Positions 1-64,000 of a stretch of 64,000 bases of DNA are shown here, piece after piece. Location of the stretch: the NCBI GenBank assembly GCA_047495785.1, contig JBLDXI010000001.1:310001-374000 (forward strand), in the 5' to 3' direction. The first letter of the stretch is position 1. Each line of letters begins with the position of its first letter. The position numbers and the translations under genes are program-made. Under the pieces are notes generated by a model. That model was not told the origin of the DNA. It saw only the letters and a program-made list of their open reading frames with translations, and made no database searches. The stretch comes from Lepidodermella squamata (lineage: Eukaryota; Animalia; Gastrotricha).

Positions 1-1547
1 TTCTCGCTCAATTGAAGGACGAATTTGGAGCGTTAACGGGACCTCCCATTGATTTACCATTAGACGTCGATTGCGATCAACTACATCAAGTCTGCAAGTC
101 TCTGATAAGTAGTGGTAAAGAGGAGGTCGAGGTACGGTTTAATAACTACTCATATTAATGAGTGTACATCCCGTTTTTATAACGCAGCGATACTCCTTCT
201 ATGTGCAAGATTTCGAAATCACCGGTACGCTCGGAAAAACCATAGAAGCAAATCGGTTGAATATCAGCACTGAACGCGTTCTCGACATCATATATCAACC
301 TCAAGCAACATTTCAGGTTTACCCAGTTGTGCGATGCACCAGCAGCATCGAAGGTCATACGGAAGCTGTTATCTCAGTTGCATTTAGCCCCGATTCAAGG
401 ACTTTTGCGAGTGGCTCGGGCGATACTACAGTCAGAATTTACGACGTAGACACTGAAACTCCCAAATTTACTTGTAAAGGTCACCATAATTGGGTGCTGT
501 GCATTTCTTGGGCGCCAAACGGCCGTAAGCTAGCCAGCGCTTGTAAATCCGGTGTAGTTCAGCTGTGGAACCCGCAGACTGGGTCACCGCTTTTACCAGG
601 TAAAAAAGGTGGCTTGACCGGACACAAACAGTTCGTAACTTGTTTACAATGGCAACCTTTGCATCTGGATCCTCAATGCCGTCTTCTGGCCAGCTCATCG
701 AAAGATGCGACAATACGAATATGGGACACGGTGCTGGGTCAGTGTACCCTCATTCTGTCAGGACATAGTGACAGCGTTACCTGTTTGCGTTGGTGCGGCA
801 CGGGTATTTTGTACTCGGGCTCTCATGACCGCACAGTGCGATCCTGGGATTCAAAAACAGGATCGATGTTGCAATCATTTGGTGGTCACGGTCATTGGAT
901 CAATTCACTTACAATGAACACGGATTATGTGCTTCGAACCGGATTTTTCGACCCAGCTAGCGCTTCAGCTTCGGGATCAGACTATTCGTCTGTCTCGGAT
1001 GAAGAATTATCAAAATTAGCCAGAACTCGCTATGACACAATGCTCACAGCTATTGGGCAAGTTCGCCTAGTTTCTGGTTCGGATGACTTCACCATGTTCA
1101 TGTGGTCACCGGATAAGAGCAACAAGCCTATTGCGAGGTTGACCGGACATCAACAGCCTATCAATCACGTTGCGTTCTCACCTGATGGGCGTATTTTGGC
1201 CAGTGCTTCTTTTGATCGATCGGTAAAGCTATGGAATGGCCGAAACGGTTCGTTGAGCTGCGCGTAATTTAAAACTCTGGACTTTTTGTTTGATTTTAGG
1301 TCAGTTTATTGCTTCCCTTCGCGGACATGTTGGACGTGTGTATCAAATCTCGTGGTCAGCTGACAGCCGCTTGCTGGTTTCAGGCTCTGCGGACTCAACT
1401 TTGAAAGTTTGGAACATCGGCCAGCGTAAACTGGCTTTTGATCTGCCGGGACATGCGGATGAAGTGTATGCAGTTGATTGGGCTTCCGATGGCCAGAGAG
1501 TCGCAAGTGGCGGTAAGGACCGCGCCTTGCGTGTTTGGCGGCGTTAG
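1..1547 (+). CDS. NLE1: Notchless homolog 1 (NLE domain + WD40 repeats; ribosome biogenesis); 5' end outside window
   Basis: Exon 3-131 reads LAQLKDEFGALTGPPIDLPLDVDCDQLHQVC (NLE ubiquitin-like domain). After intron ~132-187 come YQPQATFQVYPVVRCTSSIEGHTEAV, WD40 repeats and LVSGSDDFTMFMW. After intron ~1248-1300 the last exon ends ...ASGGKDRALRVWRR*. Confidence 0.95.
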
Positions 1548-1669
1548 GTTGTTAATTTTTATGCAATTGATTTGTGCCCGAAAGAATAGCCGTATATCTG
1601 GCAACACTCGAAAAATGTCATTTGAATTCATTATTCGTTTAGATAATTTATTTTTGATGAAAATTGACA

Positions 1670-2162
1670 ATGGGATCAAGATCAAGCTGCGTATTTTGCG
1701 ATATTATCAACAAAGAACCGGAGAAAATTGTTTACACTGACGAATTATTCGTTGTCATACGAGACATCTCTCCAAAGGTCTGTCAATTTTTTCATCGTTA
1801 ATTTGTATGACGCAAATAATGATATCTAGGCCCCGAATCACCTACTAGTTCTCAGCAAGCAGCACATTCGCAATTTGAATGACGTGGGGCCAAGTTCATC
1901 TTCATACGCACCGCTGACACCGCAAGAATTTCTGGCTAAGATGAGAAGTGCTGGTGAATTAGCGCTGGAGTCTGAGATAAAGCAAAACATCGATAGAAGT
2001 ATGCTAAGCGTCGGATTTCATCGCCCGCCTTTCAACTCGGTGATGCACTTGCATCTACATGTTCTATACCCGTCTGGTCAAATGAGCGGATGGTCTCGGT
2101 TCGTAATGTCCGGACCTTGGTTCATACCGTTGGATAACGTTTTAAACTCTTGGAAATTTTAA
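1670..2162 (+). CDS. HINT3: Histidine triad nucleotide-binding protein 3-like
   Basis: ATG 1670 gives MGSRSSCVFCDII...VIRDISPK; intron ~1778-1829; then APNHLLVLSKQHI...GFHRPPFNSVMHLHLHVL (HIT motif HxHxH in HINT3-type context). Confidence 0.88.
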
Positions 2163-2252
2163 TCGTTAATATTCTATTACCAAAAATTCATGATTTTCAC
2201 GGTATACTCATACAAAATACACGTCTGCTTATTTTCAATAGAGGTTTATTGA

Positions 2253-3511
2253 ATGGTTATCGTGCGCAAAGTTCCTGCCCAGGTTCAGAGAACTGCTGAA
2301 TGGCTGTCAGCAGAACTCGACCTCGCAGATCAACTAGCTGCTCTCGGGTTTTTCTCGTCCGATGACGACGCTGGATCGACATCATCGTCGAGTGCAACAC
2401 CGTCGTCGGCTTTGCCTTTAAGGCGAGGCCCGAAAAAGCGGTACGGCGGGGTGGCAGCCCATCGTATGCCTTGTGTATCGGCTGGTTTGGTTCGCGATGT
2501 GGGCAGGAAGCGCGTTGGTTGGCGAAGGTAAGAGAGCGATGTGCTTGGATCCTTCTCTTGATTTTCTTGCTCACAGACAGAGGCGCCTTGACAATGAGCT
2601 GGAGATTGTTCATGGACGATCCGATGTGGAGCTTGATGTTGAGAAACATCTCGCCGGGAACCCTGAAATGCAAGTTGAGCTGATCACGGCTCCTCCCAGC
2701 GCCCCGTTAGCGTCACTTTTCAGGGACTCTGACGCCTTGAAGGTATCTGATTGACTATTAAGTGGCGTTTCAATTTATCGAATAAATTCAGAAATGGCAA
2801 GAATTTGCGCAGCAGAATGAAGACGAACAGCAACGTCAGCTGACTCTGCTGTTTGAAAGTGAACATAAATTTGCGTCTAATCTTGGGGCTGGCAACGACG
2901 GCGATGACGATTTTGCAAAGCCGCAAAATTTTCGCAAAGCTCTCGGTGCTGCCAAGAAACAGCTGAAAAAAGTTGGCCGGCCGTTGTGCCGTCAATTGCG
3001 TCGCCTAGCAAGCCCAGCTCTGATGGCGTCGATTGAGAACGAACTTCTGGCTCGGATGGGCGAAGCTGCTACTCAGACAGGTCCGACATCTGATGCCGGG
3101 AAGAAGTCATGCCCAGTCACTCTGAACTGGCAAACAGCGTCGATATTCAAAGCCTATACTGAAAAGATTACTCTTGACGCTCTCTGTCGTTTTTACGGCT
3201 ATCAGGTTTGTTGTCTAATTGTTTTTAATTCAATCGTGTTGATTTCATATCGCTGCGCAGCTGACATGGCTTACGTCAGATTTGAGTTGCGTCAAAGAGG
3301 AGGGAGAGAGCGAGGAAATGGCGGATGCAAGGGCTTCCGATGATGACACGCAAACGATCGAGATTTACTCCAAAAACTGGCACTGGCCTCCTGTTCGATT
3401 GGCGAACATTTTCTTCTTGAATCAGGAGCAACAACAGTCTTTTTCATGAAGGTGACACGTGCTTTATCCTTTCTGTTAACACTAGTACCCGGTTGCAGTT
3501 TATGTCGATAA
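2253..3511 (+). CDS. R3HDM4: R3H domain-containing protein 4-like (multi-exon; 3' end approximate)
   Basis: Spliced reading gives ...HRQRRLDNELEIV...SAPLASLFRDSDALK/KWQEFAQQNEDEQQRQL...EKITLDALCRFYGYQ/...IEIYSKNWHWPPVRLANIF. This matches my recollection of the R3HDM4 pattern (RRxxN, W..F...SxEEQ, degenerate R3H, C-terminal PP..L). Confidence 0.65.
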
Positions 3512-3689
3512 TTATTGTATGATTGTAATTTCCTCTACGTTTTGTTGAAGTATGTGTTTTCCGGTTTCCACTTGACACACCATGCTGTAATATTACGACT
3601 GCCTTATTCTGGAAATGTGAAGGAATAGACCAAGCAATAACAGCTCTTGCTAATTATTTTGTAAGACCTTTTCTGAATTGTAATACTTA

Positions 3690-3896
3690 AATTTTGATCG
3701 CGTCGTTTCGATCTATCACGAGTGTGCTTGGTCGAAGTCTTGTGTAAACAAGTCAAATGGTTCTCTGTATTAATACCTGCTTGTTCTCCACCTTTGTATT
3801 TCACTTGTTTGGAGAATAAAATTGCTTGAAGTTTGACAAGGATTTTATTGCATTACTGACGGATTTCCCCCCAACAGCGTAGAAAGAGGTCATCTT
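3690..3896. repeat. Diverged dispersed repeat, copy 1 left part (continues at 5486-5570 after the LINE)
   Basis: gatctatcacg..gtgtgctt..tttcacttgtttggagaataaaattg..attgcattactga..aggtcatctt aligns colinearly with ~17495-17710. Confidence 0.85.
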
Positions 3897-5485
3897 ATTT
3901 ATTATTTATTTATTTAATGAGCATGATATCCAGGAAGGAAGCTCGATAGTGAAAAAAGAAAGTGCAGCCGCAGTAGAGTAGTCAGAGTGCCATGATAGTA
4001 TCAGTTCCGTTTCAGGTTTCCGGTGAATTATTTAATGATTTTTGAATTATTAGAAAAAGCGAATGGTTTTTTCAGGAGTTCCAGGTAAGTTTGTTGGCGG
4101 CAGCTATTAGCTGAGATAGCACTTTGTGCATCAGTCGCCAGATTGTTGAATAGTATTGCTCCTCGATACGCCAAAGTCTTTTGACCCTGTGCCGATGTTA
4201 AATTAGGGACAACGAGCGCTTGTGTGAACTGACTACGCATCATTTTTTGCGTAGGGTCAAACATCTTGCGAGAGAACAGATTCACAAGACTTTCTGGGGC
4301 TTCGCCATTCACACATCGCCACACCAATGTCGCCAGGTGCACATCGCGTTTGCCTCGCATAGGTAACCAATTCAGTTTTTTCCTCAACTCATCTGCATCA
4401 GCGTTCTTCGGAGCCTTCATTATTGTTCGAACAGCCATATCTTGAATGCGTTGGATCGGTATCAGGTTCGAGTCGGCATACTGCGCAATCACATTGTCGG
4501 CATAGCCCAAGTAGCTGAAGACTACACCATTTGCCATCATTGCCAGGGTTTTCCTATCCAAGTATTTTTCTGCAAGTCTCAGCGCGTAAAGACCACGCCG
4601 AGCTCGATTGCGAATAGATTCGATCTGCTCCTTAAACAACAGTTTTCGATCGAGGATAAAGCCGAGAATCTCCATTTTGTCAGAAGGCACGAGAGAAGAG
4701 TCGTTCACAATGATTCTAACTTCAGTAATCGATTCACTTTCCGCACCAATCACCATTAGTTGCGATTTCTTGGCGTTCACCATCAAGCTGTTGCTTCCGA
4801 GCCAGTCTGCTACTTTCTGAACATCGAGCTGGAGGAGACGCGTGGCTTCTGCGATGTCCTGACTAGAGCAGTAGATCGTGGTGTCGTCGGCGTAGAAGAC
4901 GATTTTTGAGTAGGAGGGAACAAGAGCCAAGTCGTTGACGTAGATTACAAATAGTAATGGTCCGATCACACTTCCTTGCGGAACGCCATATTGAACTGGT
5001 AGGCTATTTGACAAAGATCCATTAAGCTTTGTAATTTGATATCTGTTGGTAATAAAACTTCCCATTAAACTGATCGAGTGCTGATCGAACCCCGCGTTTG
5101 CAAGCGACGCAGTGATGCCATTCGGATGAAGCGTGTCAAACGCTTTGCTAAGATCGATTGAAAGCGCCACAGTAGCCATATCTTGGTCCATAGCAACTCG
5201 CCAATCTTCTGTAATTTTCCATAAACAGGTGTCACAAGAGTGGAAACGTCTAAAACCGAATTGACTAGAAGAAAGAAACTTCGTTCTCGTCAGATACGCC
5301 TTCATTTGTTCCACGATGACACGCTCGAAGGTTCGGCATAGCGGTGACAAAATAGCCACCGGGCGGTAATTGCTAATTTCGACTTTCGAGCCATTCTTGT
5401 AGAGCGGAGAAACAACTGACGTTTTCCAGACTAGAAGGATATTTCCTTCGAGTAGAATTTTGTTAAATTATTGTGAAAGTAGAAA
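3897..5485 (-). mobile_element. 5'-truncated non-LTR retrotransposon (CR1/L2-group LINE): reverse transcriptase ORF 4028-~5465, short 3' UTR, (TAAA)n tail
   Basis: RT motifs NYRPVAILS, QFGFRR, DLSKAFD, GVPQGSVIGPLLFVIYVNDL, YADDT and C-terminal LNWLP..R. The (TAAA)n-like tail lies at 3897-3916. ATCTT direct repeats flank it (3892-3896 and 5486-5490). No endonuclease domain is present. Confidence 0.93.
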
Positions 5486-5570
5486 ATCTTGTGAGATGTT
5501 CACACAAGTTACTTGAATGGCGCGGAATCGCGTACCTTGGAACGAAAATTCCTACAGTAAAATTGATTTC
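5486..5570. repeat. Diverged dispersed repeat, copy 1 right part
   Basis: atcttgtgagatgttcacacaag..gaatcgcgtacctt..aattcctacagtaaaatt matches ~17706-17785. Confidence 0.8.
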
Positions 5571-5677
5571 CCGAAAATCGAGCTGACGCAGCTTCAACTT
5601 TAATTGTATTACTAGCTTTTGCTGTCGGACTAAAACAAAACACGAGAACAAGCAACAAAGAGGCTCAAAATAAAAAA

Positions 5678-6710
5678 TGAGCCAACATCTGTCCTCTGCT
5701 CTGTTCCTGCATTTGAACGCGCATGCCGGTCATAGCCTCCTGGCAGGTCATGTTTGCGCAAATTTTTACCAATGGAGCACGGCTGAAGTCAATGCCGCTC
5801 GACACCCAGATGGAGGTGCTTCGTGGTCATCCCGATTTAGCCCATGTATTTGAATTGATTCGCTGTACAAGATCTGGTTTCGGTTACCTAGCACCAACGT
5901 GCTAAGCAATTTTGCGGCTCGTGAACATAGTTTGAATCGGCACTTGAATCAGCCATGATTTCAGTCAGCAATTTTTTAGTCATTGTAGGGTACCGTCAAC
6001 GTAGGTAGGTGACTTTACACAGTGTGGTGACTTTGGCCTTCCTAAAACTGAAGATGGTAAGGTGCCGTTTGTTAGCCCAAGGAAAGGCCAGCCTGGATGT
6101 GCACAATGCACATATCAACACAGCCCATTCTGGTGAAGTTGCGGAAATAAAAATAATTATATTTTCATTGAAACTTGAAACGGTGACTGCTCAACCGAAG
6201 CCGCCTGCTATCTGAAATTGCCCTTCCTCCAGCCTAACGAACGGTAGTCCACTGACGGAGTCTTTGCATTACCATCTTCTATTTTAGTATGCCAAAGTCA
6301 CCCCAGTTGAAGGTACGATGAATCGTACAGGTTGTTATTTATTTATTTATTTAAGAGCACAAATCCCAAAGTTGAGAGCTCATAGGAAAGAAAGTTTGCT
6401 TGAAGTAAAAATTAGGAGCAGATTATCTTGTCAATTCGGTCCGTTTCAGCATCAGTTAGCCAGGTTCGCTCTTAGATTATCATCTATTGACCAGATTCTT
6501 GCAGCCTTCTTTGACCAAATGGTGTTGTACTGAGAAAGCCTTCCGTTGGACTCGTTGTGATATAACTAGAAATATTTTCACGATATATACCGCATGAAAC
6601 CTCTTTGAAAACCGTGTGAAACTTGTTTAGGTAGACCAATTGGGACATACGCAAATAGGGTCGTGACCACCTTCGATCTACTTCAAGAAACACCACGAAA
6701 CTATAAAAAA
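5678..6710 (+). CDS. Possible uncharacterised multi-exon gene with very short exons (structure not resolved)
   Basis: Short coding-like segments are bounded by GT/AG signals (e.g. RLKSMPLDTQMEVLRGHPDLAH, HQLARFALRLSSIDQILAAFFDQM). No confident family assignment. Confidence 0.25.
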
Positions 6711-6950
6711 ATTCATTTTATTCAACTCAATTGCGTATGCTTTGCACTTCATTCAAAGACTAAAACGAAACGACGAGAGGCGAGCTGCCCACAATTGAAC
6801 GAAGCAGAGGTACAACGCAAGCCACCTCTGATTTATGCCGGGCTCAAATGAAATAATATGTATCGCGTCCATTATTTATATATTGTACGAATTTATAATT
6901 TCATGCCACCGTCAGCAAATGATTCGGTAGGCGTAACAATGATCAAAGGA

Positions 6951-8825
6951 TCACTGAGCTTTCGATTTGTGGCTAGAATTTCGCGCACCAGGATTCGATG
7001 ACAAGAACAACACAAGTTTAGCGAATCGACCAAAAACGCTGGGAAATTTCTGAATTAAAAAAAAAGTAAATAGGTAAATGTTTTTGCTACAGGCCCAGTG
7101 ATTTACCCAAGTAGCGAGGTAAAACAGACCAAGATATGCGGCTACGGCACAAGCGACGAATAGGTCGTAAATAGCAGGTTTAACCCTGTGAAAAAAAGGC
7201 AAATGATCCCCACGTCTTTGGAAACTTATTTCGTATGAAACTTACACAAACGCCGACAGTTTGACATCGAGATTTTCATAGAATACGAGTTCAGGTTCTT
7301 TTTTGTCAACAGCATGGGTAGTAATTTGAGCATTTGGCAGCCAAGTGGCAAGGTATGAGTGCAAAGTTCCCAGGAATGATTGCGCATTTGCGGCTGCCGA
7401 CTTGGAGGTCGGTGGAACCGGTATCAGAGGGGCAGCTCTTTGCACTCTAGCGAGCCACTGTCGCAGCGAAGCAACATGGTCGCATGAAGGCTTCACTTGA
7501 GGTGCGCCCAGCAGTGAGAATTCGGAATCTCCCGCCGTTGCATTTGACTGCGACACAGGCACGTTGTAAATGTAACGAGCGAGCGCTTCGCCGATAGCCA
7601 GAATATTACTGCATAAAACTTCGTCGCTCCCGGCTTGGTCTACACTTGGCGGCAAGTCGCTTATGGTCTCTCGAACGCGAGTATTGCCTCCCGAAAGAAC
7701 AGACAATGTCATTGATGCTAGTCGCCTAATGGAGTAACGCTCATGCTCCCACGCCAAACGACTCGCGCCAAGGTTTATTTTTTTATGAACAACTTTGGGC
7801 GCTTGGGCGTCCCCAACGACGGCTTCAAGGTGCTTGAGGAACACATCAAGAGGAGATGCGTCTTTTGGCGGCTTTGAAACATGGCCGAAAAGCTGATTTC
7901 CCTCAGAAATCGAAGCAAGCGTGTCGAGACATAAGACAAATTGCACGCCAGACTGGCCAACAGCAGAGCTAGCGTGGACAGAATCAGGCATTGCGTCGAT
8001 GTAGTATTTTGAGCCAAAGTAATTGTATTTACCAGCTCCACTGAGCAAGAATTGAATATTATACTTGGGGTGAGTTTTACTCGTAGAATAAAAGCGGCTA
8101 AAAATTCGAGCCAGTTCCAACAAGGCAACAACGCCACTTCCATTGGAATCGTAACCGAAAGACAATGACGGGGCAGATCCGCCTGCATCGTAATGAGCGA
8201 CGATTATTATAGTCGGTAGACTGTCCTCTGCGCCAAGACCACTGAGTGAAGCCTTGACATTAGTAACAACATAGCTCGCCATCTGCTTTTCAGCTTTAAA
8301 CGGCGTGACAAGGTGGTAGCCATCAGCAAACCACTGTGATATTCCACTGGAGCTGGACCCTGGCTGGTTCGGTCCAGTCGACAGAGCTTCGGCATGCAAA
8401 TAAATTTCATTAAGCTTGGGACTGTCGATAGCAAAATATATAGGCATCATCCATCGATCAGCAAATAGTTCCTCTTCTATTTCGCGAATGTCTTCACGCT
8501 CTGAGGCTGTTGCGTTTGGCCAAGAGCTAGGTAGAACGATCAGCAGACAGCCAGCGCCAACATCACGGAGGTTTTTGAAGCTGGTACTGGCAAGTTCACG
8601 AGCTCTTGCAATTATGCACTTGACTTGCTGATAGGGCGCACGCAAGGTCCGTAGGTCATATGAGACGACGGACGAAGCAGAGCCGAAAGAAAGACCTTGC
8701 AAATCGTATTGTACCATTCTGAATCCAGAAAATTCATGAGCAGCATTGCAAATAGATAAAAGAGCCGCGATGAAAGTTAAAGTAGCCAGCCGATAGCAAA
8801 ATGATCTATCAGTTTGTCGCAACAT
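6951..8825 (-). CDS. NCLN: Nicalin (M28-like luminal domain, C-terminal TM helix; ER BOS complex)
   Basis: Signal peptide, then AHEFSGFRMVQYDLQG, LPTIIIVAHYD, DSNGSGVVALLELARIFSRFY, KKINL..LAWEHERYSIRRL and EPELVFYE. Downstream exons give VKPAIYDLFVACAVAAYLGLFYL (TM). Likely start ATG at 8825. Confidence 0.93.
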
Positions 8826-10342
8826 TCTAGAAAGTAGAAAGCAAGGCATACAGAATTGAAGGTGATAAAGTACAAAGTGTGTGTAATCTATTCAGAAGAC
8901 TGGCTTCTCGTCCAAGATGGCAAATTGCAGCCAATAGCCAATCATTAATCATATATTGCGTATGCGCGATCAAAAATATTAGCGTTTAATCCGCGCAGAA
9001 CAGTGGGTAAGTTTTCGCGATGGGCGGAAACAACACGTGAAGTGAGAAGGCAAATGCCTTATTCAAGCTCATTCTCCTCTGAAACTCAATTCTCTGCCGA
9101 GAATATCGTCGGCAAGGAAAGGGTTAAGCCTAAGCAGCATCAGCTATAAGCTTAGATCATCTGTATATGTGCAAAATCTAAACCATTCGCATCGATCGGT
9201 TCACGGCAATTGTGCATACCTACTTTGGATTCAACTCAAGATTGATTGTGAATTGTCAGCCCAGCGAGAGTTAATGGACTTACCAACGTGAATAGTGAGC
9301 TACCTCCTAACTCTAAGAGTCAACAAACGCATTCATCTTTCGCCTCTATGTTCTATGCTCCAATCAATTACTTATTGCTATCAGTAATAGGTCTTCTAAC
9401 TTTCGGCTGAGATGGCGAGCTTGCATTGGTCCATGGGGGTTGGCTAGCCTATAGGTATGTTATTTTCTCAGTTTGAGGACTGGTTTCTTAACAAAAGCAA
9501 GCACTTGTGAGTGAATCTTCCAGAAAATATGTCGGCCACTCTTCCAGAGTATCGAAGGCATCGAATGAGTAGGGATCATCTACCGCCAAAAGCTCATGAT
9601 CGCGTGCCTTGCGCGGAGCCGGCCCCGACATCGACCTTCGGCAAATGTGTAAAAACATGCTGCGATCATTGTCAATCAATATCATATGCTGTATTGCAAA
9701 ATATGATATAGTTTAATATTAATAATGAAATCATAAAAAAATTGAAATTTTGTAGGAAAAGGCTTTCTTCACGCCCAGCAGCGCGAGGACTGAGATGCCG
9801 CACATTTTCTCTCAGCTGCGGCTAGTTTGAAGCTGGAAGCTGGAACTAACTCTCAAAATGCCTCCTGGCTTGTTTCCACTGTCTGCTGCGATACCTTCGT
9901 TAAACCAATACAACGCGAATGTCCACTCTTTTCTCTAGAAAACAGTGTTTCTCAGCTGATTGGTATATCCATTCATTTCGATTGTTGATTTCGTACTTTA
10001 CACGCCACTGGTACACCATTCGGTTTTTGTTCCGCAAGGTGCCTAGTGGAAACTAATCTATTTGTTTTAATAATTATTAAATTGTGACCGTAGTCTTTAA
10101 GAAAAAAAATCAACTGATAAAACTAATACAAATAGTGTGTTTGTGTTCTATGAACCTATCATGTGGTTTATGAAGAAATAGAAAAAAAAATGTTGCAAAA
10201 ATTGAACATGCAGCCAGAAGATTCATCATCATTTTCGATTTATTCATTCAATCTCTAGCCAGCCTAGAATATGTTGAACTTCCAGCTTAAACTTCTTAAC
10301 TGTTCCGTAAATGTTGTTTATGAAACGTAACGCATTTATTCG

Positions 10343-10387
10343 AATTCCAACGTTTCGGTTACACTCGATAACCATCTTCAGGGATTA
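10343..10387 (-). ncRNA. Mirror copy of the minimal hammerhead ribozyme motif
   Basis: Exact reverse complement of 10572-10616, inside the left palindrome arm. Confidence 0.7.
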
Positions 10388-10571
10388 GTTAGGAAATTAA
10401 ATCGAAATTTGAAGTTAACATTAAAATTAAGGTTGATGTTTTTAGAACATATTGAAATTATGATCCGATTAGCTTTTCATCGGATCATAATCGGATCATA
10501 ATTTCAATATGTTCTAAAAACATCAACCTTAATTTTAATGTTAACTTCAAATTTCGATTTAATTTCCTAAC

Positions 10572-10616
10572 TAATCCCTGAAGATGGTTATCGAGTGTAA
10601 CCGAAACGTTGGAATT
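10572..10616 (+). ncRNA. Minimal type I hammerhead ribozyme motif (Penelope-like element type)
   Basis: aatcc-CTGAAGA-t-GGTTA-tcgagtg-TAACC-GAAAC-GTT-ggaatt: catalytic core CUGAnGA and GAAA, a 5-bp stem II, a loop-less palindromic stem III (AACGTT) and a short imperfect stem I. Confidence 0.7.
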
Positions 10617-10774
10617 CGAATAAATGCGTTACGTTTCATAAACAACATTTACTCAAAGAAACTTGTAACTGTTCCGTAACTCCAAAGTTACGGACCTCAG
10701 CTTCGAAACTTTATCAACTCTATTTGCGATGCAGCTTGTTTAATATTGTTTTGCTCACGTTAGATGATGGTTTA

Positions 10775-12589
10775 ATGGGCAAGGTGAAGTCGTTCACCCT
10801 TTCTCTCCAGGACAACAAGAGTGTGTTTTATCCCGGTGAAACCGTCAAAGGAACGTGTGAGCTTCAAATACAAGACTTTGTTAAAATCAGTTTGATCTCC
10901 ATCGAACTTGCTGGTCTTGGTAAAGTATTCTGGACAGAAACTCGATCAAGTGGAACCAGGCTTGGGCCCGTTACAGAGCATTTTCGTTCTGAAGTTGAAT
11001 ATGTGCGAACAAGGAAAGATATCCCGTATCAAGTTGGTATGTCACAATCAGGAGCATTGGCAAATGCTTTGATTCTATTAGTTGCTTTTCTTTATTAAAT
11101 AGATCGGTCTGACGGCGAGACAGGGGAGAAACGTCATTCGTTCAGCTTTCAATTTACACTACCAATAAAGTAAGGTTTCTGGCTTTCTTATTATTCAGTA
11201 ATTGAAACCCACGTTTTGCGATGCCATTCAGCTTGGTAACTTCTTTCGAAGGTAAATTCGGCTATGTCAGGTATTTCCTGAAAGCTGATTTGGTTCGCCC
11301 ATGGCCGCGAGCAATCACTGTGAAAAAGTACATAACGGTTATCAAACCTATAGACACCAATAGCCCACAATATCAGGTTTGATTTTTCCATGAGCGTGTT
11401 CTTGGCTCTATGTTCTTCCATTTTCAGCGTTCTATTGCTGCTAGTGACGAGTCTGATATATGCTGTTTTTGCTTGTGCCAATCGGGCTCGGTTCACGTTA
11501 CTGCACAAACGGACCGAGTTGCATACTGTCCTGGCGAGTCTGTGGCAATAACTGCTCGATTTCATAACAGTTCAATTCGCACGGTCAAGCCTTACGCTGT
11601 GTTGTGTCAAACTCAAAAGTTTCACGCAAAAGGGCTGACACAAACTGTTACCTATAGGCTTGCTATGCTAACCGGTCTTCCACTTGAGGCAAGGCAAACC
11701 GCCTCGTGGGATTCTCAACTTGTCAGGCTTCCACCTGTCTCCCCTTCCTTACTGAATTCTTCTTTAATCGAAGTTCACTATTGCATTAAAGTAAGCATAT
11801 TTTTTAATCGTTGCCAAAAATCTTATATCTCATTTTAGGTGGGTTTGGTAGTTCCATACTGTAGAGATGTTCGGGTCACTTTGCCTATTGTCGTGGGAAC
11901 GGTTCCGTTCCGAATTACCCGTCCGATTGTTGGAACGCTTAGTCCGCCAAGTGCACTGAATAATGAACCTCCATCATACTCGCCCTCATCGGGAATTCCT
12001 CGTGTCATCTCTCAACAAGACGTCAGTTGCAGCTCAGAAGTTTCCGTCAGCGACCCACCCCCTACTTATGTGGAGTCAATTCTGGCGGGTGGATTTTTGA
12101 CAGATGACGAAAACGATCAGTACAGCGTCAATTCAGATGATGAGGAGGGCGATGACACGGTAATCCAGCCTGTTAATACTGGTCGACATCAAGCAAGCAA
12201 TGTCGTCTCGGAGCAGCCACGATCTGAGCCTCACCGTTCGGATAGTTGGTGGCGCCGTTTTGGCGACCAAAGTCACGCACCTCGAGTCAATGTAGGTGCT
12301 AGCGAAGACATTCCATTAACTAGTCAGAGTCGCTCGCGTCAAAGCCGGCCAGCAAGGCATGCTGGAAATGCGCCAAGCGCACATAGCCAAGCAGATGAAC
12401 CATCTACTTCGACAGCAGGGTTCGCAGCAAGCAACCGTAGGTTTGCGCCGCTATGCCCGTATGTTGCTTATCCACCTCCACCTACATACAACGAAGTAAG
12501 CGAATTGTTTAATAACTTATTTCAGTTTTTTTTACCCGTTTTACCACTAGGTTATGGGCGTAGTTGCTGAAATCCCGCCATCAATTTGA
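10775..12589 (+). CDS. Alpha-arrestin (arrestin domain-containing protein, ARRDC2/3/4-like) with PPxY motifs
   Basis: MGKVKSFTLSL..VFYPGETVKG, VTSFEGKFGYVRYFLKA, YCPGESVAITARFHN, VTLPIVVGTVP; C-terminal PPSY, PPTY and PPTY motifs; about 6 short-intron-separated exons. Confidence 0.92.
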
Positions 12590-12924
12590 ATTCTAGTCGA
12601 AATCAAATACCTGAATTTATACTGAAGACGAGACGAAAGAAAGCTATCGAAGATCTCTATAATTCAAGATGAATAATATGATAGTATATTTATACATATC
12701 GTAATGCTGCCTCCTGTTGCTTCCTTCCTCCCGTTTAGTTTTCGTTGTTGTGATAATTTTACATCGCGTTTACGCATACATTTTGGATTGGAAGATTTAT
12801 TTACTAAACTATTTTTGTATTTTTCCATGTATTGTGCTGAAGTTGAAAGTGAAGTGAATTTTAATTCGAGTCGACTTGATTTGTTCTAATTTATCTTAGA
12901 CTTTAATTTGTGCACAACTGCGCA

Positions 12925-13328
12925 ATGTCTTCCAACAAGAAGAGCAAGAAGGCGCTTGAGGGCATCAACGCCCGTCTGCAGCTCGTCATGAAGAGTGGCA
13001 AGTGCGACCTGGGCTACAAGAAGACCGTCAAGTCGCTGCGCATGGGCAAGGCCAAGCTGGTCATTATCGCTAGTAACACTCCCCCGCTGCGTCGCAGTGA
13101 GATTGAGTACTACGCCATGCTCGCCAAGACCGGCGTTCACCACTACAATGGCAACAACATCGACCTTGGAACCGCTTGCGGCAAATACTTCCGGGTCGGC
13201 GTCCTCGCTATCACTGACCCTGGTAATTCACCGTCTAATTTAAATCTAAATTGCCTCTGACTCGTGTTTTTCTTTCAGGTGATTCGGATATCATTCGCAG
13301 CATGCCGACTGAAGACAAGCAGTCTTAA
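12925..13328 (+). CDS. RPL30: 60S ribosomal protein L30 (eL30)
   Basis: [78 protein letters not shown]; intron 13223-13278; ends [18 protein letters not shown]. Confidence 0.98.
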
Positions 13329-13487
13329 GGAGAGGGGCTCATCAAGACTGATGGCGGCCGTGTCTTCAAAAATAGTGTTTGTGATGAGAGATGAATAAAA
13401 AATTCCGTCAAAAATAAACCAGAAAAATTTTAAACTGAAACATCCGTCTTTTTCGATTAGAACATATTTTGAATTGTTAAATTGAAA

Positions 13488-14825
13488 ATGGCTAACCCTA
13501 TCCCACCTCTCTTTGGAGGGCCCATTCGCCAATCTTCTGCCGCTGCAGCGCCGGCAGGTCCACTGCATTTGGTAGAGTACAAAGCCGGGCGAATGACCCT
13601 TCGCGACCGTATGGTGACTCCCGACCGCCGTAAGGGTCTGCTTTACGTGTTTCAGAGCGAAGACGGATTGGCGCATTTCTGCTGGAAAGACCGAACAAGC
13701 GGCACGGTTGAGGAGGATTTGATTATTTTCCCCGATGACGTCACGTTCGAGCGTGTCTCAGCCGAGAAGACTCGTGGCGGTCGCGTCTTTCTCCTGCGTT
13801 TCCGCTCGAACCCTTCGCGCAAGTTTTTCTTCTGGAGCCAGGAGCCGCGCGAGGATAAGGATGAAACTTTACCCGAGCGTGTTGTGGAGGCACTCAACAA
13901 CCCTGCGCAAGTCTTGGCTGGTCTTATGGCCGCCCGATCTGCAAATGCTGATGGTCCGGCATCGTCTCGTTCCGGAGCAGAATCACTGCTGCCGCCGGGT
14001 GCCGCTTCGCCTCTCGGTGGCACATTCACCGAAGCCGATTTGCAAGCTCTTCTCGGTGCATACTCGCCACAACAACTGCTCAGCTGGATGAACAGCGGAG
14101 CTAACAGTAGGCCGGGCTCTGCCGCAACGCCCTTCGGTGTCGGCGCTGCTGCTGCTGCTGCGGCCGCGGCTGCATCTTCGACGGCCGCTGCCACCCCCTC
14201 GAACACTTCGGCCACCCCAGCCGCAGCTCCGCCCGCCCCAACTTCGACCTCGACAGCCTCCGACTCGACTGCGTCTCGTCGCCCTGGCCCCGCCGACCTC
14301 GCCGCAGCGCTTCGTGCAATCGGTGCGACAATGGCCCAAGGAAAGTCCAGTGGCAGCTCAGGCAGCGCAGCGTCAGTGGCTTTGTCCGAAATCCTGTCGC
14401 AAGCGGAGGTCGTCAATTCAGCAACCGCGCCGGGCTCGGTTACCGACCGACTAATTGCTCACCTGCCACCAGGTACAGGTCTGCCAGGCGACGAAGAATT
14501 GATCGCATCGTTGCGTTCGCCCCAATTCCAGCAGGCCGCCAACATGTTGTCGGCTGCACTCGAGACCGGTCAGCTCGGCCCTCTGCTCATTGAAATGGGT
14601 GTTGCTCGCGAGGCAGTTGCTGGGGTCCACGACGTAGAAACGTTTCTGCGGGCCCTGCAACAGCACCATGCCACGGCACCGGCCACCCCAGCAGCAAACG
14701 GAAGCACCAACGGAGGTGCCCCGAAAGCGCCGTCCGCTCCGAAAAAAGAATCCTCTGCTGAAGCGACCAATGGCAAGAAGGATAGTGACAGCGCCGACAA
14801 CGGATCTTCGCCCATGGAGCACTGA
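13488..14825 (+). CDS. ADRM1: Proteasomal ubiquitin receptor ADRM1/Rpn13 (single exon)
   Basis: Pru domain LVEYKAGRM..VTPDRRKGLLYV..DGLAHFCWKDRTSGTVEEDLIIFP..FFFWSQE; Ala/Ser linker; DEUBAD region LRSPQFQQA..ALETGQLGPLL. Confidence 0.96.
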   Translation: MANPIPPLFGGPIRQSSAAAAPAGPLHLVEYKAGRMTLRDRMVTPDRRKGLLYVFQSEDGLAHFCWKDRTSGTVEEDLIIFPDDVTFERVSAEKTRGGRVFLLRFRSNPSRKFFFWSQEPREDKDETLPERVVEALNNPAQVLAGLMAARSANADGPASSRSGAESLLPPGAASPLGGTFTEADLQALLGAYSPQQLLSWMNSGANSRPGSAATPFGVGAAAAAAAAAASSTAAATPSNTSATPAAAPPAPTSTSTASDSTASRRPGPADLAAALRAIGATMAQGKSSGSSGSAASVALSEILSQAEVVNSATAPGSVTDRLIAHLPPGTGLPGDEELIASLRSPQFQQAANMLSAALETGQLGPLLIEMGVAREAVAGVHDVETFLRALQQHHATAPATPAANGSTNGGAPKAPSAPKKESSAEATNGKKDSDSADNGSSPMEH

Positions 14826-15306
14826 ACGTTGAAAAGACTCCACCACCAAACCGGGTGTGCTATACATAGACATATGCAACAGTCTGTATTATTATTAATT
14901 TGGATAACAACAGCTGTAAAACACCGAGCTAGAAACATTTATGGTGATGTTGATTATTATTATTATTGTAAATTTGAATCGTCTCGCAGAGCTAAGGACG
15001 TTAAGCGAATCATCTTTTTATTCCTCCGTAACATGTCGCTGTTCTATTCGACACTTGTACGTTCGATCATTTTTGAAATGAAACTCTAAACTGCTTTTGA
15101 CGTGCTTTGTCGTAAACAAGCCGCTGTTCATCAACCCGTGTGAAATTCTGAATATTGCATCGCATGCGCTGACCGACAGAATAAAAAGTAGACTGCAAAT
15201 TTTGTATTTCAGGTCATGTTTTTATCATGAATTCCATTTTGAAGAGCGTTGTAAAGCAAGTAAATAAACGACCCAGACTCGACAGTTTCAGCCTATATCA
15301 AATATA

Positions 15307-15927
15307 CCGTCAGATGGGGCGACTTTGGCCATGGGGGTGACATTGCCATAGGTTTTTGCGATCGAGTTTAGATTACACACGACGTCATTCTCTCAGACAT
15401 GTTACATGTCAAGTAGGATGTCAATGGAAAGCCCTGATGATGGAGAATTTAATTATATACGTCGTGGAACCTTTTGGGCCGTATGTACCTTGATAAATGG
15501 CGTGGAAGGGTGGCAAAGTGACCCTGAGTACGGTTTAGATGCAGATGGGGTGACTTTGCCCTAACTCAAACCGCAGGTGGAAAGGTGGATACCTCTCAAG
15601 TTGGGTACCGCTGGATAGCTTGTGTCGGGGGCTGCTCGAAAATGACAAGGTTATTTCATTTTGAGCACACCTGGTCGACTTTAGAGTCATCTATATTCTG
15701 CCGAAAAGTGTATTTTTTTCGCTCAACTTTACCTGTGTTTAATTACCAGGTATTGTTATAGGCTGAAGTATGTTCAAGACATTCCAGTTGGTCTTTTCTC
15801 GGGCTTTCCAACGGTATCCCACTCAAGGGGTCTTTATCTTGATACCTCTGAGATATGGCTATGCGAAAGTCGCCCCATTTTCCCGTGGCAATGTCACCCC
15901 ACTGTCCAAAGTCGCCCCATCTGACGG
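15307..15927. mobile_element. Non-autonomous DNA transposon (MITE), Tc1/mariner-pogo type
   Basis: TIRs CCGTCAGATGGGGCGACTTTGG..GGGGTGACATTGCCA and TGGCAATGTCACCCC..CCAAAGTCGCCCCATCTGACGG; TA on both sides (15305-15306, 15928-15929); internal repeats of the GGGG(C/T)GACTTT motif; no transposase. Confidence 0.9.
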
Positions 15928-16359
15928 TATTAATGAGCATTTCATGAAGTTGATGATCACCTTCGCAGGAGATATGACAAAAACCTACGGAAAATGATAA
16001 GCAGTTCGTATTGATCAGAATAATTTTATTGCATTTTATTGCAAGTTTGATAGGCTCATGATTACTAGGCGGTCGCAAAAGTAATGTTAGCTTGTTTCTC
16101 ACCGTCGGCCTCTGTTGTGAACCCTCGAAACACACTTGAAAGGAATACACCCGCTATCGCAAACTTCGACGATTTTAAGAAAGCTTTTGAAGCACGCCCA
16201 TCGTAGCACATAATGCTCTCCTGCGGTCATACCTAATGAAATCGGCAGTCGAAAATTACAGTACATTGTTCTGACCGGTAACGATGATATTATTTAAAAA
16301 CTTAGCTATCAAGCGTGTCGTTAGACAAGGATTTTTTTATCTCACCGATGCTATTATGC

Positions 16360-16830
16360 AACACAATCGACTTGGCTGTACGACGCGAAAAGCGCACAAC
16401 GGCAGTTGAGACACTTTTCCAACAGCGGCAAGGTTGGATATCAAGATGAATAACGAATAACTCGAAGAATTTGATAAACGATATTTAGTGCATTGGGAGT
16501 TTCATCAGTCTCGAAGGCATGAATTTTGACATTAAGCAAAGGCTAAGGGAGCAGTGTATGCGTCTGGAGAAGCTTGCGTCTCGAAAGAGGTGACCCGCAA
16601 GATTGAAATCCGTATCTTCCCCACAATAGTTGTAAAGCGTCACGGGTCGGAGTGCTTGCGATATAAAATCGTGAAACTCGATGCCTTGGACGCCTTTTTC
16701 AATTACTGCGCAAGGCATGCGACATGTATACCAGCCGAATGCTGGCCAAGGGCAACGAGGATCTACATCGGCTGGTGTATCCTTCCACTGTTAGCGGAAA
16801 TATGTATGTGGCGATTAAAGTAGCAGGGCT
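16360..16830 (+). CDS. Possible small-exon gene of unknown function
   Basis: GT/AG-bounded coding-like pieces (IDLAVRREKRTTAVETLFQQRQ; FISLEGMNFDIKQRLREQCMRLEKLASRK; VKRHGSECLRYKIVKLDALDAFFNYCAR). No homology recognised. Confidence 0.3.
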
Positions 16831-17494
16831 ATAGATGAAACTTTCTATACATGAAAACCCGAGACCCTCAAAGAGGCCATCGACCAAAAGGCCCGCGGTC
16901 GAACGAAAACCACTTTGAGAGCAATCGGTAAAGGACCGCTAAACTTCACGAAAGCTGGGGAAGCCGCTGACCGATAAACCTAGCGGGAACAATAAACACA
17001 TCTGGAAATCTTCATCTTCAAACGGTTTTGTTGAACTAGGTATTTTTGACTAACTAGGTGGCTAACTAAATATTTCGGAGAACAGTGGTGTGCGGCCGAA
17101 AAAACGATTAAGCTAACTGTTCAACTTCCACGCCCCACATTTTTATACGAAAGAGGTACCTAACTTGCCCATATGATTGTTTCACTCGAAGATGGACCTT
17201 CGGCGAAATTTATCGACTGGAATGTTCTTGTGGAAATGCCATTGTCTTAGGGTCTCAGAAACCGAAATATTGGAACCCAAAATCTCGATGCCTATAATAA
17301 TCGATCGGCTGGTAATGCCTTAATGCCAATCGATGTTAAAGGAAGGCCACTTTTTGAATTTGGATATACTGAAGGTTGTGGCATAGGTGACAAATAATGT
17401 TCCAGTCGAAAATGATTTGGAGAATTTTTTTATGTAACATCTGCGATTAGGTGAATCTTCCGGTCAATTTACCCCACACCACGGTAATACTTGG

Positions 17495-17785
17495 ATTTCG
17501 ATCGCTCGTCTTGTATCGATCTATCACGTGTGTGCTTGTTCGAAGCTTTTGTGTGTCGACAACTCAAATAGTTCTCTTTGTAAAACTGCTTATTCTCCGT
17601 CTTGTTATTTCACTTGTTTGGAGAATAAAATTGTTTGAAAAGTTTGGCAAGAATTTCATTGCATTACTGATCTGATTTCCTTCAGCAGCGTCAAATTACT
17701 AGGTCATCTTGAGAGCTGTTCACACAAGTTTACTAGCGCAGAATCGTGTACCTTGTAACGAGAATTCCTGCAGTAAAATTAGTTT
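17495..17785. repeat. Diverged dispersed repeat, copy 2 (uninterrupted; shows the LINE empty site)
   Basis: Colinear with 3690-3896 joined to 5491-5570; junction aggtcATCTTgagagctgttcacacaag at ~17701-17728. Confidence 0.85.
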
Positions 17786-17824
17786 CAAGTGTGAATTCCT
17801 CAGTGCATAAACGAGATATGTGTT

Positions 17825-18082
17825 TTATTGATTCCTGTTTGCGTTTTGGCCCCTGGCTGGCATTGGTATTGTGCTTTCGTTCATGGCGCGGTCGTGCTCT
17901 TCGTTGTAGTATTTGCTGTCTAGCGCTTGGTAGTACTTGTGTGTAGGTAGCGCTATGCCAATCGGGTGAATCGAGGAGCGGTGTCTGATATAGGCCCACA
18001 CGCAGATTGTTATCAAAATGCCGATTATCAAGATGCCAATGACAGCTAAATTTATAATGAGATCCAATGTCTCATTGAGCAT
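17825..18082 (-). CDS. Putative 85-aa single-pass membrane microprotein
   Basis: MLNETLD-LIINLAVIGILIIGILITICVWAYI-RHR: strong hydrophobic helix followed by basic residues and a polar Tyr-containing tail. Confidence 0.4.
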   Translation of the reverse strand: MLNETLDLIINLAVIGILIIGILITICVWAYIRHRSSIHPIGIALPTHKYYQALDSKYYNEEHDRAMNESTIPMPARGQNANRNQ

Positions 18083-19065
18083 GAGTAAAATTTCATGGCT
18101 TACCTACTGCACCATAAATGAGGGCCTGATAGACTAATGCCCGCTGCGCCTCGGCTGGCAAACAATTAAATGCATCACGAGAACAAATTAATATAGCTTT
18201 GCTTACGCAGTGAATCGGCTCCGAAAAAATCATCACATTTCGCTAGCTCCAGCAATGCTACGAAAATCAGGGTCGATTCTAACATTTTTAAACGTATTTC
18301 AACACGACCCAAATTTACTTCTGCTTGTGCATATTTCGTTTATTCATGTCGCTTGGTAGCATGGGCGCTCTGAAATGAATAGCCCTTTCAACCTGATGAA
18401 TCAAAAATAACTGAATTACCACGTATATCGTCTCTTTATTTTTTCCTGATAATAACATCTATTGGTAATAGACGCAGCCATCTCGAGAACGCATTCAAAG
18501 CCAAAATATAGCAGCAACACGAACAGTGTAGCCGGATGGATTATGCACATAGCCGCTCGAGACACGTGTATAAGCAGTGGTTGCATGCAGTAAACAGTGA
18601 ATGTTTATGCGTTACGACACTGATAAGCATAATTTATCACACGACATGACAACCATTTTGCAATTTGAACATTTCAGGATCACATCAACCGTGCTAAAAT
18701 AGTTTGTAACATATATAAACCCATAAGTTCGACCGAAACCAGGTAATATGCTCTGAACTGCACTTTTTCGACGACTAAGAATGCGACGAAAGCAGGTGGT
18801 CTTCCAGTACAGCGCAGCAGAAAATAATATCACAGATGTGCATAGGCGGCCGAAGACATTTTTTGCATACCTCGCCAATAAGTACCAGACAGCGGCCGCT
18901 TCTCGCAACCAAAGCTGCGTGAGTCTCGACGATTCACACGCCACACGAACAAGGTGCACTCAAACAAGAGTAAAGATGGCGAGTATTTATAAAGCAAATC
19001 GAACACTCCAAACACAGGCGCGTAAAAAAGGTAACGGGTGACACGTAAAAAACTGTTCTAGCATT

Positions 19066-20043
19066 TCAAGATGAGGTGCTCTTTTTCGAACCTAGAAGCT
19101 GCCAGTCTACGGATTGGCGCAAAGCTGAAAGCTGCGATTCTACGTCATGCAGATCGTTGCGTAACTTGTTATATTTTGGCAGGTCGAATTTAGCCTTGGT
19201 GATCCGCTTGTGCACAGTGATCAAATTTTGCCGGTCGAACATGGCAGCGAAGTTGGCCTCTTGGCGGGTAACCACGTAATAGGCATAGAAAAACAGTCCA
19301 GTTCCGTATGTCACAAAATAAGTGATCGGCTCCACAATATCCCAAGAATAGTCCCACCACGTCAGCCGAGCCAGGAATCCAAATTGGGTCGACATATATG
19401 CTAGGCCTATCCATGCCATCAGTCGCGTGCGGCGATAGCTGTTTTGCAACATTTCCTGCACCTTTGCCTCCAAAGGTTGAAGTTCTTTTCGAAGCGCTTC
19501 TGCTTTAAGAGCCAGCTCACTTTCAGCCTTGAGCAGCAAGTCCGCGTTCGAGCCATTGCTTTGCGGCAAAACGGGAGGTTCCCCTTCAACTTCAACGTTC
19601 AGAGATTTACCATCGAATACCAACTGTACCGGCTGCGCGGCTAAAACCTGCCACGCCTGAGTCGATAGCTGCGCGAAACGGACGGAATCCGTTGGAGATT
19701 GGAAAACGACGGCGTCGGAAGTAACCCCCTCCTTCTGTATGGTCTCTGCAAGACTGGCAAGAGTGGTCCCGTCGTTACGCACGACAAATCTCCTTGGCTC
19801 GCCATTCGCAAACGGTATGGTCAGACAGACAGCGCCGGCTTTATCGAAACTGACTCGGGCAACTGTAAGGGAAAAGCCTTAAATACTCGCTTCGTGGATG
19901 CTATTTTTCCTACCTTCACTTGCACTGCTAGATAAAAAACGATATTGCTGATGTGATCGCGGGCAGAATAGTTGCTTTAATGGCAACGATGAGGTATGGC
20001 TGCCAAGGTAGAAGCCCAAGAGGCGAGCGGTGCGGAATGACAT
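19066..20043 (-). CDS. MCU: Mitochondrial calcium uniporter pore subunit
   Basis: Presequence-like N-terminus (MSFRTARLLGF), intron ~19863-19913, coiled coil, then WIGLAYMSTQFGFLARLTWWDYSWDIVEPITYFVTYG and FDLPKYNKLR. Confidence 0.95.
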
Positions 20044-20483
20044 ATTCAGTATAAATAAAATAAACAAGCCTAAAAGGAAATGAGACATGTTATTTCAGGA
20101 AATCACATTTACTAAAAATAGCCCAGCTGTTTTCTTCGTCAACTACCAACGACGATAACGCATTAATGCAATCAGAATAATAACAATAGGAATTCTGATA
20201 TACAATCTGTTTGTACGATTTTGAGGAAAATTTCATAACCACGTCTGCATTAAAGAATATTTACAGGTAATAATTATAGATTTGTAAAAAGAAAGCAGAT
20301 AACAAGCCACAGTTGCACAACCGATGACTAAATAAATAATAAAATTCCTAGGAATTTTTTCTCCTCTATAGTAAAACATCAGAGGTGAATCAAAGCGGTG
20401 ACGCTGAGTCACTCTCTCGTGTGCACGTTAAACAGGCAACATAAGGTAATTAAGAGTGAAAAACGTTTAAATATGACTATCTT

Positions 20484-21888
20484 TCACATGCAATGAGACC
20501 ACGATATGAGATTAGCATTACCAGGTATTTCTTCACTAGCCAGAGTTACTGCACTGGAGTCTAGTAACGAGCTTCGAATGGAATCTATAAGCCTTTGAGT
20601 CGCTAATGCCATGTTAGCATCGACTATTGATCGCGAAGTCACCATTTTTTTCATAACCATAGAAAACAATGCGCCGCTGTTAGCCTCAGCCTCCAAACAA
20701 TTGGCACTGGATATCAGCTCGTAGGATAACAGGTCGGCGAAGTATCTGATCGATTCGAACAATAAGCATTTTCTTGCTGTTTTTTCACCCAAATCTGAGC
20801 TTGAAATTTCCAATGCACAGTTTGGAGATTCAGGAGCTTTACCCCAGCTCCATAGGGTTCGACCATCTGTCTTGCATCTTATACAGCAATCAGCGATTAC
20901 ATTCACGTTGATCTCAGGATCACTGTTTAGGTCGTTGAATGTTTCTGACGTGATAATTTCCACCGATACAACACTTTGAGTTTGAATTGTCTTTTTAGGA
21001 CTACCCGAGTCCGTGGTAATAGTGGTTTTCGCGTCGGCCAGTCGACGCTTCTTCAAATCAATTTGTAACCAGCAAGCGTCTTCAGCTGTTCGCGGCCATA
21101 GACGGGCTGAATGAGAAACAAAGTCTTTCGAATCATCAAGTAGTTGTGCAGTGCGTCCTTGAATGGTAACCGTAGTAGAATCTGATCTAGATTCTTCATT
21201 TGAACAATCCAGCAGCAAAGCAAGAGATGCGTCCAATAAAGGAGCTCCCAACTGCGATAACGCTCCTCCTCCGCTAGCACTGTCAGCTTGCCAATCACAG
21301 CTTCCGAAGAGGTTTTGTGGAGAAGTAATAGCGGAGATGGACACAGATCGTATATTTCCTTTACATTTCTCAATTTTTGATGATATCTCACTTCGAAGTC
21401 GGCAAAAAGAAGGTAGATAATGGAAGCCGGAAGCAAGAGCACACACCAGGGAAGGATATGCAGCTAGAGCCTCAATCAAAGTGGAATTTTGAGCATAGTC
21501 TATTGACAATGGATATCCTGGAACTAAAAACACGTGCTTCCCAGCATGAATAGCCTAAAAGAACAAAATAGAGAATAGAGAATCAAGCCAGAGTAAAAAA
21601 TGTAGCTACCTTGGCAGCCAAATTCGGCTGAGTTGCAGGGCTAGCGCCACATATTGCAGCAACGACGACATCATGTTGAGTCAACGCATCATCACCACGT
21701 GAGCAGCAGACAGAGAAGGGTAAATCAAAGGCGGAAGCGAATTTTTGAGCACGGTGTTTGTCGGCATCCCATATCGCAACAATAGAAAATAAACGCACAT
21801 CGCCAACTTTGTGCTTCAGTAATGAGGATAGTAATAACTGCGCAGCTACATCTCCGGCTCCTAATACTGCAATGCCAACAGGGACCAT
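20484..21888 (-). CDS. GFO/IDH/MocA-family (GFOD-like) oxidoreductase-domain protein, divergent
   Basis: Rossmann start VGIAVLGAGDVA; exon 2 begins AIHAGKHVFL; later FHYLPSF and SGGGALSQLGAPLLD (GGG-L-xx-G motif). Confidence 0.75.
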
Positions 21889-22635
21889 AAAATATCTACT
21901 GAAGGAAAATACCAATTTAACGATCAGCGTGCATTTGTCGGTAACAAATAATAGGTAAAGTATCCACCGAATACAACTTTTCGAAGCATTTCATGCAGTA
22001 TGGAATGTCGACTGTCTTGATATGATATACTGACAGAAACCAGAAACGGTCATGTCTATCCTGGAAAATAATGTTATGCTACAGGTTATCCGTTCCGTCT
22101 TCCGTGGTAGAAAGCCCGAACAACTGAGCGACAAATCGAAGGTGTAACCACGAACCCCAACAAAGATGATAAGCTATCAAACAACACCCAAAATATCCGA
22201 ATCGCCGCTCACTACTCACTAAGTGAAAATTCTGAATACTGTAACTGCTATCACGGTTTCATCTTTGAGTATGAATCAGAAGCTGTCAGAAGCTGCTTTC
22301 TCTCCAAGAGAAAGCCAAATGACTCTTTCACGCAAGAGTAGTAGTGGAAAATATGCGAGCTTTTAGCAGCTTCGCCTCCGGGACACACTCCGGTCAACTT
22401 TTCGCGACTCTCACTATACCCCGATTTGGAAAAAATATGTAAAATAAATTATTCAGAGAATTTGTTGCCTTGTTATTTTGAGGACAGTTCATCATCAACC
22501 AGTGGTTATGCAATTTATATCTATTGAAAATCAATTTTATTAGATTTTTATATTTCGCTCATCTCCGCAGTCGCCAAAAATCGTTCAGCTGTCTGTAATT
22601 TTCTGACTTGTGGTCCACGACTGAGTGAGTCAGTG

Positions 22636-24455
22636 ATGTTTGAAAGGTTTTACGATAACCTGAACAGTGAACATGTTTGGCGCCGCAACGTTCTTGCTCT
22701 AGCCAAGGCTCTTATCGTTGACATTTGTGATGATTTCATATCAAGTTCCACCGCTATCACAGAAGATTGCCTTCATGTATTCAATTTGCTTCAGGTATCC
22801 AGTTCTCAGTTTTTATTTTCTGAAATGTCGCTGGCGTAATAGGTCTTCGAGCACATTTTCGGTCGCAAGTTGAAGGAACAAACCGAGAATGGCACTGGTC
22901 GTGCGAATAGAGGTAGCAGTGGAGTGTTTGCAGCGTCCGCTTCCTTTTTCTCCTTATCTAATATCACCAGCGGTGGCTTTGAACGCACTGATCCATGGAC
23001 AATAGTGGAGATGTGCTCATTGGCCATAACTCCATCCCCACTATCAACTGTATACGACAAGGTTATGGAGGTTTGTAATCCAATTGCAACCTAACTGAGC
23101 TCTTGTTATCTACTTATTTTCGAGCTCAGATTGCGGGTGAAAAAGCGACTCGGATCGAGAAATTTCGAATTTGGTTTTTGCTGACTCTGGAGGAAAAAAA
23201 GTTGGAGGATTGCTTTAGTGAAATAATCAACGCTCAAAGTTACATCGGCCAAGTGTATACGGAGGGTGCATTTTTGGCTTCAGACGAAGCTGCTATTCTT
23301 CTTGGCTTTCTTCCAAGTCTGCGATGCGTAGACTTCGCCATATGTCTGAAAGGTGCCAAGTTGGATTACCCGTTTATATCTCTGGATTATTCGCCTTACT
23401 TATCTACTCGCTCATTGAGAAGAGCAATAACGAATCAAAAAGTGGATGATCAAGAAGGACCTGACGTCAGCTCTTCTCATCTTGCACAGTTACTTGATCA
23501 AAAATCATATCTGGAGGAAGTGAACGCCAGGTTATCAGAGCGGAACAAAGCTTTGGAAGCCCAGGTAACGGATGAGGTTATTTAACAATGTTCGTAAAAA
23601 GCTGGTTTCTAGGTGATCAGTGAGACGTCTAGTGTTAGAGATACTCTCGAGCACGAATTGGAAGCGGCCAAGGCCATCCACGCCCTTACTAAACGTTCGC
23701 TTGAAGAGCAGTTAGCGAACACCGAAACGCAGTTACGGGAAGCTGAGGCAGCTCGCCTCCAAGCAGAACGGGAGAAAGCTGCCGAAGTCAGTGCAAGAAG
23801 AGAGCGAGAACTCTCTGCTGAAGTATTAGAGAGAGATCTTCAGTTGAAACAAGAGCTTATAGCTTCCTTGAGAGAGCAAATCGCAGACTTGAAAACTCGG
23901 CTCAGCCGGACATCGGATGTCGGACAAAGTTTGGCTGCAGCCGAGCAAGCCAAAGCAGTGCTGATAGAACAAGTGGAATCGCGTGAAAGGAGAATACTTG
24001 ACGGAGAAAATAACGTTCGCATCGAGCGAGAATGGCGATTGCAGCTACAAAAAACGTTAGAGGGCGAGAGACTTCGCATCCAAACATTGCAAACTGAACT
24101 TGAGTTGCTGCGAAATCGGTGCAGCGAATACGAGCGCAAATGCGCTGAGCAAGAAACTGCTCTGACGGACATGGCCCAACGTTTGGCCGAGTCGCGGCTC
24201 AGAATTGATCACTTCGAAGAGGTAAACGCGAGCAAACGCGATGCTCAGTGGGTCGATGACAAAGACATTGTTGCATGCACGTCTTGCAATATGAATTTCA
24301 CTGTTGCTAGAAGACGCCATCACTGTAGAGCTTGCGGCGGAGTTTTCTGCGACGATTGTTCATCAAAACGCATTCAGCTTCCTTCCGCACCGAAGCCAGT
24401 TCGTGTGTGTGATTTATGCTTCATCAAACATCAACAAGGACTTTCAGTGTCTTAA
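22636..24455 (+). CDS. RUN and FYVE domain-containing protein (RUFY1/2-like)
   Basis: RRNVLALAK..; RUN domain (FRIWFLLTLEEKKL, Y.EGAFLASDEA); LLDQKSYLEEVN; coiled coil; VRIEREWRLQLQ; FYVE WVDDKD..C..C..F..ARRRHHCRACGGVFCDDCS..PVRVCDLC. Confidence 0.93.
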
Positions 24456-24730
24456 ATTTATATTCCATGCCAATTGGCGAACATTTGCAATACGATATCG
24501 TCTTTCCTCGAAACTTCCAATTACCAAAAATGTGCGATAAAATATTATTTTAAGCTGATTTTCGAACAACGAAAACATTCATAAGTTATCGTGTGCGCAT
24601 TTATAGCGCCAGTTATTGCTTCCGTAACTTTGAATCAACTTGTGCTTCAGTTGAGTTGACGTACTATTTACTGATAACTGTTATCGTTTATTAATCGATT
24701 CGTAATATCTATCTTTTATTATTCTAGAAA

Positions 24731-26925
24731 ATGTTAGATTTGGTTTCCTTGTTTTTGATATCAGTCTTCGTGTCTGTATTCGTCGGATTAGTTCTGAAAA
24801 GAGCTCGGCCTCCTGATAAAGACGCGCAACTCGCTCGGAAAATATCGAGCATATTTGGTGATCTGAATGAACAATCTGGTAAGTTGAACTGAACCTTATA
24901 GCTGCAGAATTTTGACAATCTTCCGCCAGGTCACACTTTTCACTCGGTCGACTTGTTTTCGAAGCCCACATATTCCAGTAGCTCAAAGCAACCGTTGCTT
25001 TTAGGCGGTCTTCAGTGTGATAAATGCGGTATTTGCATTGCTAGCGACGAGAAAAGTCAAGCGAATGCCTATCTGAAGTGTAAACCTCTCTTTATTGACG
25101 ACGTGAAAATCGAGTCAGACCACGAATTCATTGCCGACGATGATCATGAACCTGACGATTTTGGAACCTCGAAAGATCATCACTGGGTTGTGGGAAACCT
25201 GCCTCTCTTAAGTGTATGCTCCGTGTGCAATCAGCCTACTGGTCATGAACCCCGTCTTGTCGACTATTTTTGTTCATTGTGCCATCGGACTGTTCATGAT
25301 AAGGTGAGAGATAGGATTTTCAGCCTTATTTCAATAACTTATTTTATCTTAATCTTCAGTGCCTTGGAACTTTCTTAGCTGCCATGTCCACTCGTTTTTG
25401 TGATCTGGGGTCTCTGGCACGTTATTCGATTCCGCCGTGGTGCCTTCGAGTTCGGCGAGCTCGCAACGTGTCAGCCACTCGGTTGATCAAGGGCAAAGGC
25501 AAATTGTCTATTGCTCGTATCACCAGCCCAGCTGTAAATGATTGGGAGCCACTTTTTGTGTTCGCGAATCGGCTCTCCGGAAATGCTGATGCAGAGCCTA
25601 TTCTGCACGCTTTTAGGTTACATTTGAATTCTATCTGTCAAGTCTTCGACCTCAGCGATCATCGAGATCCCGGAGGTAACTATATTCGAAACAATCGTAT
25701 GAAATTAAGCAGCTTATCTTTTTTAGCAATTCTCGGTACTCTAAATGATCTTCTTCCTGCGAGTGTAAAATCGTTTACGGTATTGATTGCTGGCGGCGAC
25801 GGCACAGTTCGCTGGATCGCTAATGCCTTATGCGACCTCTCCGAACAATTCATGGGCAAAAATCGACAGCCTAAAATCGCGATTCTTCCTCTTGGTAAAT
25901 AAATTTAAGTGACAGCGGCGAGATAAATCGCACTGAAAACGTCTTCTTTTTACTTTTTACAGGGACAGGGAATGATCTTGCCAGAGCTTTAGGGCTAGGC
26001 GGAGGCCATGTTGGCTCATTGGAGGTCATGGAATATTTTGAAAAAGTGCTACGAAAATGCGAAGCAGTAAAACTCGACCGTTGGCATGTTAGTTCATGCT
26101 AGTAATTTGTGTGGCATGCAATCATCCTTCCCTATGTAATTTTAAGGTTGACATTCGTTCACTAAACGACCCAACCGACGAGAATTCTAGAAGCGTTGTG
26201 AGCACGCCCACAACTCGAACAACAAGAGCCTCGCGTTTGGCCGCAATCAGGTCATGGCGGCCACACCTACCTGCGTTAACGAAAAACTCATTCATGTACA
26301 ACTACATATCAATTGGCGCCGATGCGTCGGTGACTTTATCGTTCGCTCAACAACGCGATGCCACTCCATGGCTCTGCAATAGCCGCTTGACTAACAAACT
26401 CATATATGGTATCTACGGCCTTGTTGATATGTTTCAGCGCGAATGCCACGATTTGCATCACAATCTTCGCTTGACACTCGATGACAAGTTCGTTATTTAT
26501 TCCAAAACAGGACTAGTTTTTTATTAATTTCTAATAATTGCAGGATTATAGATCCATTGCCTCAAATCGAAGCTCTTATCTTTTTGAATATTTCTTGCTG
26601 GGGTGGTGGTTGCCGGCTGCTTGACCTTGGCGCGGATGAAACCGACCCAAACACTCCGAAAGTCTCATTTTCTGAACAAAAATTCGATGACGGAGTTGTT
26701 GAAGTACTCGGCGTGTTTTCAGCCGTTCACATGGCGCAGTTGATGGCGGGTTTCGCATCTCCCGTGCGGATCGGCCAAGCGAAGCGAGTCACTGTCGACT
26801 TGTTGAAGCGATTTCCCGTGCAAGTCGATGGCGAAGCTTGGAAGCAATCTCCAGCTCGTATCATCATTTCTTGCTGTGGGCAAGTCGACGTTCTCTCAAA
26901 GACCGACGGTGAGCACGACGAGTGA
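24731..26925 (+). CDS. DGKE: Diacylglycerol kinase epsilon-like
   Basis: N-terminal TM (MLDLVSLFLISVFVSVFVGLVL), two C1 domains (HHWVVGNLP..C..C), catalytic PLFVFANRLSG, LIAGGDGTV, ILPLGTGNDLARALG, accessory MYNYISIGADA and PVQVDGEAWKQ. Confidence 0.92.
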
Positions 26926-27600
26926 GCTTCTAGCCGGATTTTCATCTTATCCCGCGTGATAATTTAATTTTACATACTTCGGACGAGTTATTCGAGCGAA
27001 ACTTCAGTCGTACCTCTCTCTTCATCCTAGTTTTTATCCAAGGGTAAATTATGCCCGAAGTGCTATTGTTGCAATATTCTCAGATCGATGAAGAGTAGCT
27101 AGTCTGCGCAGGGCAGAATTGATTTGTACTTGTTTATCTCGTATTCCCTCGCGATTCGGCACATCTGCAACGCTAGTGTGTGATCGATTTAACATTTTAA
27201 CCCTTCAATTTGAAACAGAAATCTTTGATGCGACTAGATCTCTTTCAGTGCTGTGCCGTTTTGTTAAATATCTTTTTTACTTTTTCATGTTATTTAATGT
27301 GCGACTCTTGTCTTGATGATTCGTCCATATTTTTGCGAAATAAATACAACTAAATCAGAAAACCACATTTATTTTTGAATTGCATACAAATTTGACTCGA
27401 TGTGAGTGAAAAAACAATAATATAAAAATTACTATATTGGCATAAACAAAATAGCCCTGGCCAACACAGCAGTGACACGCCATAAATTAAAGCTGAAAAA
27501 ATCGAAAAACAAGATTCGCTTGATAAAAATTGCAGTTCTGCGGCACAACCGAGCGCACCAATACGCGGTGGAAAGTATTAAAGGCGAAATCTGGACTGAT

Positions 27601-29257
27601 TTACAGTTGAAGCTTCGACGGGTCGAAAAGCTTGGCAAGCGCTGCGGCATCGCCATCGACCGACAGTCTACCCGACATCGCTGCCATCAAGGGAGACAGC
27701 GAGCCTTCGCGCAACGACTGCAGAGTATCCCAATCGGCAATGAACAGACTGCCAACTTGTTTAAAATTATCTGGAGAAATAGAGATATTAATCAACGGCC
27801 GTATCATGAATGAATCAATTTACCGCTTTTATCGAACTGTCGGCTTCCATCAAGTGGTCCATCGACATGTCCGGTATAAGGGAATAGTAGCCAGGTAGCA
27901 TCAGGGCCAATCGAAAGTCGAAACATTGAATCAGGGGCAATATCAAGGCCAGATTGTGGGCCCGATGAGATTTGGCGCAAGCTCTGAATCAAATATTCGG
28001 TTATTTTCATGGCATGAGATGGATTTATGCTTTGTGCAGCCTGGGAGCATGAGGCTTCTCCATTTTCAGACGGCTTTGGTTCGGTGCGCGATTCGGCTGC
28101 TGCTTTTGAATTCTGAGACATGAATGGCATGGCACCTGAAATGATTGACGACAGTGGATTCGCCGCTTTATTCGATGAACCAATAGCGCTGAGAAGTTCC
28201 CTAATGATTTCCTGGCCCGGGTCTGGTGGCTGTGAACGATGGCAAATTCTAAGACATGGACAGAGAAAATAGGCTAATTCAAAATTACCTGACGGATAAC
28301 TTCCAACTGCGAGGTAACAAACGTGTCGACAAAAACGCCAAATTGAGTCAAATGGCGGTGGCAGAGGGATCGAAGTTCACACTGAACACCTCCGGCGTAT
28401 TTCTGCAGAGTATCGAGAGATTGCGTACCCAAGTAAGTGACAAACTGGCCCTGGACAACGTGGCGAATCGACGTTCCAGAATCATTGGACATGCGAACAA
28501 AGCGAAGAGGGTCCGTAACATGGAAAGATATTTCCGCGCCCAGACGGACAACCGATCCATCGTTTAGTCCGATTTGACTCGGCGGTACCGAGAAACCACG
28601 TCGGCCGAGGCTGACGCGGTGAGGACGATCGAGCAAAGGCCAAACAAAAACTAGTCTTCCAGGGTTGGTATGCACTAGCGGCGTCTGGCCGGCTCGAAAT
28701 ATTACAACTGCTTCATTTGTTCGGACTCGCGTGATCGTCCAGTACCTGAACCAGGCGCAAATTATAACTTAAATGCTTCACACATTTAATTCATACCAAT
28801 GAAAAGGAAGTAGAATAAGCCAGGCCACAGCAAATAGCGAAAAAATAAACGCCCAAGCAACTCTGTCACGAATGCTAGCCATGACTTGAGTAACGTTTTC
28901 GGAGTCTCTTGTAATGGCTTTTTTCTGCTTGGAATCTGTCGTAGCAAAAGGAGGATGCAAAAACAGCTGGATCATCGAGTCGAAAAACCCGAGGTTGCCA
29001 TGCCGTGGTTCCATCACAACACTGTACCCGCTAGGAGTTATGTTCCAATATTCGGCGAATTTATCGTTCGACGAGCCGCCGCGATGGAATTTTTCTTTAA
29101 ACTTAGGCTCATCAAAGCCAGACTTTAAATTTTTAGAGCTTTCGGCAGATGAGTAGGTAAAAATGCTTTCATAAGAAATTCCTTTCTCTTCGTCAGCTTC
29201 CTTCGCTTCCACATGCTCTTCAGTTGGTATGCGAAAATATTTAATCAATGAACTCAT
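27601..29257 (-). CDS. STOML1: Stomatin-like protein 1 / UNC-24-like (TM + SPFH domain + C-terminal SCP2 domain)
   Basis: Hydrophobic segment FIFSLFAVAWLILLPFHW; SPFH PGRLVFVWPLLDRPHRVSL..FSVPP; SCP2 tail LQSLREGSLSPLMAAMSGRLSVDGDAAALAKL. Confidence 0.85.
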
Positions 29258-29385
29258 TTCTGCGTCTAAAATAAACGAAATAAATAATCTGCATCATTTA
29301 GCTTTAAACGATATCACAACAAAGAGGTAAACGTGAGATGACGACAACAACTCATAGATTACTTTCTGAAAGATAGCAATATGCG

Positions 29386-29983
29386 TTACTTTCGAACGTC
29401 AAAACTTTTGAATGATAGAGCGTCAATGCTCCGTTCATTTTTAATATCGCACTTCTCAATGTGAGATTTTGGACTTCCAGTTTTTGCCAACCAGTGCTTC
29501 CTGAAATATTAATATATATTTCAGTGATAAAAATCAGCAAGACGTACATAGTATCGATTTTTGCCGCTTGGCCTTCAGCTTGTCCTTGAACCGTGCCACC
29601 TGAAATTATACATGACAATCTTTTATGGTGCCAGGTTAAAAAATTACCTGGGGTATTCATTACCCAACCAACAAGTCCTAGTTCGTCGGCTTTGTTTTTA
29701 GTAAACTGTAAGAAAAACGTTTGGATACTGAATCGCCACTTCATCACTCAGAACGAACCTTGCGAAAGAAAACCCCTTGGACCTTGCCGAAAACCTCGTA
29801 ATCGAAGGCTTTTAGAGCGCTCGACATGTTATTCGGGGCAAGTTGCTCAGCAGTCTGATCGAATAAATCGGACTTGAAAGTGATGAAAATAAAGCCACCA
29901 ATGCCTACAGCAACAGATATACTAATGATGAATACAATTGCTATCTTTCCATATCCGCTTGACCCATTCCGCTTTCGGGCCAT
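29386..29983 (-). CDS. ACYP: Acylphosphatase with in-frame N-terminal hydrophobic extension
   Basis: Four exons give AFDYEVFGKVQGVFFRK/FTKNKADELGLVGWVMNTP/GTVQGQAEG..IDTM/KHWLAKTGSPKSHIEKC..SFKSFDVRK*. The upstream ATG at 29983 adds a TM-like stretch. Confidence 0.93.
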
Positions 29984-30250
29984 CGATTAGCAAAAAGATC
30001 GGGTTCTTCTCAAAATTAACCTCACTATGCATTTGATTGGTTTAGACTGGCGGATATTGTTAAATAAAAGAACTAAAATATAACAAAAAATGTCAATAAA
30101 ACTGATGACAATAAAATTATAAGGTGTATAAAATGAATTTATCACAGCATGAAGGATATGCATGCGTCGGGAATCACAATTCCAGTGAAAAAGCAGTGTC
30201 ACTCAGAAATTTTTCCAAATATACAATGGTATAATATACTTGAAAAGCGT

Positions 30251-31560
30251 TCAGTCAGTGTTCTTCTCTATAATTGTAGAAACAATGGTGTCTTCCTCAT
30301 GGGGAGCAGCGAGTTCCGGAGGGATCGAATCGCCAACCAAGTCTTTCGATTCGTTCAGGTCAAAAAAGCAGACCAATGCTAAGAGACAGTTTTCCGCTAT
30401 AGCAGAATCACTTGATAGCGAAGCCCATACAGGAAGATATGCAATTCCACGAAACGAAACTTTTCCACCATCAACCACTTGCTGCTCGATACGCCGCAGG
30501 GTGGCTAGAAATTTGATGGCAACCGATCCCGGCACGACGCATAGCATTCCCGATGTGCTGGAATACGACTCGCCAGTAAATTCTAGAATTGGCACATATG
30601 GATGGCGGCTTGCTTGGAACCCATACAAGATAGACCAAGACTTGAAAACGATATCAGCATTGGACAGAGCAGTGTTAAAAATGTTGCCTGAATCATTGAA
30701 AGATTCGGCATGACTTGGAATGAAAATGAACTGAACATCGGAAGCTGGCGAAGGTGTCGATGCAATTCGCATGAAACAGAACGGCACTGGTAGAGTAGTT
30801 GGTTTTGTTGATGCCATAACCCCTACTATTTCAAGTCCACATCCCGCCGGATCGCTTGTCGCAGCCGTTACTGGACGCAGTTTCCTACGATATGACTGAG
30901 AAAATACCTCTTCGTCATGACGGTCCTATAAAAACAAATAATATTAATAAATGAGAAACCGGTGGTCAATATATCAAATACGCATGTCACGGGTCTCGTC
31001 CATAGTTCCGGCTTCTTTTGCTCTTGCGGTACATCCAACTCGATAGTAGCAGTTCCAGGGGTTAGTACTATTTGCGATCTTGTTCGAATTATTGCTGCAT
31101 TGATTCAATTTAAAACTCAAAAACAAAAAGAAATAAGAAACTACTCACGACCAAGGTACTCGAAAAGATTTGTTAGCCGCGAGTACAAAGCAAGTTGAAG
31201 TTGGCGAATTGCTGAGTCTATCGCATTCTCGATCTGAATTAAATGCTGCAGCGCTCGATCCTAACAAAAACACATATGAATCATGCGTTCGAATATGTCG
31301 CTGAAAAATTAGTGTCAAAATTTCTTAATTGCAGCCGAAGGCACTGTGATATTACCATTCCAGCATAACGATGATAGAATTATTAGTAAGTGTCAGCAGC
31401 TAAAATGATGCTCTTGATGTTGACATGTTGTTAGTTGCTCTACAATTTTGCTGAATTTCGCTAAATAATGGAGTATGCTCATGACTTGGAACCAGGGAAT
31501 GCCAAGAGATGATATAAAAAGTGAATCGACGAGAAAAGCTGGTGGCGACAAATGAATCAT
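30251..31560 (-). CDS. Uncharacterised multi-exon protein
   Basis: Long terminal exon ~30251-30926 plus upstream GT-AG exons (DRALQHLIQIENAIDSAIRQLQLALYSRLTNLFEYLG; possible start MIHLSPPAFLVDS at ~31560). Family not recognised. Confidence 0.55.
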
Positions 31561-31598
31561 TTCTATACCTTTGTTCTTTCTTCATTGGGCAATCAATG

Positions 31599-33870
31599 TT
31601 AAACAGGTGGTTTTCTCAATCTAAATGTTTCAGCGAAGCTGCTTATTACACGTTCGATCTGATTGTTGAAATGTCCACCAAAATATCTACTGAAATGCGA
31701 AATTACCCTGACGTAGAATAGATATGTAAAATACTATACGCTAAAACAAGGCGATGCAAAGATCTTGATTCCACGCAAAACTTTAGGTGTTAGTATCAAC
31801 CCACAAAATATTAGTAGATGCGTAAAATCGTGACAATCAATCAATACGTGTTGCGTTCTAAGTGTAACGCCTTGCGAAGCTCGAGTTAGCGTCCTTACTT
31901 CTCCGGCCCTCTTCCCAGAGGGGTAAACATGTTTTCCGCTAATACCCAGTAACATATTCGCAGTCTTAGGCCTCCTCGAGCTATATCTTATAGTTGATGG
32001 CTCCCGATCAACAAGAAATACAGCTCTTCTAATGCCGCTGATCACAGTACAGTTTACAGTAAATTTAGAGAATAAATAGAGACAATAAATAGGTACCTAT
32101 ATTTTCTTCTCATAGAAGGATCCGGAGCTCTCATACGAGGAATTGCTTGTATATCCACGTCTTCATCTTCAGATGAAATTTCACCTACACGAAAGAAAAT
32201 TTGCAACACAATTTTGGAATTTCTGTATCGAAAACTTCGTATATTCCCATCAACAGGCTCCTTAGTTTGATCCATTGCATCCTCGCTATCAATGACGTTC
32301 GCGTTGAAATGTTTTGCTATCATCATGGAGAGAATCCCAGGAGATAAGGGTCCTTTGGTTAGAAAGCCAGCGATCAGTGATTTTGCGGAGACTGGATTAG
32401 CTAATATCAGAATATGGCTAATTACAAAGCTCCAAGTACTTCATTAATTTATACCAAGTAAGGACGAGAAGCCGCACTTGTCAGTCTCCATAGGTACAAC
32501 GGAAGGCTCCATTTGCACTGATATCAGCCTGAAAGAATCAACAGTCAGCATGCGAGATTACAGCATATAATGGGTTGTAAATTAGCGTGCAAAAAACGCT
32601 CCCTTAGCGCTGATAAGAAGAACAACATACGAACCCATTCTCAATTTTACAGAACATCATATACATGTGTAGCTTAGCGGGCACCCTATTATAATCCATG
32701 AAGTTAAATTTACATACACGGGTTTTTGCTGACGAGGGCTGCTGGCAGGTGCAGTAACTTCAGGCTTTTCAGTTCGAAAGCCATCATCTTCATTTAGCCG
32801 CATCGCATCAAAGGCCAAACGGATTGCACTTTTCGAGCGACGTTTCGGCTGTGTCTTAGAACTGGCTACTGTAAAATTAACAACGATCAAATTCGACAGT
32901 AAAGGTGGCAGAAGAAAAAAATACCATTCGAAGGGCTAGCTGGAAAAATACCAATAGTAGTATCGACGTTATCAGATATCATAGGTTTAGCGGGAAGCCA
33001 AAGAGGCAATAAACTATGAGAATGATTGTAAAAACGAGTTTATTATTTCTAATAAGTAAATTACCCTCCAGATATACGTTCCGAACGCCTAGGAGGAGCT
33101 TCTTTGACTTTTTTGTCTGCCAACTTGCGACGAGACACATTTTTCGATATGAATTTTTTGACATTTTTGTCTACTTCCAGCAACAACACAGAGCCAGGAT
33201 AAACATGCCGTGATGACATGGCGACAAAGACCCAAATCAACGAAATAATCGGGTTTGGGTAATTCCAAGCTGCTACTTTTGTGGTTCAGGCGTAAACTTC
33301 CATGATTAATCGCGGAGCCCCGAACGAGAAGCCTTGAGCGAAGCCGCAGGCAGTGTCTGCGTTTTGTCCGCTGAAGATGGCAGGGAGAGTTAGCGCCAAG
33401 TTTACATAATTTCAAGGTCATCCAAATTTTCAATTAAAAATATTTGGCAATATTTAATTTAATAATTATCTCATTCTTTCCAATTTTACCTAGCAACGCG
33501 TGGCCTCTTATGCTTACCTGTTGCAGACGGGCATCTAAGGCTATCGCTGACCGCTGACCCGGCTGACATAGACCCTTTTGAGAGCAAAGTTCACTGTTCT
33601 CTCCGGCACCCATGCCCTTTGAATCGTTAGTCAGAATCGCATACATCATAAGCCTAAATGAAAGTATAATAGCTATTGTAGCTATACCTATAGCCGTCGT
33701 AGGTGTGTAACTAAGCCGACAAAAATTGCCACCTTCACTAGTCACTAGGGGCAAACACATACAAATCAGTACGTAATACGTATAAGGTAATTTAGTCATT
33801 TTCTTGTGAGCCATTCCCATTCGACACCATTGATCTCCCCGGGCAGTTGAACTAGCTATCAACCTAAGGA
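31599..33870 (-). CDS. Uncharacterised multi-exon protein (boundaries approximate)
   Basis: Series of minus-strand coding segments with canonical splice signals (32657-32890, 32054-32326, 31734-32045; last exon ...ETFRLRKPPV*). No family recognised. Confidence 0.45.
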
Positions 33871-34034
33871 AACAGCAAATGACATAAAATGGCTTCATTT
33901 AAAACTGCAAATGCGCTTGCCCAAGTACTTGCACTATGAAAACTTGGCAATTTGATCACAAAGCCAAAGTCACATCTCAGCTTATGGTCTCCAAAATTTG
34001 TTCATTGGATTGTAGGGTAGTATTAACAGAAATA

Positions 34035-36044
34035 ATGTCTCAGGGCTGTGGTCCGTATTGCTGCCATCCTCAGTGCTGGCAGTCCGGAGGCTTTAAGTTG
34101 GATGAAAATAGTCATTCATCAAGTCTATCCGGCTTTCAGAAGTCTGCAAAGTCTGAAAATTACCCCACATTGACGCTTCAAACAATCCAGGGAGCGACGG
34201 AGTTAAAATCTCATTCTGTGGTAGCCAGTCGAGTCCCGTTTCGAATACAAGAAATGATGTGAGAATATAAAAACGAGGATTTGTTGAATTTAACAATTTG
34301 TTATTAAGGTTCTTGGCCGCCGGAAAATCTCCAGAGCCATCCAGTGCTGTTCAATCTCATTTACCTGAACCCACAACTGTTGCTAGTGTTAATTTACACA
34401 TCACTGATGCCGCAAATGGGCCAGCGCCGACAGGGTTTGATAGTCCTATTTACAGGTGGATCGCCAAGCCTGAATCAAAAATACTTGCTTCTAACAGGTA
34501 GACGTGAATTAAGCATATTCGTCATTGCGATTATCAATTATTCTTTAGAACCTATGACGTTCTAGAAAACGAAAGCAGTCGAGTCATCCATACAGTAAAC
34601 ATACTTCAACAAGCGTTACCTCCCGCAAAAGTAAAAGCTTGATAAACATAATTCTTGGTACTTATTTATTATCGAATCTGAATAGCTGAATGGAGGATTA
34701 GCACCCTCGCGCATGAATCCGAGAGCTCGAGGCTTCTTCCGTCCAAATCATTCCTCTGGATCCAATAGGTATGCAATGGAAATCTCTGGAATAATTATTA
34801 AAAATGTGATGCAGAGATTACGATAACGAGGCAGAGGAAACGGCTAACGAAATTCTGATGAACCTTATAGCTGCTTCAAAGTAAGAACTGATGTGACCCC
34901 AAGTAAGAAAATTAATGTATTTTCGAAACATTTAGAAATACGCTATCGCCGCGTGAGGAACCTCTTCCGGCCGAACAGGCTTACAACAGATATGCTGCTG
35001 TATGTTGAACCTTGAAGGCGTGGCAATTCCAACATTTCACCTGATGTGCTTATTTTAGACGATGCTGCCAAAAATATCTCGTTCCGACTCAGTCCAAACA
35101 ATTTTGAGGAGAAACGAGATGGGAAGTGCCTCATCAAACGGAAGAACTCGAAGGTCGAGACAACGACCAAGCGGTGTGCCGTTAACCGCCTTAACTCTAA
35201 AATTGGAGGGTGATAACGAGAAAGTTTCAGCCGTCACAGGTATAAATCCTGTGATTGTAAATTCTGTTATTATCATCCCTGTGCTTTTAGAGCGCCAAGT
35301 TTTGATACCATCGAAAGGAAAACGAGGCCTTCCGTTAGAAAAACGTAGCGACCATCAGCCAGTTTCGACTCTAGGCCGTGTCTTCTCAGGGCTGAGTTTG
35401 CGCGCTCGACAAGGAAGTCTCAAGCCGTCAACGGCTTCTACCTTGCGACATGCTAGCCAGCGTCCTTCGACACCAGAGACACTTGACATGTTGGACGATC
35501 CTCTTGGCTATCTTTCAGCCAGACTTAGCATCCCAGATAATGTCTCTAATGCTTCTGATCGTGGTTCAGAGTGCGCATCCACCCTGCAGTCAAGTCATCT
35601 CTCACCAAGTGGAGCCGTTGATATAAGCGGACCACCAACTTACAGAGACAACATCATGGTTCCGCCTATGGAGGAAATATTGCTCTTAGCAGTAGCTTCT
35701 GGGATTAAATCACCAGATAGTGCGTTTCAAACTTCAGCCCGAGCCCCGCCCGCTTCTCCTCAGGGAGAACTCTCGAATCGGGCAATTGATGAGAATTCAC
35801 TAGACCAAGATAGACCTTCTTCGCCACCTTGGCTTGGGCTCTATGTCTATGAACCCCACGAAGAGTCTCCCGTACCATCAGGTATGACTGAAAACGCTTG
35901 ATTATTGTATAATAACCAGTTTCTTTCTCAGAGGCTAAACGGTGCAGCCCTACCTCGGGACTGAGCAGCGCCATGGGTCTTTATCGAAGAGAGATGTCAG
36001 CGTTGTCTGCTTCTGATTTACGTGATGACAAGGAACAGTTCTAA
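34035..36044 (+). CDS. Uncharacterised, largely disordered Ser/Pro/Arg-rich protein with N-terminal CxHPQCW motif (weak C9orf43-like)
   Basis: MSQGCGPYCCHPQCW..ENYPTLTL; many short exons with GT-AG boundaries; large exon ~35290-35880. Confidence 0.5.
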
Positions 36045-37121
36045 ATTATTTTTCGATGTAATTTTTTCAACTTGAACGGTTCTCACTTTCGTGAAAATAA
36101 ATGACGATTTTTTTACGGGAAGATGCTTGGGTCTTTCTCAATATCACCGCCGAAGTTCACACCTGGAATACGCATAGCATTGGAATCCAAAAGACGTCGA
36201 GTTATTTGTATGATATTCTTTATTTTCTCGCATATCAATATGTTGACAAAAATTTACATGGAGACGCGCAAATAATGTGTTTGGTTTTTTGTGCACTGTT
36301 GATGCTGTTTGGCTATTATTTACAAAGTTGGGAACAAAAATTTTGCATTCAACAAAAATTTCACGGTTTTGCTCAGTCAGCATATAGAGAGTCATCATCA
36401 TTCATTCATCATAACTTCATAGAATTTTCAAAATTATACAATATAGTTTTGTGCTTGCTTTACAACTTTGTAAATCATCGTCAATTCTGTAAAACAAACC
36501 GTTCTCGATTTTCCATATAAATAAAAATGTAGAAATGCGTTAGGCCGCGACGATGCTCTCTTTTTCAAATATATAGCAAATATTTTTTATGAACAATAAT
36601 ACATCTTTTATTCACAACTTGATCTTTTATTTGCTGAATAGTTGCTTTCGTATCGTACAAAGTCGCGGCGAAGGAGGTGGAGTGAAAAGTTCGAGCGCTG
36701 AAAACTCAGCTGAGAGAAAGAAAAGAAGATGGAACTTTACAAGTTATGCACATTCATCAACAATCATCAACGATTTTATAATAATAGCCAAACACAACTA
36801 ACGTCATGAATAAAACTGGGCTGGAAAGGAATAGAGGGCGCGTTTGCAAAAATGGAAGAAGAGATTTCTTTCGTAATTATATTATCATTTCGAAAAAAAC
36901 AGATCATTCATATCATTTTCTCCACCCCACTCCTATATATCGCCTGTTGATGCGAGAGCGGTTCAAGGTATCAAATGATGACGCATTATCATAAATAGCA
37001 ATAATAATCAATAGAAGTCTTTTAGAATATCCACTAATAATCTTTCTTTGTAAACGCTAAATAAAATGAAACCGTCGTTGTGAAGAAATGAAGAAATAGA
37101 AGAAGCAGTATTTGGCGAGGT

Positions 37122-40100
37122 TTAGCAGCGTCTTGGCACCGACGAGGACTTCTGGGAAGACTCTTCGTCACTGCTCGACGACGATGCTTCTGACGAAGCT
37201 GGCGGGGTGTCAGGGTGCGAAGAGTTTATTGCTTGTGAAGAACATGGCACATTGGGCTTGGCGAGGGAGGAAGGAGAAGTCGAAATTGAAGTCGAAAACG
37301 CAGGCGATGCGTCGGGCGAGCCTGGCAACGGCGCATCAGCAATCACTGGGTCATTTTCTTCTTCAGGTTCTACTTCATCCGCAGAATCGCCCGGTGGCGT
37401 CAACGGCGGCGTCGACGACGGCTGGTGACTGCTGCTCTCGAGCTCGTCTTCGCCATCTTGGCTAGACGAGTCGGAGTACGCATCGCTGTTGCGCCGAGGT
37501 GTTACTTCTTCTCCTTCCCCTTCGTTGTGGACTGTCGCGCTCACTGATGGAATGCTGTTGCTAGACGGGTCCGATTCCAGGGGCACTCGGCGCTGGCCGG
37601 CGGCTCGCTTTGCCGCGGCCGCTCGCCATTGTCGCCACGCCACGAGCACCAATACTGCAAGGCCTGTTGAAGATAGAGAAAATCAAATATAGACATGGTG
37701 AAATGGTGAAAAGTTAAGCGATCAACTTACCTAAGGTAACAATACCCATCCAGGCTATCACTCCGACAGAGACACTGGACAAGGCGGCAGGAGCGCTGGC
37801 TTCAGCGCCATCGGTTTTACCGGCCTTGTCAAGGCCGCGGTCGCCAACTTCGAGTTTGCCGAACCGCGAGTTATTGTTGGCCAAAGTTTGACCGAAGTCC
37901 ATCATTGCTTCTTCAGGGAAGACTGAGTTCTGTAAGATGCAGATGTAGCTGCCGTAGGTGTTGATGCATCGATAGCCGGCGGTGCACGGGAATGATTCGC
38001 ACTCATCGACATCTGTAGGGAGAAGAAAAAAACAAGGTAAAAACGTGAATAACAATATTGTGCAAAGCAAACGTACCGTCGCAGCTATGCATGTTGACGT
38101 TGAGCAAGAAGCCACGTCGGCAGATGCACTCGTAACCATCGGCGCGGCTAGGATTCTCGACGCACTGCTGCTCGCAGAGACCTTGGTAGCGAGCGCAACC
38201 TTGGATCTGTTCGCAAGAGTGCCTGTTCGGCAGCAGTTTGTAGCCGTCGCGGCAAGAGCACAAGTACGAGCCTTCGGTGTCGGTGCACTGGTGCTCGCAG
38301 CCGCCGTTGCGGTCGAGACATTCGTTGACGTTGACGCAGCGAGTGCCGTTCATCGGGCGGTGAATGCCAGGCGCAACTTCGCACGAGCACAAACGGCCAC
38401 GGAAGGTCAAATGGCACGTGACCTTCTCAGCTGGGCAGTCGAGACGACCATCGAGTTGATAACCGTCGCGGCACGTGCAGTAGTAGCCTGGGTAGGCGTT
38501 AAGACAGAGCTGATCGCAATAGCCGTTGTTGGTGCGGCATTCGTTGGTGTCGCTCATGACCTTGGTTAGATCGATGTTAGCAAGACCGCTGCCACCGGGG
38601 CCAGGTGGGCCAGGCGGGCCAGGAGGACCAGCAGGACCTTGTCTACCTGGGCTACCAACCGCGCCAGACTCTCCCTTAGGACCAGCAGGACCAGGGCTTC
38701 CGTTGTTGCCAGGGCGACCGGCAGGGCCTCGAGGGCCGCTGGGACCAGGCGAGCCAGTGTCACCCTTAGGACCAGGATTGCCGGTGGATCCACGGATGCC
38801 ACTTCCACCACGAGGGCCAGGCATGCCCGGTGGTCCAGGAGGACCAGCGATGCCAGGGAGACCTTGAGGACCAGGTCTGCCGTCTTGACCGGGGGATCCC
38901 GGCAAGCCGCGTTGACCTTGGTCACCCTTAACACCAGCGCTGTTGGTACCAGGTTCACCCTTTTCACCACGATCACCGCGATCACCCTTCGAGCCAGGGA
39001 GGCCAGGAATGCCAGCAGGGCCTTGACGGCCTGGAGCACCCATAGCACCGCTCTCACCCTTCTGTCCGCGAACACCAGGTGTGCCAGGTAGACCAGGTTC
39101 TCCTGCGCGACCAGGATCACCAGTAGGACCACGCGGGCCAGGGACAGCTGGAACATTGTTCACGTTTCCAGGTGGGCCAGGGGGACCGGCAGGACCGCGA
39201 AGACCGCGGGCGCCAGACTCACCCTTCTCACCACGAGGGCCAGGAATGCCGACGCCAGGGGCACCTTTAGCTCCACTGGGACCACGTTCACCAGGGCGAC
39301 CTGGTGTACCATTTTGTCCGTCAATACCACGCTCGCCCTTCGGTCCGGCAGGTCCTGGTTGACCATTTTCTCCGGGACGACCATCTCGTCCTTGCTGGCC
39401 AGGTTGGCCGGGTAGACCTTGAGAACCGCGAGGACCGGAAGGACCAGGGTTACCAGGTGATCCAGGTCTGCCAGCTGGGCCTTGAGGTCCACTGCGTCCG
39501 GGTAATCCGGCGATACCAGCAGGCCCAATAGGACCAGGAGGACCGGCTTGACCAGCTTCTCCGCGAGGACCAGGTTGACCAGGTTGGCCAGGTTGTCCGT
39601 CGTTACCAGGGCGACCAGGCGCACCAGGCAAGCCCATTCCAGTAGGACCGCGAGGGCCAGATGGACCAGGGGCACCAGTTCTACCTGACTGTCCAGGTTG
39701 GCCAGCAGGTCCCTGAGGACCGCGAGCTCCGGAGTCACCCTTAGGTCCAGGATTTCCGGCTTGGCCCTTTTGACCAGCAGGGCCAGGTTGACCTGGGAAT
39801 CCTTGCTCACCACGGGGACCAGGGGAACCAGATGGACCACGTGATCCGCTCGCTCCCTTGACACCAGGAAGACCAGCCTCACCCTTCAGACCAGGGATGC
39901 CAGCTTCTCCACGGTCACCCTTCGCGCCGAGAGGGCCAATGGGACCACGTTCGCCAGGCATACCAGGAGTTCCGGCTGGACCAGGCGCACCACGAGCACC
40001 TGATTGACCCTTCGGGCCAGCTTCACCAGGTCTACCTGGGGTACCAGGAACACCTTGATCTCCCTAAAATGGAAAACGGTAATGAACAAATTCAACAAAT

Positions 40101-43100
40101 GCTAAGTGAATCTTTACCTTGACAGAGTCTCCCTTCGGACCGCGTGGACCACTTGGTCCGGGCAATCCAGTACGGCCTGTAGCTCCCTGAAGACCTCTGG
40201 GTCCAGAAGGTCCAGGAACACCAGGAGCACCTGGAGAACCTCGGTCACCAGGGCGACCATCTTGGCCAGGAGCACCAGCAGGTCCACTATTGTAAACAAA
40301 GTTATATATTGAAGCATTCACGAGAAAGTGTTAACGTACCGAATGCCAGATTCACCACGACCTCCACGCTCACCCTTGCTGCCTTGAGGACCCGGTAAAC
40401 CAGGCTGGCCGATGTCACCCTTTTGGCCAGGAACACCAGCAGGGCCACGAGGTCCACTCTCACCATGGGCACCTTTGGGACCAGCTTGTCCGGTTTGGCC
40501 AGTTTGACCAGGTTGACCGCGAGATCCAGAGACACCTTTCTCTCCCTTCGATCCAGGGGCTCCAGGTTGGCCGGCTTGTCCGGTTGGACCTCTGGCTCCG
40601 CTAATGCCTTGTGGGCCGACGGGACCGGGCCTGCCGATTTGACCAGTTTGGCCAGGAGGACCTTGCGGACCGCTGGCACCTGGTCTTCCAGATGGACCAG
40701 GCTGACCAGTCGGACCAACGATAGATCTTCCGTCAGCACCAGGAGCACCGGGGATACCAGCCTCACCCTTTTGGCCTGGGACGCCTGGCATACCACGAGC
40801 ACCAGAGGCGCCAGGTCTGCCAGCTAAACCAGGTGTTCCAGAGGGACCCATTGGGCCGACTGGACCGCGTTCACCGGGTGAGCCAGTATCTCCTCGTCGT
40901 CCAGCCGCTCCGCTCTCTCCCTTAGAACCCTTCGGGCCGACAATACCAGGGACACCCTGAGGACCACGTGCGCCAGACGGTCCTGGCAAGCCAGTAGAAC
41001 CACGAGCGCCGGGTTGACCAGCGGCGCCTGGTTGGCCGTCTAAACCATTGCGACCAGGTTCTCCTTTCATGCCTTGCAGACCAACAGGGCCCTGAGGACC
41101 GCGCGGGCCTGATAAGCCTTGCGCTCCTGGAGCTCCCGTGCGACCAGGTTGACCGGTTTGGCCAGGCACGCCTTGAGGTCCGAGATCACCTTTCTCACCA
41201 CGTTGTCCGGGTTCGCCCTTACGTCCAGGCTCTCCAGTGAAACCGCGGGGGCCAGACAAGCCTGGGACACCACGCATGCCTGGTTCACCCTTGACACCAG
41301 GAGCACCGATGGGTCCAATAGGTCCGAGATCACCCTTTTGGCCTTGCTGACCAGGTAATCCAGGGCGGCCTTGAGGCCCAGAAACACCCATGGGTCCACG
41401 ATCTCCCTTAATACCTGGCTCACCACGTTGACCGGGGAGGCCAGGAATGCCTTGGGCGCCACTTGTTCCGCGATCACCCTTCTGACCAGGTTGTCCGATG
41501 GGGCCTTGAGGACCGAGAGGGCCACGCTCACCACGTTCTCCTTGATCACCCTTGTTGCCTTGGATACCAGGAGTACCAGGGAAACCACGAGGTCCAGAAG
41601 CACCAGGTTGACCAGTTCTACCAGTGATACCTTGTGGGCCTTGGGAGCCAGGTTGACCAGGAACTCCTTGAGGTCCGCGCTCACCAGCTGGGCCAGCAAC
41701 GCCAGGGAAGCCACGAGGACCAGACAAACCGGGGATACCGCGTTCTCCAGTGCGACCTGGCTGACCAGTTTGACCAGGTTGACCTGGATTGCCCTGGTCT
41801 CCCTTGAAACCTTGCGGGCCTTGTTGGCCTGGTTGGCCTGGAACGCCAGTAGGACCACGAGCACCAGATTGACCAGGGATACCACGATCACCCTGATTGC
41901 CCTTAGTTCCTTGAGGTCCTTGAGGTCCAATAGGTCCGAGAGGGCCTTGCGGGCCACGGGCTCCACTGTTGCCTTGCGAGCCTTTAGGACCTTGGATACC
42001 TTGATCGCCCTTAGCTCCGGGACGGCCCTCCGGTCCGATAGGTCCGATGGGGCCACGTTCTCCCTGAGGACCAACGCGACCAGTCTCTCCACGAGCACCG
42101 CTAGCGCCTTTGTCTCCCTTGGAACCAGGGGCACCACGCGCGCCAGAAGTTCCAGGAACACCTTGTTGACCTTTCAGGCCTGTCTGACCAGTGGGGCCAT
42201 CACGACCAGGGACGCCAGCCGGACCTCGAGATCCAGATGTACCCTTGTCGCCCTTTTCGCCAGGTCGGCCTTGTACGCCTTGAATGCCCTGAGTTCCGGG
42301 GGCTCCACGGGGACCAGAGATGCCTATAATAATATTCATGAAATGAGTATCTTCAGAAAATAATCAGCTAATAATCTTACCTGGAGCACCAGTTAGACCA
42401 CGGTCTCCGCGATCACCCTTCGGGCCCATCAAGCCAGGAGCACCAGGCTGACCAGTCAGACCGATCGGGCCTCGAGGACCGGATGGGCCTTGCTGACCAG
42501 TCCTGCCGGTGGGTCCAGCGGGGCCAGGAGTACCAATAGCACCCTTAGCACCAGATCGACCAGGTGCGCCGTCGTTACCGCGATCACCCTTAGCGCCGGG
42601 GACACCGGGCAAGCCGGTTACACCTTGAATGCCGATACCCGGCTGACCACGTTCACCACGAGGTCCGCTAGGGCCGATGGCGCCTCGGTCTCCCTTGATG
42701 CCAGGAACACCCTGTTCACCGTTTCGGCCAGGGACACCTTGATCTCCCTTTGGTCCGATTGGGCCGATTGGTCCGATAGGGCCAGCGATGCCAGGCTGGC
42801 CTCGTTCTCCTTTCGCACCAGATGTACCTTGCGAGCCCTTAGGTCCTTGAACACCAGGGGTACCAGGTCTGCCCGCAGCGCCAGAACGACCATCAGTACC
42901 GCGATCACCCTTCGGGCCTGGAAGACCAGTTTGGCCTCGAGGGCCAGATACACCAGGGACGCCTTGAGTACCTTTCTCGCCAGTTCTTCCTTGAGGACCT
43001 TGAGGACCACTTTGTCCGCGCAAACCAGGAGCACCAATAGGACCCGGCGCACCTGTGATGCCTTGAGGACCGATAGGTCCACGCTCACCATTTCTGCCAG

Positions 43101-46100
43101 GTTCACCAACGCGACCAGTGTCACCAACGTTGCCTTTTTGACCAGGCTGACCAATGGGACCTTGAGGACCGCGAGCTCCGGATACACCCTTCTCACCCGG
43201 AGTGCCGCGATCACCCTTCGCACCGCTGGTACCGCGGGGACCCATAGGACCAATAGGACCGATCGGGCCGAGAGCTCCTTTCTCACCAGGCACACCTGGG
43301 CGGCCTTGGGGACCTTGAGGTCCACTTCTGCCCTGAGGTCCGAGATCACCTTTAGGTCCAGCAACACCAGGGTTACCAGTGGGGCCACGAGGTCCGCTTT
43401 GGCCAGTTGGGCCGCGAACGCCAGGAGTACCAATAGGGCCGATTTCACCCCGGTCTCCCTTAATGCCTTGGATACCAGGAATACCTTGAATGCCTTGTGG
43501 ACCTTGAGGACCGCGAGCGCCCGAATTACCAGGAGAGCCCTTGGGACCGACATTTCCTTGGTCACCTTTAGCACCTTGTTGGCCAGGGATGCCAGGTTGA
43601 CCTTGTGGGCCACGAGCGCCAGACAAGCCAGGGAGACCAGTTTGACCACGTTGACCTGTTTGACCGAATTCACCCTTGTCACCTTTGGTACCAGGAACGC
43701 CCTGGGCTCCAGTGCGGCCGACAGCTCCTTTATCTCCCTTCGGACCGGCAACGCCAGGAATACCTTGAATACCAGGAGTGCCCTGGGGACCACGGGCGCC
43801 AGAAACACCCTGTGATCCGCGTTCACCCTTGTCACCAGGAACACCGCGAGGTCCAGCGGGGCCGGATCTGCCAGGAACACCAATAGGTCCGATGGGACCT
43901 CGCTCACCCTGAGGACCCTGAGGTCCGATTTGTCCGGTGAGACCTTGAGGGCCGGGAAGACCGCGATCGCCAGAATTGCCTTTCACACCACGAGCTCCAG
44001 ATTCGCCCTTTTGACCTCGTTCGCCAGGAATACCAGTGCGACCCTGGTCACCCTTAGCACCCGATGTACCTTGCGGACCTCGAATACCAGGAGCACCTGG
44101 TTGACCAGTGAGACCAATTGGACCGATGGGGCCGATGGGGCCACGTTCGCCAGGAACTCCCGGGACTCCGCGTTCACCCGGAACACCTTGAATACCCGGA
44201 ACACCTCGCGGACCAGATGGGCCTTGCAATCCAGTTCTACCAGGTTCTCCTTTCAAGCCTTGAATGCCGGGGACACCTTGAGGACCACGGGCGCCACTCT
44301 GACCAGGAACACCACGATCTCCTTGGGCTCCTCGATCACCCTTAGAGCCAGGAATACCAGGATTTCCAGTCAAGCCAGGTTGGCCAGGAACACCTTGAGG
44401 ACCTTGAGGTCCGATAGGGCCTCGCGAACCACTAGTTCCGGGAACACCTTGGTTGCCCTTAGCTCCAGGTACACCGATCGGGCCTTGAGGGCCAACCTCA
44501 CCACGGGGACCTTGAGGACCAACAGGCCCAAGAGGACCAATGGGACCCTGTGGGCCTCGCACACCAGAGTTTCCTTGATTTCCTTTGTCTCCCTTAGGAC
44601 CAGCAACACCAGGGGCACCAGTGCGACCGACTGCGCCAGATGTGCCTCGAGGACCGAGGTCTCCTTTGTCACCCTTGGCACCAACTGGACCTTGCTGACC
44701 AGGAACACCGCGGGCTCCGGAAAGACCAGGTGCACCAGTTCGGCCAGTTTGTCCAGGGACACCTTGCGGACCAACTGGTCCCAAGTCACCTTTGTTGCCT
44801 TTCTCTCCAGGTCGGCCTTGAGCTCCACTGGTTCCTTGTGGACCACGAACACCGGGCTCTCCCTTCGAGCCGACAGGTCCCTGAATGCCAGGAACGCCTC
44901 GAGCTCCAGATTGACCAGTTCTACCAGGAACACCGGTAGCTCCCAGATCGCCCTTGCTTCCTTTAGGTCCAGATCGGCCGGGGATGCCAGAATCACCCTG
45001 GTTGCCCTTGATTCCTTGGGGTCCTTGAGGTCCGACGGGGCCAAGAGGTCCGATGTCACCCTTCTGGCCGGTAGGTCCTCGAGCACCGCTAGCTCCGGGG
45101 ATACCAGATCTGCCAGTTGGACCGACAGCGCCAGATCTGCCAGGAACACCTTGGTCACCCTTGGGTCCTTGTCTACCAGTCTCGCCGATGTCACCCTTTT
45201 GACCTTGGTTGCCCTTGTCTCCGGGCAAACCTCGGGCACCAGTAATGCTTCGACCAGGTTGACCGGTTTCACCCTAAGTTCCGGCAAATCAATGTTTTGT
45301 TTCAATAATCATATTAATAATCTTACCTTGACACCTTGGTCACCCTTCTGACCAGTAGGACCAACAAGACCTGGGCGACCAGCTGCTCCAGATGTACCTG
45401 GAACGCCTCTATCACCTTTAGGACCAGCAACACCTTGATCACCCTTGTTGCCTTTAGCCCCGCTGACACCAGGTCGACCAGTCAAACCAGTCGGGCCGAA
45501 TTCGCCCTTTGGACCAACAGGTCCTTGCAAACCAGTTGGGCCCATTGGACCTGAAAGACAAGAATAAGGATTAAAACAAATAGCCGCAAAAAATAATTGT
45601 TAAGCGTACCTCGAGCGCCGGAGTTTCCTTGTTGTCCCTTGGGTCCAGCAATGCCAGGGGCACCAATTGGGCCGATTTCACCTTTCTGACCCTTGATGCC
45701 AGTTCCAGCGGCACCGCGAGCACCAGGTTGACCAGGAGCACCAGTCGGACCCATTGGTCCAATCGGACCACGGGATCCGGAGGTACCAGGCAGGCCAGTT
45801 AAACCAGTGAAACCTCGGTCACCCTTAGGGCCTTGAGCTCCAGACGTGCCTCTGGGACCAAGGTCACCCTTGTTGCCTTTCTCGCCAGGCGCTCCAATAG
45901 GACCAGGTTGACCAGTTCGGCCAGTTTGGCCTTCCGGACCGCGCTCACCAATCGGACCTTGGGGTCCACGAGGGCCAGAGTTGCCTTGCCTGCCAGGAAT
46001 GCCAGACACACCGGGGACACCTTGGTCTCCCTTGGTGCCTTGAATACCGCGCGGGCCACTGACACCTTGAGGGCCTCGCTCGCCAGGAACACCACGGTCG

Positions 46101-49100
46101 CCTTGGTTGCCCTTGATACCTTGCGGTCCAATATCACCACGATCGCCTTTAGGTCCGATGTCACCTTTAGCACCACGAGCACCAGAAACGCCGGGGAATC
46201 CACGGTCTCCTTGGTTTCCTTTAATACCCTGTAGACCAGGAACGCCAGTAACACCTTGGTCGCCCTTGATGCCTTGAATGCCATTGTCGCCTTTTTGGCC
46301 CTTAGCGCCAGACGCACCACGTTGTCCGGTCAGACCAGTGGGACCTCGAGCTCCAGATTGGCCAGTGATACCTGGTCGTCCGGTTTGACCAGGGACGCCA
46401 ACGTCACCCTTGAGACCACGAGCACCTGATGCGCCAACGTTGCCTTTTTGACCTTCAGGGCCACGGAGACCTGTCGGTCCCTGGTCACCCTTAGGACCGA
46501 CGATACCAGGCATACCCCGAGGGCCAGAAACACCCGGAAGTCCAGGCAAACCAGTAGGGCCGCGGGTACCATCAATACCAGGGACACCACGTTCACCAGG
46601 GACACCTGGGACACCTTGGTTTCCTTTGTCGCCCTTGATGCCAGTACCACTTCGACCAGTTGCACCGACAGGACCAACGGGACCACGTTCGCCTTGAGGA
46701 CCGCGCTCTCCTGGAACGCCACGAGCGCCAGAGGTACCAGGAACACCACGATCACCTTTCGTGCCTTGGATGCCAGGGACACCAGTAGGGCCTTGGACAC
46801 CTGGGACACCTCGTGCTCCAGATTGACCGGGCCTGCCGTCGTTTCCGCTGTTACCCTTGTCACCCTTGAAGCCTTGCGGACCCTGCGGACCAATTGGGCC
46901 GATCGGACCACGAGCTCCACTGTTACCTTGTGGGCCCTGGGGTCCACGGTCACCTTGATTGCCCTTAGGTCCAATGGCACCAGACCTACCAGGCATGCCA
47001 GGCATACCGGTTGGACCAACAGGACCGACTTGACCAGTTCGACCAAGGTCTCCCTTTTCGCCAGTGTCTCCCTTGTTACCCTTTTCACCTGGGCGGCCAA
47101 TAGGACCTTGGGCACCTGATGTTCCACGGTCACCCTTCAGACCTTGTGGGCCAATTGGGCCGATTGGACCGATCGGGCCTCGAGGACCAACTTCACCAAT
47201 AGGACCACGAGCACCCGAGGAGCCGACGTTGCCCTTGTCACCCTTAATACCAGGGGCGCCAGTGAGACCAGTTTGACCAAGAGAGCCTTTAGGTCCGCTA
47301 ACGCCACGTTCTCCCTTTTGGCCAGGGAGACCAGTAATACCGCGTGGGCCAGAAGTACCCTGAGGACCACGGATGCCTGGCTCTCCTTTTTCGCCAGTGA
47401 AACCGCGGTCACCCTTCTGTCCGATTACCGTTTGACCAGGAGTACCCGGAATACCGGCAGGACCAGGCAGACCAGCGTCACCCTTAGTACCCTTGGGGCC
47501 GATAGCTCCACTGCGTCCAGGAATACCTGGGACTCCAGCATCACCCTTGATACCTTGGGGGCCTCGTTCACCAGTAATACCGGGTTGGCCATTGATGCCA
47601 GGGCGACCAGTCGGACCAATAGGACCAGAAGTACCTCGAGGTCCAATGTCTCCCTTGTCTCCCTTCGAGCCACGAGCGCCAGAGTTGCCTGGAGCACCTT
47701 TCGGACCAGCGGCACCGTCGCGGCCATCTTTGCCGGGAACACCCTGAGCGCCAGTGGATCCGGGGCGGCCTGGCAGACCAGTTCGACCAGTGTCACCAGT
47801 GTTGCCTTTGTCGCCCTTGTTACCGAGGTCGCCTTTGGGTCCTTGCATGCCGCGGGGGCCGGAGACGCCAGGCGCGCCAGTTCTACCAGGTACACCTTGA
47901 ATACCAGGCTCACCAGTGCGACCAACCTCGCCCTTAACACCTCGGGGGCCAGAAACACCCTGAGGGCCGATATTGCCAGTAGGACCACGCGGGCCGAGTT
48001 CGCCTTGAGGACCACGTTCACCAGGAACGCCTCGAGCTCCGGAGTTACCTGGACGACCTGGGACACCTTGGTCTCCCTTGTCACCCTTCGAGCCGACCAA
48101 GCCTTGAGGACCAGGCTGACCAGTAAAGCCGCGCGGACCCGATGGACCAAGTGGGCCACGCTCGCCAGGAATACCGCGATCCCCTTTCTCTCCCCGAGCT
48201 CCAGAGCGGCCTGGTACACCGTCGCGTCCAGAGGCACCAAGATCACCTTTGTTGCCTTTGTCTCCATTTGCTCCCCGTGGGCCAGCAGCTCCAGATGGGC
48301 CTCGAGGACCAATAGGGCCCTGAATACCAGGGGTACCTTGAGGACCTCTCTCGCCGGGAACACCACGAGCTCCTGAGATACCAGGAACGCCTCGGTCACC
48401 CTTGGGGCCGATTGGGCCGAGTTCTCCAGGACGACCTGTGTTACCAACTTCACCCTTTTGGCCGCGAGCACCAGATTGACCAGTAGGACCTCGTGGTCCA
48501 AGGTCACCTTTGTCTCCCTTGATACCAGGTTGACCAGGTTGACCAGTGGCACCAGTGCGGCCAGACCGACCGGGCTGGCCAGTTTGACCTTCACGGCCTG
48601 TCTGTCCGGTTAAACCAGTGATACCTCGTGGTCCGGAAATACCAGGAACACCTCGTTCACCAACGTTACCCTTTTCACCAGGGCGTCCGACGGCACCAGT
48701 AGGACCAACACGGCCTGGAACTCCTTGATCTCCTTTGTCGCCCTTAGAACCGATCGATCCCTTGGCACCCGATTGGCCAGGCGCTCCACGAGGACCCTGG
48801 AGACCAGTCTCGCCGGGGCGACCGTTGATTCCAGGAACACCAGTTAGACCACGCTCGCCAGGGATACCTTGAGAGCCTTTCGGTCCGCTGACACCAGGTC
48901 GGCCAGTGAGACCAGGAACGCCTCGTTCTCCGATTGGGCCTTGCTCACCAGGACGGCCAGGAATACCGGTTGGGCCTTGGATACCTGGTTGGCCAGGAAC
49001 ACCGCGAGCACCAGAAATGCCAGGAACACCGCGATCACCTTGATTGCCTTTATCGCCCTTGGAGCCGGGTACACCAGGATTACCGATCGGACCAGTGTTA

Positions 49101-52100
49101 CCGCGACCTCCCTTGTCTCCTTTTTCACCGCGAGGTCCACCAATACCGGGTTGACCGGTGGGGCCTCGTGAGCCAGAAATGCCAGGTACACCACGATCAC
49201 CTTGGTTGCCCTTAATGCCGGGGACGCCTTGGTCGCCCTTGAGACCGCGAGGTCCTGAAATACCAGGAACACCTTGAGGACCTTGAGGACCACGCAGGCC
49301 AGTTTCACCAGGGCGGCCGACTTCTCCAGGTCGACCAGGTTGTCCAGTCATACCAGGAACACCAGGTACTCCAGTGAGACCAGTTGGGCCACGGGGTCCA
49401 GAAATGCCTTGACGACCTGGAACACCCTGTTCGCCTTGGTCACCCTTTGAGCCTCGGTCTCCCTTCAAGCCGACAGGACCGGTAAGACCAGGACGGCCAG
49501 GAATACCATTCGGGCCGGGCACGCCTTGGTCTCCCTTGGGACCAATGGGACCACGCTCGCCAATTGGACCTCGCTCGCCAGGCTGTCCAGTCAAGCCCGG
49601 TCTGCCTTGAGGACCAACGGCACCAGATGCTCCGCGATCACCCTTGTCACCTTTCACGGTCAGACCTGGGACACCACGCTCACCGGCATCACCCTTGGGG
49701 CCTCGAGCGCCTGAGTTACCAGTCGGACCACGTGGGCCAACAGGTCCTAGATCACCCTTCAGGCCTTGTGGGCCACGAGAGCCAGAGATACCCTGAATAC
49801 CAGGTTGGCCTTGCGATCCCTTGGGGCCAGCAGCTCCAGATCTGCCGGGTTGGCCAGTTGGGCCTTGAGCTCCATCACGACCAGGCTCTCCACGATCGCC
49901 CTTAATACCGATACCAGGAGCGCCTCGAGCGCCGGATGAACCAGGCTGGCCAGTTTGTCCACGGTCACCCTTCGGACCCACAATACCTTGAGGTCCTTGA
50001 TCACCTTTCGCACCAGGCACACCAGGACGGCCAATCGGACCTGACGGACCGGCACGTCCAGGAACTCCAGTAGGACCAATAGGACCTTGGGGACCGAAAT
50101 CTCCTTTATTGCCTTTCGGGCCAACAGCGCCAGAAGTACCAGGGCGGCCAGGAACACCTTGATCGCCCTTGGGACCGATAGGTCCTTGAGGGCCAACTTC
50201 TCCCGGTCTACCATTCAAACCAGGCACGCCTTGATCACCCTTGCCACCCTTGGCACCAGATGTTCCTTGAGGGCCACGTTGACCAGGCACACCTGAAGCA
50301 CCAGTGCGACCAGTTGGGCCACGAGGACCGACGTCACCAGGCCTGCCCGCAACACCAATGTCACCTTTATCACCCTTGACACCTCGTGCGCCGCTAATAC
50401 CAGGAGCTCCGTTGTTACCCTTGGGGCCGATTGGGCCAACTGGACCCAAGTCACCTTGTCTACCTTTCTCGCCAGGTCGACCTTGAGCACCAGTAGCACC
50501 CTTCTGTCCGAGGTCACCCTTTGCTCCTTTCGCTCCCGAAGTTCCCGGAGCGCCACGCTGTCCAGGAACGCCTTGTTCGCCAGGGCGACCGGGAACACCT
50601 TGGTCTCCTTTGTTTCCTTGATCTCCTTTCAGACCGATTGGGCCGATAGGGCCACGAGCTCCAGAAGCGCCAGGAACACCAGGCCTGCCCTCTCTACCAG
50701 TCTCACCAGTTGGGCCTTGACGACCCGGTTGGCCTGGTGTGCCGAGATCACCCTTAGGCCCAACGGGACCTCGGGCGCCAGAAGGACCTTGGATACCAGG
50801 GCTACCAGTTCTACCGGTCGCGCCTTGCGGGCCAGATCTGCCTGGAATACCGGTGATACCTTGCGGACCAGGAAGGCCAGGAACACCTCTGTCACCAGAT
50901 TGACCGGTGAGGCCAGGTACACCACGATCTCCCTTGGGGCCGGTAGCGCCGCGCTGGCCAGGATTGCCAGGAGTTCCGTCACGGCCAGAAGGGCCAGTCC
51001 TACCAGTTTGTCCTCGAGGTCCGACTTGTCCAGTCAGACCCTGTGGACCGATGGGACCAATTGGGCCAAGTGGTCCGCGCTCGCCAGGAATGCCTTGATC
51101 GCCCCTGTTTCCCTTAGGACCGAGTGCGCCTGAGGTGCCAGGGCGCCCAGGAACACCTTGTTCTCCAGGACGTCCAGGAATACCTTGGTCTCCCTTGTCA
51201 CCCTTTGATCCATCACGGCCAGGAACTCCCTGAATGCCTTGTTCTCCTTTCCTGCCAACAGCGCCGGATGTGCCAGGACGTCCAGTAGCGCCAGGGACAC
51301 CAGGAGTACCAGTAGGTCCACGAGCACCTGAAGTACCTGGAACACCAGGCTGTCCACGGTCACCAGGTCGACCAGCCAAGCCGGTTTCGCCGGGAACTCC
51401 TCGGTCACCTTTGGGACCAACTGGGCCGATTTGACCAGTAGCACCACGAGCACCAGAATTGCCAGGAATGCCAGTGGCACCAGGGCGGCCAGGAATACCC
51501 GAGACACCCTGAGGTCCTTGCGGACCAGTGCCGCCGCGCTGTCCACGATCACCCTTATCACCTTGATTTCCTTTCTCGCCAGGAACACCGCGAAGACCTT
51601 GAGGGCCCTGAGGACCACTTTGACCTCTTTGGCCAGGGACACCAGGTGCTCCGTTAATGCCAGGGACACCACGCTCACCAGTTGGGCCGCGAACGCCAGA
51701 ATTGCCTTGGTTTCCCTTGATGCCAGGAACACCTTGATCACCCTTCTGACCTGTCAGACCTTGAGGCCCGCGGGCGCCAGAGTTGCCAGGGTTTCCAGTG
51801 CGACCAGGAGCGCCAGTGTTGCCTTGATTACCTTTCGGACCAGATGCACCAGGTCGCCCAGTTGGGCCGAGGGGTCCTTGAATGCCAGGGACACCGCGCT
51901 CGCCTTGAGGACCAGGGGCACCGTCTCTACCGGGTACGCCAGCTCTGCCTGTTTCTCCAGTGAAGCCACGAGGACCGGATGCACCAATTCTGCCCGGTTC
52001 GCCAGGTCGACCAGGATTACCCAAGTCTCCCTTCTCACCAGGAATGCCAGGTCGGCCGATTTCACCTTGTGGGCCTCGTGGACCGACAGGGCCGATGGGG

Positions 52101-55100
52101 CCCATAGGACCAGTAATGCCGCGTCCAGGAATACCAGCTTGTCCAGTAAGACCGGTTGGGCCAGGTAAGCCTGGAACACCGCGTTCACCCTGAATGCCTT
52201 GCGGGCCGGGGCGACCCGTCGGTCCGATAGGACCAGATACACCAGGAATGCCACGGGGGCCTTGAATACCGGCATCTCCTTTCGAACCTGGAGCGCCATC
52301 TCGGCCGGGCTGGCCGGGGCGTCCAGCCTCTCCAGTCAGACCGCGAGAACCGCTGTTACCAGTGGGACCTTGGCGGCCAGGAACGCCGGCAACACCTTCA
52401 AGACAGGATAAATAAACTCAAGTCAAAATTTAAGAAATAATATTTTCTTACCTTGATCGCCCTTAGGACCTTGCGGACCAATGGCACCTCGGGGACCAGA
52501 GCGGCCAGGGACACCGGGGGCGCCAGTGTCTCCGACCTCACCCTTTCGACCAGGAATGCCGGATGCTCCGGTGCGGCCAGGCTTGCCTTCAGCACCAGGA
52601 GCTCCAGGACGGCCAGGTACACCAGCTGCTCCGGGGGTGCCGGGAATTCCACTCGCTCCTGTCTGTCCTTTTCGCCCTGGAATGCCAGCGAGGCCAGGCT
52701 CGCCTTGATCTCCCTTAGCACCATTCACGCCAGGAGTACCATCTTGGCCGGGGAATCCACGCTCGCCAGTCGGACCAGGCAAGCCTCGATCACCTTTCGG
52801 GCCGCCAACGCCTTGCGGACCCTGGGGACCGATAGGACCAGAGAATCCACGTTGGCCAGGTTGGCCAGGTTGGCCAGGTTGGCCGGGAACGCCGGCACTG
52901 CCTTTCGGACCAGTGCGACCTTGAATTCCTTGTGGACCCGGATTGCCTGTGAGACCTTGCACACCCGGCTGACCTGGGTTACCAGGACGGCCATCGTTTC
53001 CAGCATCACCTTTCTGTCCTTGAATTCCGGGGCGTCCCGGAATACCAGTTGGGCCAGGAGGACCTTGTGGGCCAACAATCGAATCACCAGGGCGACCTTG
53101 ATTACCCTGAGCACCAGTTTGACCTTGTCTACCAGGAACACCAGGATTGCCGGTTTGGCCTGGTGCGCCAATTGAACCAGGGCTTCCGCGGTCGCCTTTC
53201 GGACCGCCAGGACCAGTCATGCCTCGCGGACCAACAGCGCCTGGTAGGCCTCGGAGACCCGGAGAGCCCGGAGCGCCAGCTTGACCAGACGCACCAGTTC
53301 TTCCGTCACGTCCAGTGTTACCACGGTCACCTTTATCTCCGGGCAATCCGGGAAGGCCAGGGTTACCAGGAGCGCCGACGCGGCCAGGTTGTCCAGCCAT
53401 TCCAATATCTCCCTTTTGACCGGGTTGGCCAGGCATTCCAGCCGGGCCTGCAGGTCCAGTGCGACCAACCGCGCCTAAAACGAATCGTATTTTTACATAT
53501 ACCTATGAAGTTTTTAATCCAGCAACATACCTTGACGACCAGGTTGGCCGATTTCACCAGTTGGACCGGGGCGGCCTTGTTGTCCGGGTTCGCCGCGAGG
53601 GCCAGGGCCGCCTACAGCGCCCGTTTGACCTCGCAAGCCACGCGGGCCCTGAGCTCCTGGACTGCCAGGAGCGCCAGGGGCACCACCGTCACCTTTCTCG
53701 CCTCGAGCTCCAGTTCTACCCGGAAGACCGTTTGTGCCAGGAGTTCCGCGATCACCACGGTCACCCTTGCTGCCCGGAGTACCAGGAACGCCAGTTTGGC
53801 CTTGAAGACCGCGAGATCCTGATATTGAGGAAAACATATATTTAAGACTTTCTTAATAAAAATTATTGGGCCACAAACCTGTCGCGCCTGGAATGCCAGG
53901 AGAGCCAGTAGCGCCAGGGCGACCAGGTGTACCAGGGACACCAGCAACACCAGGCTCGCCAGTGCGGCCAGGAGTGCCAGGGAAGCCAGAGACACCAGGC
54001 AAGCCCCGAGAACCAGTTGATCCAGGAGGGCCGGCTGGGCCTCGTTCTCCACTAGGTCCGCGTTCGCCATTTCTACCAGGAACACCTGCAGCGCCAGGAA
54101 TTCCAGGATTGCCTCGATCGCCAGGAGGTCCGGCAGAGCCAGTTCGTCCGGCTGGACCAGGCGGTCCTGCCCTTCCGGGGGTTCCGGGCGAGCCAGGATT
54201 GCCAGGGACACCTGCTGTACCTGGCCTTCCGGCAGGGCCTGTGCTACCACGATCACCAGGGACACCAGGCCTGCCGGGCACGCCTGCTTGTCCTGTAGAG
54301 CCAGTCGATCCACGAACACCCGGAAAACCCGGGGATCCTGCATCACCCTTTGGTCCGCGGTCACCTAACAAGTAATGGCGTAAAAAATGCTAAAAAATGA
54401 CATGTGGGTAAACAAACCAGGCCGGCCAGGTTCTCCGTCGCGCCCAGGGGGACCGGGACGGCCAGTGGGACCTGGAAGACCAGTTGGACCGGTTGGGCCG
54501 GGTAGGCCACCTCGGCTGCCACCGGATCCAGGAGGGCCGGGTGGGCCAGGAGGGCCAGGAATCGCTGTTAACAAGAAACATAATTGCGAATTAGCCAAAA
54601 ATAATTAAAAATTGAATAAATCCCGTCACAATTTCACAGCGTAAACAAAGCACTTTAATTAGGGTATAAGTTAATCGTCATTATATGGATAAAATTCGGA
54701 CACGCAAAATTAATGGTCTATAAAATCCCAAGTAAAACGACTAATAACAATTATTAGTCGTAAATCCACAAGCAAAAAAATAAAAAATCGAGGTATCAGG
54801 GTAAACTGATTAATTCATCATAAGGCCAAAGCACCCGATACGGAGCAAATCTGTGATACCGAAGTAGTGATCAACATGATGGCGCGGCTTCGCAGACTGG
54901 CTACGCGTTGTAGCTGTTTGAATCTGACGCTTTTCACGTTTTTCCGCTGCTATGACCGAGCTATTAGCTTGGTCTATTTCTTCAAATTGGCAATTCAAAT
55001 TCGAAACAAATTAATAAACGATAAAAATTGCGTAACAAAAGTATTCCTACTACAACGAAACATGGAAATCCTGGGTGAGTAAACGTACCGGTATCAATAG

Positions 55101-55906
55101 CGACACCGACTGAATGCCGATAATTAGGCTTGAATTCTGCGAATTGAAGTGTCTTGCCAACTTCCGGTAGCGAGTCAGTTTCAAAGAAGGTATGAATGTA
55201 TTCCGGGTAGTCACGCGCTACTTCGTGACTGATCGGGTCAATGCCTTCTTCGTAAGTCCAACCAAAGTAAGAGACTGCGTAAATAAGAGGCCGGTCTGGT
55301 ACATCAAACTATAATTGGCGAAGAAATCAAGTAGAAAAGTCGTCACTTTTTTAACCTGGAAAAAACTTACAATGTACTGACCGCCTTGCCTAGGTAAGAC
55401 AACCGGGTACTCGTAAACGAGTTGCAATGTGGAGGAAGACGACACATTTGCTACCGGCCGCCATATTTGAAAACGCACTCTCGTTGGTCGAGGGCTGTCT
55501 GGATGGACGTAACACAGGAATTTGGCAAGAATACCCGTCACAAGCGGGAACTCGCGATTCAACCAAGTACGCCGTTGTGTGTCGGGATTTGTGTAACGTC
55601 GCTGTTTAATTTCAGCTCGTGCAGGGTAAAAAATTAAAGAGCCGACTGTCTCATCTAAATTAACGAAAAAAGTAATCAATTAGCTGGAATAATTCGAATT
55701 TTCTCCAGCTTACTAAAAAATCTCGGGGAAGTGGTCGAGGAATCTTCTTGAGCTGTTGTTCCTGCGACGAGGAACAGTATCGATGCGATTCCAGCGAAAA
55801 GTATTATTCCGAAATTAGGCCGCAGCGAAAAGGCCGATACAAATGACGCTCCAGGTAATGACGGCGCCTTTGTAGGCAGCAGGTGTCGCTGACGGCGGCT
55901 GCTCAT
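37122..55906 (-). CDS. Giant type I transmembrane collagen (~5,800 aa): signal peptide, novel N-terminal domain, ~5,100 aa Gly-X-Y, ~5 EGF/cbEGF modules, TM helix, acidic Ser-rich tail
   Basis: About 15 coding exons joined by GT-AG introns that continue the Gly-X-Y reading: ~55906-55712, 55655-55370, 55309-55089, 54564-54419, 54364-53879, 53821-53531, 53475-52452, 52395-45610, 45551-45327, 45274-42380, 42324-40339, 40288-40117, 40063-38076, 38012-37731, 37663-37122. EGF motifs include [28 protein letters not shown] and [10 protein letters not shown]. The TM helix [28 protein letters not shown] is split by intron 37664-37730. Confidence 0.9.
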
Positions 55907-58134
55907 CCTTCCTGGGCGTGAAGCGGATGAGCAAGGCTGCCTCAGTAATTCTTCCGTTCTTAACTGATCAGTGTTCTATAATCGAAAATAAAAAAATCAG
56001 AAATCAATACGTCAGCACGGATTTAAAACCTAGGCTATTTCGATAGATCATAGGTAAAGAAAAAAAGATGTTACAGGTAAACAACTCGTTTCCTACAAGT
56101 GTCAATAGACCGGTGTTTATAAGCATCCGTCATTGACAGTATAATGAAGCGATTCAAGAGCCCACTTAATAGCTTTAGTTGTTCTAAACGCCGGCGCCGA
56201 GAGCGAAAAAAATCGGTAGCGCAAATCTTTGAGCGCGCATCGCCGGCACACGCTCAGAAGCTCAATAGAGATATATCGCTGTCATCGCCTGGTCACCGTG
56301 TAAAAGAGCGTCGAGGACAAAAATAAACACAAATAAAAACAAAAACAAAAACAAGCGCGCGTATGAAGCGGCGATGATACCAGCGCGTCAACATGTATAG
56401 CGCGCACTATTCGAAGCGCATCATTGGTATCACTATTCGCGTTCTAAAAAAAAGAACGGTGCGGCGCCGTTGATTTCAATAGACAGTGCAGCACCTGAAT
56501 GTAGCGCTGGGTCTACAGTCGGAGATTCCGCGTCGGAATTGAGGACTGGGATTAATGCGGCTTAATTTAGGGCGGGGCAACTGGCTATTATTTTTTGCGC
56601 TTTAATTATTGCATTCGTGGCTGATGATGAATGTCAGTCACATTTTCTGCCGAGTTTCACCGCGATGAAGTGGAGGCGATGTCAACGCGCTAGAAGCTCA
56701 GGCGCAATCGAGCATAATATTTTACGGTCTAAAAATGTCGCCATGGCCCTGTTGTTGTTGTAGCTACTTCTTATTGTTGTTGTCGTTCGCAAGTCGGGCT
56801 TCTTTAATAAACGCGCGTGAATGTGCGCATGAGGTATATAGGCGGCGATGAGAGGATGACGCCAGCAGCAGTGGCAGCCAAAGGAGCAGCCCTGTGCTCT
56901 CCTCTTCGCATTCCACATTCCAATATTAGCAATTAGAATAACAACTATAAACCGAAGCAACACGGCGCCGACGCTACCTTTTCGCAGCGCGGCGATGGGC
57001 GACATAAATCAGCAGCCTGAAACACGTTTTTCGCAGGCCATTAGATATTTTCAGGCCTATGAAGGCGAAATTAATGACAGCATTTATGACGAGAGCTTTC
57101 GCTATTGTCAAAATAATCCTCGTCGCAATTATTTGCGCCAGGTACGTAAGCGCTGTTCACTAAAACTTCTAAAAATAATAACATGATGAAGAAAACAAGC
57201 GCAAAATTTACTGCGTTAATAAAAGCACCACCGATTACAGGGTGGCATATGAAAGCGCCTATAGCAAAGCGTAAGTAAAAGATAGTACCTATTTCACTCC
57301 AGCACTGAAGCTTTTTAGTATAAAAATAAATCTTCAATTAGACTATATGGTTCAAGTTATGGCTCATACACTATGCTATGCGTTAGTCAGGGTTATCCTT
57401 ATTAATAAGGGGCGGAGGATTGGGCACTAAAATTAGGAGTCGGGGTAAATGATACGATTCCGCTTCCGCTTGTTGCCTTGTTGACTAAGAACATGCCACC
57501 TATATTGGTATACAAAACAGTGTTTTGTTTGAACGTGTACAGATAATAATAATTAAAATAATAGGTAGGTCATATTAGTGTGGAGCTGCGTAAGTTGAAC
57601 TCGGATGGTTGGATAATTGTGGGGTGATTTCTTGCCACGGCCGAGCCGAGTGAGCGGCTTCTTGCCGGTGACGATGATGACGGTGAGTAGAAGTCTTCAC
57701 ATGACGAATGATAACAACAGCTTAATCGCGAAATATGAATAATAATAGTAAAAATGAAACTGTATATAATACGCGTAATATAGTAATAAAGGTAAACTGT
57801 ATCAAAATTACGGCGGTAAGGCACTAATAAATAAGTTATTAAATGGGTTATAGAAGGCAGGTAGGGGCCGATGATGGCGATGATTATGGTGATGTAAAAG
57901 GTAAATAATAAGAAAAAGTTGCAAGGTGAAATTTCAGGCACTCGAGGCAGCGCGCGCTGTGGGCATCGCACATGCCGCAGCGTACTTGAAATGGCAGCAC
58001 AACGGGGGCAATAAAACGCAGAGCGTGGCAGTGGAGGAAAGTTCAGTTGTCAACGCGAGATGAAGCGATGACAATTGAAGTATAAATAGTAGAAGGGGTT
58101 TCAAAATTTCAACTACAGTACTACTAAATATTGT

Positions 58135-58165
58135 TATTATTATTATTATTATTATTCATTATTGT
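58135..58165. repeat. (ATT)n microsatellite
   Basis: ttattattattattattattcattatt. Confidence 0.8.
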
Positions 58166-59808
58166 TAAACTCGCAAAAACAAAGGAATAAGTCGAAGAAA
58201 AGCGCCATCTCGGAGCGCGACAACAATAGTAAGAAGGCAGGTAATAATAACAGTAAAGCATCTGCAGCATAAACATTAGAGGCACTTAGGCGGAGAGGCG
58301 CTCACACAAAACGCCAATGAGCGAGAAGAATGTACGCGAAGTGTCTAGCGATTTCGATCGCCTATATCGGGCCACGCCTATGAACTACCTAATAAACAAT
58401 ACAAGGTTGGCGACTGTGAAGGAAAAATCGGACAATTAACGCGATTGAGGTGTGCTTATGCTTGCCGTGTGTTGCGGAGCCACTGAGCCGCCGAGTACAA
58501 CACTGTGTCAACAGACGCATGCGAAATTTCCGTGCCTTGATCGAAACGACAACTTTGGAACATTTATTAACTGTAATCCTTTCTTGCTATTATTCTTCAA
58601 TTGAGCTAAGAAAGGCAGACAGGCAGGCAGGCGGCAGCGCCAAACAAGCTAAACAACGTGCGAAATTGCTGTACCTATAAAAGTTGGTCGATGGCGATGA
58701 GTCGGCGTGTCGTCAGAGTTAAGGTGAATGAATATATAACAGGGTAAGATAATAATACGCCCATGCCTGCACAATATGATCGGCTGAGCACATTTCTTAT
58801 TCACTTAAGGGTTAATAGCATGTGAGATTTCGTGAAAATAAGGCCTAAATTCGCACAAAATCCACGTCTATTTGTGTTTGTAGCGAACGCAGGCGCGGCC
58901 GCCCATGCCGCCACCAGACCCCACACGCGCGCGGGCTGTGGGCAGGTGTGTCCGCGCGCACTGAATAATTCGGGCAGTCGATATAAGGTAGAGGAAATGA
59001 AGGTAGTACGGGCGTACGAAATGCAGAAGAAGATAATCAAAAATTCAACACGGCCGCAAACAACGAGCAAACAAAATCAAGACGCCACATCGTGAAATGA
59101 TGGTAACACGGGCGGCAGGACATCACCAGAAAATGCTCGATTGTATTGTCGCGCTTTTGGGCCGGGGAATTTCAGACAACGGCCGGCCGTACGTGTCCGG
59201 CCGCGCGCTTCGAAGACCAAACGGCCAGTAGTGGGGGTGAATGCGAATTGAAAATGAATTAGACGGCAAGTAGGCGCGGGTAATGATGAATAATGCACGT
59301 GACGTATGACGCGCTGCTTCTGCCGCATCCGACCACACCGCGCCGAGCTCAAGTGACGATGATGATTGTCTGTTGTTTCAAAATAATTTCGCTAAATTCC
59401 TGCTGAAAGCGCGACGACACCTCTCGGCTCGAGCATCGATTGAGCGAGCGTTAACGAAAACATTTCGCACGTTTAGTAGTAGGTAGTAAGTAGTACGACC
59501 AGATTGGGCGCAGTTATTCTGGGTCATGATAATGAGCCATTGTAGTAGATTGAGGAGGTGTAGGTAGAATAAACACGGTGTAAATCGATCAATTAACACA
59601 CGCTGTTGTTGCTCCGCAGTTGATGAAAAACAATTTGTAGCTGCTAAACGTCAAGTCAAGCAGCCGAGATAAAAGGCGCAAATGCTGCTTAATTGCCGCT
59701 TAAGTTTGAAAACACAAGCTTAAGTGTCTCGTTTTTTCCGGTGGACGAAACAATGCAATGCTCAACGGTGAGTGATTTGCGCCATATTATCTTCGTGTCA
59801 AAGAAGTA

Positions 59809-59835
59809 GTCGTCGTCGTCGTCGTCGTCGTCGTC
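59809..59835. repeat. (GTC)9 microsatellite
   Basis: Nine tandem gtc units. Confidence 0.9.
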
Positions 59836-62800
59836 CAGGAATCCCACATTTGACAGCAGACGATGTAAGACCAACGAGACAGATAATATATTGGCGAAAA
59901 AGGACACAGGCTGGCGGCTTGAAAGAAGGCATTGTCTCGTCGAAAAGTTTACAATTACTCATTTATGAGACGAATGTTGTTGTTATTATTGTTGATGCTG
60001 TTGCCGAGTATTAGTCGGCCGAAGCGCGCACAATGCCGGCGGTTGCAAGAAGGAGACGAACGAAGTTTTGCCGTACACGCCGAAAATGACGACAGCGAGC
60101 GAGCGACGCTGGCCATTCGCTATCAACCTGCCTATCTGTACGTTGTGTCTAAACGACTCGGCCTTTTTGTTCTGCGCTGATATCGCCTTTGAGCGCGAGC
60201 GCGCGCGCGTCAACTTGCCGCCAACGATGAATTTGAAGCGCACGCACACATCCTCCGTGGTTGTTATTACTGTAACGTCGTTGTAATTTTTCATCTCCTT
60301 AAACAATAAAGATAATAAATACGCGAGCGATCGCAACAATTGCGAGCAGACAACGCGTCGTTTCCGTGGGTTGGTACGGCTCATCCGCGAGCGAGCGCGA
60401 CAAAGCAGCGCGCTGTCGCATTCAAGTAGTAGTGTGTCAAACGCAGTCGAGTTAAAATACTTGCAGCGGCAACTCGCACGCGCTTGTTGAAACATGTGAA
60501 ACGGAGAAGCGTTAAATGAGGACGAATTTTTGGCCGAGTTGAGTTCCGAGGTGTCGCCGTTCGCGAGTATACAAGTGCCGCTAAGCGGGCTGAGTCGATG
60601 TTTTGCGATGTTACCTACACGTGCTACTTCAAGAAAGCGCGCGCACTCGCCAGAATAGCTGCGCCAACGGCTTATCAAAATAAATTTTCAACATTTCGTT
60701 AGCGGAAAAATAGCGCGAAAAAGCAGGTCCATAATTTTGTAACGCAACGAGCGCTCTCAGGCGGTGTTCACACAACAGCGCAGTTTTTCACCGGACGCTG
60801 TTATTGCTGGGTTTTATGTCAAGTTTTTGGCGATGTTAAGAGCGGCGGTGCTAACACATGCAGGCTTGATATACCTACCCCTATTATTTCATTTCATAAT
60901 ATTAAATTCCCATATACAGGAACGCAGTTGGTTCGAGAAGTCGCGCTTGAGAAACAAAGCTGGCGGCATTCGGTCGACGGCGCGGCTAAACTATGAGCAT
61001 GTAACTGTAACCAAGTTCATCAGCCAAAAGAGGTAAACACGAAAAAATAGAGCTCAAGTAGTGTCGAGGAGTGCCACCATAATAAACAAATCTAAATGGT
61101 ATCTGCGGTTAGTTACCATTTAATTTTTTTTCATGCACGCGAAACCAAAGTGGAGCGTAAAAGGCGCGCGATGAGCGCACATTACAAGCTATTTTTTAAT
61201 AAGTTTCATAAACAAACGCGACACGATATGATGGTGGCGATGACAATAATTACCATCACTTTTGCTTCAATGTTCAGGTAATGTGCTAAAACACGCATTG
61301 TGGCGAAAACATCTTTCATGTTTTGCAAAAATTTTGAAATATTATGATATACTTGTAACTGTCGGACATGCAAGGTAAAAAAATGCGTAGTTACTTAACG
61401 AGGTCACAAAACTAGAATAATTATCAATCTCAGCCGGTGATAATGTTACGGAAAAAATTTAATGAAGAAAATTAGACAAACCTGTGTATTTACAAGTGGC
61501 GATATAGCGAATGCAGGGTGACTACTCACGTCGCTAGTTGGGGCTTGTTGTGGCGACGGAGGGCAGTTAGAATCGGGATGAAGGCGCCGGTTTGAACGCC
61601 AAGGCCTGTGCGGCGGTGGCAAACATTGCTTGCACGGCGCCACGGCTGGTTGCACGATGACCATAATACGATTGATACAGCGTTTCAATTGATCAACATC
61701 CAGCCGAGGAATAGTAAAATTATAATTATAAACAAAATCAGGCCGATATGCCGTTATTGCTCTGCGATGTCTTGTTTTCGGCGTTAAACAGAAATAACCA
61801 AGGTAACAATCTAGATGGTTATTAAAGGAAATGTTATCATGGTGTCATGAGTAGGATGCAAAAAACAGCCAGTGTGTTGATATGGTCATTAGAGAGATCT
61901 GTAGTGTCAACGGGTGCGCATCATATCAGCGATTTTCCTAGAGTCATTATGTGTCTGGTCAAATTACGGTGACGATGAGCCTATGGCTGCTATATGCTCG
62001 AGCTCCATGCTTGCCTCAAAAGCCTCGGTGCTGTCAACGACACCGAGAAACGAAGTGTTGTAGAGCATGGCATGGATGTAACATGCAGGGACTAACGGCG
62101 ATGTATATCGTGGCACGGGAGCCAGTAGGCATGAATATTGATAAACCGGGCGCACAGGTATCTGATGAGGCGCAATTGTTGACAGGCATTTTGACGAATC
62201 CTACTTAAGATTAACGAGCGCGCGTGTTTAACAGGAGCAAGGGCTCGCTGGCGCCACAAAAAACACAGCTAGAAAATGTTAAACGACGCACGGCATTAAA
62301 CTAAAAAACTCGAATGCTTGTTTTTTATGGAAAAGGCAAAAAAATGAGGTAGGCTGAATGGTGAAAACGGAAAAAACGCGCGAGCGCGTCACTGCGCGAA
62401 AACAGAAAGGTGGCCGGATCGCCAATGCCACGATATACGTCCATCTCCGGGCTTGCGCGCGCGTGCAGGAGGCGTGTAGCGTGCAGACAGTTGTATCGAG
62501 CCGACACGGCGACAACGGCGGCCGGTGCTGTTTTAATAACGTGTACAGAGTATACTTATTGGTGAAGATGAGCGGCGAAATACAACCGGCAAAGAAGCGC
62601 GTCTTGGAAATGAAGTTTGCTATCATTGAAGGCACAGTTCTGACTGTGTTCTTTAGCGAAGATGAGCGTGATGAAAACTACCAAAAGACGCGAGTAATTA
62701 TTTCGTTTTCAATGCAAAACCGACTAAAACATCGCCTTGCCAGCTAATTACGTTTACAGCGAAGCTAATATTAATGCTATTATTAATAAGCATTGTGATT

Positions 62801-63123
62801 ACCATGATTAGCAATGTCAAGGTCGACAGGCCGGCCGTCCCGCGTCAGCCGGGTCGAGCGTTGTTATCATTTGAACAGCAACAAAACTTCACGTACAGTG
62901 TTCATTTCTGGGGCCAAAATACTACGCTAAACAAGCAAGTCGCTTACAAACAGCGATGTACCTATACTTATAACTAGAACAGCGAGAGCGGTAACAGTAA
63001 CGGGCATTTTTAATTGCGAGTCGCGCGCGCAGGCTCTAACGCGACTTGCGGCTCATCAGAAACCGGTACTGAGGCTGGCGGCATGAAACAATCGCATGGC
63101 GATGGTCAAAGATGATTCGGAGT

Positions 63124-63555
63124 CTACTCACAGAAAGAGAGAGAGACACTAGATACCTTAGCAAGCGCGTCCTGTGAGAGCGGCTCAACTTGATTACAGA
63201 CGTAATAAACTAATTTCCGAGTTCGCGAGAGGTCCTGAAAACGGACCCGGGGAAACAGGATGCTGAAAACTTGTAACGCCGTTTTTATCCTAGGGTCGCT
63301 ACGCTGCCGCTGCTGCTGAAAAAGCCGATTCAAGCGTAAACAACGTTCTTGCACTTCATTATCAGCCTCATCATGAGAATAAGTTGTTCGCAAGCGCTTC
63401 AAGGCCGTGTCGTTACGCGCCTGTTCGCGGCCACCGGCTAAAAAGCGGCCACCCGCAGATTCTAAATGCCGATGGTAATCCGAGGCCAAGGGAGCCCGAA
63501 GCTCAATGGCTGATGCCACTAATTGGTGAGTCATCGTATCAACATACGAGGTCAT
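63124..63555 (-). CDS. Probable coding exon of an uncharacterised gene
   Basis: 143-codon ATG-started ORF with protein-like composition and a donor-like site (gctaag|gtatct) near 63156. Downstream exons not resolved. Confidence 0.4.
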   Translation of the reverse strand: MTSYVDTMTHQLVASAIELRAPLASDYHRHLESAGGRFLAGGREQARNDTALKRLRTTYSHDEADNEVQERCLRLNRLFQQQRQRSDPRIKTALQVFSILFPRVRFQDLSRTRKLVYYVCNQVEPLSQDALAKVSSVSLSFCE

Positions 63556-64000
63556 TCAAGGTATAAGTTAACACAAAAAATCGGACGGAATGTGTCCAAG
63601 TAACATAGTATCAAGGTCATTTCATCCTATAGTAAAATTAGCTGTAGTATCGCCCTAGAAAAAGAATTAGAGATGATAATTCGCTGCAAAAAACGCGTTA
63701 AGGTGATTAGAAGGGCGATTCGAGGAGCAATAGTTGGTGGTTAACCAGTATAAGGTGGTGGTGGTGGTGGCTGGTGCACGGCGGTGGTGTTAAGGCAGAT
63801 TTTGTTCGCTCGAAAGTTGCGCTCAGCTAAGGCGATTTACGTGACCAGAAGAGTGTTAATTCGACGACGTCAAGGTCTTTCAAGTCAAGCGGCGGCATCA
63901 TCGATTCGCGCGACATAAGCAGGCGGGTTGTTTTTGAAGAAGACACAATGCGTTACGCGTCGTCAAGTCATCGCACCGGCAACGTATTGCCGAGATTTCG

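What the first reader, a model, noticed from the sequence alone, without database searches (positions are those of the whole stretch)
37122..55906. Micrometre-scale, membrane-anchored giant collagen with type I topology
Seen in sequence: one spliced minus-strand gene whose collagenous exons sum to about 15.5 kb (about 5,100 residues, about 1,700 Gly-X-Y triplets). It begins with a signal peptide and ends with about 5 EGF modules, a TM helix and a tail of about 165 aa. Established: fibrillar collagen helices are about 1,000 residues (about 300 nm), and the vertebrate transmembrane collagens XIII/XVII/XXIII/XXV are type II (N-terminus inside). Inference: at about 0.29 nm per residue this is a rod of about 1.5 micrometres anchored by its C-terminus. 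That length matches the biochemically described giant annelid cuticle collagens (about 1.5-2.4 micrometres, with a terminal globule). It could be the gene class behind such collagens, or a new cell-surface tether or cuticle filament.
Basis: partly seen in the sequence, partly recalled or inferred. Interest (0 to 1): 0.95.

Follow-up and report, generated by a model that had tools for sequence, protein, structure and literature searches.

The report
Giant membrane-anchored collagen with EGF stalk
This small invertebrate has one expressed gene for a collagen chain five times longer than ours, rooted in the cell membrane by its tail end and tipped by a lectin-like knob; I found no paper describing this layout, though short relatives sit unnamed in worm, clam and lamp-shell genomes.

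Summary
A 16-exon minus-strand gene (ATG 55906, stop 37122) encodes 5,875 aa. In order it has a signal-peptide-like start, a 167-aa non-Pfam beta-sandwich domain, 5,154 collagenous residues (1,706 Gly-X-Y triplets, 16 short breaks), an EGF array, one TM helix and a 170-aa acidic tail.

- **RNA evidence:** one spliced transcript contig with 0 mismatches joins collagen exons 12-14 to the EGF, TM and tail exons, exactly at four predicted introns.
- **Orthologue:** a distant metagenomic orthologue, with synonymous sites saturated, aligns without gaps over 2,134 residues. It keeps the same break positions and sequences.
- **Assembly:** the DNA has no long internal repeats, so assembly inflation is excluded.
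- **Family:** the same layout occurs in miniature in unnamed proteins of Owenia (annelid) and Pinctada (mollusc). It also occurs in Lingula and in a transcript contig of at least 4,170 aa from an unknown organism.

Type I topology and the ~1.5 micrometre rod are inferences. The link to annelid cuticle collagens is plausible but unproven, and the host is only an unidentified spiralian. Giant collagen genes as such were reported in annelids in 2025. What is new is the family and its reversed, membrane-rooted layout. The scan noted other giant collagens elsewhere in this genome; none of those notes mentions EGF or TM.

The parts
37122..55906 (-). Whole coding span: 16 exons, CDS 17,628 nt, 5,875 aa
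   Evidence: Gene model built from GT..AG introns; it gives a single ORF with one terminal stop. Exons, high to low: 55906-55714, 55654-55371, 55308-55089, 54979-54860, 54564-54418, 54364-53879, 53818-53531, 53474-52452, 52395-45610, 45550-45327, 45273-42381, 42323-40340, 40286-40118, 40063-38077, 38012-37731, 37663-37122.
55751..55906 (-). Start codon and signal-peptide-like segment (aa 1-52; hydrophobic core aa 32-49; likely cleavage TTA|QE)
   Evidence: Read from the sequence. The orthologue L009 has the same layout, ending SNA|[11 protein letters not shown]. No SignalP run was possible.
55089..55654 (-). Exons 2-3: conserved 167-aa N-terminal beta-sandwich (lectin-like) domain, aa 66-232
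   Evidence: No Pfam hit. There are 14 phmmer hits. It is 87% identical to the L009 orthologue, with pN 0.093 against pS 0.746. The AF2 model of the orthologue has pLDDT 73 and is all-beta. VIA Z is 9.7 to the Cwp84 lectin-like domain and about 7 to CBM32, F-lectin and discoidin. An annelid-dominated Atlas cluster matches at TM 0.73.
54860..54979 (-). Exon 4: variable linker holding the protein's only R-x-[KR]-R site (REKR, aa 247-250, 54927-54938). The acceptor is ambiguous by 6 nt
   Evidence: The linker is poorly conserved in L009, apart from PRH...PGPPGPPG.
38594..54556 (-). Collagenous region, aa 276-5429: 1,706 Gly-X-Y triplets in exons 5-14. (GPP)3 sits at both ends. There are 16 short interruptions, 13 of them hydrophobic two-residue (G4G) breaks. 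Net charge is +291
   Evidence: There is no internal DNA repeat longer than 80 bp. It aligns gap-free with L009 over 2,134 aa, across exon junctions 483/484, 579/580 and 920/921. The breaks are conserved in place and sequence.
37933..38548 (-). EGF array: EGF, 4-Cys 'PMNGTRC' module, EGF, EGF, truncated cbEGF (aa 5445-5628, crossing intron 14)
   Evidence: Pfam: FXa_inhibition 5.8e-25, cEGF, EGF_CA. The region is collinear with L012 at 41% identity. The junction and module motifs are shared with Lingula, Owenia and Pinctada.
37635..37773 (-). Transmembrane helix, aa 5682-5705, split by intron 15 (37730-37664). Motif I-A-W-M-G-I-V-T
   Evidence: The splice is confirmed by the X2 contig. The W-x-x-I-x-T/S motif is shared with four homologues.
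37125..37634 (-). Cytoplasmic tail, 170 aa: a basic stop-transfer stretch, then an acidic Ser/Pro-rich sequence; stop codon at 37122-37124
   Evidence: Of 37 listed coding differences to a related species' transcript in exons 15-16, 30 lie at codon position 3.
37000..37121 (-). Start of the 3' UTR. The transcript contig runs 715 nt further, beyond the stretch that was laid
   Evidence: X2 record 4: window 37000 corresponds to record position 3233 of 3948. AATAAA/ATTAAA signals lie at 36631, 36612 and 36224.

Best explanation
**What is shown.** This is one real, transcribed gene for a homotrimer-type collagen made as a type I membrane protein.

**What is inferred.** After signal-peptide removal the chain is held in the membrane by its single C-terminal helix. 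Three chains probably register and nucleate next to the membrane, at the C-terminal (GPP)3 cluster beside the EGF array. The TM helices, which carry a conserved W-x-x-I-x-T/S motif, may help this step. The helix would then zip towards the N-terminus, as in fibrillar collagens.

The product would be a strongly cationic rod of about 1.47 micrometres with about 16 conserved two-residue kinks. It would carry a trimeric lectin-like beta-sandwich head at its far tip.

**Likely role.** Because every molecule is rooted at the same plane, the kinks and heads would sit at fixed heights above the cell. I therefore think it most likely works as a membrane-rooted structural filament of the apical or pericellular matrix. 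In that role it would set the thickness of, and organise, a polyanion-rich coat or cuticle-like layer. It might be released from its anchor later.
For: **Shown**
- Single ORF across 16 exons.
- A spliced RNA contig with 0 mismatches joins exons 12-16 at exactly the predicted introns 12-15.
- A related species' transcript also joins the collagen end, EGF, TM and tail.
- The orthologue L009 has the signal exon, then the N-domain, then collagen. It aligns gap-free over 2,134 aa across three window introns.
- Break positions and sequences (IV, IT, IK, VK) are conserved, although non-Gly identity is only 40% and synonymous sites are saturated.
- Both orthologues are strongly basic, at +56 and +49 net charge per 1,000 aa.
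- The same N-domain, collagen, EGF, TM and tail order is found in Owenia P0054 and Pinctada P0031. Collagen, EGF, TM is found in Lingula P0059 and in the L012 ORF of at least 4,170 aa.
- Proline is enriched at both rod ends.
- The N-domain has a lectin-like jelly-roll fold.

**Inferred**
- Trimer formation, folding direction, rod length and matrix role.
Against: - No signal-peptide or topology predictor and no protein data were available.
- Exons 1-5 and introns 9-11 have no RNA support here, because only the 3' 6 kb could be laid.
- The organism, the tissue and the side of the cell are unknown.
- If the host is a rotifer, as another agent's note suggests, it has no classical collagenous cuticle.
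- The REKR site could remove the head.
- The rod shows no D-period-like charge periodicity, so there is no sign of staggered fibril packing.
- Net charge is not conserved family-wide: the L012 rod is about neutral.
Confidence: 0.55

Rival explanations
1. It is a precursor of a free matrix or cuticle fibre. On this reading the membrane anchor serves only to register and fold the three chains and to deliver them to the apical surface. The ectodomain is then cut in the ~53-aa juxtamembrane linker and built into an extracellular fibre layer as a free ~1.5 micrometre rod with a terminal globule. That is the molecule type described biochemically for annelid cuticle collagens.
For: - Annelid cuticle collagens are described as very long triple helices with globular domains (PMC11766948).
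- The family and its N-domain occur in annelids.
- L012, a second giant member, has Thr at 24% of Y positions and little Pro. This recalls the glycosylated-threonine chemistry reported for Riftia cuticle collagen (PMC11766948).
- The juxtamembrane linker is long and varies between close species.
- About two thirds of nematode cuticle collagens are likewise predicted to be made as membrane proteins and then cleaved (PMC11304992).
Against: - There is no R-x-[KR]-R site or other recognisable cleavage site between the helix and the TM.
- The 170-aa cytoplasmic tail is under purifying selection, which is more than a throw-away anchor would need.
- The host is not known to be an annelid or to have a collagen cuticle.
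- No cuticle peptide data were compared.
Confidence: 0.3
2. It is a giant pattern-recognition or scavenger-type receptor or tether. The cationic collagen stalk and the distal lectin-like head would bind polyanions, glycans or microbes far from the cell, and the conserved tail would couple this to endocytosis or signalling. This would be the working principle of class A scavenger receptors and collectin-12, but with reversed polarity.
For: - The net charge is strongly positive and is conserved between orthologues.
- The head has a lectin-like fold.
- The cytoplasmic tail is conserved.
- The N-domain also occurs on mucin-stalk TM proteins (P0008, P0023), so it behaves as a portable surface head.
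Against: - A rod length and kink pattern conserved to the residue suggests a structural lattice more than a receptor.
- The tail has no recognisable sorting or signalling motif.
- No sugar-binding residues could be assigned.
- The head may be removed at REKR.
Confidence: 0.1
3. The gene model is partly a chimera: the N-terminal exons (55906-54860), or the exons around introns 9-11, belong to separate transcripts, so the real protein is shorter.
For: RNA contigs were laid only on 37000-42990. Upstream of 40470 the X2 contigs are short, shallow and partly chimeric. The donor of intron 4 (GTATCA) is weak, and the acceptor of intron 3 is ambiguous.
Against: - The L009 orthologue has the same order: signal exon, N-domain, linker, collagen.
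- N-domain and collagen lie in one ORF in P0005 and in the Owenia protein P0054.
- The alignment is gap-free across introns 6-8.
- Introns 9-11 are canonical, 53-59 nt long, and keep the Gly-X-Y phase.
- There is no stop codon or start context inside the rod.
Confidence: 0.05

Closest known systems
Unnamed spiralian proteins with collagen, EGF, TM order: Owenia fusiformis 'unnamed protein product' (P0054, 579 aa), Pinctada imbricata FSP39_003202 (P0031, 862 aa), Lingula anatina LOC106170605 (P0059, 2,861 aa)
   Same: All have a signal peptide. Owenia and Pinctada have the same N-terminal beta-sandwich domain. In all, the collagen is followed directly by a D-T-[DN]-E-C...N-N-G-x-C EGF module. 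All have a single C-terminal TM helix with the W-x-x-I-x-T/S motif and a cytoplasmic tail.
   Different: Their helices are 25-309 triplets, against 1,706 here. Lingula has IgGFc_binding domains in place of the N-domain. None is characterised, and I found no paper on them.
Vertebrate and nematode transmembrane collagens (MACITs XIII/XXIII/XXV, COL-99; collagen XVII)
   Same: They are membrane-anchored collagens with interrupted helices, trimerise next to the membrane, and can be shed (PMC4678570; PMC11304992).
   Different: They are type II, with the N-terminus inside the cell, and have furin sites next to the TM. They have no EGF and much shorter helices. Here the anchor is C-terminal and no furin site lies near it.
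Annelid cuticle collagens (biochemical class; Gaill et al. 1995 and Mann et al. 1996, as cited in PMC11766948)
   Same: They have a very long triple helix with globular end domains and form non-banded fibres. The length class of 1.5-2.5 micrometres (from memory) matches the 1.47 micrometres inferred here.
   Different: The papers I read gave no gene-level architecture for them. Neither the host here nor any cuticle location is established. The composition here (Pro 22% at X, 25% at Y) is ordinary.
Giant predicted annelid collagens (Alvinella pompejana 8,859 aa; Paralvinella 7,719-8,689 aa; Eisenia andrei) in PMC12403961
   Same: They are collagen genes several times longer than any vertebrate collagen, and some are supported by transcriptomes.
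   Different: That paper reports length and proline content only. It gives no termini, EGF, TM or topology. Whether they belong to this family is untested.
Class A scavenger receptors / collectin-12 (works-like comparison only)
   Same: They have a trimeric collagenous stalk on a membrane anchor with a distal binding head, and a cationic collagen that binds polyanions (own knowledge).
   Different: They are type II, have a coiled-coil neck and SRCR or C-type lectin heads, and their stalks are tens of nanometres long. No sequence relationship was found.
CCBE1 (collagen and calcium-binding EGF domain protein)
   Same: It combines cbEGF and collagen repeats. Insect CCBE1-like proteins appear as weak hits.
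   Different: It is secreted, its EGF modules precede short collagen repeats, and it has no TM.

Membership tests
Spiralian collagen-EGF-TM proteins (uncharacterised; Owenia P0054, Pinctada P0031, Lingula P0059) | Collagen helix followed within about 10-25 residues by an EGF module beginning D-T-[DN]-E-C-x-x-N-N-G-x-C | tested here: met
   MAFFT alignment of six junctions. Pfam EGF hits.
Spiralian collagen-EGF-TM proteins (uncharacterised; Owenia P0054, Pinctada P0031, Lingula P0059) | Single C-terminal TM helix with W-x-x-I-x-T/S near its outer end, then basic residues and a cytoplasmic tail | tested here: met
   Window IAWMGIVT, L012 TAWAAIMT, Lingula GLWLTIIS, Owenia LIWAGILT, Pinctada VIWLTIIS.
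Spiralian collagen-EGF-TM proteins (uncharacterised; Owenia P0054, Pinctada P0031, Lingula P0059) | N-terminal signal peptide plus the R.W.D...PL..G.L..F..YVH...R.QIWRP...GWT.E beta-sandwich domain before the helix | tested here: met
   Alignment A1. Owenia and Pinctada carry the motif. Lingula does not; it has IgGFc_binding instead.
MACIT / collagen XVII type transmembrane collagens | Type II orientation: short cytosolic N-terminus, signal-anchor TM, collagenous C-terminal ectodomain | tested here: not met
   The TM helix is at aa 5682-5705, after the helix, and is followed by [16 protein letters not shown]. The N-terminus looks like a signal peptide with a TTA|QE site conserved in L009.
MACIT / collagen XVII type transmembrane collagens | Furin-type shedding site between the TM and the first collagenous domain | tested here: not met
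   The only R-x-[KR]-R site in 5,875 aa is REKR 247-250, at the membrane-distal end.
Fibrillar collagens | C-terminal COLFI (fibrillar collagen C-propeptide) domain | tested here: not met
   Pfam scan of all non-collagenous pieces found EGF families only.
Fibrillar collagens | Uninterrupted helix of about 1,000 residues with D-periodic charge pattern | tested here: not met
   The helix is 5,154 aa with 16 breaks. No spectral peak exceeds triplet-shuffled controls.
Annelid cuticle collagens (biochemical class) | Triple helix of micrometre length with a terminal globular domain | tested here: inconclusive
   The sequence predicts 1.47 micrometres plus globular ends. No molecule was measured.
Annelid cuticle collagens (biochemical class) | Extracted from the cuticle of an annelid | not testable with these tools
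   The host is hidden or unidentified. Other agents' notes say spiralian, possibly rotifer. No proteome data were available.
Nematode cuticle collagens | Small (under 350 aa) chains with Cys clusters flanking short Gly-X-Y blocks | tested here: not met
   There are no Cys in the 5,154-aa helix. Size is 5,875 aa.

The most novel reading that the evidence does not exclude
This family may be the long-sought gene class of the micrometre-long cuticle or surface-coat collagens of annelids and other spiralians. On this reading they are made as type I membrane proteins and folded from a membrane-proximal nucleus. Anchoring in the epidermal (microvillar) membrane holds them in register, which fixes layer thickness and kink heights. 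They are then either kept as a living brush or shed into the fibre lattice. This would be a mode of collagen assembly opposite in polarity to every characterised membrane collagen.
Probability: 0.3. Interest if true: 0.85.

Novelty: new variant of a known kind. Interest (0 to 1): 0.72.

Why it matters
In what I read and recall, all characterised membrane collagens are type II and short, and textbook helices stop near 1,000-1,400 residues. This gene is expressed and conserved, and it combines a helix of about 5,150 residues with a C-terminal anchor. That raises the question of how a 1.5 micrometre triple helix is registered, folded and trafficked.

The rod length and kink positions are conserved to the residue across a divergence with saturated synonymous sites. 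This argues that exact length is functional, as for a molecular ruler or spacer.

The finding also defines an unnamed spiralian family, with members in annelids, molluscs and brachiopods. It gives concrete candidates, and termini to test, for the annelid cuticle collagens. In the papers I could read, these are described only biochemically.

Tried and rejected
- **Assembly inflation:** rejected. Self-BLAST of 37-56 kb finds no repeat longer than 80 bp or above 90% identity, apart from 26-42 bp words. The orthologue is also collinear.
- **D-period or other periodicity:** none above shuffled controls for charge, hydrophobic residues or proline.
- **Pfam on the N-terminal exons, tail and linker:** nothing.
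- **Foldseek against PDB for the N-domain:** no hit at E <= 1e-3. Only VIA-align gave a usable fold class.
- **Identifying the host:** failed. Run names are coded. An Atlas search with the nicalin neighbour gave only 'Chordata-dominated' clusters. Other agents' notes say spiralian or rotifer, and I did not test this.
- **Identifying the organism of SRR17902662 by paper search:** 0 papers.
- **Paper searches for a type I or C-terminally anchored collagen with EGF:** nothing relevant.
- **Search for giant EGF-bearing collagens of 2,294-7,298 aa:** only Lingula and its metaclust twin appeared among the 120 listed. The annelid giants of 7,700 aa and above were outside the length window, so that blank says nothing about them.
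- **Metagenomic orthologue contigs:** L005 breaks at the start of the helix and L009 breaks within it, so the orthologue's C-terminus was not recovered.
- **Run X1:** it holds all sampled words but gave only tiny laid pieces, apparently because its long contigs were filtered.
Full report
**1. The observation**

On the minus strand between 38585 and 54556 there are 24 runs of five or more Gly-X-Y triplets, about 1,715 triplets in all. The plus strand has only four chance runs of five. GC rises from about 0.44 to 0.58-0.62 across the region.

Every change of reading frame coincides with a short AT-rich GT..AG intron. Most of these split a glycine codon. Joining the pieces gives 16 exons, a CDS of 17,628 nt and a protein of 5,875 aa with a single terminal stop. 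Thirteen introns are 53-67 nt; intron 3 is 109 nt and intron 4 is 295 nt.

The collagenous region is aa 276-5429, which is 5,154 aa. It holds 1,706 triplets and 16 interruptions. Thirteen interruptions are two-residue breaks beginning with Ile, Val or Leu (G4G type). One is a single residue and one is seven residues. The region contains no Cys, Trp or Tyr. Pro makes up 22% of X and 25% of Y positions, and the net charge is +291. Proline is richest at the two ends, and (GPP)3 caps both ends.

**2. The ends**

The N-terminus has 31 mostly basic residues, then an 18-residue hydrophobic core, then TTA|QE. A 167-aa domain follows (exons 2-3), then a 43-aa linker containing REKR. REKR is the only R-x-[KR]-R site in the whole protein.

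At the C-terminus, 15 residues follow the helix. Then come an EGF module, a 4-Cys module (C-x9-C-x-C-x...P-M-N-G-T-R-C), two more EGF modules and a truncated cbEGF. Pfam gives FXa_inhibition at 5.8e-25, plus cEGF and EGF_CA. After these come a 53-aa linker and the helix [24 protein letters not shown], followed at once by [16 protein letters not shown] and a 170-aa acidic Ser/Pro-rich tail. Basic residues on the C-terminal side of the helix, together with an N-terminal signal-like segment, give a type I orientation. This is an inference, because no predictor was available.

**3. Is it one real gene?**

- **Not assembly inflation.** Self-BLAST of the 19 kb finds nothing longer than 80 bp.
- **RNA evidence.** A public run whose contigs behave as a transcriptome (X2) contains one 3,948-nt contig with 0 mismatches. 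It lies on 40470-40340, 40286-40117, 40062-38077, 38012-37730 and 37662-37000, and continues 715 nt beyond. It therefore skips exactly introns 12, 13, 14 and 15, with CT..AC ends on the plus strand. So the last 131 nt of exon 12, exon 13, exon 14, the EGF array, both TM half-exons, the tail and the 3' UTR are on one spliced RNA.
- **Related species.** A transcript from X3 (90-99% alike) also joins the helix end, EGF, TM and tail, and splices intron 14. Of its 37 listed coding differences in exons 15-16, 30 are at codon position 3. The juxtamembrane region and tail are therefore under purifying selection.
- **Comparative evidence for the 5' half.** A metagenomic contig (L009) carries an orthologue. 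It has a signal exon ending SNA|[11 protein letters not shown], an intron at the same place, the N-domain as one exon (the window's intron 2 is absent), a linker exon, and then collagen to the contig end.
- **Orthologue alignment.** The window's spliced protein, aa 370-2503, aligns with the intronless L009 ORF without a single gap. The alignment crosses the window's exon junctions 483/484, 579/580 and 920/921, which verifies introns 6-8.
- **Not directly verified here.** These are introns 1-5 (supported only by the parallel structure in L009), introns 9-11 (canonical and phase-preserving), and the exact acceptor of intron 3.

**4. Selection**

Between the window and L009 the N-domain is 87% identical, with pN 0.093 and pS 0.746, so synonymous sites are saturated. 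The helix is 60% identical overall and 40% identical at non-Gly positions.

The spacing of interruptions is nevertheless the same: 100, 245, 27, 247/246 and 87 triplets. The break residues are nearly identical: IV/IV, IT/IT, IK/IK, VK/VK and VI/IV. Net charge is also kept, at +56 and +49 per 1,000 aa. Exact rod length, kink positions and cationic character therefore appear to be selected.

**5. The N-domain**

It has no Pfam family. A full-library phmmer search found 14 relatives and a profile search found more. Relatives include:
- a Ridgeia piscesae hypothetical protein (domain plus Ser/Thr-rich tail);
- proteins with the domain on a mucin-like stalk and a TM helix (P0008, P0023);
- proteins with the domain joined directly to collagen (P0005; a short paralogue-type gene in L001).

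An AF2 model of the orthologue's domain (pLDDT 73, pTM 0.76) is an all-beta sandwich. Foldseek gave nothing significant. VIA-align gave Z 10.2 to two phage decoration or tail proteins, Z 9.7 to the lectin-like domain of Cwp84, and Z about 7 to CBM32, F-type lectins, discoidin and PHR domains. Language-model neighbours include PF18560 Lectin_like. The nearest eukaryotic Atlas cluster is annelid-dominated, at TM 0.73. I read it as a galactose-binding-domain-like jelly roll. No binding function has been shown.

**6. The family**

A search with the EGF region found proteins with the same order of parts:
- **Owenia fusiformis P0054 (579 aa):** signal peptide, N-domain, 59 triplets, three EGF, TM, tail.
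- **Pinctada imbricata P0031 (862 aa):** N-domain-like, 25 triplets, many EGF, TM, tail.
- **P0044 (JGI):** collagen, EGF, VWA, EGF, TM.
- **P0039:** part of a 12,651-nt Logan contig (L012).

L012 carries one intronless ORF of at least 4,170 aa, truncated at the 5' end. It has 1,259 triplets, then EGF and two 4-Cys modules, then a TM, RARRRR and a 21-aa tail. Its C-terminus is collinear with the window's at 41% identity. Its helix is chemically different: Ala 44% at X, Thr 24% and Pro 12% at Y, and about neutral charge.

Using L012 as a long query brought up Lingula anatina LOC106170605 (2,861 aa). It has IgGFc_binding domains, 309 triplets, EGF and 4-Cys modules, a TM and a tail.

Shared hallmarks are the D-T-[DN]-E-C...N-N-G-x-C junction after the helix, the C...C-x-C...[PL]-[LMF]-N-x-[ST]-x-C module, and a W-x-x-I-x-T/S motif in the TM helix. 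The window's gene is thus the giant member of a conserved but unnamed spiralian family of type I membrane collagens.

**7. Literature**

- Membrane collagens are described as type II (MACITs: PMC4678570). About two thirds of nematode cuticle collagens are predicted type II with furin release (PMC11304992).
- Annelid cuticle collagens are described as very long helices with globular domains, with glycosylated threonine in Riftia (PMC11766948).
- The Alvinella genome paper reports collagens of 7,719-8,859 aa in alvinellids and one in Eisenia andrei. It gives only length and proline content (PMC12403961).
- I found no paper describing a C-terminally anchored collagen with an EGF stalk.

So 'giant collagen gene' is not new. 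The architecture, the topology and the family are new as far as I could search.

**8. Mechanism**

Shown: one spliced gene, a conserved architecture, conserved length, kinks and charge, and a constrained head and tail.

Inferred:
- signal-peptide cleavage;
- homotrimerisation nucleated beside the membrane, at the C-terminal (GPP)3 next to the EGF array and TM helices;
- C-to-N zipping of the helix;
- a rod of 5,154 x 0.286 nm = 1.47 micrometres, with flexible G4G kinks about every 90 nm on average;
- a trimeric lectin-like tip.

Because all molecules are rooted in one plane, kinks and heads would align at fixed heights. This fits the residue-exact conservation of length. I favour a membrane-rooted structural filament of an apical or pericellular, polyanion-rich coat (0.55). 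The main rival is a fibre precursor that is shed, the annelid-cuticle reading (0.3). Then come a scavenger- or collectin-like receptor (0.1) and a partly chimeric gene model (0.05).

**9. Limits**

- The host is hidden. Other agents call it a spiralian, possibly a rotifer, and I did not verify this.
- Only the 3' 6 kb could be laid with reads.
- No topology predictor, multimer model or protein data were available.
- The annelid giants could not be fetched.

Noticed in passing
L012:2-12511 (+) (Logan SRR17902662 contig, 12,651 nt): A second giant type I membrane collagen from an unknown, GC-rich source. It is one intronless ORF of at least 4,170 aa with 1,259 triplets (Ala 44% at X; Thr 24% and Pro 12% at Y), followed by EGF and 4-Cys modules, a TM and a 21-aa tail. 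The Thr-rich Y positions recall the chemistry reported for Riftia cuticle collagen.
   Followed up: partly
window 37635-37773; P0054, P0031, P0059, L012: The transmembrane helices of five family members share a W-x-x-I-x-T/S motif near the outer leaflet. This may be a helix-helix (trimer) contact.
   Followed up: partly
window 38330-38428; L012; P0059; P0044: A small 4-Cys module, C-x(5-12)-C-x-C-x(6-16)-[PL]-[LMF]-N-x-[ST]-x-C, carries a conserved N-glycosylation sequon. It recurs between EGF modules in this family and has no Pfam model of its own.
   Followed up: partly
L001:10001-11063 (+) (ENA ERZ27333047 contig): In the metagenomic relative, a short paralogue-type gene has a signal peptide, the same N-domain (53% identity) and only about 160 aa of collagen. 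The domain therefore heads both short and giant collagens in this lineage.
   Followed up: partly
P0059 (Lingula anatina LOC106170605): A 2,861-aa type I membrane protein combines three IgGFc_binding domains, a 929-aa collagen helix, furin-type RRKR/RKKR sites and EGF/4-Cys modules. This architecture appears to be undescribed.
   Followed up: no
window 54927-54938 (-): REKR is the only R-x-[KR]-R site in 5,875 residues. It lies between the head domain and the helix. The orthologue has RHWR/HRRP there instead, so it is unclear whether the head is cleaved off.
   Followed up: partly
window 158-1267(+), 7242-8849(-), 13482-14825(+), 19066-19782(-), 23613-24455(+), 25384-25902(+): The neighbours are ordinary animal housekeeping genes in long, intron-poor ORFs: a WD40 protein, a nicalin-like M28 protein, Rpn13/ADRM1, the mitochondrial calcium uniporter, a FYVE protein and a diacylglycerol-kinase-like domain. 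The genome is compact.
   Followed up: partly
window 4028-5359 (-): An ORF with a reverse-transcriptase domain (RVT_1, 1e-30), probably a retroelement.
   Followed up: no
window 40470-42990: X2 transcript contigs over the middle of the helix are short, of low depth, and show 'opposite strands' joints. These are probably assembler artefacts in collagen-coding sequence, so this run gives no clean RNA support for intron 11.
   Followed up: no

What the first reader, a model, noticed from the sequence alone, without database searches (positions are those of the whole stretch)
37122..38640. No canonical trimerisation domain: (GPP)n cap, EGF array, TM helix and signalling-like tail
The helix ends in [18 protein letters not shown] and runs directly into EGF/cbEGF modules, a short linker, a TM helix and an acidic Ser/Pro-rich tail (RRNS kinase-type site; ends ...VPRRC). 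Established: collagen helices normally nucleate from a trimerising domain and zip C to N. Inference: membrane anchoring and the EGF array may register the three chains, and the ectodomain may be shed at the juxtamembrane linker. The tail could couple matrix tension to the cytoskeleton.
Basis: partly seen in the sequence, partly recalled or inferred. Interest (0 to 1): 0.7.

Follow-up and report, generated by a model that had tools for sequence, protein, structure and literature searches.

The report
Membrane anchor of a giant collagen
This stretch encodes the expressed tail end of a roughly 1.5-micrometre collagen rod that is anchored in the cell membrane the opposite way round from every described membrane collagen, and the same unstudied anchoring cassette occurs in worms, molluscs and a brachiopod.

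Summary
On the minus strand the helix ends in [18 protein letters not shown] (38640-38585). It runs into EGF-type modules, a 55-residue stalk, a TM helix split by an intron, and a 170-residue acidic Ser/Pro-rich tail ending VPRRC. A spliced, mismatch-free transcript contig confirms both C-terminal introns, so the TM exon is used.

- **No known trimerisation domain.** Pfam finds no COLFI, C4/NC1 or C1q domain and I found no coiled coil. The N-terminal globular domain models as a lectin-like jelly roll.
- **Not an orphan.** The cassette (helix, cbEGF array, truncated 4-Cys cbEGF, stalk, TM motif G-[LV]-I-x-W-x-x-I-x-[ST], tail) recurs in uncharacterised proteins of Owenia, Tubulanus, Haliotis, Pinctada and Lingula. 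It also recurs in a short paralogue in this genome and in a second giant (at least 3,836 aa) from another sample. All full-length members checked are type I, whereas described membrane collagens are type II.
- **The (GPP)3 cap is mirrored.** An identical cap sits at the N-terminal end: 14 of 17 GPP triplets lie in the outer 5% at each end of 1,699 triplets.

Registration by the cassette is plausible because it is the only shared non-collagen part, but it is untested. I found no evidence for shedding or for cytoskeletal coupling. The scan noted this same gene before, on this same DNA.

The parts
38585..38640 (-). C-terminal end of the collagen helix: [18 protein letters not shown], the (GPP)3 cap
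   Evidence: The GPP statistics are: triplets 1695-1697 of 1,699.
38540..38584 (-). 15-residue junction ([15 protein letters not shown]) between the helix and the first EGF Cys. It ends in the Ca-binding-type DTNEC signature.
   Evidence: Relatives have equally short junctions of 4-16 residues.
38435..38539 (-). EGF module 1 (6 Cys, C-x-N-x4-Y-x-C site)
   Evidence: Pfam EGF_3/FXa_inhibition; motif scan
38336..38434 (-). 4-Cys module (C...C-x-C...NGT-x-C) with a conserved N-glycosylation sequon
   Evidence: Read. The same module is in P0014 (twice) and P0019.
38213..38335 (-). Calcium-binding EGF ([15 protein letters not shown] hydroxylation consensus)
   Evidence: Pfam EGF_CA/FXa_inhibition/cEGF, best stretch 105-143. 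The closest solved relatives are the LDLR/LRP4 EGF pairs.
38078..38212 (-). EGF module 4 (6 Cys), plus the last codon (Asp) before the splice donor
38013..38076 (-). Intron, 64 nt, GT..AG, phase 1
   Evidence: Removed in the contigs of X1 (0 mismatches) and of X2 (table 5)
37939..38012 (-). Truncated calcium-binding EGF with only 4 Cys (DVDEC...C...C-I-N-T-x-G-S-Y-x-C). This is a family hallmark.
   Evidence: Pfam EGF_CA 2.3e-5, matching only part of the profile (2-29/43). C, C, N, T, G, S, C are invariant in the six-sequence alignment A4.
37774..37938 (-). 55-residue juxtamembrane stalk: Gly/Asn/Ala-rich, one NNS sequon, no furin or dibasic site
   Evidence: No heptad window. In relative X2 about 97 exon letters here (the membrane-side part of the stalk and the first half of the TM helix) are replaced by 100 unalignable letters, an in-frame difference.
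37731..37773 (-). First half of the TM helix ([14 protein letters not shown] + split Gly), carrying the conserved [10 protein letters not shown] motif
   Evidence: The X7 relative keeps [10 protein letters not shown] with 7 synonymous changes and no amino-acid change (my reading, table 7).
37664..37730 (-). Intron, 67 nt, GT..AG, phase 1, inside the TM helix. If retained, the frame stops after ...VTLGKLIA.
   Evidence: Removed in the X1 contig. The read-through stop is seen in ORF 37714-38139.
37635..37663 (-). Second half of the TM helix (LAVLVLVAW)
37125..37634 (-). Cytoplasmic tail, 170 aa. It has a basic stop-transfer stretch (+5 in the first 20 residues) and then an acidic Ser/Pro-rich part, with RRNS, 6 CK2-type sites and 7 S/T-P sites. 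It ends VPRRC.
   Evidence: Single copy in the genome. 27 of 40 listed differences to relative X7 fall on third codon positions, and RRNS is kept through synonymous Arg changes (my reading, table 3).
37122..37124 (-). Stop codon (TAA)
38641..54562 (-). Rest of the collagen helix: about 5,150 residues and 1,699 triplets in 10 exons, with short breaks of 1-7 residues and no Cys. An N-terminal (GPP)3 sits at about 54556. The nine introns inside this part are predicted, not checked with RNA.
55090..55906 (-). Signal peptide exon (55906-55714) and two exons of the N-terminal lectin-like jelly-roll domain (55652-55356 and 55308-55090), which abuts the helix directly
   Evidence: The fold was modelled on the Owenia homologue.

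Best explanation
The stretch encodes the membrane-anchoring C-terminal cassette of a giant type I transmembrane collagen. The protein has a signal peptide, a lectin-like jelly-roll head, and about 1,699 Gly-X-Y triplets. That helix would be about 1.46 micrometres long at the textbook rise of 0.286 nm per residue.

The cassette runs in this order:
- the helix end, with a (GPP)3 cap;
- a 15-residue junction ending in a calcium-binding EGF signature;
- EGF, 4-Cys module, cbEGF, EGF;
- a truncated 4-Cys cbEGF;
- a flexible 55-residue stalk;
- a TM helix with a conserved G-[LV]-I-x-W-x-x-I-x-[ST] face;
- a disordered acidic cytoplasmic tail.

**Shown.** The cassette is real, transcribed and spliced as predicted. 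It is the hallmark of an uncharacterised family of type I membrane collagens in several spiralian phyla.

**Inferred.** The protein is a homotrimer, because no second giant chain with this cassette exists in the genome. The three chains are brought together and roughly registered by the cassette in the ER membrane: three cbEGF modules sit directly on the helix end, and the conserved TM helices lie side by side. The (GPP)3 runs at both ends act as clamps or nucleation sites. The rod then holds the lectin-like head far from the cell surface, like a scavenger receptor or collectin built in the opposite orientation. The tail is a phosphorylatable, fast-evolving disordered region of unknown partner.

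My confidence that the identity and family assignment are right is about 0.85. My confidence that the cassette is the registering device is about 0.35.
For: **Sequence and domains.**

**Spliced transcripts.**. The X1 contig has 0 mismatches and both introns removed. X2 shares the first junction. X7 keeps the TM peptide [10 protein letters not shown] with 7 synonymous and 0 non-synonymous changes.

**Family members with the same cassette.**
- P0029 (Owenia), P0006 (Pinctada), P0034 (Lingula), P0014 and P0019.
- P0040 and P0042 (Tubulanus) and P0049 (Haliotis).
- A short paralogue in this genome, L014.
- A second giant, L002: one open frame of 3,836 aa with 1,147 triplets.

**Type I topology.** Signal peptides at the N-termini of P0029, P0034 and P0049, and a basic stretch after the TM helix.

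**The cassette is the only shared non-collagen part.** P0034 has no N-domain. L014 and P0019 carry other domains instead.

**No known trimerisation domain.**

**GPP caps at both ends.**

**Homotrimer.** The tail is single copy, and the best own-genome match to the EGF array is the short paralogue.
Against: - The TM helix is separated from the helix end by about 200 residues of EGF modules and a flexible 55-residue stalk. It cannot by itself set a one-residue stagger.
- EGF modules of this type (the closest solved are LDLR, LRP4 and thrombomodulin) are not known to trimerise.
- P0019 has F instead of the conserved W in the TM motif.
- The N-terminal end carries an equal (GPP)3, and several relatives have their GPP-rich triplets at the helix start. 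Nucleation at the N-terminal end is therefore at least as easy to argue.
- The giant homologue L002 has no GPP triplet at all, so the cap is not a family requirement.
- No binding or folding test succeeded. The single-sequence model of the EGF array was poor, at pLDDT 41.
- The nine introns inside the helix, and with them the exact helix length, are predictions.
Confidence: 0.6

Rival explanations
1. Folding starts at the far (N-terminal) end. The lectin-like N-domain and/or the N-terminal (GPP)3 bring three nascent chains together, and the helix zips N to C while the 5,500-residue chains are still being made. The C-terminal cassette would then serve only as anchor and spacer.
For: - (GPP)3 forms the very first three triplets, directly after the N-domain with no linker.
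- Owenia, Lingula, the short paralogue L014 and Tubulanus P0042 also start their helices with GPP-rich triplets.
- Type II membrane collagens fold N to C from a juxtamembrane coiled coil (PMC4678570). Direction is therefore not fixed in collagens.
- The structural neighbours of the jelly-roll include phage capsid, baseplate and tail proteins.
Against: - The N-domain is absent from Lingula P0034 and replaced by other domains in L014 and P0019.
- It occurs in tandem arrays of up to 7-12 copies, alone as a small secreted protein in this genome, and on a tyrosine kinase and a PAN protein. That is the behaviour of a binding module, not of a dedicated trimeriser.
- No C1q or TNF chain is among the 50 best rows of the full-PDB alignment search; Foldseek listed only weak TNF/C1q-family matches, TM-score about 0.2-0.3.
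- L002 has no GPP triplet at all.
Confidence: 0.3
2. The membrane-bound form is only a precursor. The ectodomain is cut off at the stalk and the 1.5-micrometre rods become part of an extracellular fibre or surface layer. This would parallel shed MACITs and the membrane-bound C. elegans cuticle collagens. It is compatible with either folding model.
For: - The stalk is long, flexible and fast-evolving. It cannot be aligned in the ~91% identical relative X2, though it stays in frame.
- Shedding is the rule for known membrane collagens and is proposed for nematode cuticle collagens (PMC7848082, PMC10538796).
- The helix is very regular and free of Cys.
Against: - The stalk has no furin (R-x-K/R-R) or dibasic site, and no conserved cleavage motif in the family alignment.
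- The TM helix and the membrane-near part of the tail are under strong purifying selection. That argues for a function of the anchored form.
- There are no protein data.
Confidence: 0.25
3. The TM helix and tail are a gene-model artefact or a minor isoform. The main product would stop before the TM exon (intron retention gives ...VTLGKLIA-stop) and be a secreted collagen.
For: Retention of the 67-nt intron would truncate the protein within the TM helix. Assembled contigs drop rare variants, so a minor retained form cannot be excluded.
Against: - The only X1 contig over the region is fully spliced with 0 mismatches.
- X2 and X7, from other species, are spliced as well.
- The TM peptide is conserved through synonymous changes.
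- The same C-terminal TM helix is present in every family member that has a complete C-terminus.
Confidence: 0.03

Closest known systems
MACIT and other type II membrane collagens (collagens XIII, XVII, XXIII, XXV; C. elegans COL-99)
   Same: A single-pass membrane anchor, a collagenous ectodomain and a short cytoplasmic domain. The anchored trimer projects a collagen rod from the cell surface.
   Different: MACITs are type II: the N-terminus is cytosolic and the TM helix comes first. They trimerise through a juxtamembrane coiled coil, have interrupted helices, and are shed at furin or ADAM sites (PMC4678570, PMC7848082). Here there is a signal peptide and a C-terminal TM helix (type I), an EGF array instead of a coiled coil, no furin site, and a helix about ten times longer.
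Class A scavenger receptors and membrane collectins (SR-A, MARCO, COLEC12). NCBI's automatic name for Lingula P0034 is 'macrophage receptor MARCO'.
   Same: The functional layout: a membrane anchor, a collagen stalk and a distal recognition domain. The head here is a lectin/CBM-like jelly roll.
   Different: Those proteins are type II, with SRCR or C-type lectin heads at the C-terminus and often an alpha-helical coiled coil (PMC7848082 states that they are all type II). There is no SRCR or CTLD domain here. The orientation is reversed and there is an EGF base.
CCBE1 (collagen and calcium-binding EGF domains 1)
   Same: The same Pfam domain set: Collagen, EGF_CA, cEGF, FXa_inhibition. It is the nearest named cluster in the ESM Atlas (score 0.75, a lead only). 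Insect CCBE1-like proteins appear among the hits.
   Different: From my own knowledge, CCBE1 is a small secreted protein with the EGF modules before two short collagen repeats and no TM helix. Here the order is collagen then EGF, followed by a TM helix and a tail.
Membrane-bound C. elegans cuticle collagens
   Same: Collagens without a large trimerisation domain that start life anchored in the membrane (PMC10538796).
   Different: They are type II, about 300 residues long, carry Cys knots and are cleaved at an N-terminal furin site. Here the protein is type I, has no Cys in the helix, no furin site, and about 5,150 helix residues.
Giant annelid cuticle collagens (from my own knowledge, not tested here)
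   Same: Micrometre-long triple helices in spiralian animals. Thr is frequent in the Y position in the giant homologue L002.
   Different: As far as I know those are described as secreted matrix molecules from protein chemistry. I found no paper giving them a C-terminal EGF-TM cassette.

Membership tests
Uncharacterised spiralian 'collagen - EGF array - truncated cbEGF - TM' family (P0029, P0006, P0034, P0040, P0042, P0049, P0014, P0019) | The helix is followed within about 4-16 residues by the first Cys of an EGF array | tested here: met
   15 residues in the window gene and 4-12 in eight relatives
Uncharacterised spiralian 'collagen - EGF array - truncated cbEGF - TM' family | The last module is a truncated cbEGF with 4 Cys (D-x-[DN]-E-C ... 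C ... C-x-N-T-x-G-S-x-x-C) running straight into the stalk | tested here: met
   Alignment A4: C, C, N, T, G, S, C are invariant in 6 sequences. The module is also seen in P0040, P0042, P0049 and L014.
Uncharacterised spiralian 'collagen - EGF array - truncated cbEGF - TM' family | C-terminal TM helix starting with G/A-[LV]-I-x-W-x-x-I-x-[ST], then basic residues. Type I topology with an N-terminal signal peptide. | tested here: met
   - Window: [10 protein letters not shown].
- The motif was found by pattern in 9 relatives. W is present in 8, and P0019 has F.
- The window gene's signal-peptide exon is at 55906-55714.
- The signal peptides were judged by reading, not with a predictor.
Uncharacterised spiralian 'collagen - EGF array - truncated cbEGF - TM' family | N-terminal jelly-roll domain with the L/F-Q-I-W-R-P strand (present in most members, not all) | tested here: met
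   Alignments A1, A2 and A5. The profile search recovers P0029 at 4e-79, P0006 at 4e-71, P0040 at 7e-31 and P0042 at 2.5e-20.
MACIT / type II membrane collagens | Type II topology (cytosolic N-terminus, N-terminal TM helix) | tested here: not met
   The hydrophobic N-terminus aligns with the cleavable signal peptide of the secreted paralogue. The TM helix is C-terminal, with basic residues after it.
MACIT / type II membrane collagens | Juxtamembrane coiled coil that drives trimerisation | tested here: not met
   No Pro-free heptad window of 21 residues in the stalk or any other non-collagen segment. This was a crude scan, not MARCOIL.
MACIT / type II membrane collagens | Furin-type shedding site next to the first collagen domain | tested here: not met
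   No R-x-[KR]-R and no dibasic site in the stalk
Fibrillar collagens | C-propeptide (COLFI) that selects and registers the chains | tested here: not met
   No COLFI hit in any exon at E up to 1-5
Collagen IV and C1q/TNF-type collagens | NC1 (C4) or globular C1q domain at the C-terminus | tested here: not met
   No Pfam hit. The fold of the only globular domain is lectin/CBM-like, with no C1q or TNF chain among the 50 best rows of the full-PDB alignment search; Foldseek listed only weak TNF/C1q-family matches, TM-score about 0.2-0.3.
CCBE1 | Secreted protein with EGF modules N-terminal to the collagen repeats and no TM helix | tested here: not met
   The order here is collagen then EGF, followed by a TM helix and a tail
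Class A scavenger receptors (the database name MARCO given to P0034) | Type II topology and a C-terminal SRCR domain | tested here: not met
   The Pfam scan of P0034 shows only Collagen and EGF families, with a signal peptide and a C-terminal TM helix

The most novel reading that the evidence does not exclude
The conserved cassette (three calcium-binding EGF modules seated directly on the helix end, a truncated cbEGF and a sequence-conserved TM helix) is a new kind of collagen chain-association device. It would work from the membrane in type I orientation, and it would suffice to assemble rods from 40 nm up to 1.5 micrometres. The anchored giant rod would then act as a long-range surface tether or sensor whose tail reports to the cell interior.
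Probability: 0.25. Interest if true: 0.8.

Novelty: new variant of a known kind. Interest (0 to 1): 0.62.

Why it matters
Reviews state that all known membrane collagens and collagen-like membrane proteins are type II and trimerise through a coiled coil next to the membrane (PMC4678570, PMC7848082). This gene, and the family it belongs to, shows the mirror-image design: the head is at the N-terminus, and an EGF base, TM helix and tail are at the C-terminus. The design is conserved across annelids, nemerteans, molluscs, a brachiopod and this animal, and every database entry is 'uncharacterised' or mis-named.

The family gives a natural series from helices of about 75-180 residues to more than 5,000 residues on one and the same anchor. 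That series is a direct handle on two open questions. The first is how a triple helix is nucleated and registered without a COLFI, NC1, C1q or coiled-coil domain. The second is whether helix folding can run from either end. Practically, it also corrects misleading automatic names such as MARCO and CCBE1-like.

Tried and rejected
- **Homotrimer prediction of the N-domain** (Owenia P0029:22-192, three copies). Verdict 'no answer', score 0.00. It is not evidence either way.
- **AlphaFold2 of the window's EGF array without an alignment**. pLDDT 41, unusable, so not searched.
- **Word search with the Owenia N-domain**. It found only itself. This is why the costly exhaustive profile search was run.
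- **Word search for giant relatives with the L002 cassette**, length window 2,110-6,713 aa. It was swamped by fibrillins and no collagen-containing protein was among the 120 listed. It says nothing about whether giant relatives exist.
- **ESM Atlas look-ups**. Leads only: a lectin-like fold for the N-domain, and CCBE1 as the nearest named cluster at 0.75.
- **Literature searches** for a type I or C-terminally anchored collagen with EGF modules. None described it. The library lacks most subscription journals, so absence is weak evidence.
- **First call to search the own genome with the EGF array**. It failed on a frame slip and was corrected.
- **Region downstream of the second N-domain locus.** I looked for a second giant collagen there. 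There is none; it is a small secreted protein made only of the N-domain.
- **Gene-model artefact or processed pseudogene.** Considered and rejected on the RNA evidence.
- **Heterotrimer with a second giant chain.** Considered and rejected.
- **Not done.** The TM helix (exons B and C) and the window's own N-domain (two exons) were therefore analysed exon by exon or through intact homologues.
Full report
**What is there**

The window carries one large minus-strand gene from about 55906 to 37122. It stands out by composition: G+C is 0.58-0.62 against about 0.44 in the flanks. The open frames are almost pure Gly-X-Y. The finding covers the 3' end of this gene.

Read from the sequence, the last large exon ends the helix with [18 protein letters not shown] at 38640-38585. 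After that come:
- fifteen residues ending in DTNEC;
- an EGF module;
- a 4-Cys module ending NGT-x-C;
- a calcium-binding EGF ([15 protein letters not shown]);
- a fourth EGF.

A 64-nt GT..AG intron (38076-38013) follows. The next exon encodes:
- a truncated calcium-binding EGF with only four Cys;
- a 55-residue Gly/Asn/Ala-rich stalk;
- the first half of a hydrophobic helix.

A 67-nt intron (37730-37664) follows. The last exon encodes:
- the second half of the helix;
- the basic stretch [16 protein letters not shown];
- an acidic Ser/Pro-rich tail of 170 residues in all, ending VPRRC.

Pfam confirms the EGF families: FXa_inhibition 1e-24, cEGF, EGF_CA and EGF_3. It finds nothing in the tail.

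The tail has net charge -16 and is 41% Ser+Thr+Pro. It has one basophilic-kinase-type site (RRNS), six CK2-type sites and seven Ser/Thr-Pro sites. It has no tyrosine-based, dileucine, NPxY or PPxY motif.

**Is it expressed as modelled**

Run X1 holds a 3,948-nt contig that matches the window without a single mismatch and lacks exactly the two predicted introns (tables 5 and 8). This is a spliced transcript that joins collagen, EGF array, TM helix and tail.

A relative about 91% identical (X2) shares the first junction. At the second junction, 97 exon letters of the stalk are replaced by 100 letters that do not align. This is an in-frame difference in a fast-evolving stalk.

A relative about 87% identical in a biofilm metatranscriptome (X7) runs from the tail into a loose end. 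Reverse-complemented, that end reads [10 protein letters not shown]. This is the same peptide as in the window across the TM intron, with seven synonymous differences and no amino-acid change (my reading, table 7).

In the tail, 27 of the 40 listed X7 differences fall on third codon positions. Both Arg codons of RRNS differ synonymously (my reading of table 3).

So the TM exon is used in three taxa, and the TM helix and the membrane-near part of the tail are under purifying selection. Contigs cannot exclude a rare intron-retaining isoform, which would stop at ...VTLGKLIA.

**The whole protein**

I linked the open frames through the shortest AT-rich GT..AG introns that keep the frame and the Gly register. 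This gives ten helix exons with introns of 53-60 nt. These nine introns are predictions.

Counted exon by exon, the helix has about 5,150 residues and 1,699 triplets, with no Cys and only short breaks of 1-7 residues. At the textbook rise of 0.286 nm per residue that is about 1.46 micrometres.

Upstream lie a signal-peptide exon and two exons of a globular domain of about 185 residues, which abuts the first triplets directly. With a C-terminal TM helix followed by basic residues, the topology is type I.

**The cap**

Only 17 of the 1,699 triplets are GPP. Seven lie in the first twentieth of the helix and seven in the last. None lies in the central three quarters.

(GPP)3 occurs exactly twice, at triplets 0-2 and 1695-1697. 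None of 20,000 shuffles of the triplets gave this.

**Is there a hidden trimerisation domain**

- No exon matches COLFI, C4/NC1, C1q or any other Pfam family apart from Collagen and the EGF families.
- A crude heptad scan finds no Pro-free 21-residue window with a coiled-coil pattern in the 15-residue junction, the stalk, the N-domain exons or the tail.

The only globular domain is the N-terminal one. It has no Pfam family and the word search found nothing, so I ran the exhaustive profile search. It found 76 proteins at E up to 1e-3.

An AlphaFold2 model of the Owenia homologue's domain, built on a 27-row alignment, has pLDDT 84.9. It is a jelly-roll sandwich. Its best solved neighbours are:
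- the lectin-like domain of Clostridioides Cwp84 (Z 12.4);
- phage capsid, baseplate and tail proteins (Z 9.4-11.6);
- carbohydrate-esterase N-terminal domains (Z 8.7-9.6), and further down CBM32-type carbohydrate-binding modules and F-type lectins (Z about 6-7).

No C1q or TNF chain is among the 50 best rows of the full-PDB alignment search; Foldseek listed only weak TNF/C1q-family matches, TM-score about 0.2-0.3.

The domain occurs in many contexts:
- seven and four times in tandem in two Tubulanus proteins;
- in arrays without collagen in a hemichordate and a gastropod;
- on a tyrosine kinase, a PAN protein and a VWA-collagen protein;
- alone as a small secreted protein elsewhere in this genome.

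This is the behaviour of a binding module. A three-copy complex prediction gave no answer and counts for nothing. The statement 'no canonical trimerisation domain' therefore holds, with the caveat that a jelly roll could still trimerise.

**The cassette defines a family**

A word search with the EGF array found mostly fibrillin- and SCUBE-like proteins. It also found proteins that combine Collagen and EGF domains. Read in full, Owenia P0029, Pinctada P0006, Lingula P0034, the metagenomic P0019 and the Logan protein P0014 share the following layout:
- a helix;
- 4-12 residues;
- an EGF array beginning with a calcium-binding signature (DTDEC, DTNEC);
- a truncated cbEGF with four Cys (C, C, N, T, G, S, C invariant in alignment A4);
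- a stalk of 27-70 residues;
- a TM helix;
- a short tail.

The profile search added Tubulanus P0040 and P0042 and Haliotis P0049, which have the same C-terminus.

The start of the TM helix is conserved across phyla:
- [10 protein letters not shown] (window)
- GLLIWAGILT (Owenia)
- SLIIWLIILT (Lingula)
- GLILWLVLLT (Haliotis)
- ALIVWAILLS and GLIAWLIAIS (Tubulanus)
- AVVIWLTIIS (Pinctada)
- GVTAWAAIMT (P0014)
- P0019 has F in place of W.

This genome also has a short paralogue on another contig (L014). It has the same order of parts, the TM start GLIIWLIILS, and different domains upstream.

P0014 is the end of a single open frame of 3,836 residues on a Logan contig. That frame has 1,147 triplets, one break, G+C 0.69 and no GPP triplet at all. 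Giant versions therefore exist in at least two quite different organisms.

The members whose N-terminus I read (Owenia P0029, Lingula P0034, Haliotis P0049) start with a signal peptide, so they are type I. Databases call these proteins 'uncharacterized', 'EGF-like domain-containing' or, for Lingula, 'MARCO'.

**How it most likely works**

*Shown.* This is an expressed type I membrane protein with a micrometre-long collagen ectodomain, a lectin-like head at the far end, and a conserved EGF-TM base.

*Inferred: homotrimer.* The tail is single copy, and the only own-genome relative of the EGF array is the short paralogue.

*Inferred: association through the cassette.* Chain association most likely depends on the cassette, for four reasons:
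- It is the only non-collagen part common to all members. Lingula has no N-domain, and L014 and P0019 carry other domains.
- The first cbEGF sits within a few residues of the helix end in every member, so three calcium sites would cluster at the end of the triple helix.
- The TM helix is conserved in sequence, which single-pass anchors usually are not.
- Tethering in the ER membrane raises the local concentration of chains.

*Against this.* The TM helix is too far from the helix end (about 200 residues of EGF modules plus a flexible stalk) to set the one-residue stagger. EGF modules of this type (the closest solved are LDLR, LRP4 and thrombomodulin) are not known trimerisers.

*The rival.* Nucleation at the N-terminal (GPP)3, possibly co-translational, is supported by the mirror cap and by GPP-rich helix starts in several relatives. 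I rate it nearly as likely. The two are not exclusive.

*Shedding.* This is possible by analogy with MACITs and nematode cuticle collagens (PMC7848082, PMC10538796). Nothing in the sequence supports it: the stalk has no furin or dibasic site.

*The tail.* It does not align across the family, apart from a short S-D-x-Y-S-D match with Owenia that could be chance. Its role in signalling or cytoskeletal coupling remains a guess.

**Comparison with the known**

Reviews state that MACITs, collagen XVII, ectodysplasin, colmedins and class A scavenger receptors are all type II. They also state that a juxtamembrane coiled coil assists trimerisation (PMC4678570, PMC7848082).

Five full-text searches found no description of a type I, C-terminally anchored collagen with an EGF base. 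The library misses most subscription journals, so this is weak evidence of absence.

I therefore file the gene as a new variant of a known kind, membrane-anchored collagens. It is a member of an unnamed family that is present in public databases but undescribed.

**Limits**

- The nine helix introns, the start codon and the signal-peptide cleavage are predictions.
Other agents of this scan guess a rotifer, and I did not test that.
- Contig-level RNA evidence cannot give isoform ratios.
- Earlier notes of this scan on the same window (s1-407457 and s1-407796) describe the same gene and its N-domain. The scan has seen this gene before on the same DNA.

Noticed in passing
window 54530-54562 (-) and the whole helix 38585-54562: The N-terminal end of the helix starts with its own (GPP)3, directly after the globular domain. 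GPP triplets are absent from the central three quarters of the 1,699 triplets: 7 lie in the first twentieth and 7 in the last.
   Followed up: yes
L007:7912-8616 (-) = G000:C1 about 2326411-2327115: A two-exon gene encodes a small secreted protein made only of a signal peptide plus the same jelly-roll domain. It is 66% identical to the giant collagen's N-domain exon. No collagen follows it within 38 kb downstream.
   Followed up: partly
L014:325-2049 (-) = G000:C3 about 3797756-3799480: A short paralogue of the anchoring cassette. It has a short collagen stretch (a 78-codon open frame) starting [19 protein letters not shown] modules, the truncated 4-Cys cbEGF, the TM start GLIIWLIILS and a tail of about 40 residues. 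Other domains lie upstream that I did not identify, including a D-N-D-C-D-G-type Cys-rich stretch.
   Followed up: partly
L002:2-11509 (+), Logan contig of SRR17902662: A second giant collagen with the same C-terminal cassette. It is one open frame of 3,836 aa, open at the 5' end, with 1,147 triplets and a single break. Ala fills 45% of X positions and Thr 24% of Y positions. There is no GPP triplet, and G+C is 0.69. The organism is unknown.
   Followed up: partly
P0052, P0051, P0047, P0044, P0046 (hits): The unnamed jelly-roll domain is a mobile extracellular module. It is found on a tyrosine-kinase protein (Pfam kinase domain; I did not check for a TM helix), with PAN domains, with VWA plus collagen, and in collagen-free tandem arrays in a hemichordate and a gastropod. 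No Pfam family covers it.
   Followed up: partly
P0034:301-321 (Lingula): Unlike the window gene, the Lingula member has a 21-residue Pro-free stretch with a heptad pattern in its juxtamembrane stalk (AYIQQLLVTADSLTAQAQQIQ). This is a possible short coiled coil.
   Followed up: no
window helix exons 38590-54562 (-): The helix holds 15 G-x-P-G-E-R motifs (7 of them GVPGER) and 6 RGD. These resemble integrin-recognition motifs of vertebrate collagens. Their relevance in this animal is unknown.
   Followed up: no
window about 36285-37121 (-): The spliced X1 contig continues at least about 840 nt past the stop codon, and there is no AATAAA in the first 250 nt. Either the 3' UTR is very long or the contig runs into a downstream gene. 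Another note of this scan proposes trans-spliced operons in this genome.
   Followed up: no
window 38151-38500, run X5 (table 8): The run of 'organism C' holds both a 250-nt contig identical to the window's EGF region and a contig with 20 differences in 158 nt. Two related sources or alleles are therefore in one sample.
   Followed up: no

Follow-up and report, generated by a model that had tools for sequence, protein, structure and literature searches.

Three exons on the minus strand of the DNA analysed here, a 64,000-nucleotide stretch of a Lepidodermella squamata contig (the window), encode a leader and a globular domain in front of a giant collagen. The domain is probably the head of a type I membrane-anchored molecule, a lectin/CBM-like tip that would bind glycans or other polymers multivalently. 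Judging from predicted models, it is a galactose-binding-domain-like jelly roll, a beta-sandwich, and appears to be a new sequence family on a familiar fold.

The product of exons 1-3 comprises 232 residues and a split Gly codon. The leader takes up 52 of these residues, the Ser/Thr linker 13 and the domain 167 (Table 1). The first-pass annotation had described a domain of ~170 aa spread over three exons, and every peptide that it quoted was found in its place and frame. Exon 2 carries the family motifs GN.V..R, PL..G.L..F..Y.H and R(F/L)QIWRP. The position of intron 2 is common to the window copy and a paralog in the same genome; the intron is missing from the ortholog, which we found on a metagenome contig (L009). 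Exon 3 ends in phase 1: the lone G ahead of GTACGT opens a split Gly/Ala codon, and a split Gly codon here fits the first Gly-X-Y exon.

Table 1. Features of the head-encoding segment and of the collagen gene that follows it (positions in the window)
Feature	Position	Strand	Details
Exon 1	55906-55714	minus	193 nt; ATG 55906-55904; donor A/GTAAGC
Leader: start codon, 32-residue basic n-region, 20-residue hydrophobic core	55751-55906	minus	translation, paralog alignment
Ser/Thr-rich linker	55714-55750	minus	exon 1 end
Intron 1, between exons 1 and 2		minus	59 nt
Exon 2	55654-55371	minus	284 nt, phase 0 at end; first 94 residues of the domain
Intron 2	55309-55370	minus	62 nt, phase 0
Exon 3	55308-55089	minus	220 nt; last 73 residues of the domain (FGWTYE, PIS, SVGVAIDT)
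Candidate micro-exon/alternative exon	54860-54979	minus	open frame, AG/GT borders; phase 1 kept on both sides
First Gly-X-Y exon	54418-54564	minus	orthologous exon begins at L009:10131
Rest of collagen rod	38585-54417	minus	comparison of block lengths with L009
C-terminal EGF array, membrane helix and tail	37122-38584	minus	Pfam on C-terminal exons; sequence reading

The domain had at first been reported as unrecognised, and at the sequence level this still holds, since neither Pfam nor PDB sequence searches gave a match. In Pfam hmmscan (E <= 10), neither the exons of the window nor the full 167-residue domain of the ortholog matched a family, in particular none of TSPN/LamG, VWC, VWA, C1q, COLFI and collagen IV NC1. 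PDB sequence searches by exon yielded only noise (for example, antibody heavy chains at E 0.07). An acetylcholine-receptor match from a profile search of PDB sequences (E 0.74) was set aside as due to chance. The HMM of PF18560 (Lectin_like) stayed below its 27-bit cut-off and out of the hmmscan output for the ortholog domain, and it had no match at E <= 10 across the whole genome. A word-based protein search with the first exon of the paralog found no match; with full-length family alignments, either collagen words swamped the output or only known members came back.

A HMMER search of the whole library, in turn, recovered about 35 relatives, all of them unnamed proteins. Those with organism names belong to Lingula, Tubulanus, Owenia and Paralvinella. 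The motifs of the family are GN.V..R, R(L/F)QIWRP, LV(Y/W)E, (I/F)GWT.E and PIS. The domain always stands N-terminal to an extended stalk, which is collagenous (P0014, P0036, P0023) or mucin-like (P0005, P0030). In three relatives (P0036, P0007 and P0013) the order is one or more heads, collagen, cEGF/FXa_inhibition/EGF_CA (Clr-type EGFs), a membrane helix and a tail, and the window gene has this layout from its head to its cytoplasmic tail. P0036 is 30% identical to the head over 154 residues (E 3e-18, with the ortholog ORF) and 32% identical to the GPP/EGF part of the window gene; the head of P0013 joins the family at an hhalign probability of 95.8%. The collagen spacer measures ~19 triplets in P0036 vs. 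~1710 in the window gene, a difference of about 90-fold. Tubulanus has tandem arrays of 4-5 domains, and the sole Lingula relative found, P0030 (LOC106154972), has a mucin-like stalk and no collagen. On this sequence evidence, the head family is not private to the window gene but appears as an undescribed family of gastrotrich-like animals and several spiralian phyla. An ORF (13544-14578) next to the related gene L013 was also considered as a relative and rejected: the similarity in motif order is only superficial (hhalign probability 0.1%, no Pfam match).

In a profile search of the whole genome, the domain appeared at two loci only. The paralog, a stand-alone secreted protein of 215 residues, lies 2 Mb away, with no Gly-X-Y run within ~19 kb downstream or ~9 kb upstream of it. 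The head domain is under strong purifying selection, far beyond chance: pN and pS are 0.18 and 0.92 (the latter saturated) for the window copy against the paralog, and 0.09 and 0.75 against the ortholog, with which it shares 145 of the 167 residues (87%).

The domain had been called beta-rich from its sequence, and the AF2 model of the ortholog domain agrees, with 13 strands and no helix (pLDDT 87.8, pTM 0.85). The model of a distant family member, only ~25-28% identical, also has 13 strands and no helix (pLDDT 89.6). In VIA-align both models have the same top matches, at Z 9-12 over 141-161 residues: the lectin-like domain of Cwp84, the Bxb1 tail tip, the cyanophage A4 capsid protein and the CBM-like domains of esterases. 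PHR, F-type lectins, CBM32 and discoidin rank next for both, and the structures of CBM32, CBM6, F-lectin, discoidin, PHR, SUN and muskelin align with either model at Z 6-8 over 100-130 residues. The Cwp84 domain (4ci7) scores Z 11.4 against the ortholog model (rmsd 3.0 A, 141 residues) and Z 10.1 against that of the distant member (rmsd 2.9, 142 residues). Values of Z 10-12 at ~9% identity signify a shared fold and, coming from predicted models, are evidence at the level of fold only. The ESM Atlas, independently of the structural matches, returned PF18560 Lectin_like clusters at 0.92; scores for the paralog half-domain were below 0.9. Foldseek with an AlphaFold model, one of the checks that the first-pass annotation had proposed, gave no match in the PDB at E <= 0.001, and no LamG/TSPN structure is among the best 50 structural matches of either model. 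The conserved residues are mostly in strands, which points to the core, and do not reveal a conserved binding pocket; one invariant Arg, R18 of the domain, is in a loop.

The collagen itself is very long, ~1710 Gly-X-Y triplets in the whole gene, and the rod is built of blocks of 245/27/247/87 in the window vs. 245/27/246/87 in L009. At its C-terminus are a (GPP)3-type clamp, an EGF array and a membrane helix. Pfam identifies EGF_3, FXa_inhibition/cEGF and EGF_CA in the array. The helix is split by an intron and, as read from the sequence, is followed by a basic stop-transfer stretch and an acidic/Ser-rich tail. The EGF array and the helix set a type I topology, and the head is therefore placed at the distal tip, where it had been put conditionally when it was first noticed.

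In the mechanism that we propose, exons 1-3 would supply the signal for secretion and, outside the cell, the N-terminal head of a giant type I collagen. Three chains would form the triple helix, anchored by the C-terminal EGF array and the membrane helix. A trimeric anchored rod would hold three heads together ~1.5 micrometres from the cell surface, and we infer that they are displayed as a trimer. The heads would then bind, multivalently, a glycan or other polymeric ligand of the cuticle or matrix. By our analysis, ligand binding, with a glycan or polymer as the candidate ligand, is the most likely function of the head. Adhesion, cross-linking and chain registration had all been suggested earlier; adhesion or binding seems to fit best because of the lectin/CBM-like fold, the tandem arrays of Tubulanus, the stand-alone secreted paralog and the constant place of the domain at the tip of a stalk. 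Neither cross-linking nor chain registration by the head finds support: the only Cys of the domain is buried, and the junction with the collagen lacks a Cys knot.

The main rival to a binding head is a cleavable N-propeptide, which a convertase of the furin/kexin type would remove at a basic linker site (KREKR). Such a propeptide could govern how the rod is secreted or assembled, or become a released factor, as the stand-alone paralog might be; a separate gene for the free domain is in keeping with this. Many collagen N-propeptides are processed by convertases. Cleavage of this type is also reported for known membrane collagens (PMC4678570). The basic site would come from the candidate micro-exon, which is open, keeps the phase and forms a GC island (0.48 vs. 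0.32 in the flanking intron). It would encode a linker of ~40 residues with an N-S-S sequon and the dibasic KREKR motif, possibly from an alternative acceptor at 54975/54974. Its counterpart in the ortholog (L009:9906-9968; GC 0.51 vs. 0.26-0.30) is in the same phase, shares a PRH motif and has basic motifs of its own (RHWR, HRR). However, the exon is poorly conserved: when the large introns of the window and L009 are aligned as DNA, no clear conserved block stands out, overall conservation being poor, and the micro-exon thus stays a candidate. In the distant relatives P0036, P0014 and L013, moreover, the domain passes into Gly-X-Y through 3-6 residues without a basic site, and the tandem arrays of Tubulanus are unlike a propeptide. 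We regard cleavage of the head as possible but unlikely.

The head could also be an oligomerisation or chain-registration module, at which the N-termini of the three chains are nucleated or brought into line. Some jelly-roll domains do trimerise, such as C1q/TNF and the phage cement proteins, and a trimeric phage cement protein is among the structural matches (Z 6.0); a GPP clamp directly follows the head domain. On the other hand, the clamp, EGF array and helix at the opposite end suggest folding from the C- to the N-terminus, and among known structures the head comes closest to monomeric binding modules. It also occurs in tandem arrays and on mucin stalks, which do not trimerise, and the missing Cys knot tells against registration as well. 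This role for the head is doubtful, more so than that of a propeptide.

It is very improbable that exons 1-3 are an independent gene for a small secreted protein that merely lies upstream of the collagen gene. The paralog is indeed a complete gene, with its stop 14 residues after AIDT, and reading through the exon 3 donor adds only 35 codons before a stop. But the first Gly-X-Y exon lacks an in-frame ATG and its frame is closed upstream at 54607-54605, so it requires an upstream coding exon. The phase-1 donor after AIDT-G is conserved in the ortholog, where the domain is likewise just upstream of a giant collagen, which has the same block pattern and begins ~370 nt past the donor. Sequence identity between the window and L009 collapses exactly at the donor GT, and their read-through tails are unrelated although the domains are so similar. 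In L013, the end of the domain (IAIDT) and Gly-X-Y are within one uninterrupted ORF, and in P0014 and P0036 signal peptide, domain and collagen are together on single contigs. The view that the collagen has a true globular domain at its N-terminus, taken at first from the window alone, gains from the conserved donor and adjacency in L009 and from the fused ORFs of relatives. Splicing of exon 3 to Gly-X-Y in L. squamata is what the sequences would lead one to expect.

The signal peptide announced by the first-pass annotation behaves as a cleavable one. Cleavage is predicted after residue 52 (TTA/QED) and probably takes place there: the ortholog leader ends similarly (SNA/QD), the leader aligns with the short, classic signal peptide of the paralog, and in all three copies small amino acids occupy -3/-1 ahead of Q. 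The SSTTSP motif of the linker is identical in the window copy, paralog and ortholog, and the codon split between exons 1 and 2 is the N of an N-E-T sequon. An uncleaved signal-anchor, with both chain ends in the membrane and the collagen as a giant extracellular loop, might be suspected from the unusually long basic n-region (32 residues) and the hydrophobic stretch of ~20 residues, but it is hardly credible in view of the paralog alignment, the conservation of the small residues before Q-(E/D) and of SSTTSP, and an internal Met in the ortholog that would yield a classic signal peptide.

We raise, tentatively, a wider view: the window gene may belong to an ancient class, not described before, of type I 'collagen-stalk receptors' in gastrotrichs and spiralians (nemertean, annelid, brachiopod), in which the stalk is a molecular ruler and the head a new lectin family. 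If so, the head, EGF array and anchor have been kept while the collagen spacer has varied about 90-fold, and the head would tie the cell surface to glycans of the cuticle or matrix at a set distance, up to 1.5 micrometres. To our knowledge, the membrane collagens described so far are type II and have no such globular head, and the collagenous receptors described so far have theirs at the C-terminus. Here, a head family invisible to the databases occupies the N-terminal end of a collagen with a type I anchor, in a cassette that recurs across invertebrate phyla. The cassettes differ greatly in stalk length and so form a natural series for relating stalk length to function. The family itself is a new domain for Pfam and a candidate lectin.

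Of known structures, the lectin-like domain of Cwp84 from Clostridioides difficile (4ci7, PF18560) has a jelly-roll topology in common with almost the whole head. It is ~8-11% identical to the head and is bacterial and attached to a protease, not a collagen; the likeness is seen at the level of fold. The phage tail-tip and capsid-decoration domains and the N-terminal CBM-like domains of acetylxylan and PVA esterases are of the same fold class. Galactose-binding-domain-like modules (CBM32/CBM6/CBM35, F-type lectins, discoidin F5/8 type C, PHR) share both fold class and size with the head, and many of them cap the far end of larger assemblies as heads that bind glycans or polymers; they have no sequence relationship to the head, whose family motifs are its own and onto which none of the residues characteristic of their binding sites could be mapped. 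The TSPN/LamG-type domains of fibrillar and FACIT collagens are likewise N-terminal, non-collagenous beta-sandwiches on a collagen, but differ from the head in both the Pfam and structural comparisons.

The arrangement as a whole recalls SR-A/MARCO, CL-P1, collectins, ficolins and C1q, where a trimeric collagen stalk displays three heads away from a membrane or core. In these collagenous receptors and defence collagens the heads are C-terminal, with SRCR, C-type lectin, fibrinogen-like or C1q folds, and the membrane forms are type II. The window gene has the reverse polarity, with an N-terminal head and a C-terminal type I helix after the EGF array, a different head fold and a stalk of ~1710 triplets. 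The membrane collagens XIII/XXIII/XXV (MACITs) and XVII have a large collagenous ectodomain that is shed by convertase-type cleavage, and the MACITs are described as type II, with their N-terminal domain in the cytosol and without a globular distal head of this type (PMC4678570). They are membrane-anchored like the window gene product, which differs in having a signal peptide and head at the N-terminus and the anchor at the C-terminus; its cleavable-type leader and its C-terminal helix with a basic stretch place it outside the type II class. Finally, the shell-associated 'EGF-domain collagens' of Lingula combine a triple helix with EGF, EGF_CA and FXa_inhibition, and were described as a new collagen group that arose by domain shuffling in the Lingula lineage (Luo et al., 2015; PMC4595640). 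Neither a membrane anchor nor a head at the N-terminus figures in their description (PMC4595640). The same Pfam combination in the window gene, P0036, P0007 and P0013 suggests that these collagens, reported as a Lingula speciality, are part of a wider and older group.

The observation of an N-terminal domain at the start of the giant collagen gene is confirmed. In-frame translation of three minus-strand exons gives all the peptides quoted in the first-pass annotation. The introns between these exons are 59 and 62 nt long, in a window that is eukaryotic with short introns. The product starts with a leader of 52 residues (a basic n-region of 32, a hydrophobic core of 20, then TTA/QED), followed by a Ser/Thr linker (SSTTSP) and a domain of 167 residues, here called the head, that ends in ...SVGVAIDT. 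The start codon is the first ATG beyond an acceptor-like TATAG at 55976-55980 (-). This acceptor-like TTTTCGATTATAG, 70 nt 5′ of the ATG (window 55907-55980, -), could be the acceptor of a 5′-UTR intron or a trans-splice site. The same interval has a short block, TTGCTCATCC, in common with the 5′ region of an ortholog (L009:8950-9038), which has its own CGATATAG. In the 2.5 kb upstream of the gene, apparently non-coding, there is an (AAT)n microsatellite at 58130-58165 (-).

Coordinates of the head exons in the window and of the paralog
Feature	Position	Strand	Remarks
Exon 1	55906-55714	-	ATG at 55906; donor A/GTAAGC; in-frame translation
Exon 2	55654-55371	-	In-frame translation
Exon 3	55308-55089	-	Ends in phase 1, lone G before GTACGT
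Paralog	G000:C1:2326411-2327115 (genome contig) = L006:412-1116	-	Sole paralog from whole-genome search

The first Gly-X-Y exon begins at 54564 after TTAACAG; it has no ATG, and a stop at 54607-54605 closes the frame upstream. It must therefore receive an upstream coding exon, and when 55089 is joined to 54564, a splice we infer from sequence, the head runs in frame into Gly-X-Y. About 1710 Gly-X-Y triplets are followed by an EGF array (EGF_3, FXa_inhibition/cEGF and EGF_CA in Pfam), a membrane helix, RQWR...KR and an acidic/Ser-rich tail. Since the membrane helix is C-terminal and the signal peptide is predicted to be cleaved, the topology would be type I and the head would sit at the distal tip, where the first-pass annotation had placed it for such a topology.

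The ortholog, reached through a library search, lies on a 17.9-kb metagenome contig (L009) and has the same leader logic (...SNA/QDSSTTSP). Its domain is a single exon, intron 2 being absent, but the G/GT donor after AIDT is kept, a Gly-X-Y exon follows ~370 nt downstream, and at least 844 further Gly-X-Y triplets lie beyond that exon. The uninterrupted Gly-X-Y blocks are 245/27/247/87 in the window (45600-52120) and 245/27/246/87 in the ortholog (L009:12397-17859); the helix is thus interrupted at conserved positions in the two species. The two DNAs match near-perfectly to the GT of the donor and the match collapses beyond it, and the peptides read through past the exon 3 donor are unrelated. 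The domains are identical at 145/167 residues, with pS 0.75 and pN 0.09 (both exon strings were set end to end for codon counting only; searches used the window exons singly or the naturally intron-less ortholog ORF, L009:9262-9762).

The paralog, in the same genome, encodes a complete secreted protein of 215 residues; its signal peptide is short and classic, and its phase-0 intron is positioned as in the window. Its stop comes 14 residues past AIDT, after a short tail with a lone Cys, and no Gly-X-Y collagen was found in the flanks searched (~19 kb on the downstream side, 9 kb on the upstream side). Identity to the window copy is 66% in exon 2 and 77% in exon 3; with the codon pairs of both exons pooled, pN is 0.18 and pS 0.92, a value at which synonymous sites are saturated.

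The domain had been reported as unrecognised, and by sequence it stays so: Pfam gave no match up to E 10 for the exons or the full ortholog domain, PDB sequence searches with the domain returned noise only, and word-indexed protein searches were blank or swamped by collagen words. A whole-library HMMER search with a two-sequence profile of exon 2 gave 38 matches at E ≤ 1e-3, including three low-complexity false positives. True members have in common the motifs GN.V..R, W.D, PL..G.L..F..Y.H and R(L/F)QIWRP, and further LV(Y/W)E, (I/F)GWT.E, PIS and S(I/V)A(V/L). The named members, all "uncharacterized", come from Lingula anatina (LOC106154972), Tubulanus polymorphus (two), Owenia fusiformis (one) and Paralvinella palmiformis (one).

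In every architecture examined an extended stalk follows on the C-terminal side of the head. P0036, 461 residues long, reads as the window gene in miniature, running from a signal peptide and the head through ~19 triplets and three Clr-type EGFs to a membrane helix and tail, with ~30% identity at the head (ortholog ORF as query) and 32% at the GPP/EGF part. The Tubulanus proteins carry four or five tandem heads ahead of the same collagen-EGF-helix-tail cassette, P0023 combines a pair of heads with VWA-collagen-VWA, a Ser/Thr-rich stalk bears a single head in P0005 and P0030, and the Owenia protein has PAN domains in addition. A third head-bearing gene (L013:10001-11063), from a related organism in the metagenome samples that gave L009, encodes a signal peptide, the head and only ~21 Gly-X-Y triplets; a whole-genome search found no counterpart in the window's genome. 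A neighbouring 344-residue ORF (L013:13544-14578) has a reminiscent motif order (...LAVFRP..., ...GDVLGVFY...), but Pfam is blank, the hhalign probability is 0.1%, and it is probably unrelated.

The AlphaFold2 model of the ortholog domain (36-row alignment; pLDDT 87.8, pTM 0.85) has 13 strands and no helix, in agreement with the "beta-rich" description; a second model, of P0045 (a ~25-28% identical member), has pLDDT 89.6. Foldseek with an AlphaFold model, as the first-pass annotation had suggested, found only weak matches in the PDB (best the Cwp84 lectin-like domain, E 1.3e-3), and the fold class came instead from VIA-align of both models against 48,161 chains. The leading set is common to both (Z for the ortholog and P0045 models, respectively): Cyanophage A4 capsid protein (11.9, 10.8), Cwp84 lectin-like domain (11.4, 10.1), Bxb1 tail tip (10.2, 10.9), and the CBM-like domains of PVA esterase (9.5, 9.3) and acetylxylan esterase (8.6, 9.0). 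These matches span 141-161 residues. Lower matches (Z 6-8) include PHR domains, F-type lectins, CBM32/6/35 and discoidin domains; LamG/TSPN and C1q structures are absent from the best 50. For full-domain features the ESM Atlas gives unnamed Bacteroidota clusters (0.96) and PF18560 Lectin_like (Cwp84-type; 0.92); by sequence, the domain is missed by the PF18560 HMM. The models thus point to a new sequence family of the galactose-binding-domain-like jelly-roll class, with likeness to named families at the level of fold.

The best-supported reading is that the head would bind a ligand, with three heads held together at the distal tip of a collagen rod that is anchored in the membrane. We favor it because the fold class is dominated by glycan- and polymer-binding modules, the domain occurs in tandem arrays, the secreted paralog exists free, and the head-on-stalk arrangement is constant. 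The main rival, a cleavable propeptide, draws on a candidate micro-exon (54979 or 54973 to 54860, -) in the 524-nt intron after exon 3. Bordered by AG and GT, this stretch is open and preserves the phase; GC is 0.48 there vs. 0.32 in the flanks, and it would add ~40 residues with a dibasic KREKR motif in the window copy. The counterpart, L009:9906-9968 (GC 0.51 vs. 0.26-0.30), has a PRH motif in common with it, but the two are otherwise poorly conserved, and in distant relatives only 3-6 residues separate head and collagen. Of the roles proposed earlier, adhesion or binding is favored over chain registration, which is less likely given a GPP clamp and EGF/helix anchor also at the C-terminus, and a single Cys in the head, predicted to lie in a strand. 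That exons 1-3 form a separate gene, as the stand-alone paralog without nearby collagen might suggest, is very improbable in view of the closed, ATG-less first Gly-X-Y exon, the donor and nearby Gly-X-Y exon kept in the ortholog, and the heads fused to collagen in L013 (...FGIAIDT and Gly-X-Y in one uninterrupted genomic ORF) and in P0014 and P0036 (one contig in each case spanning the signal peptide, the head and the collagen). The first-pass interpretation is in part supported: sequence searches do not recognise the domain, its fold is a familiar one, and binding is the favored role.

The collagenous receptors and defence collagens carry their heads C-terminally, whereas the head of the window gene is N-terminal. 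The membrane collagens XIII, XXIII, XXV and XVII, as described (PMC4678570), are type II proteins, in contrast to the predicted type I, C-terminally anchored product of the window gene. Shell collagens of Lingula that combine EGF, EGF_CA and FXa_inhibition domains were described as a new group that arose by shuffling in the Lingula lineage (Luo et al., 2015, PMC4595640). Taking those collagens by their description, the window gene and relatives such as P0036 have the same combination, which suggests that collagen with EGF domains, here with a membrane anchor and a head, is wider and older than that lineage.
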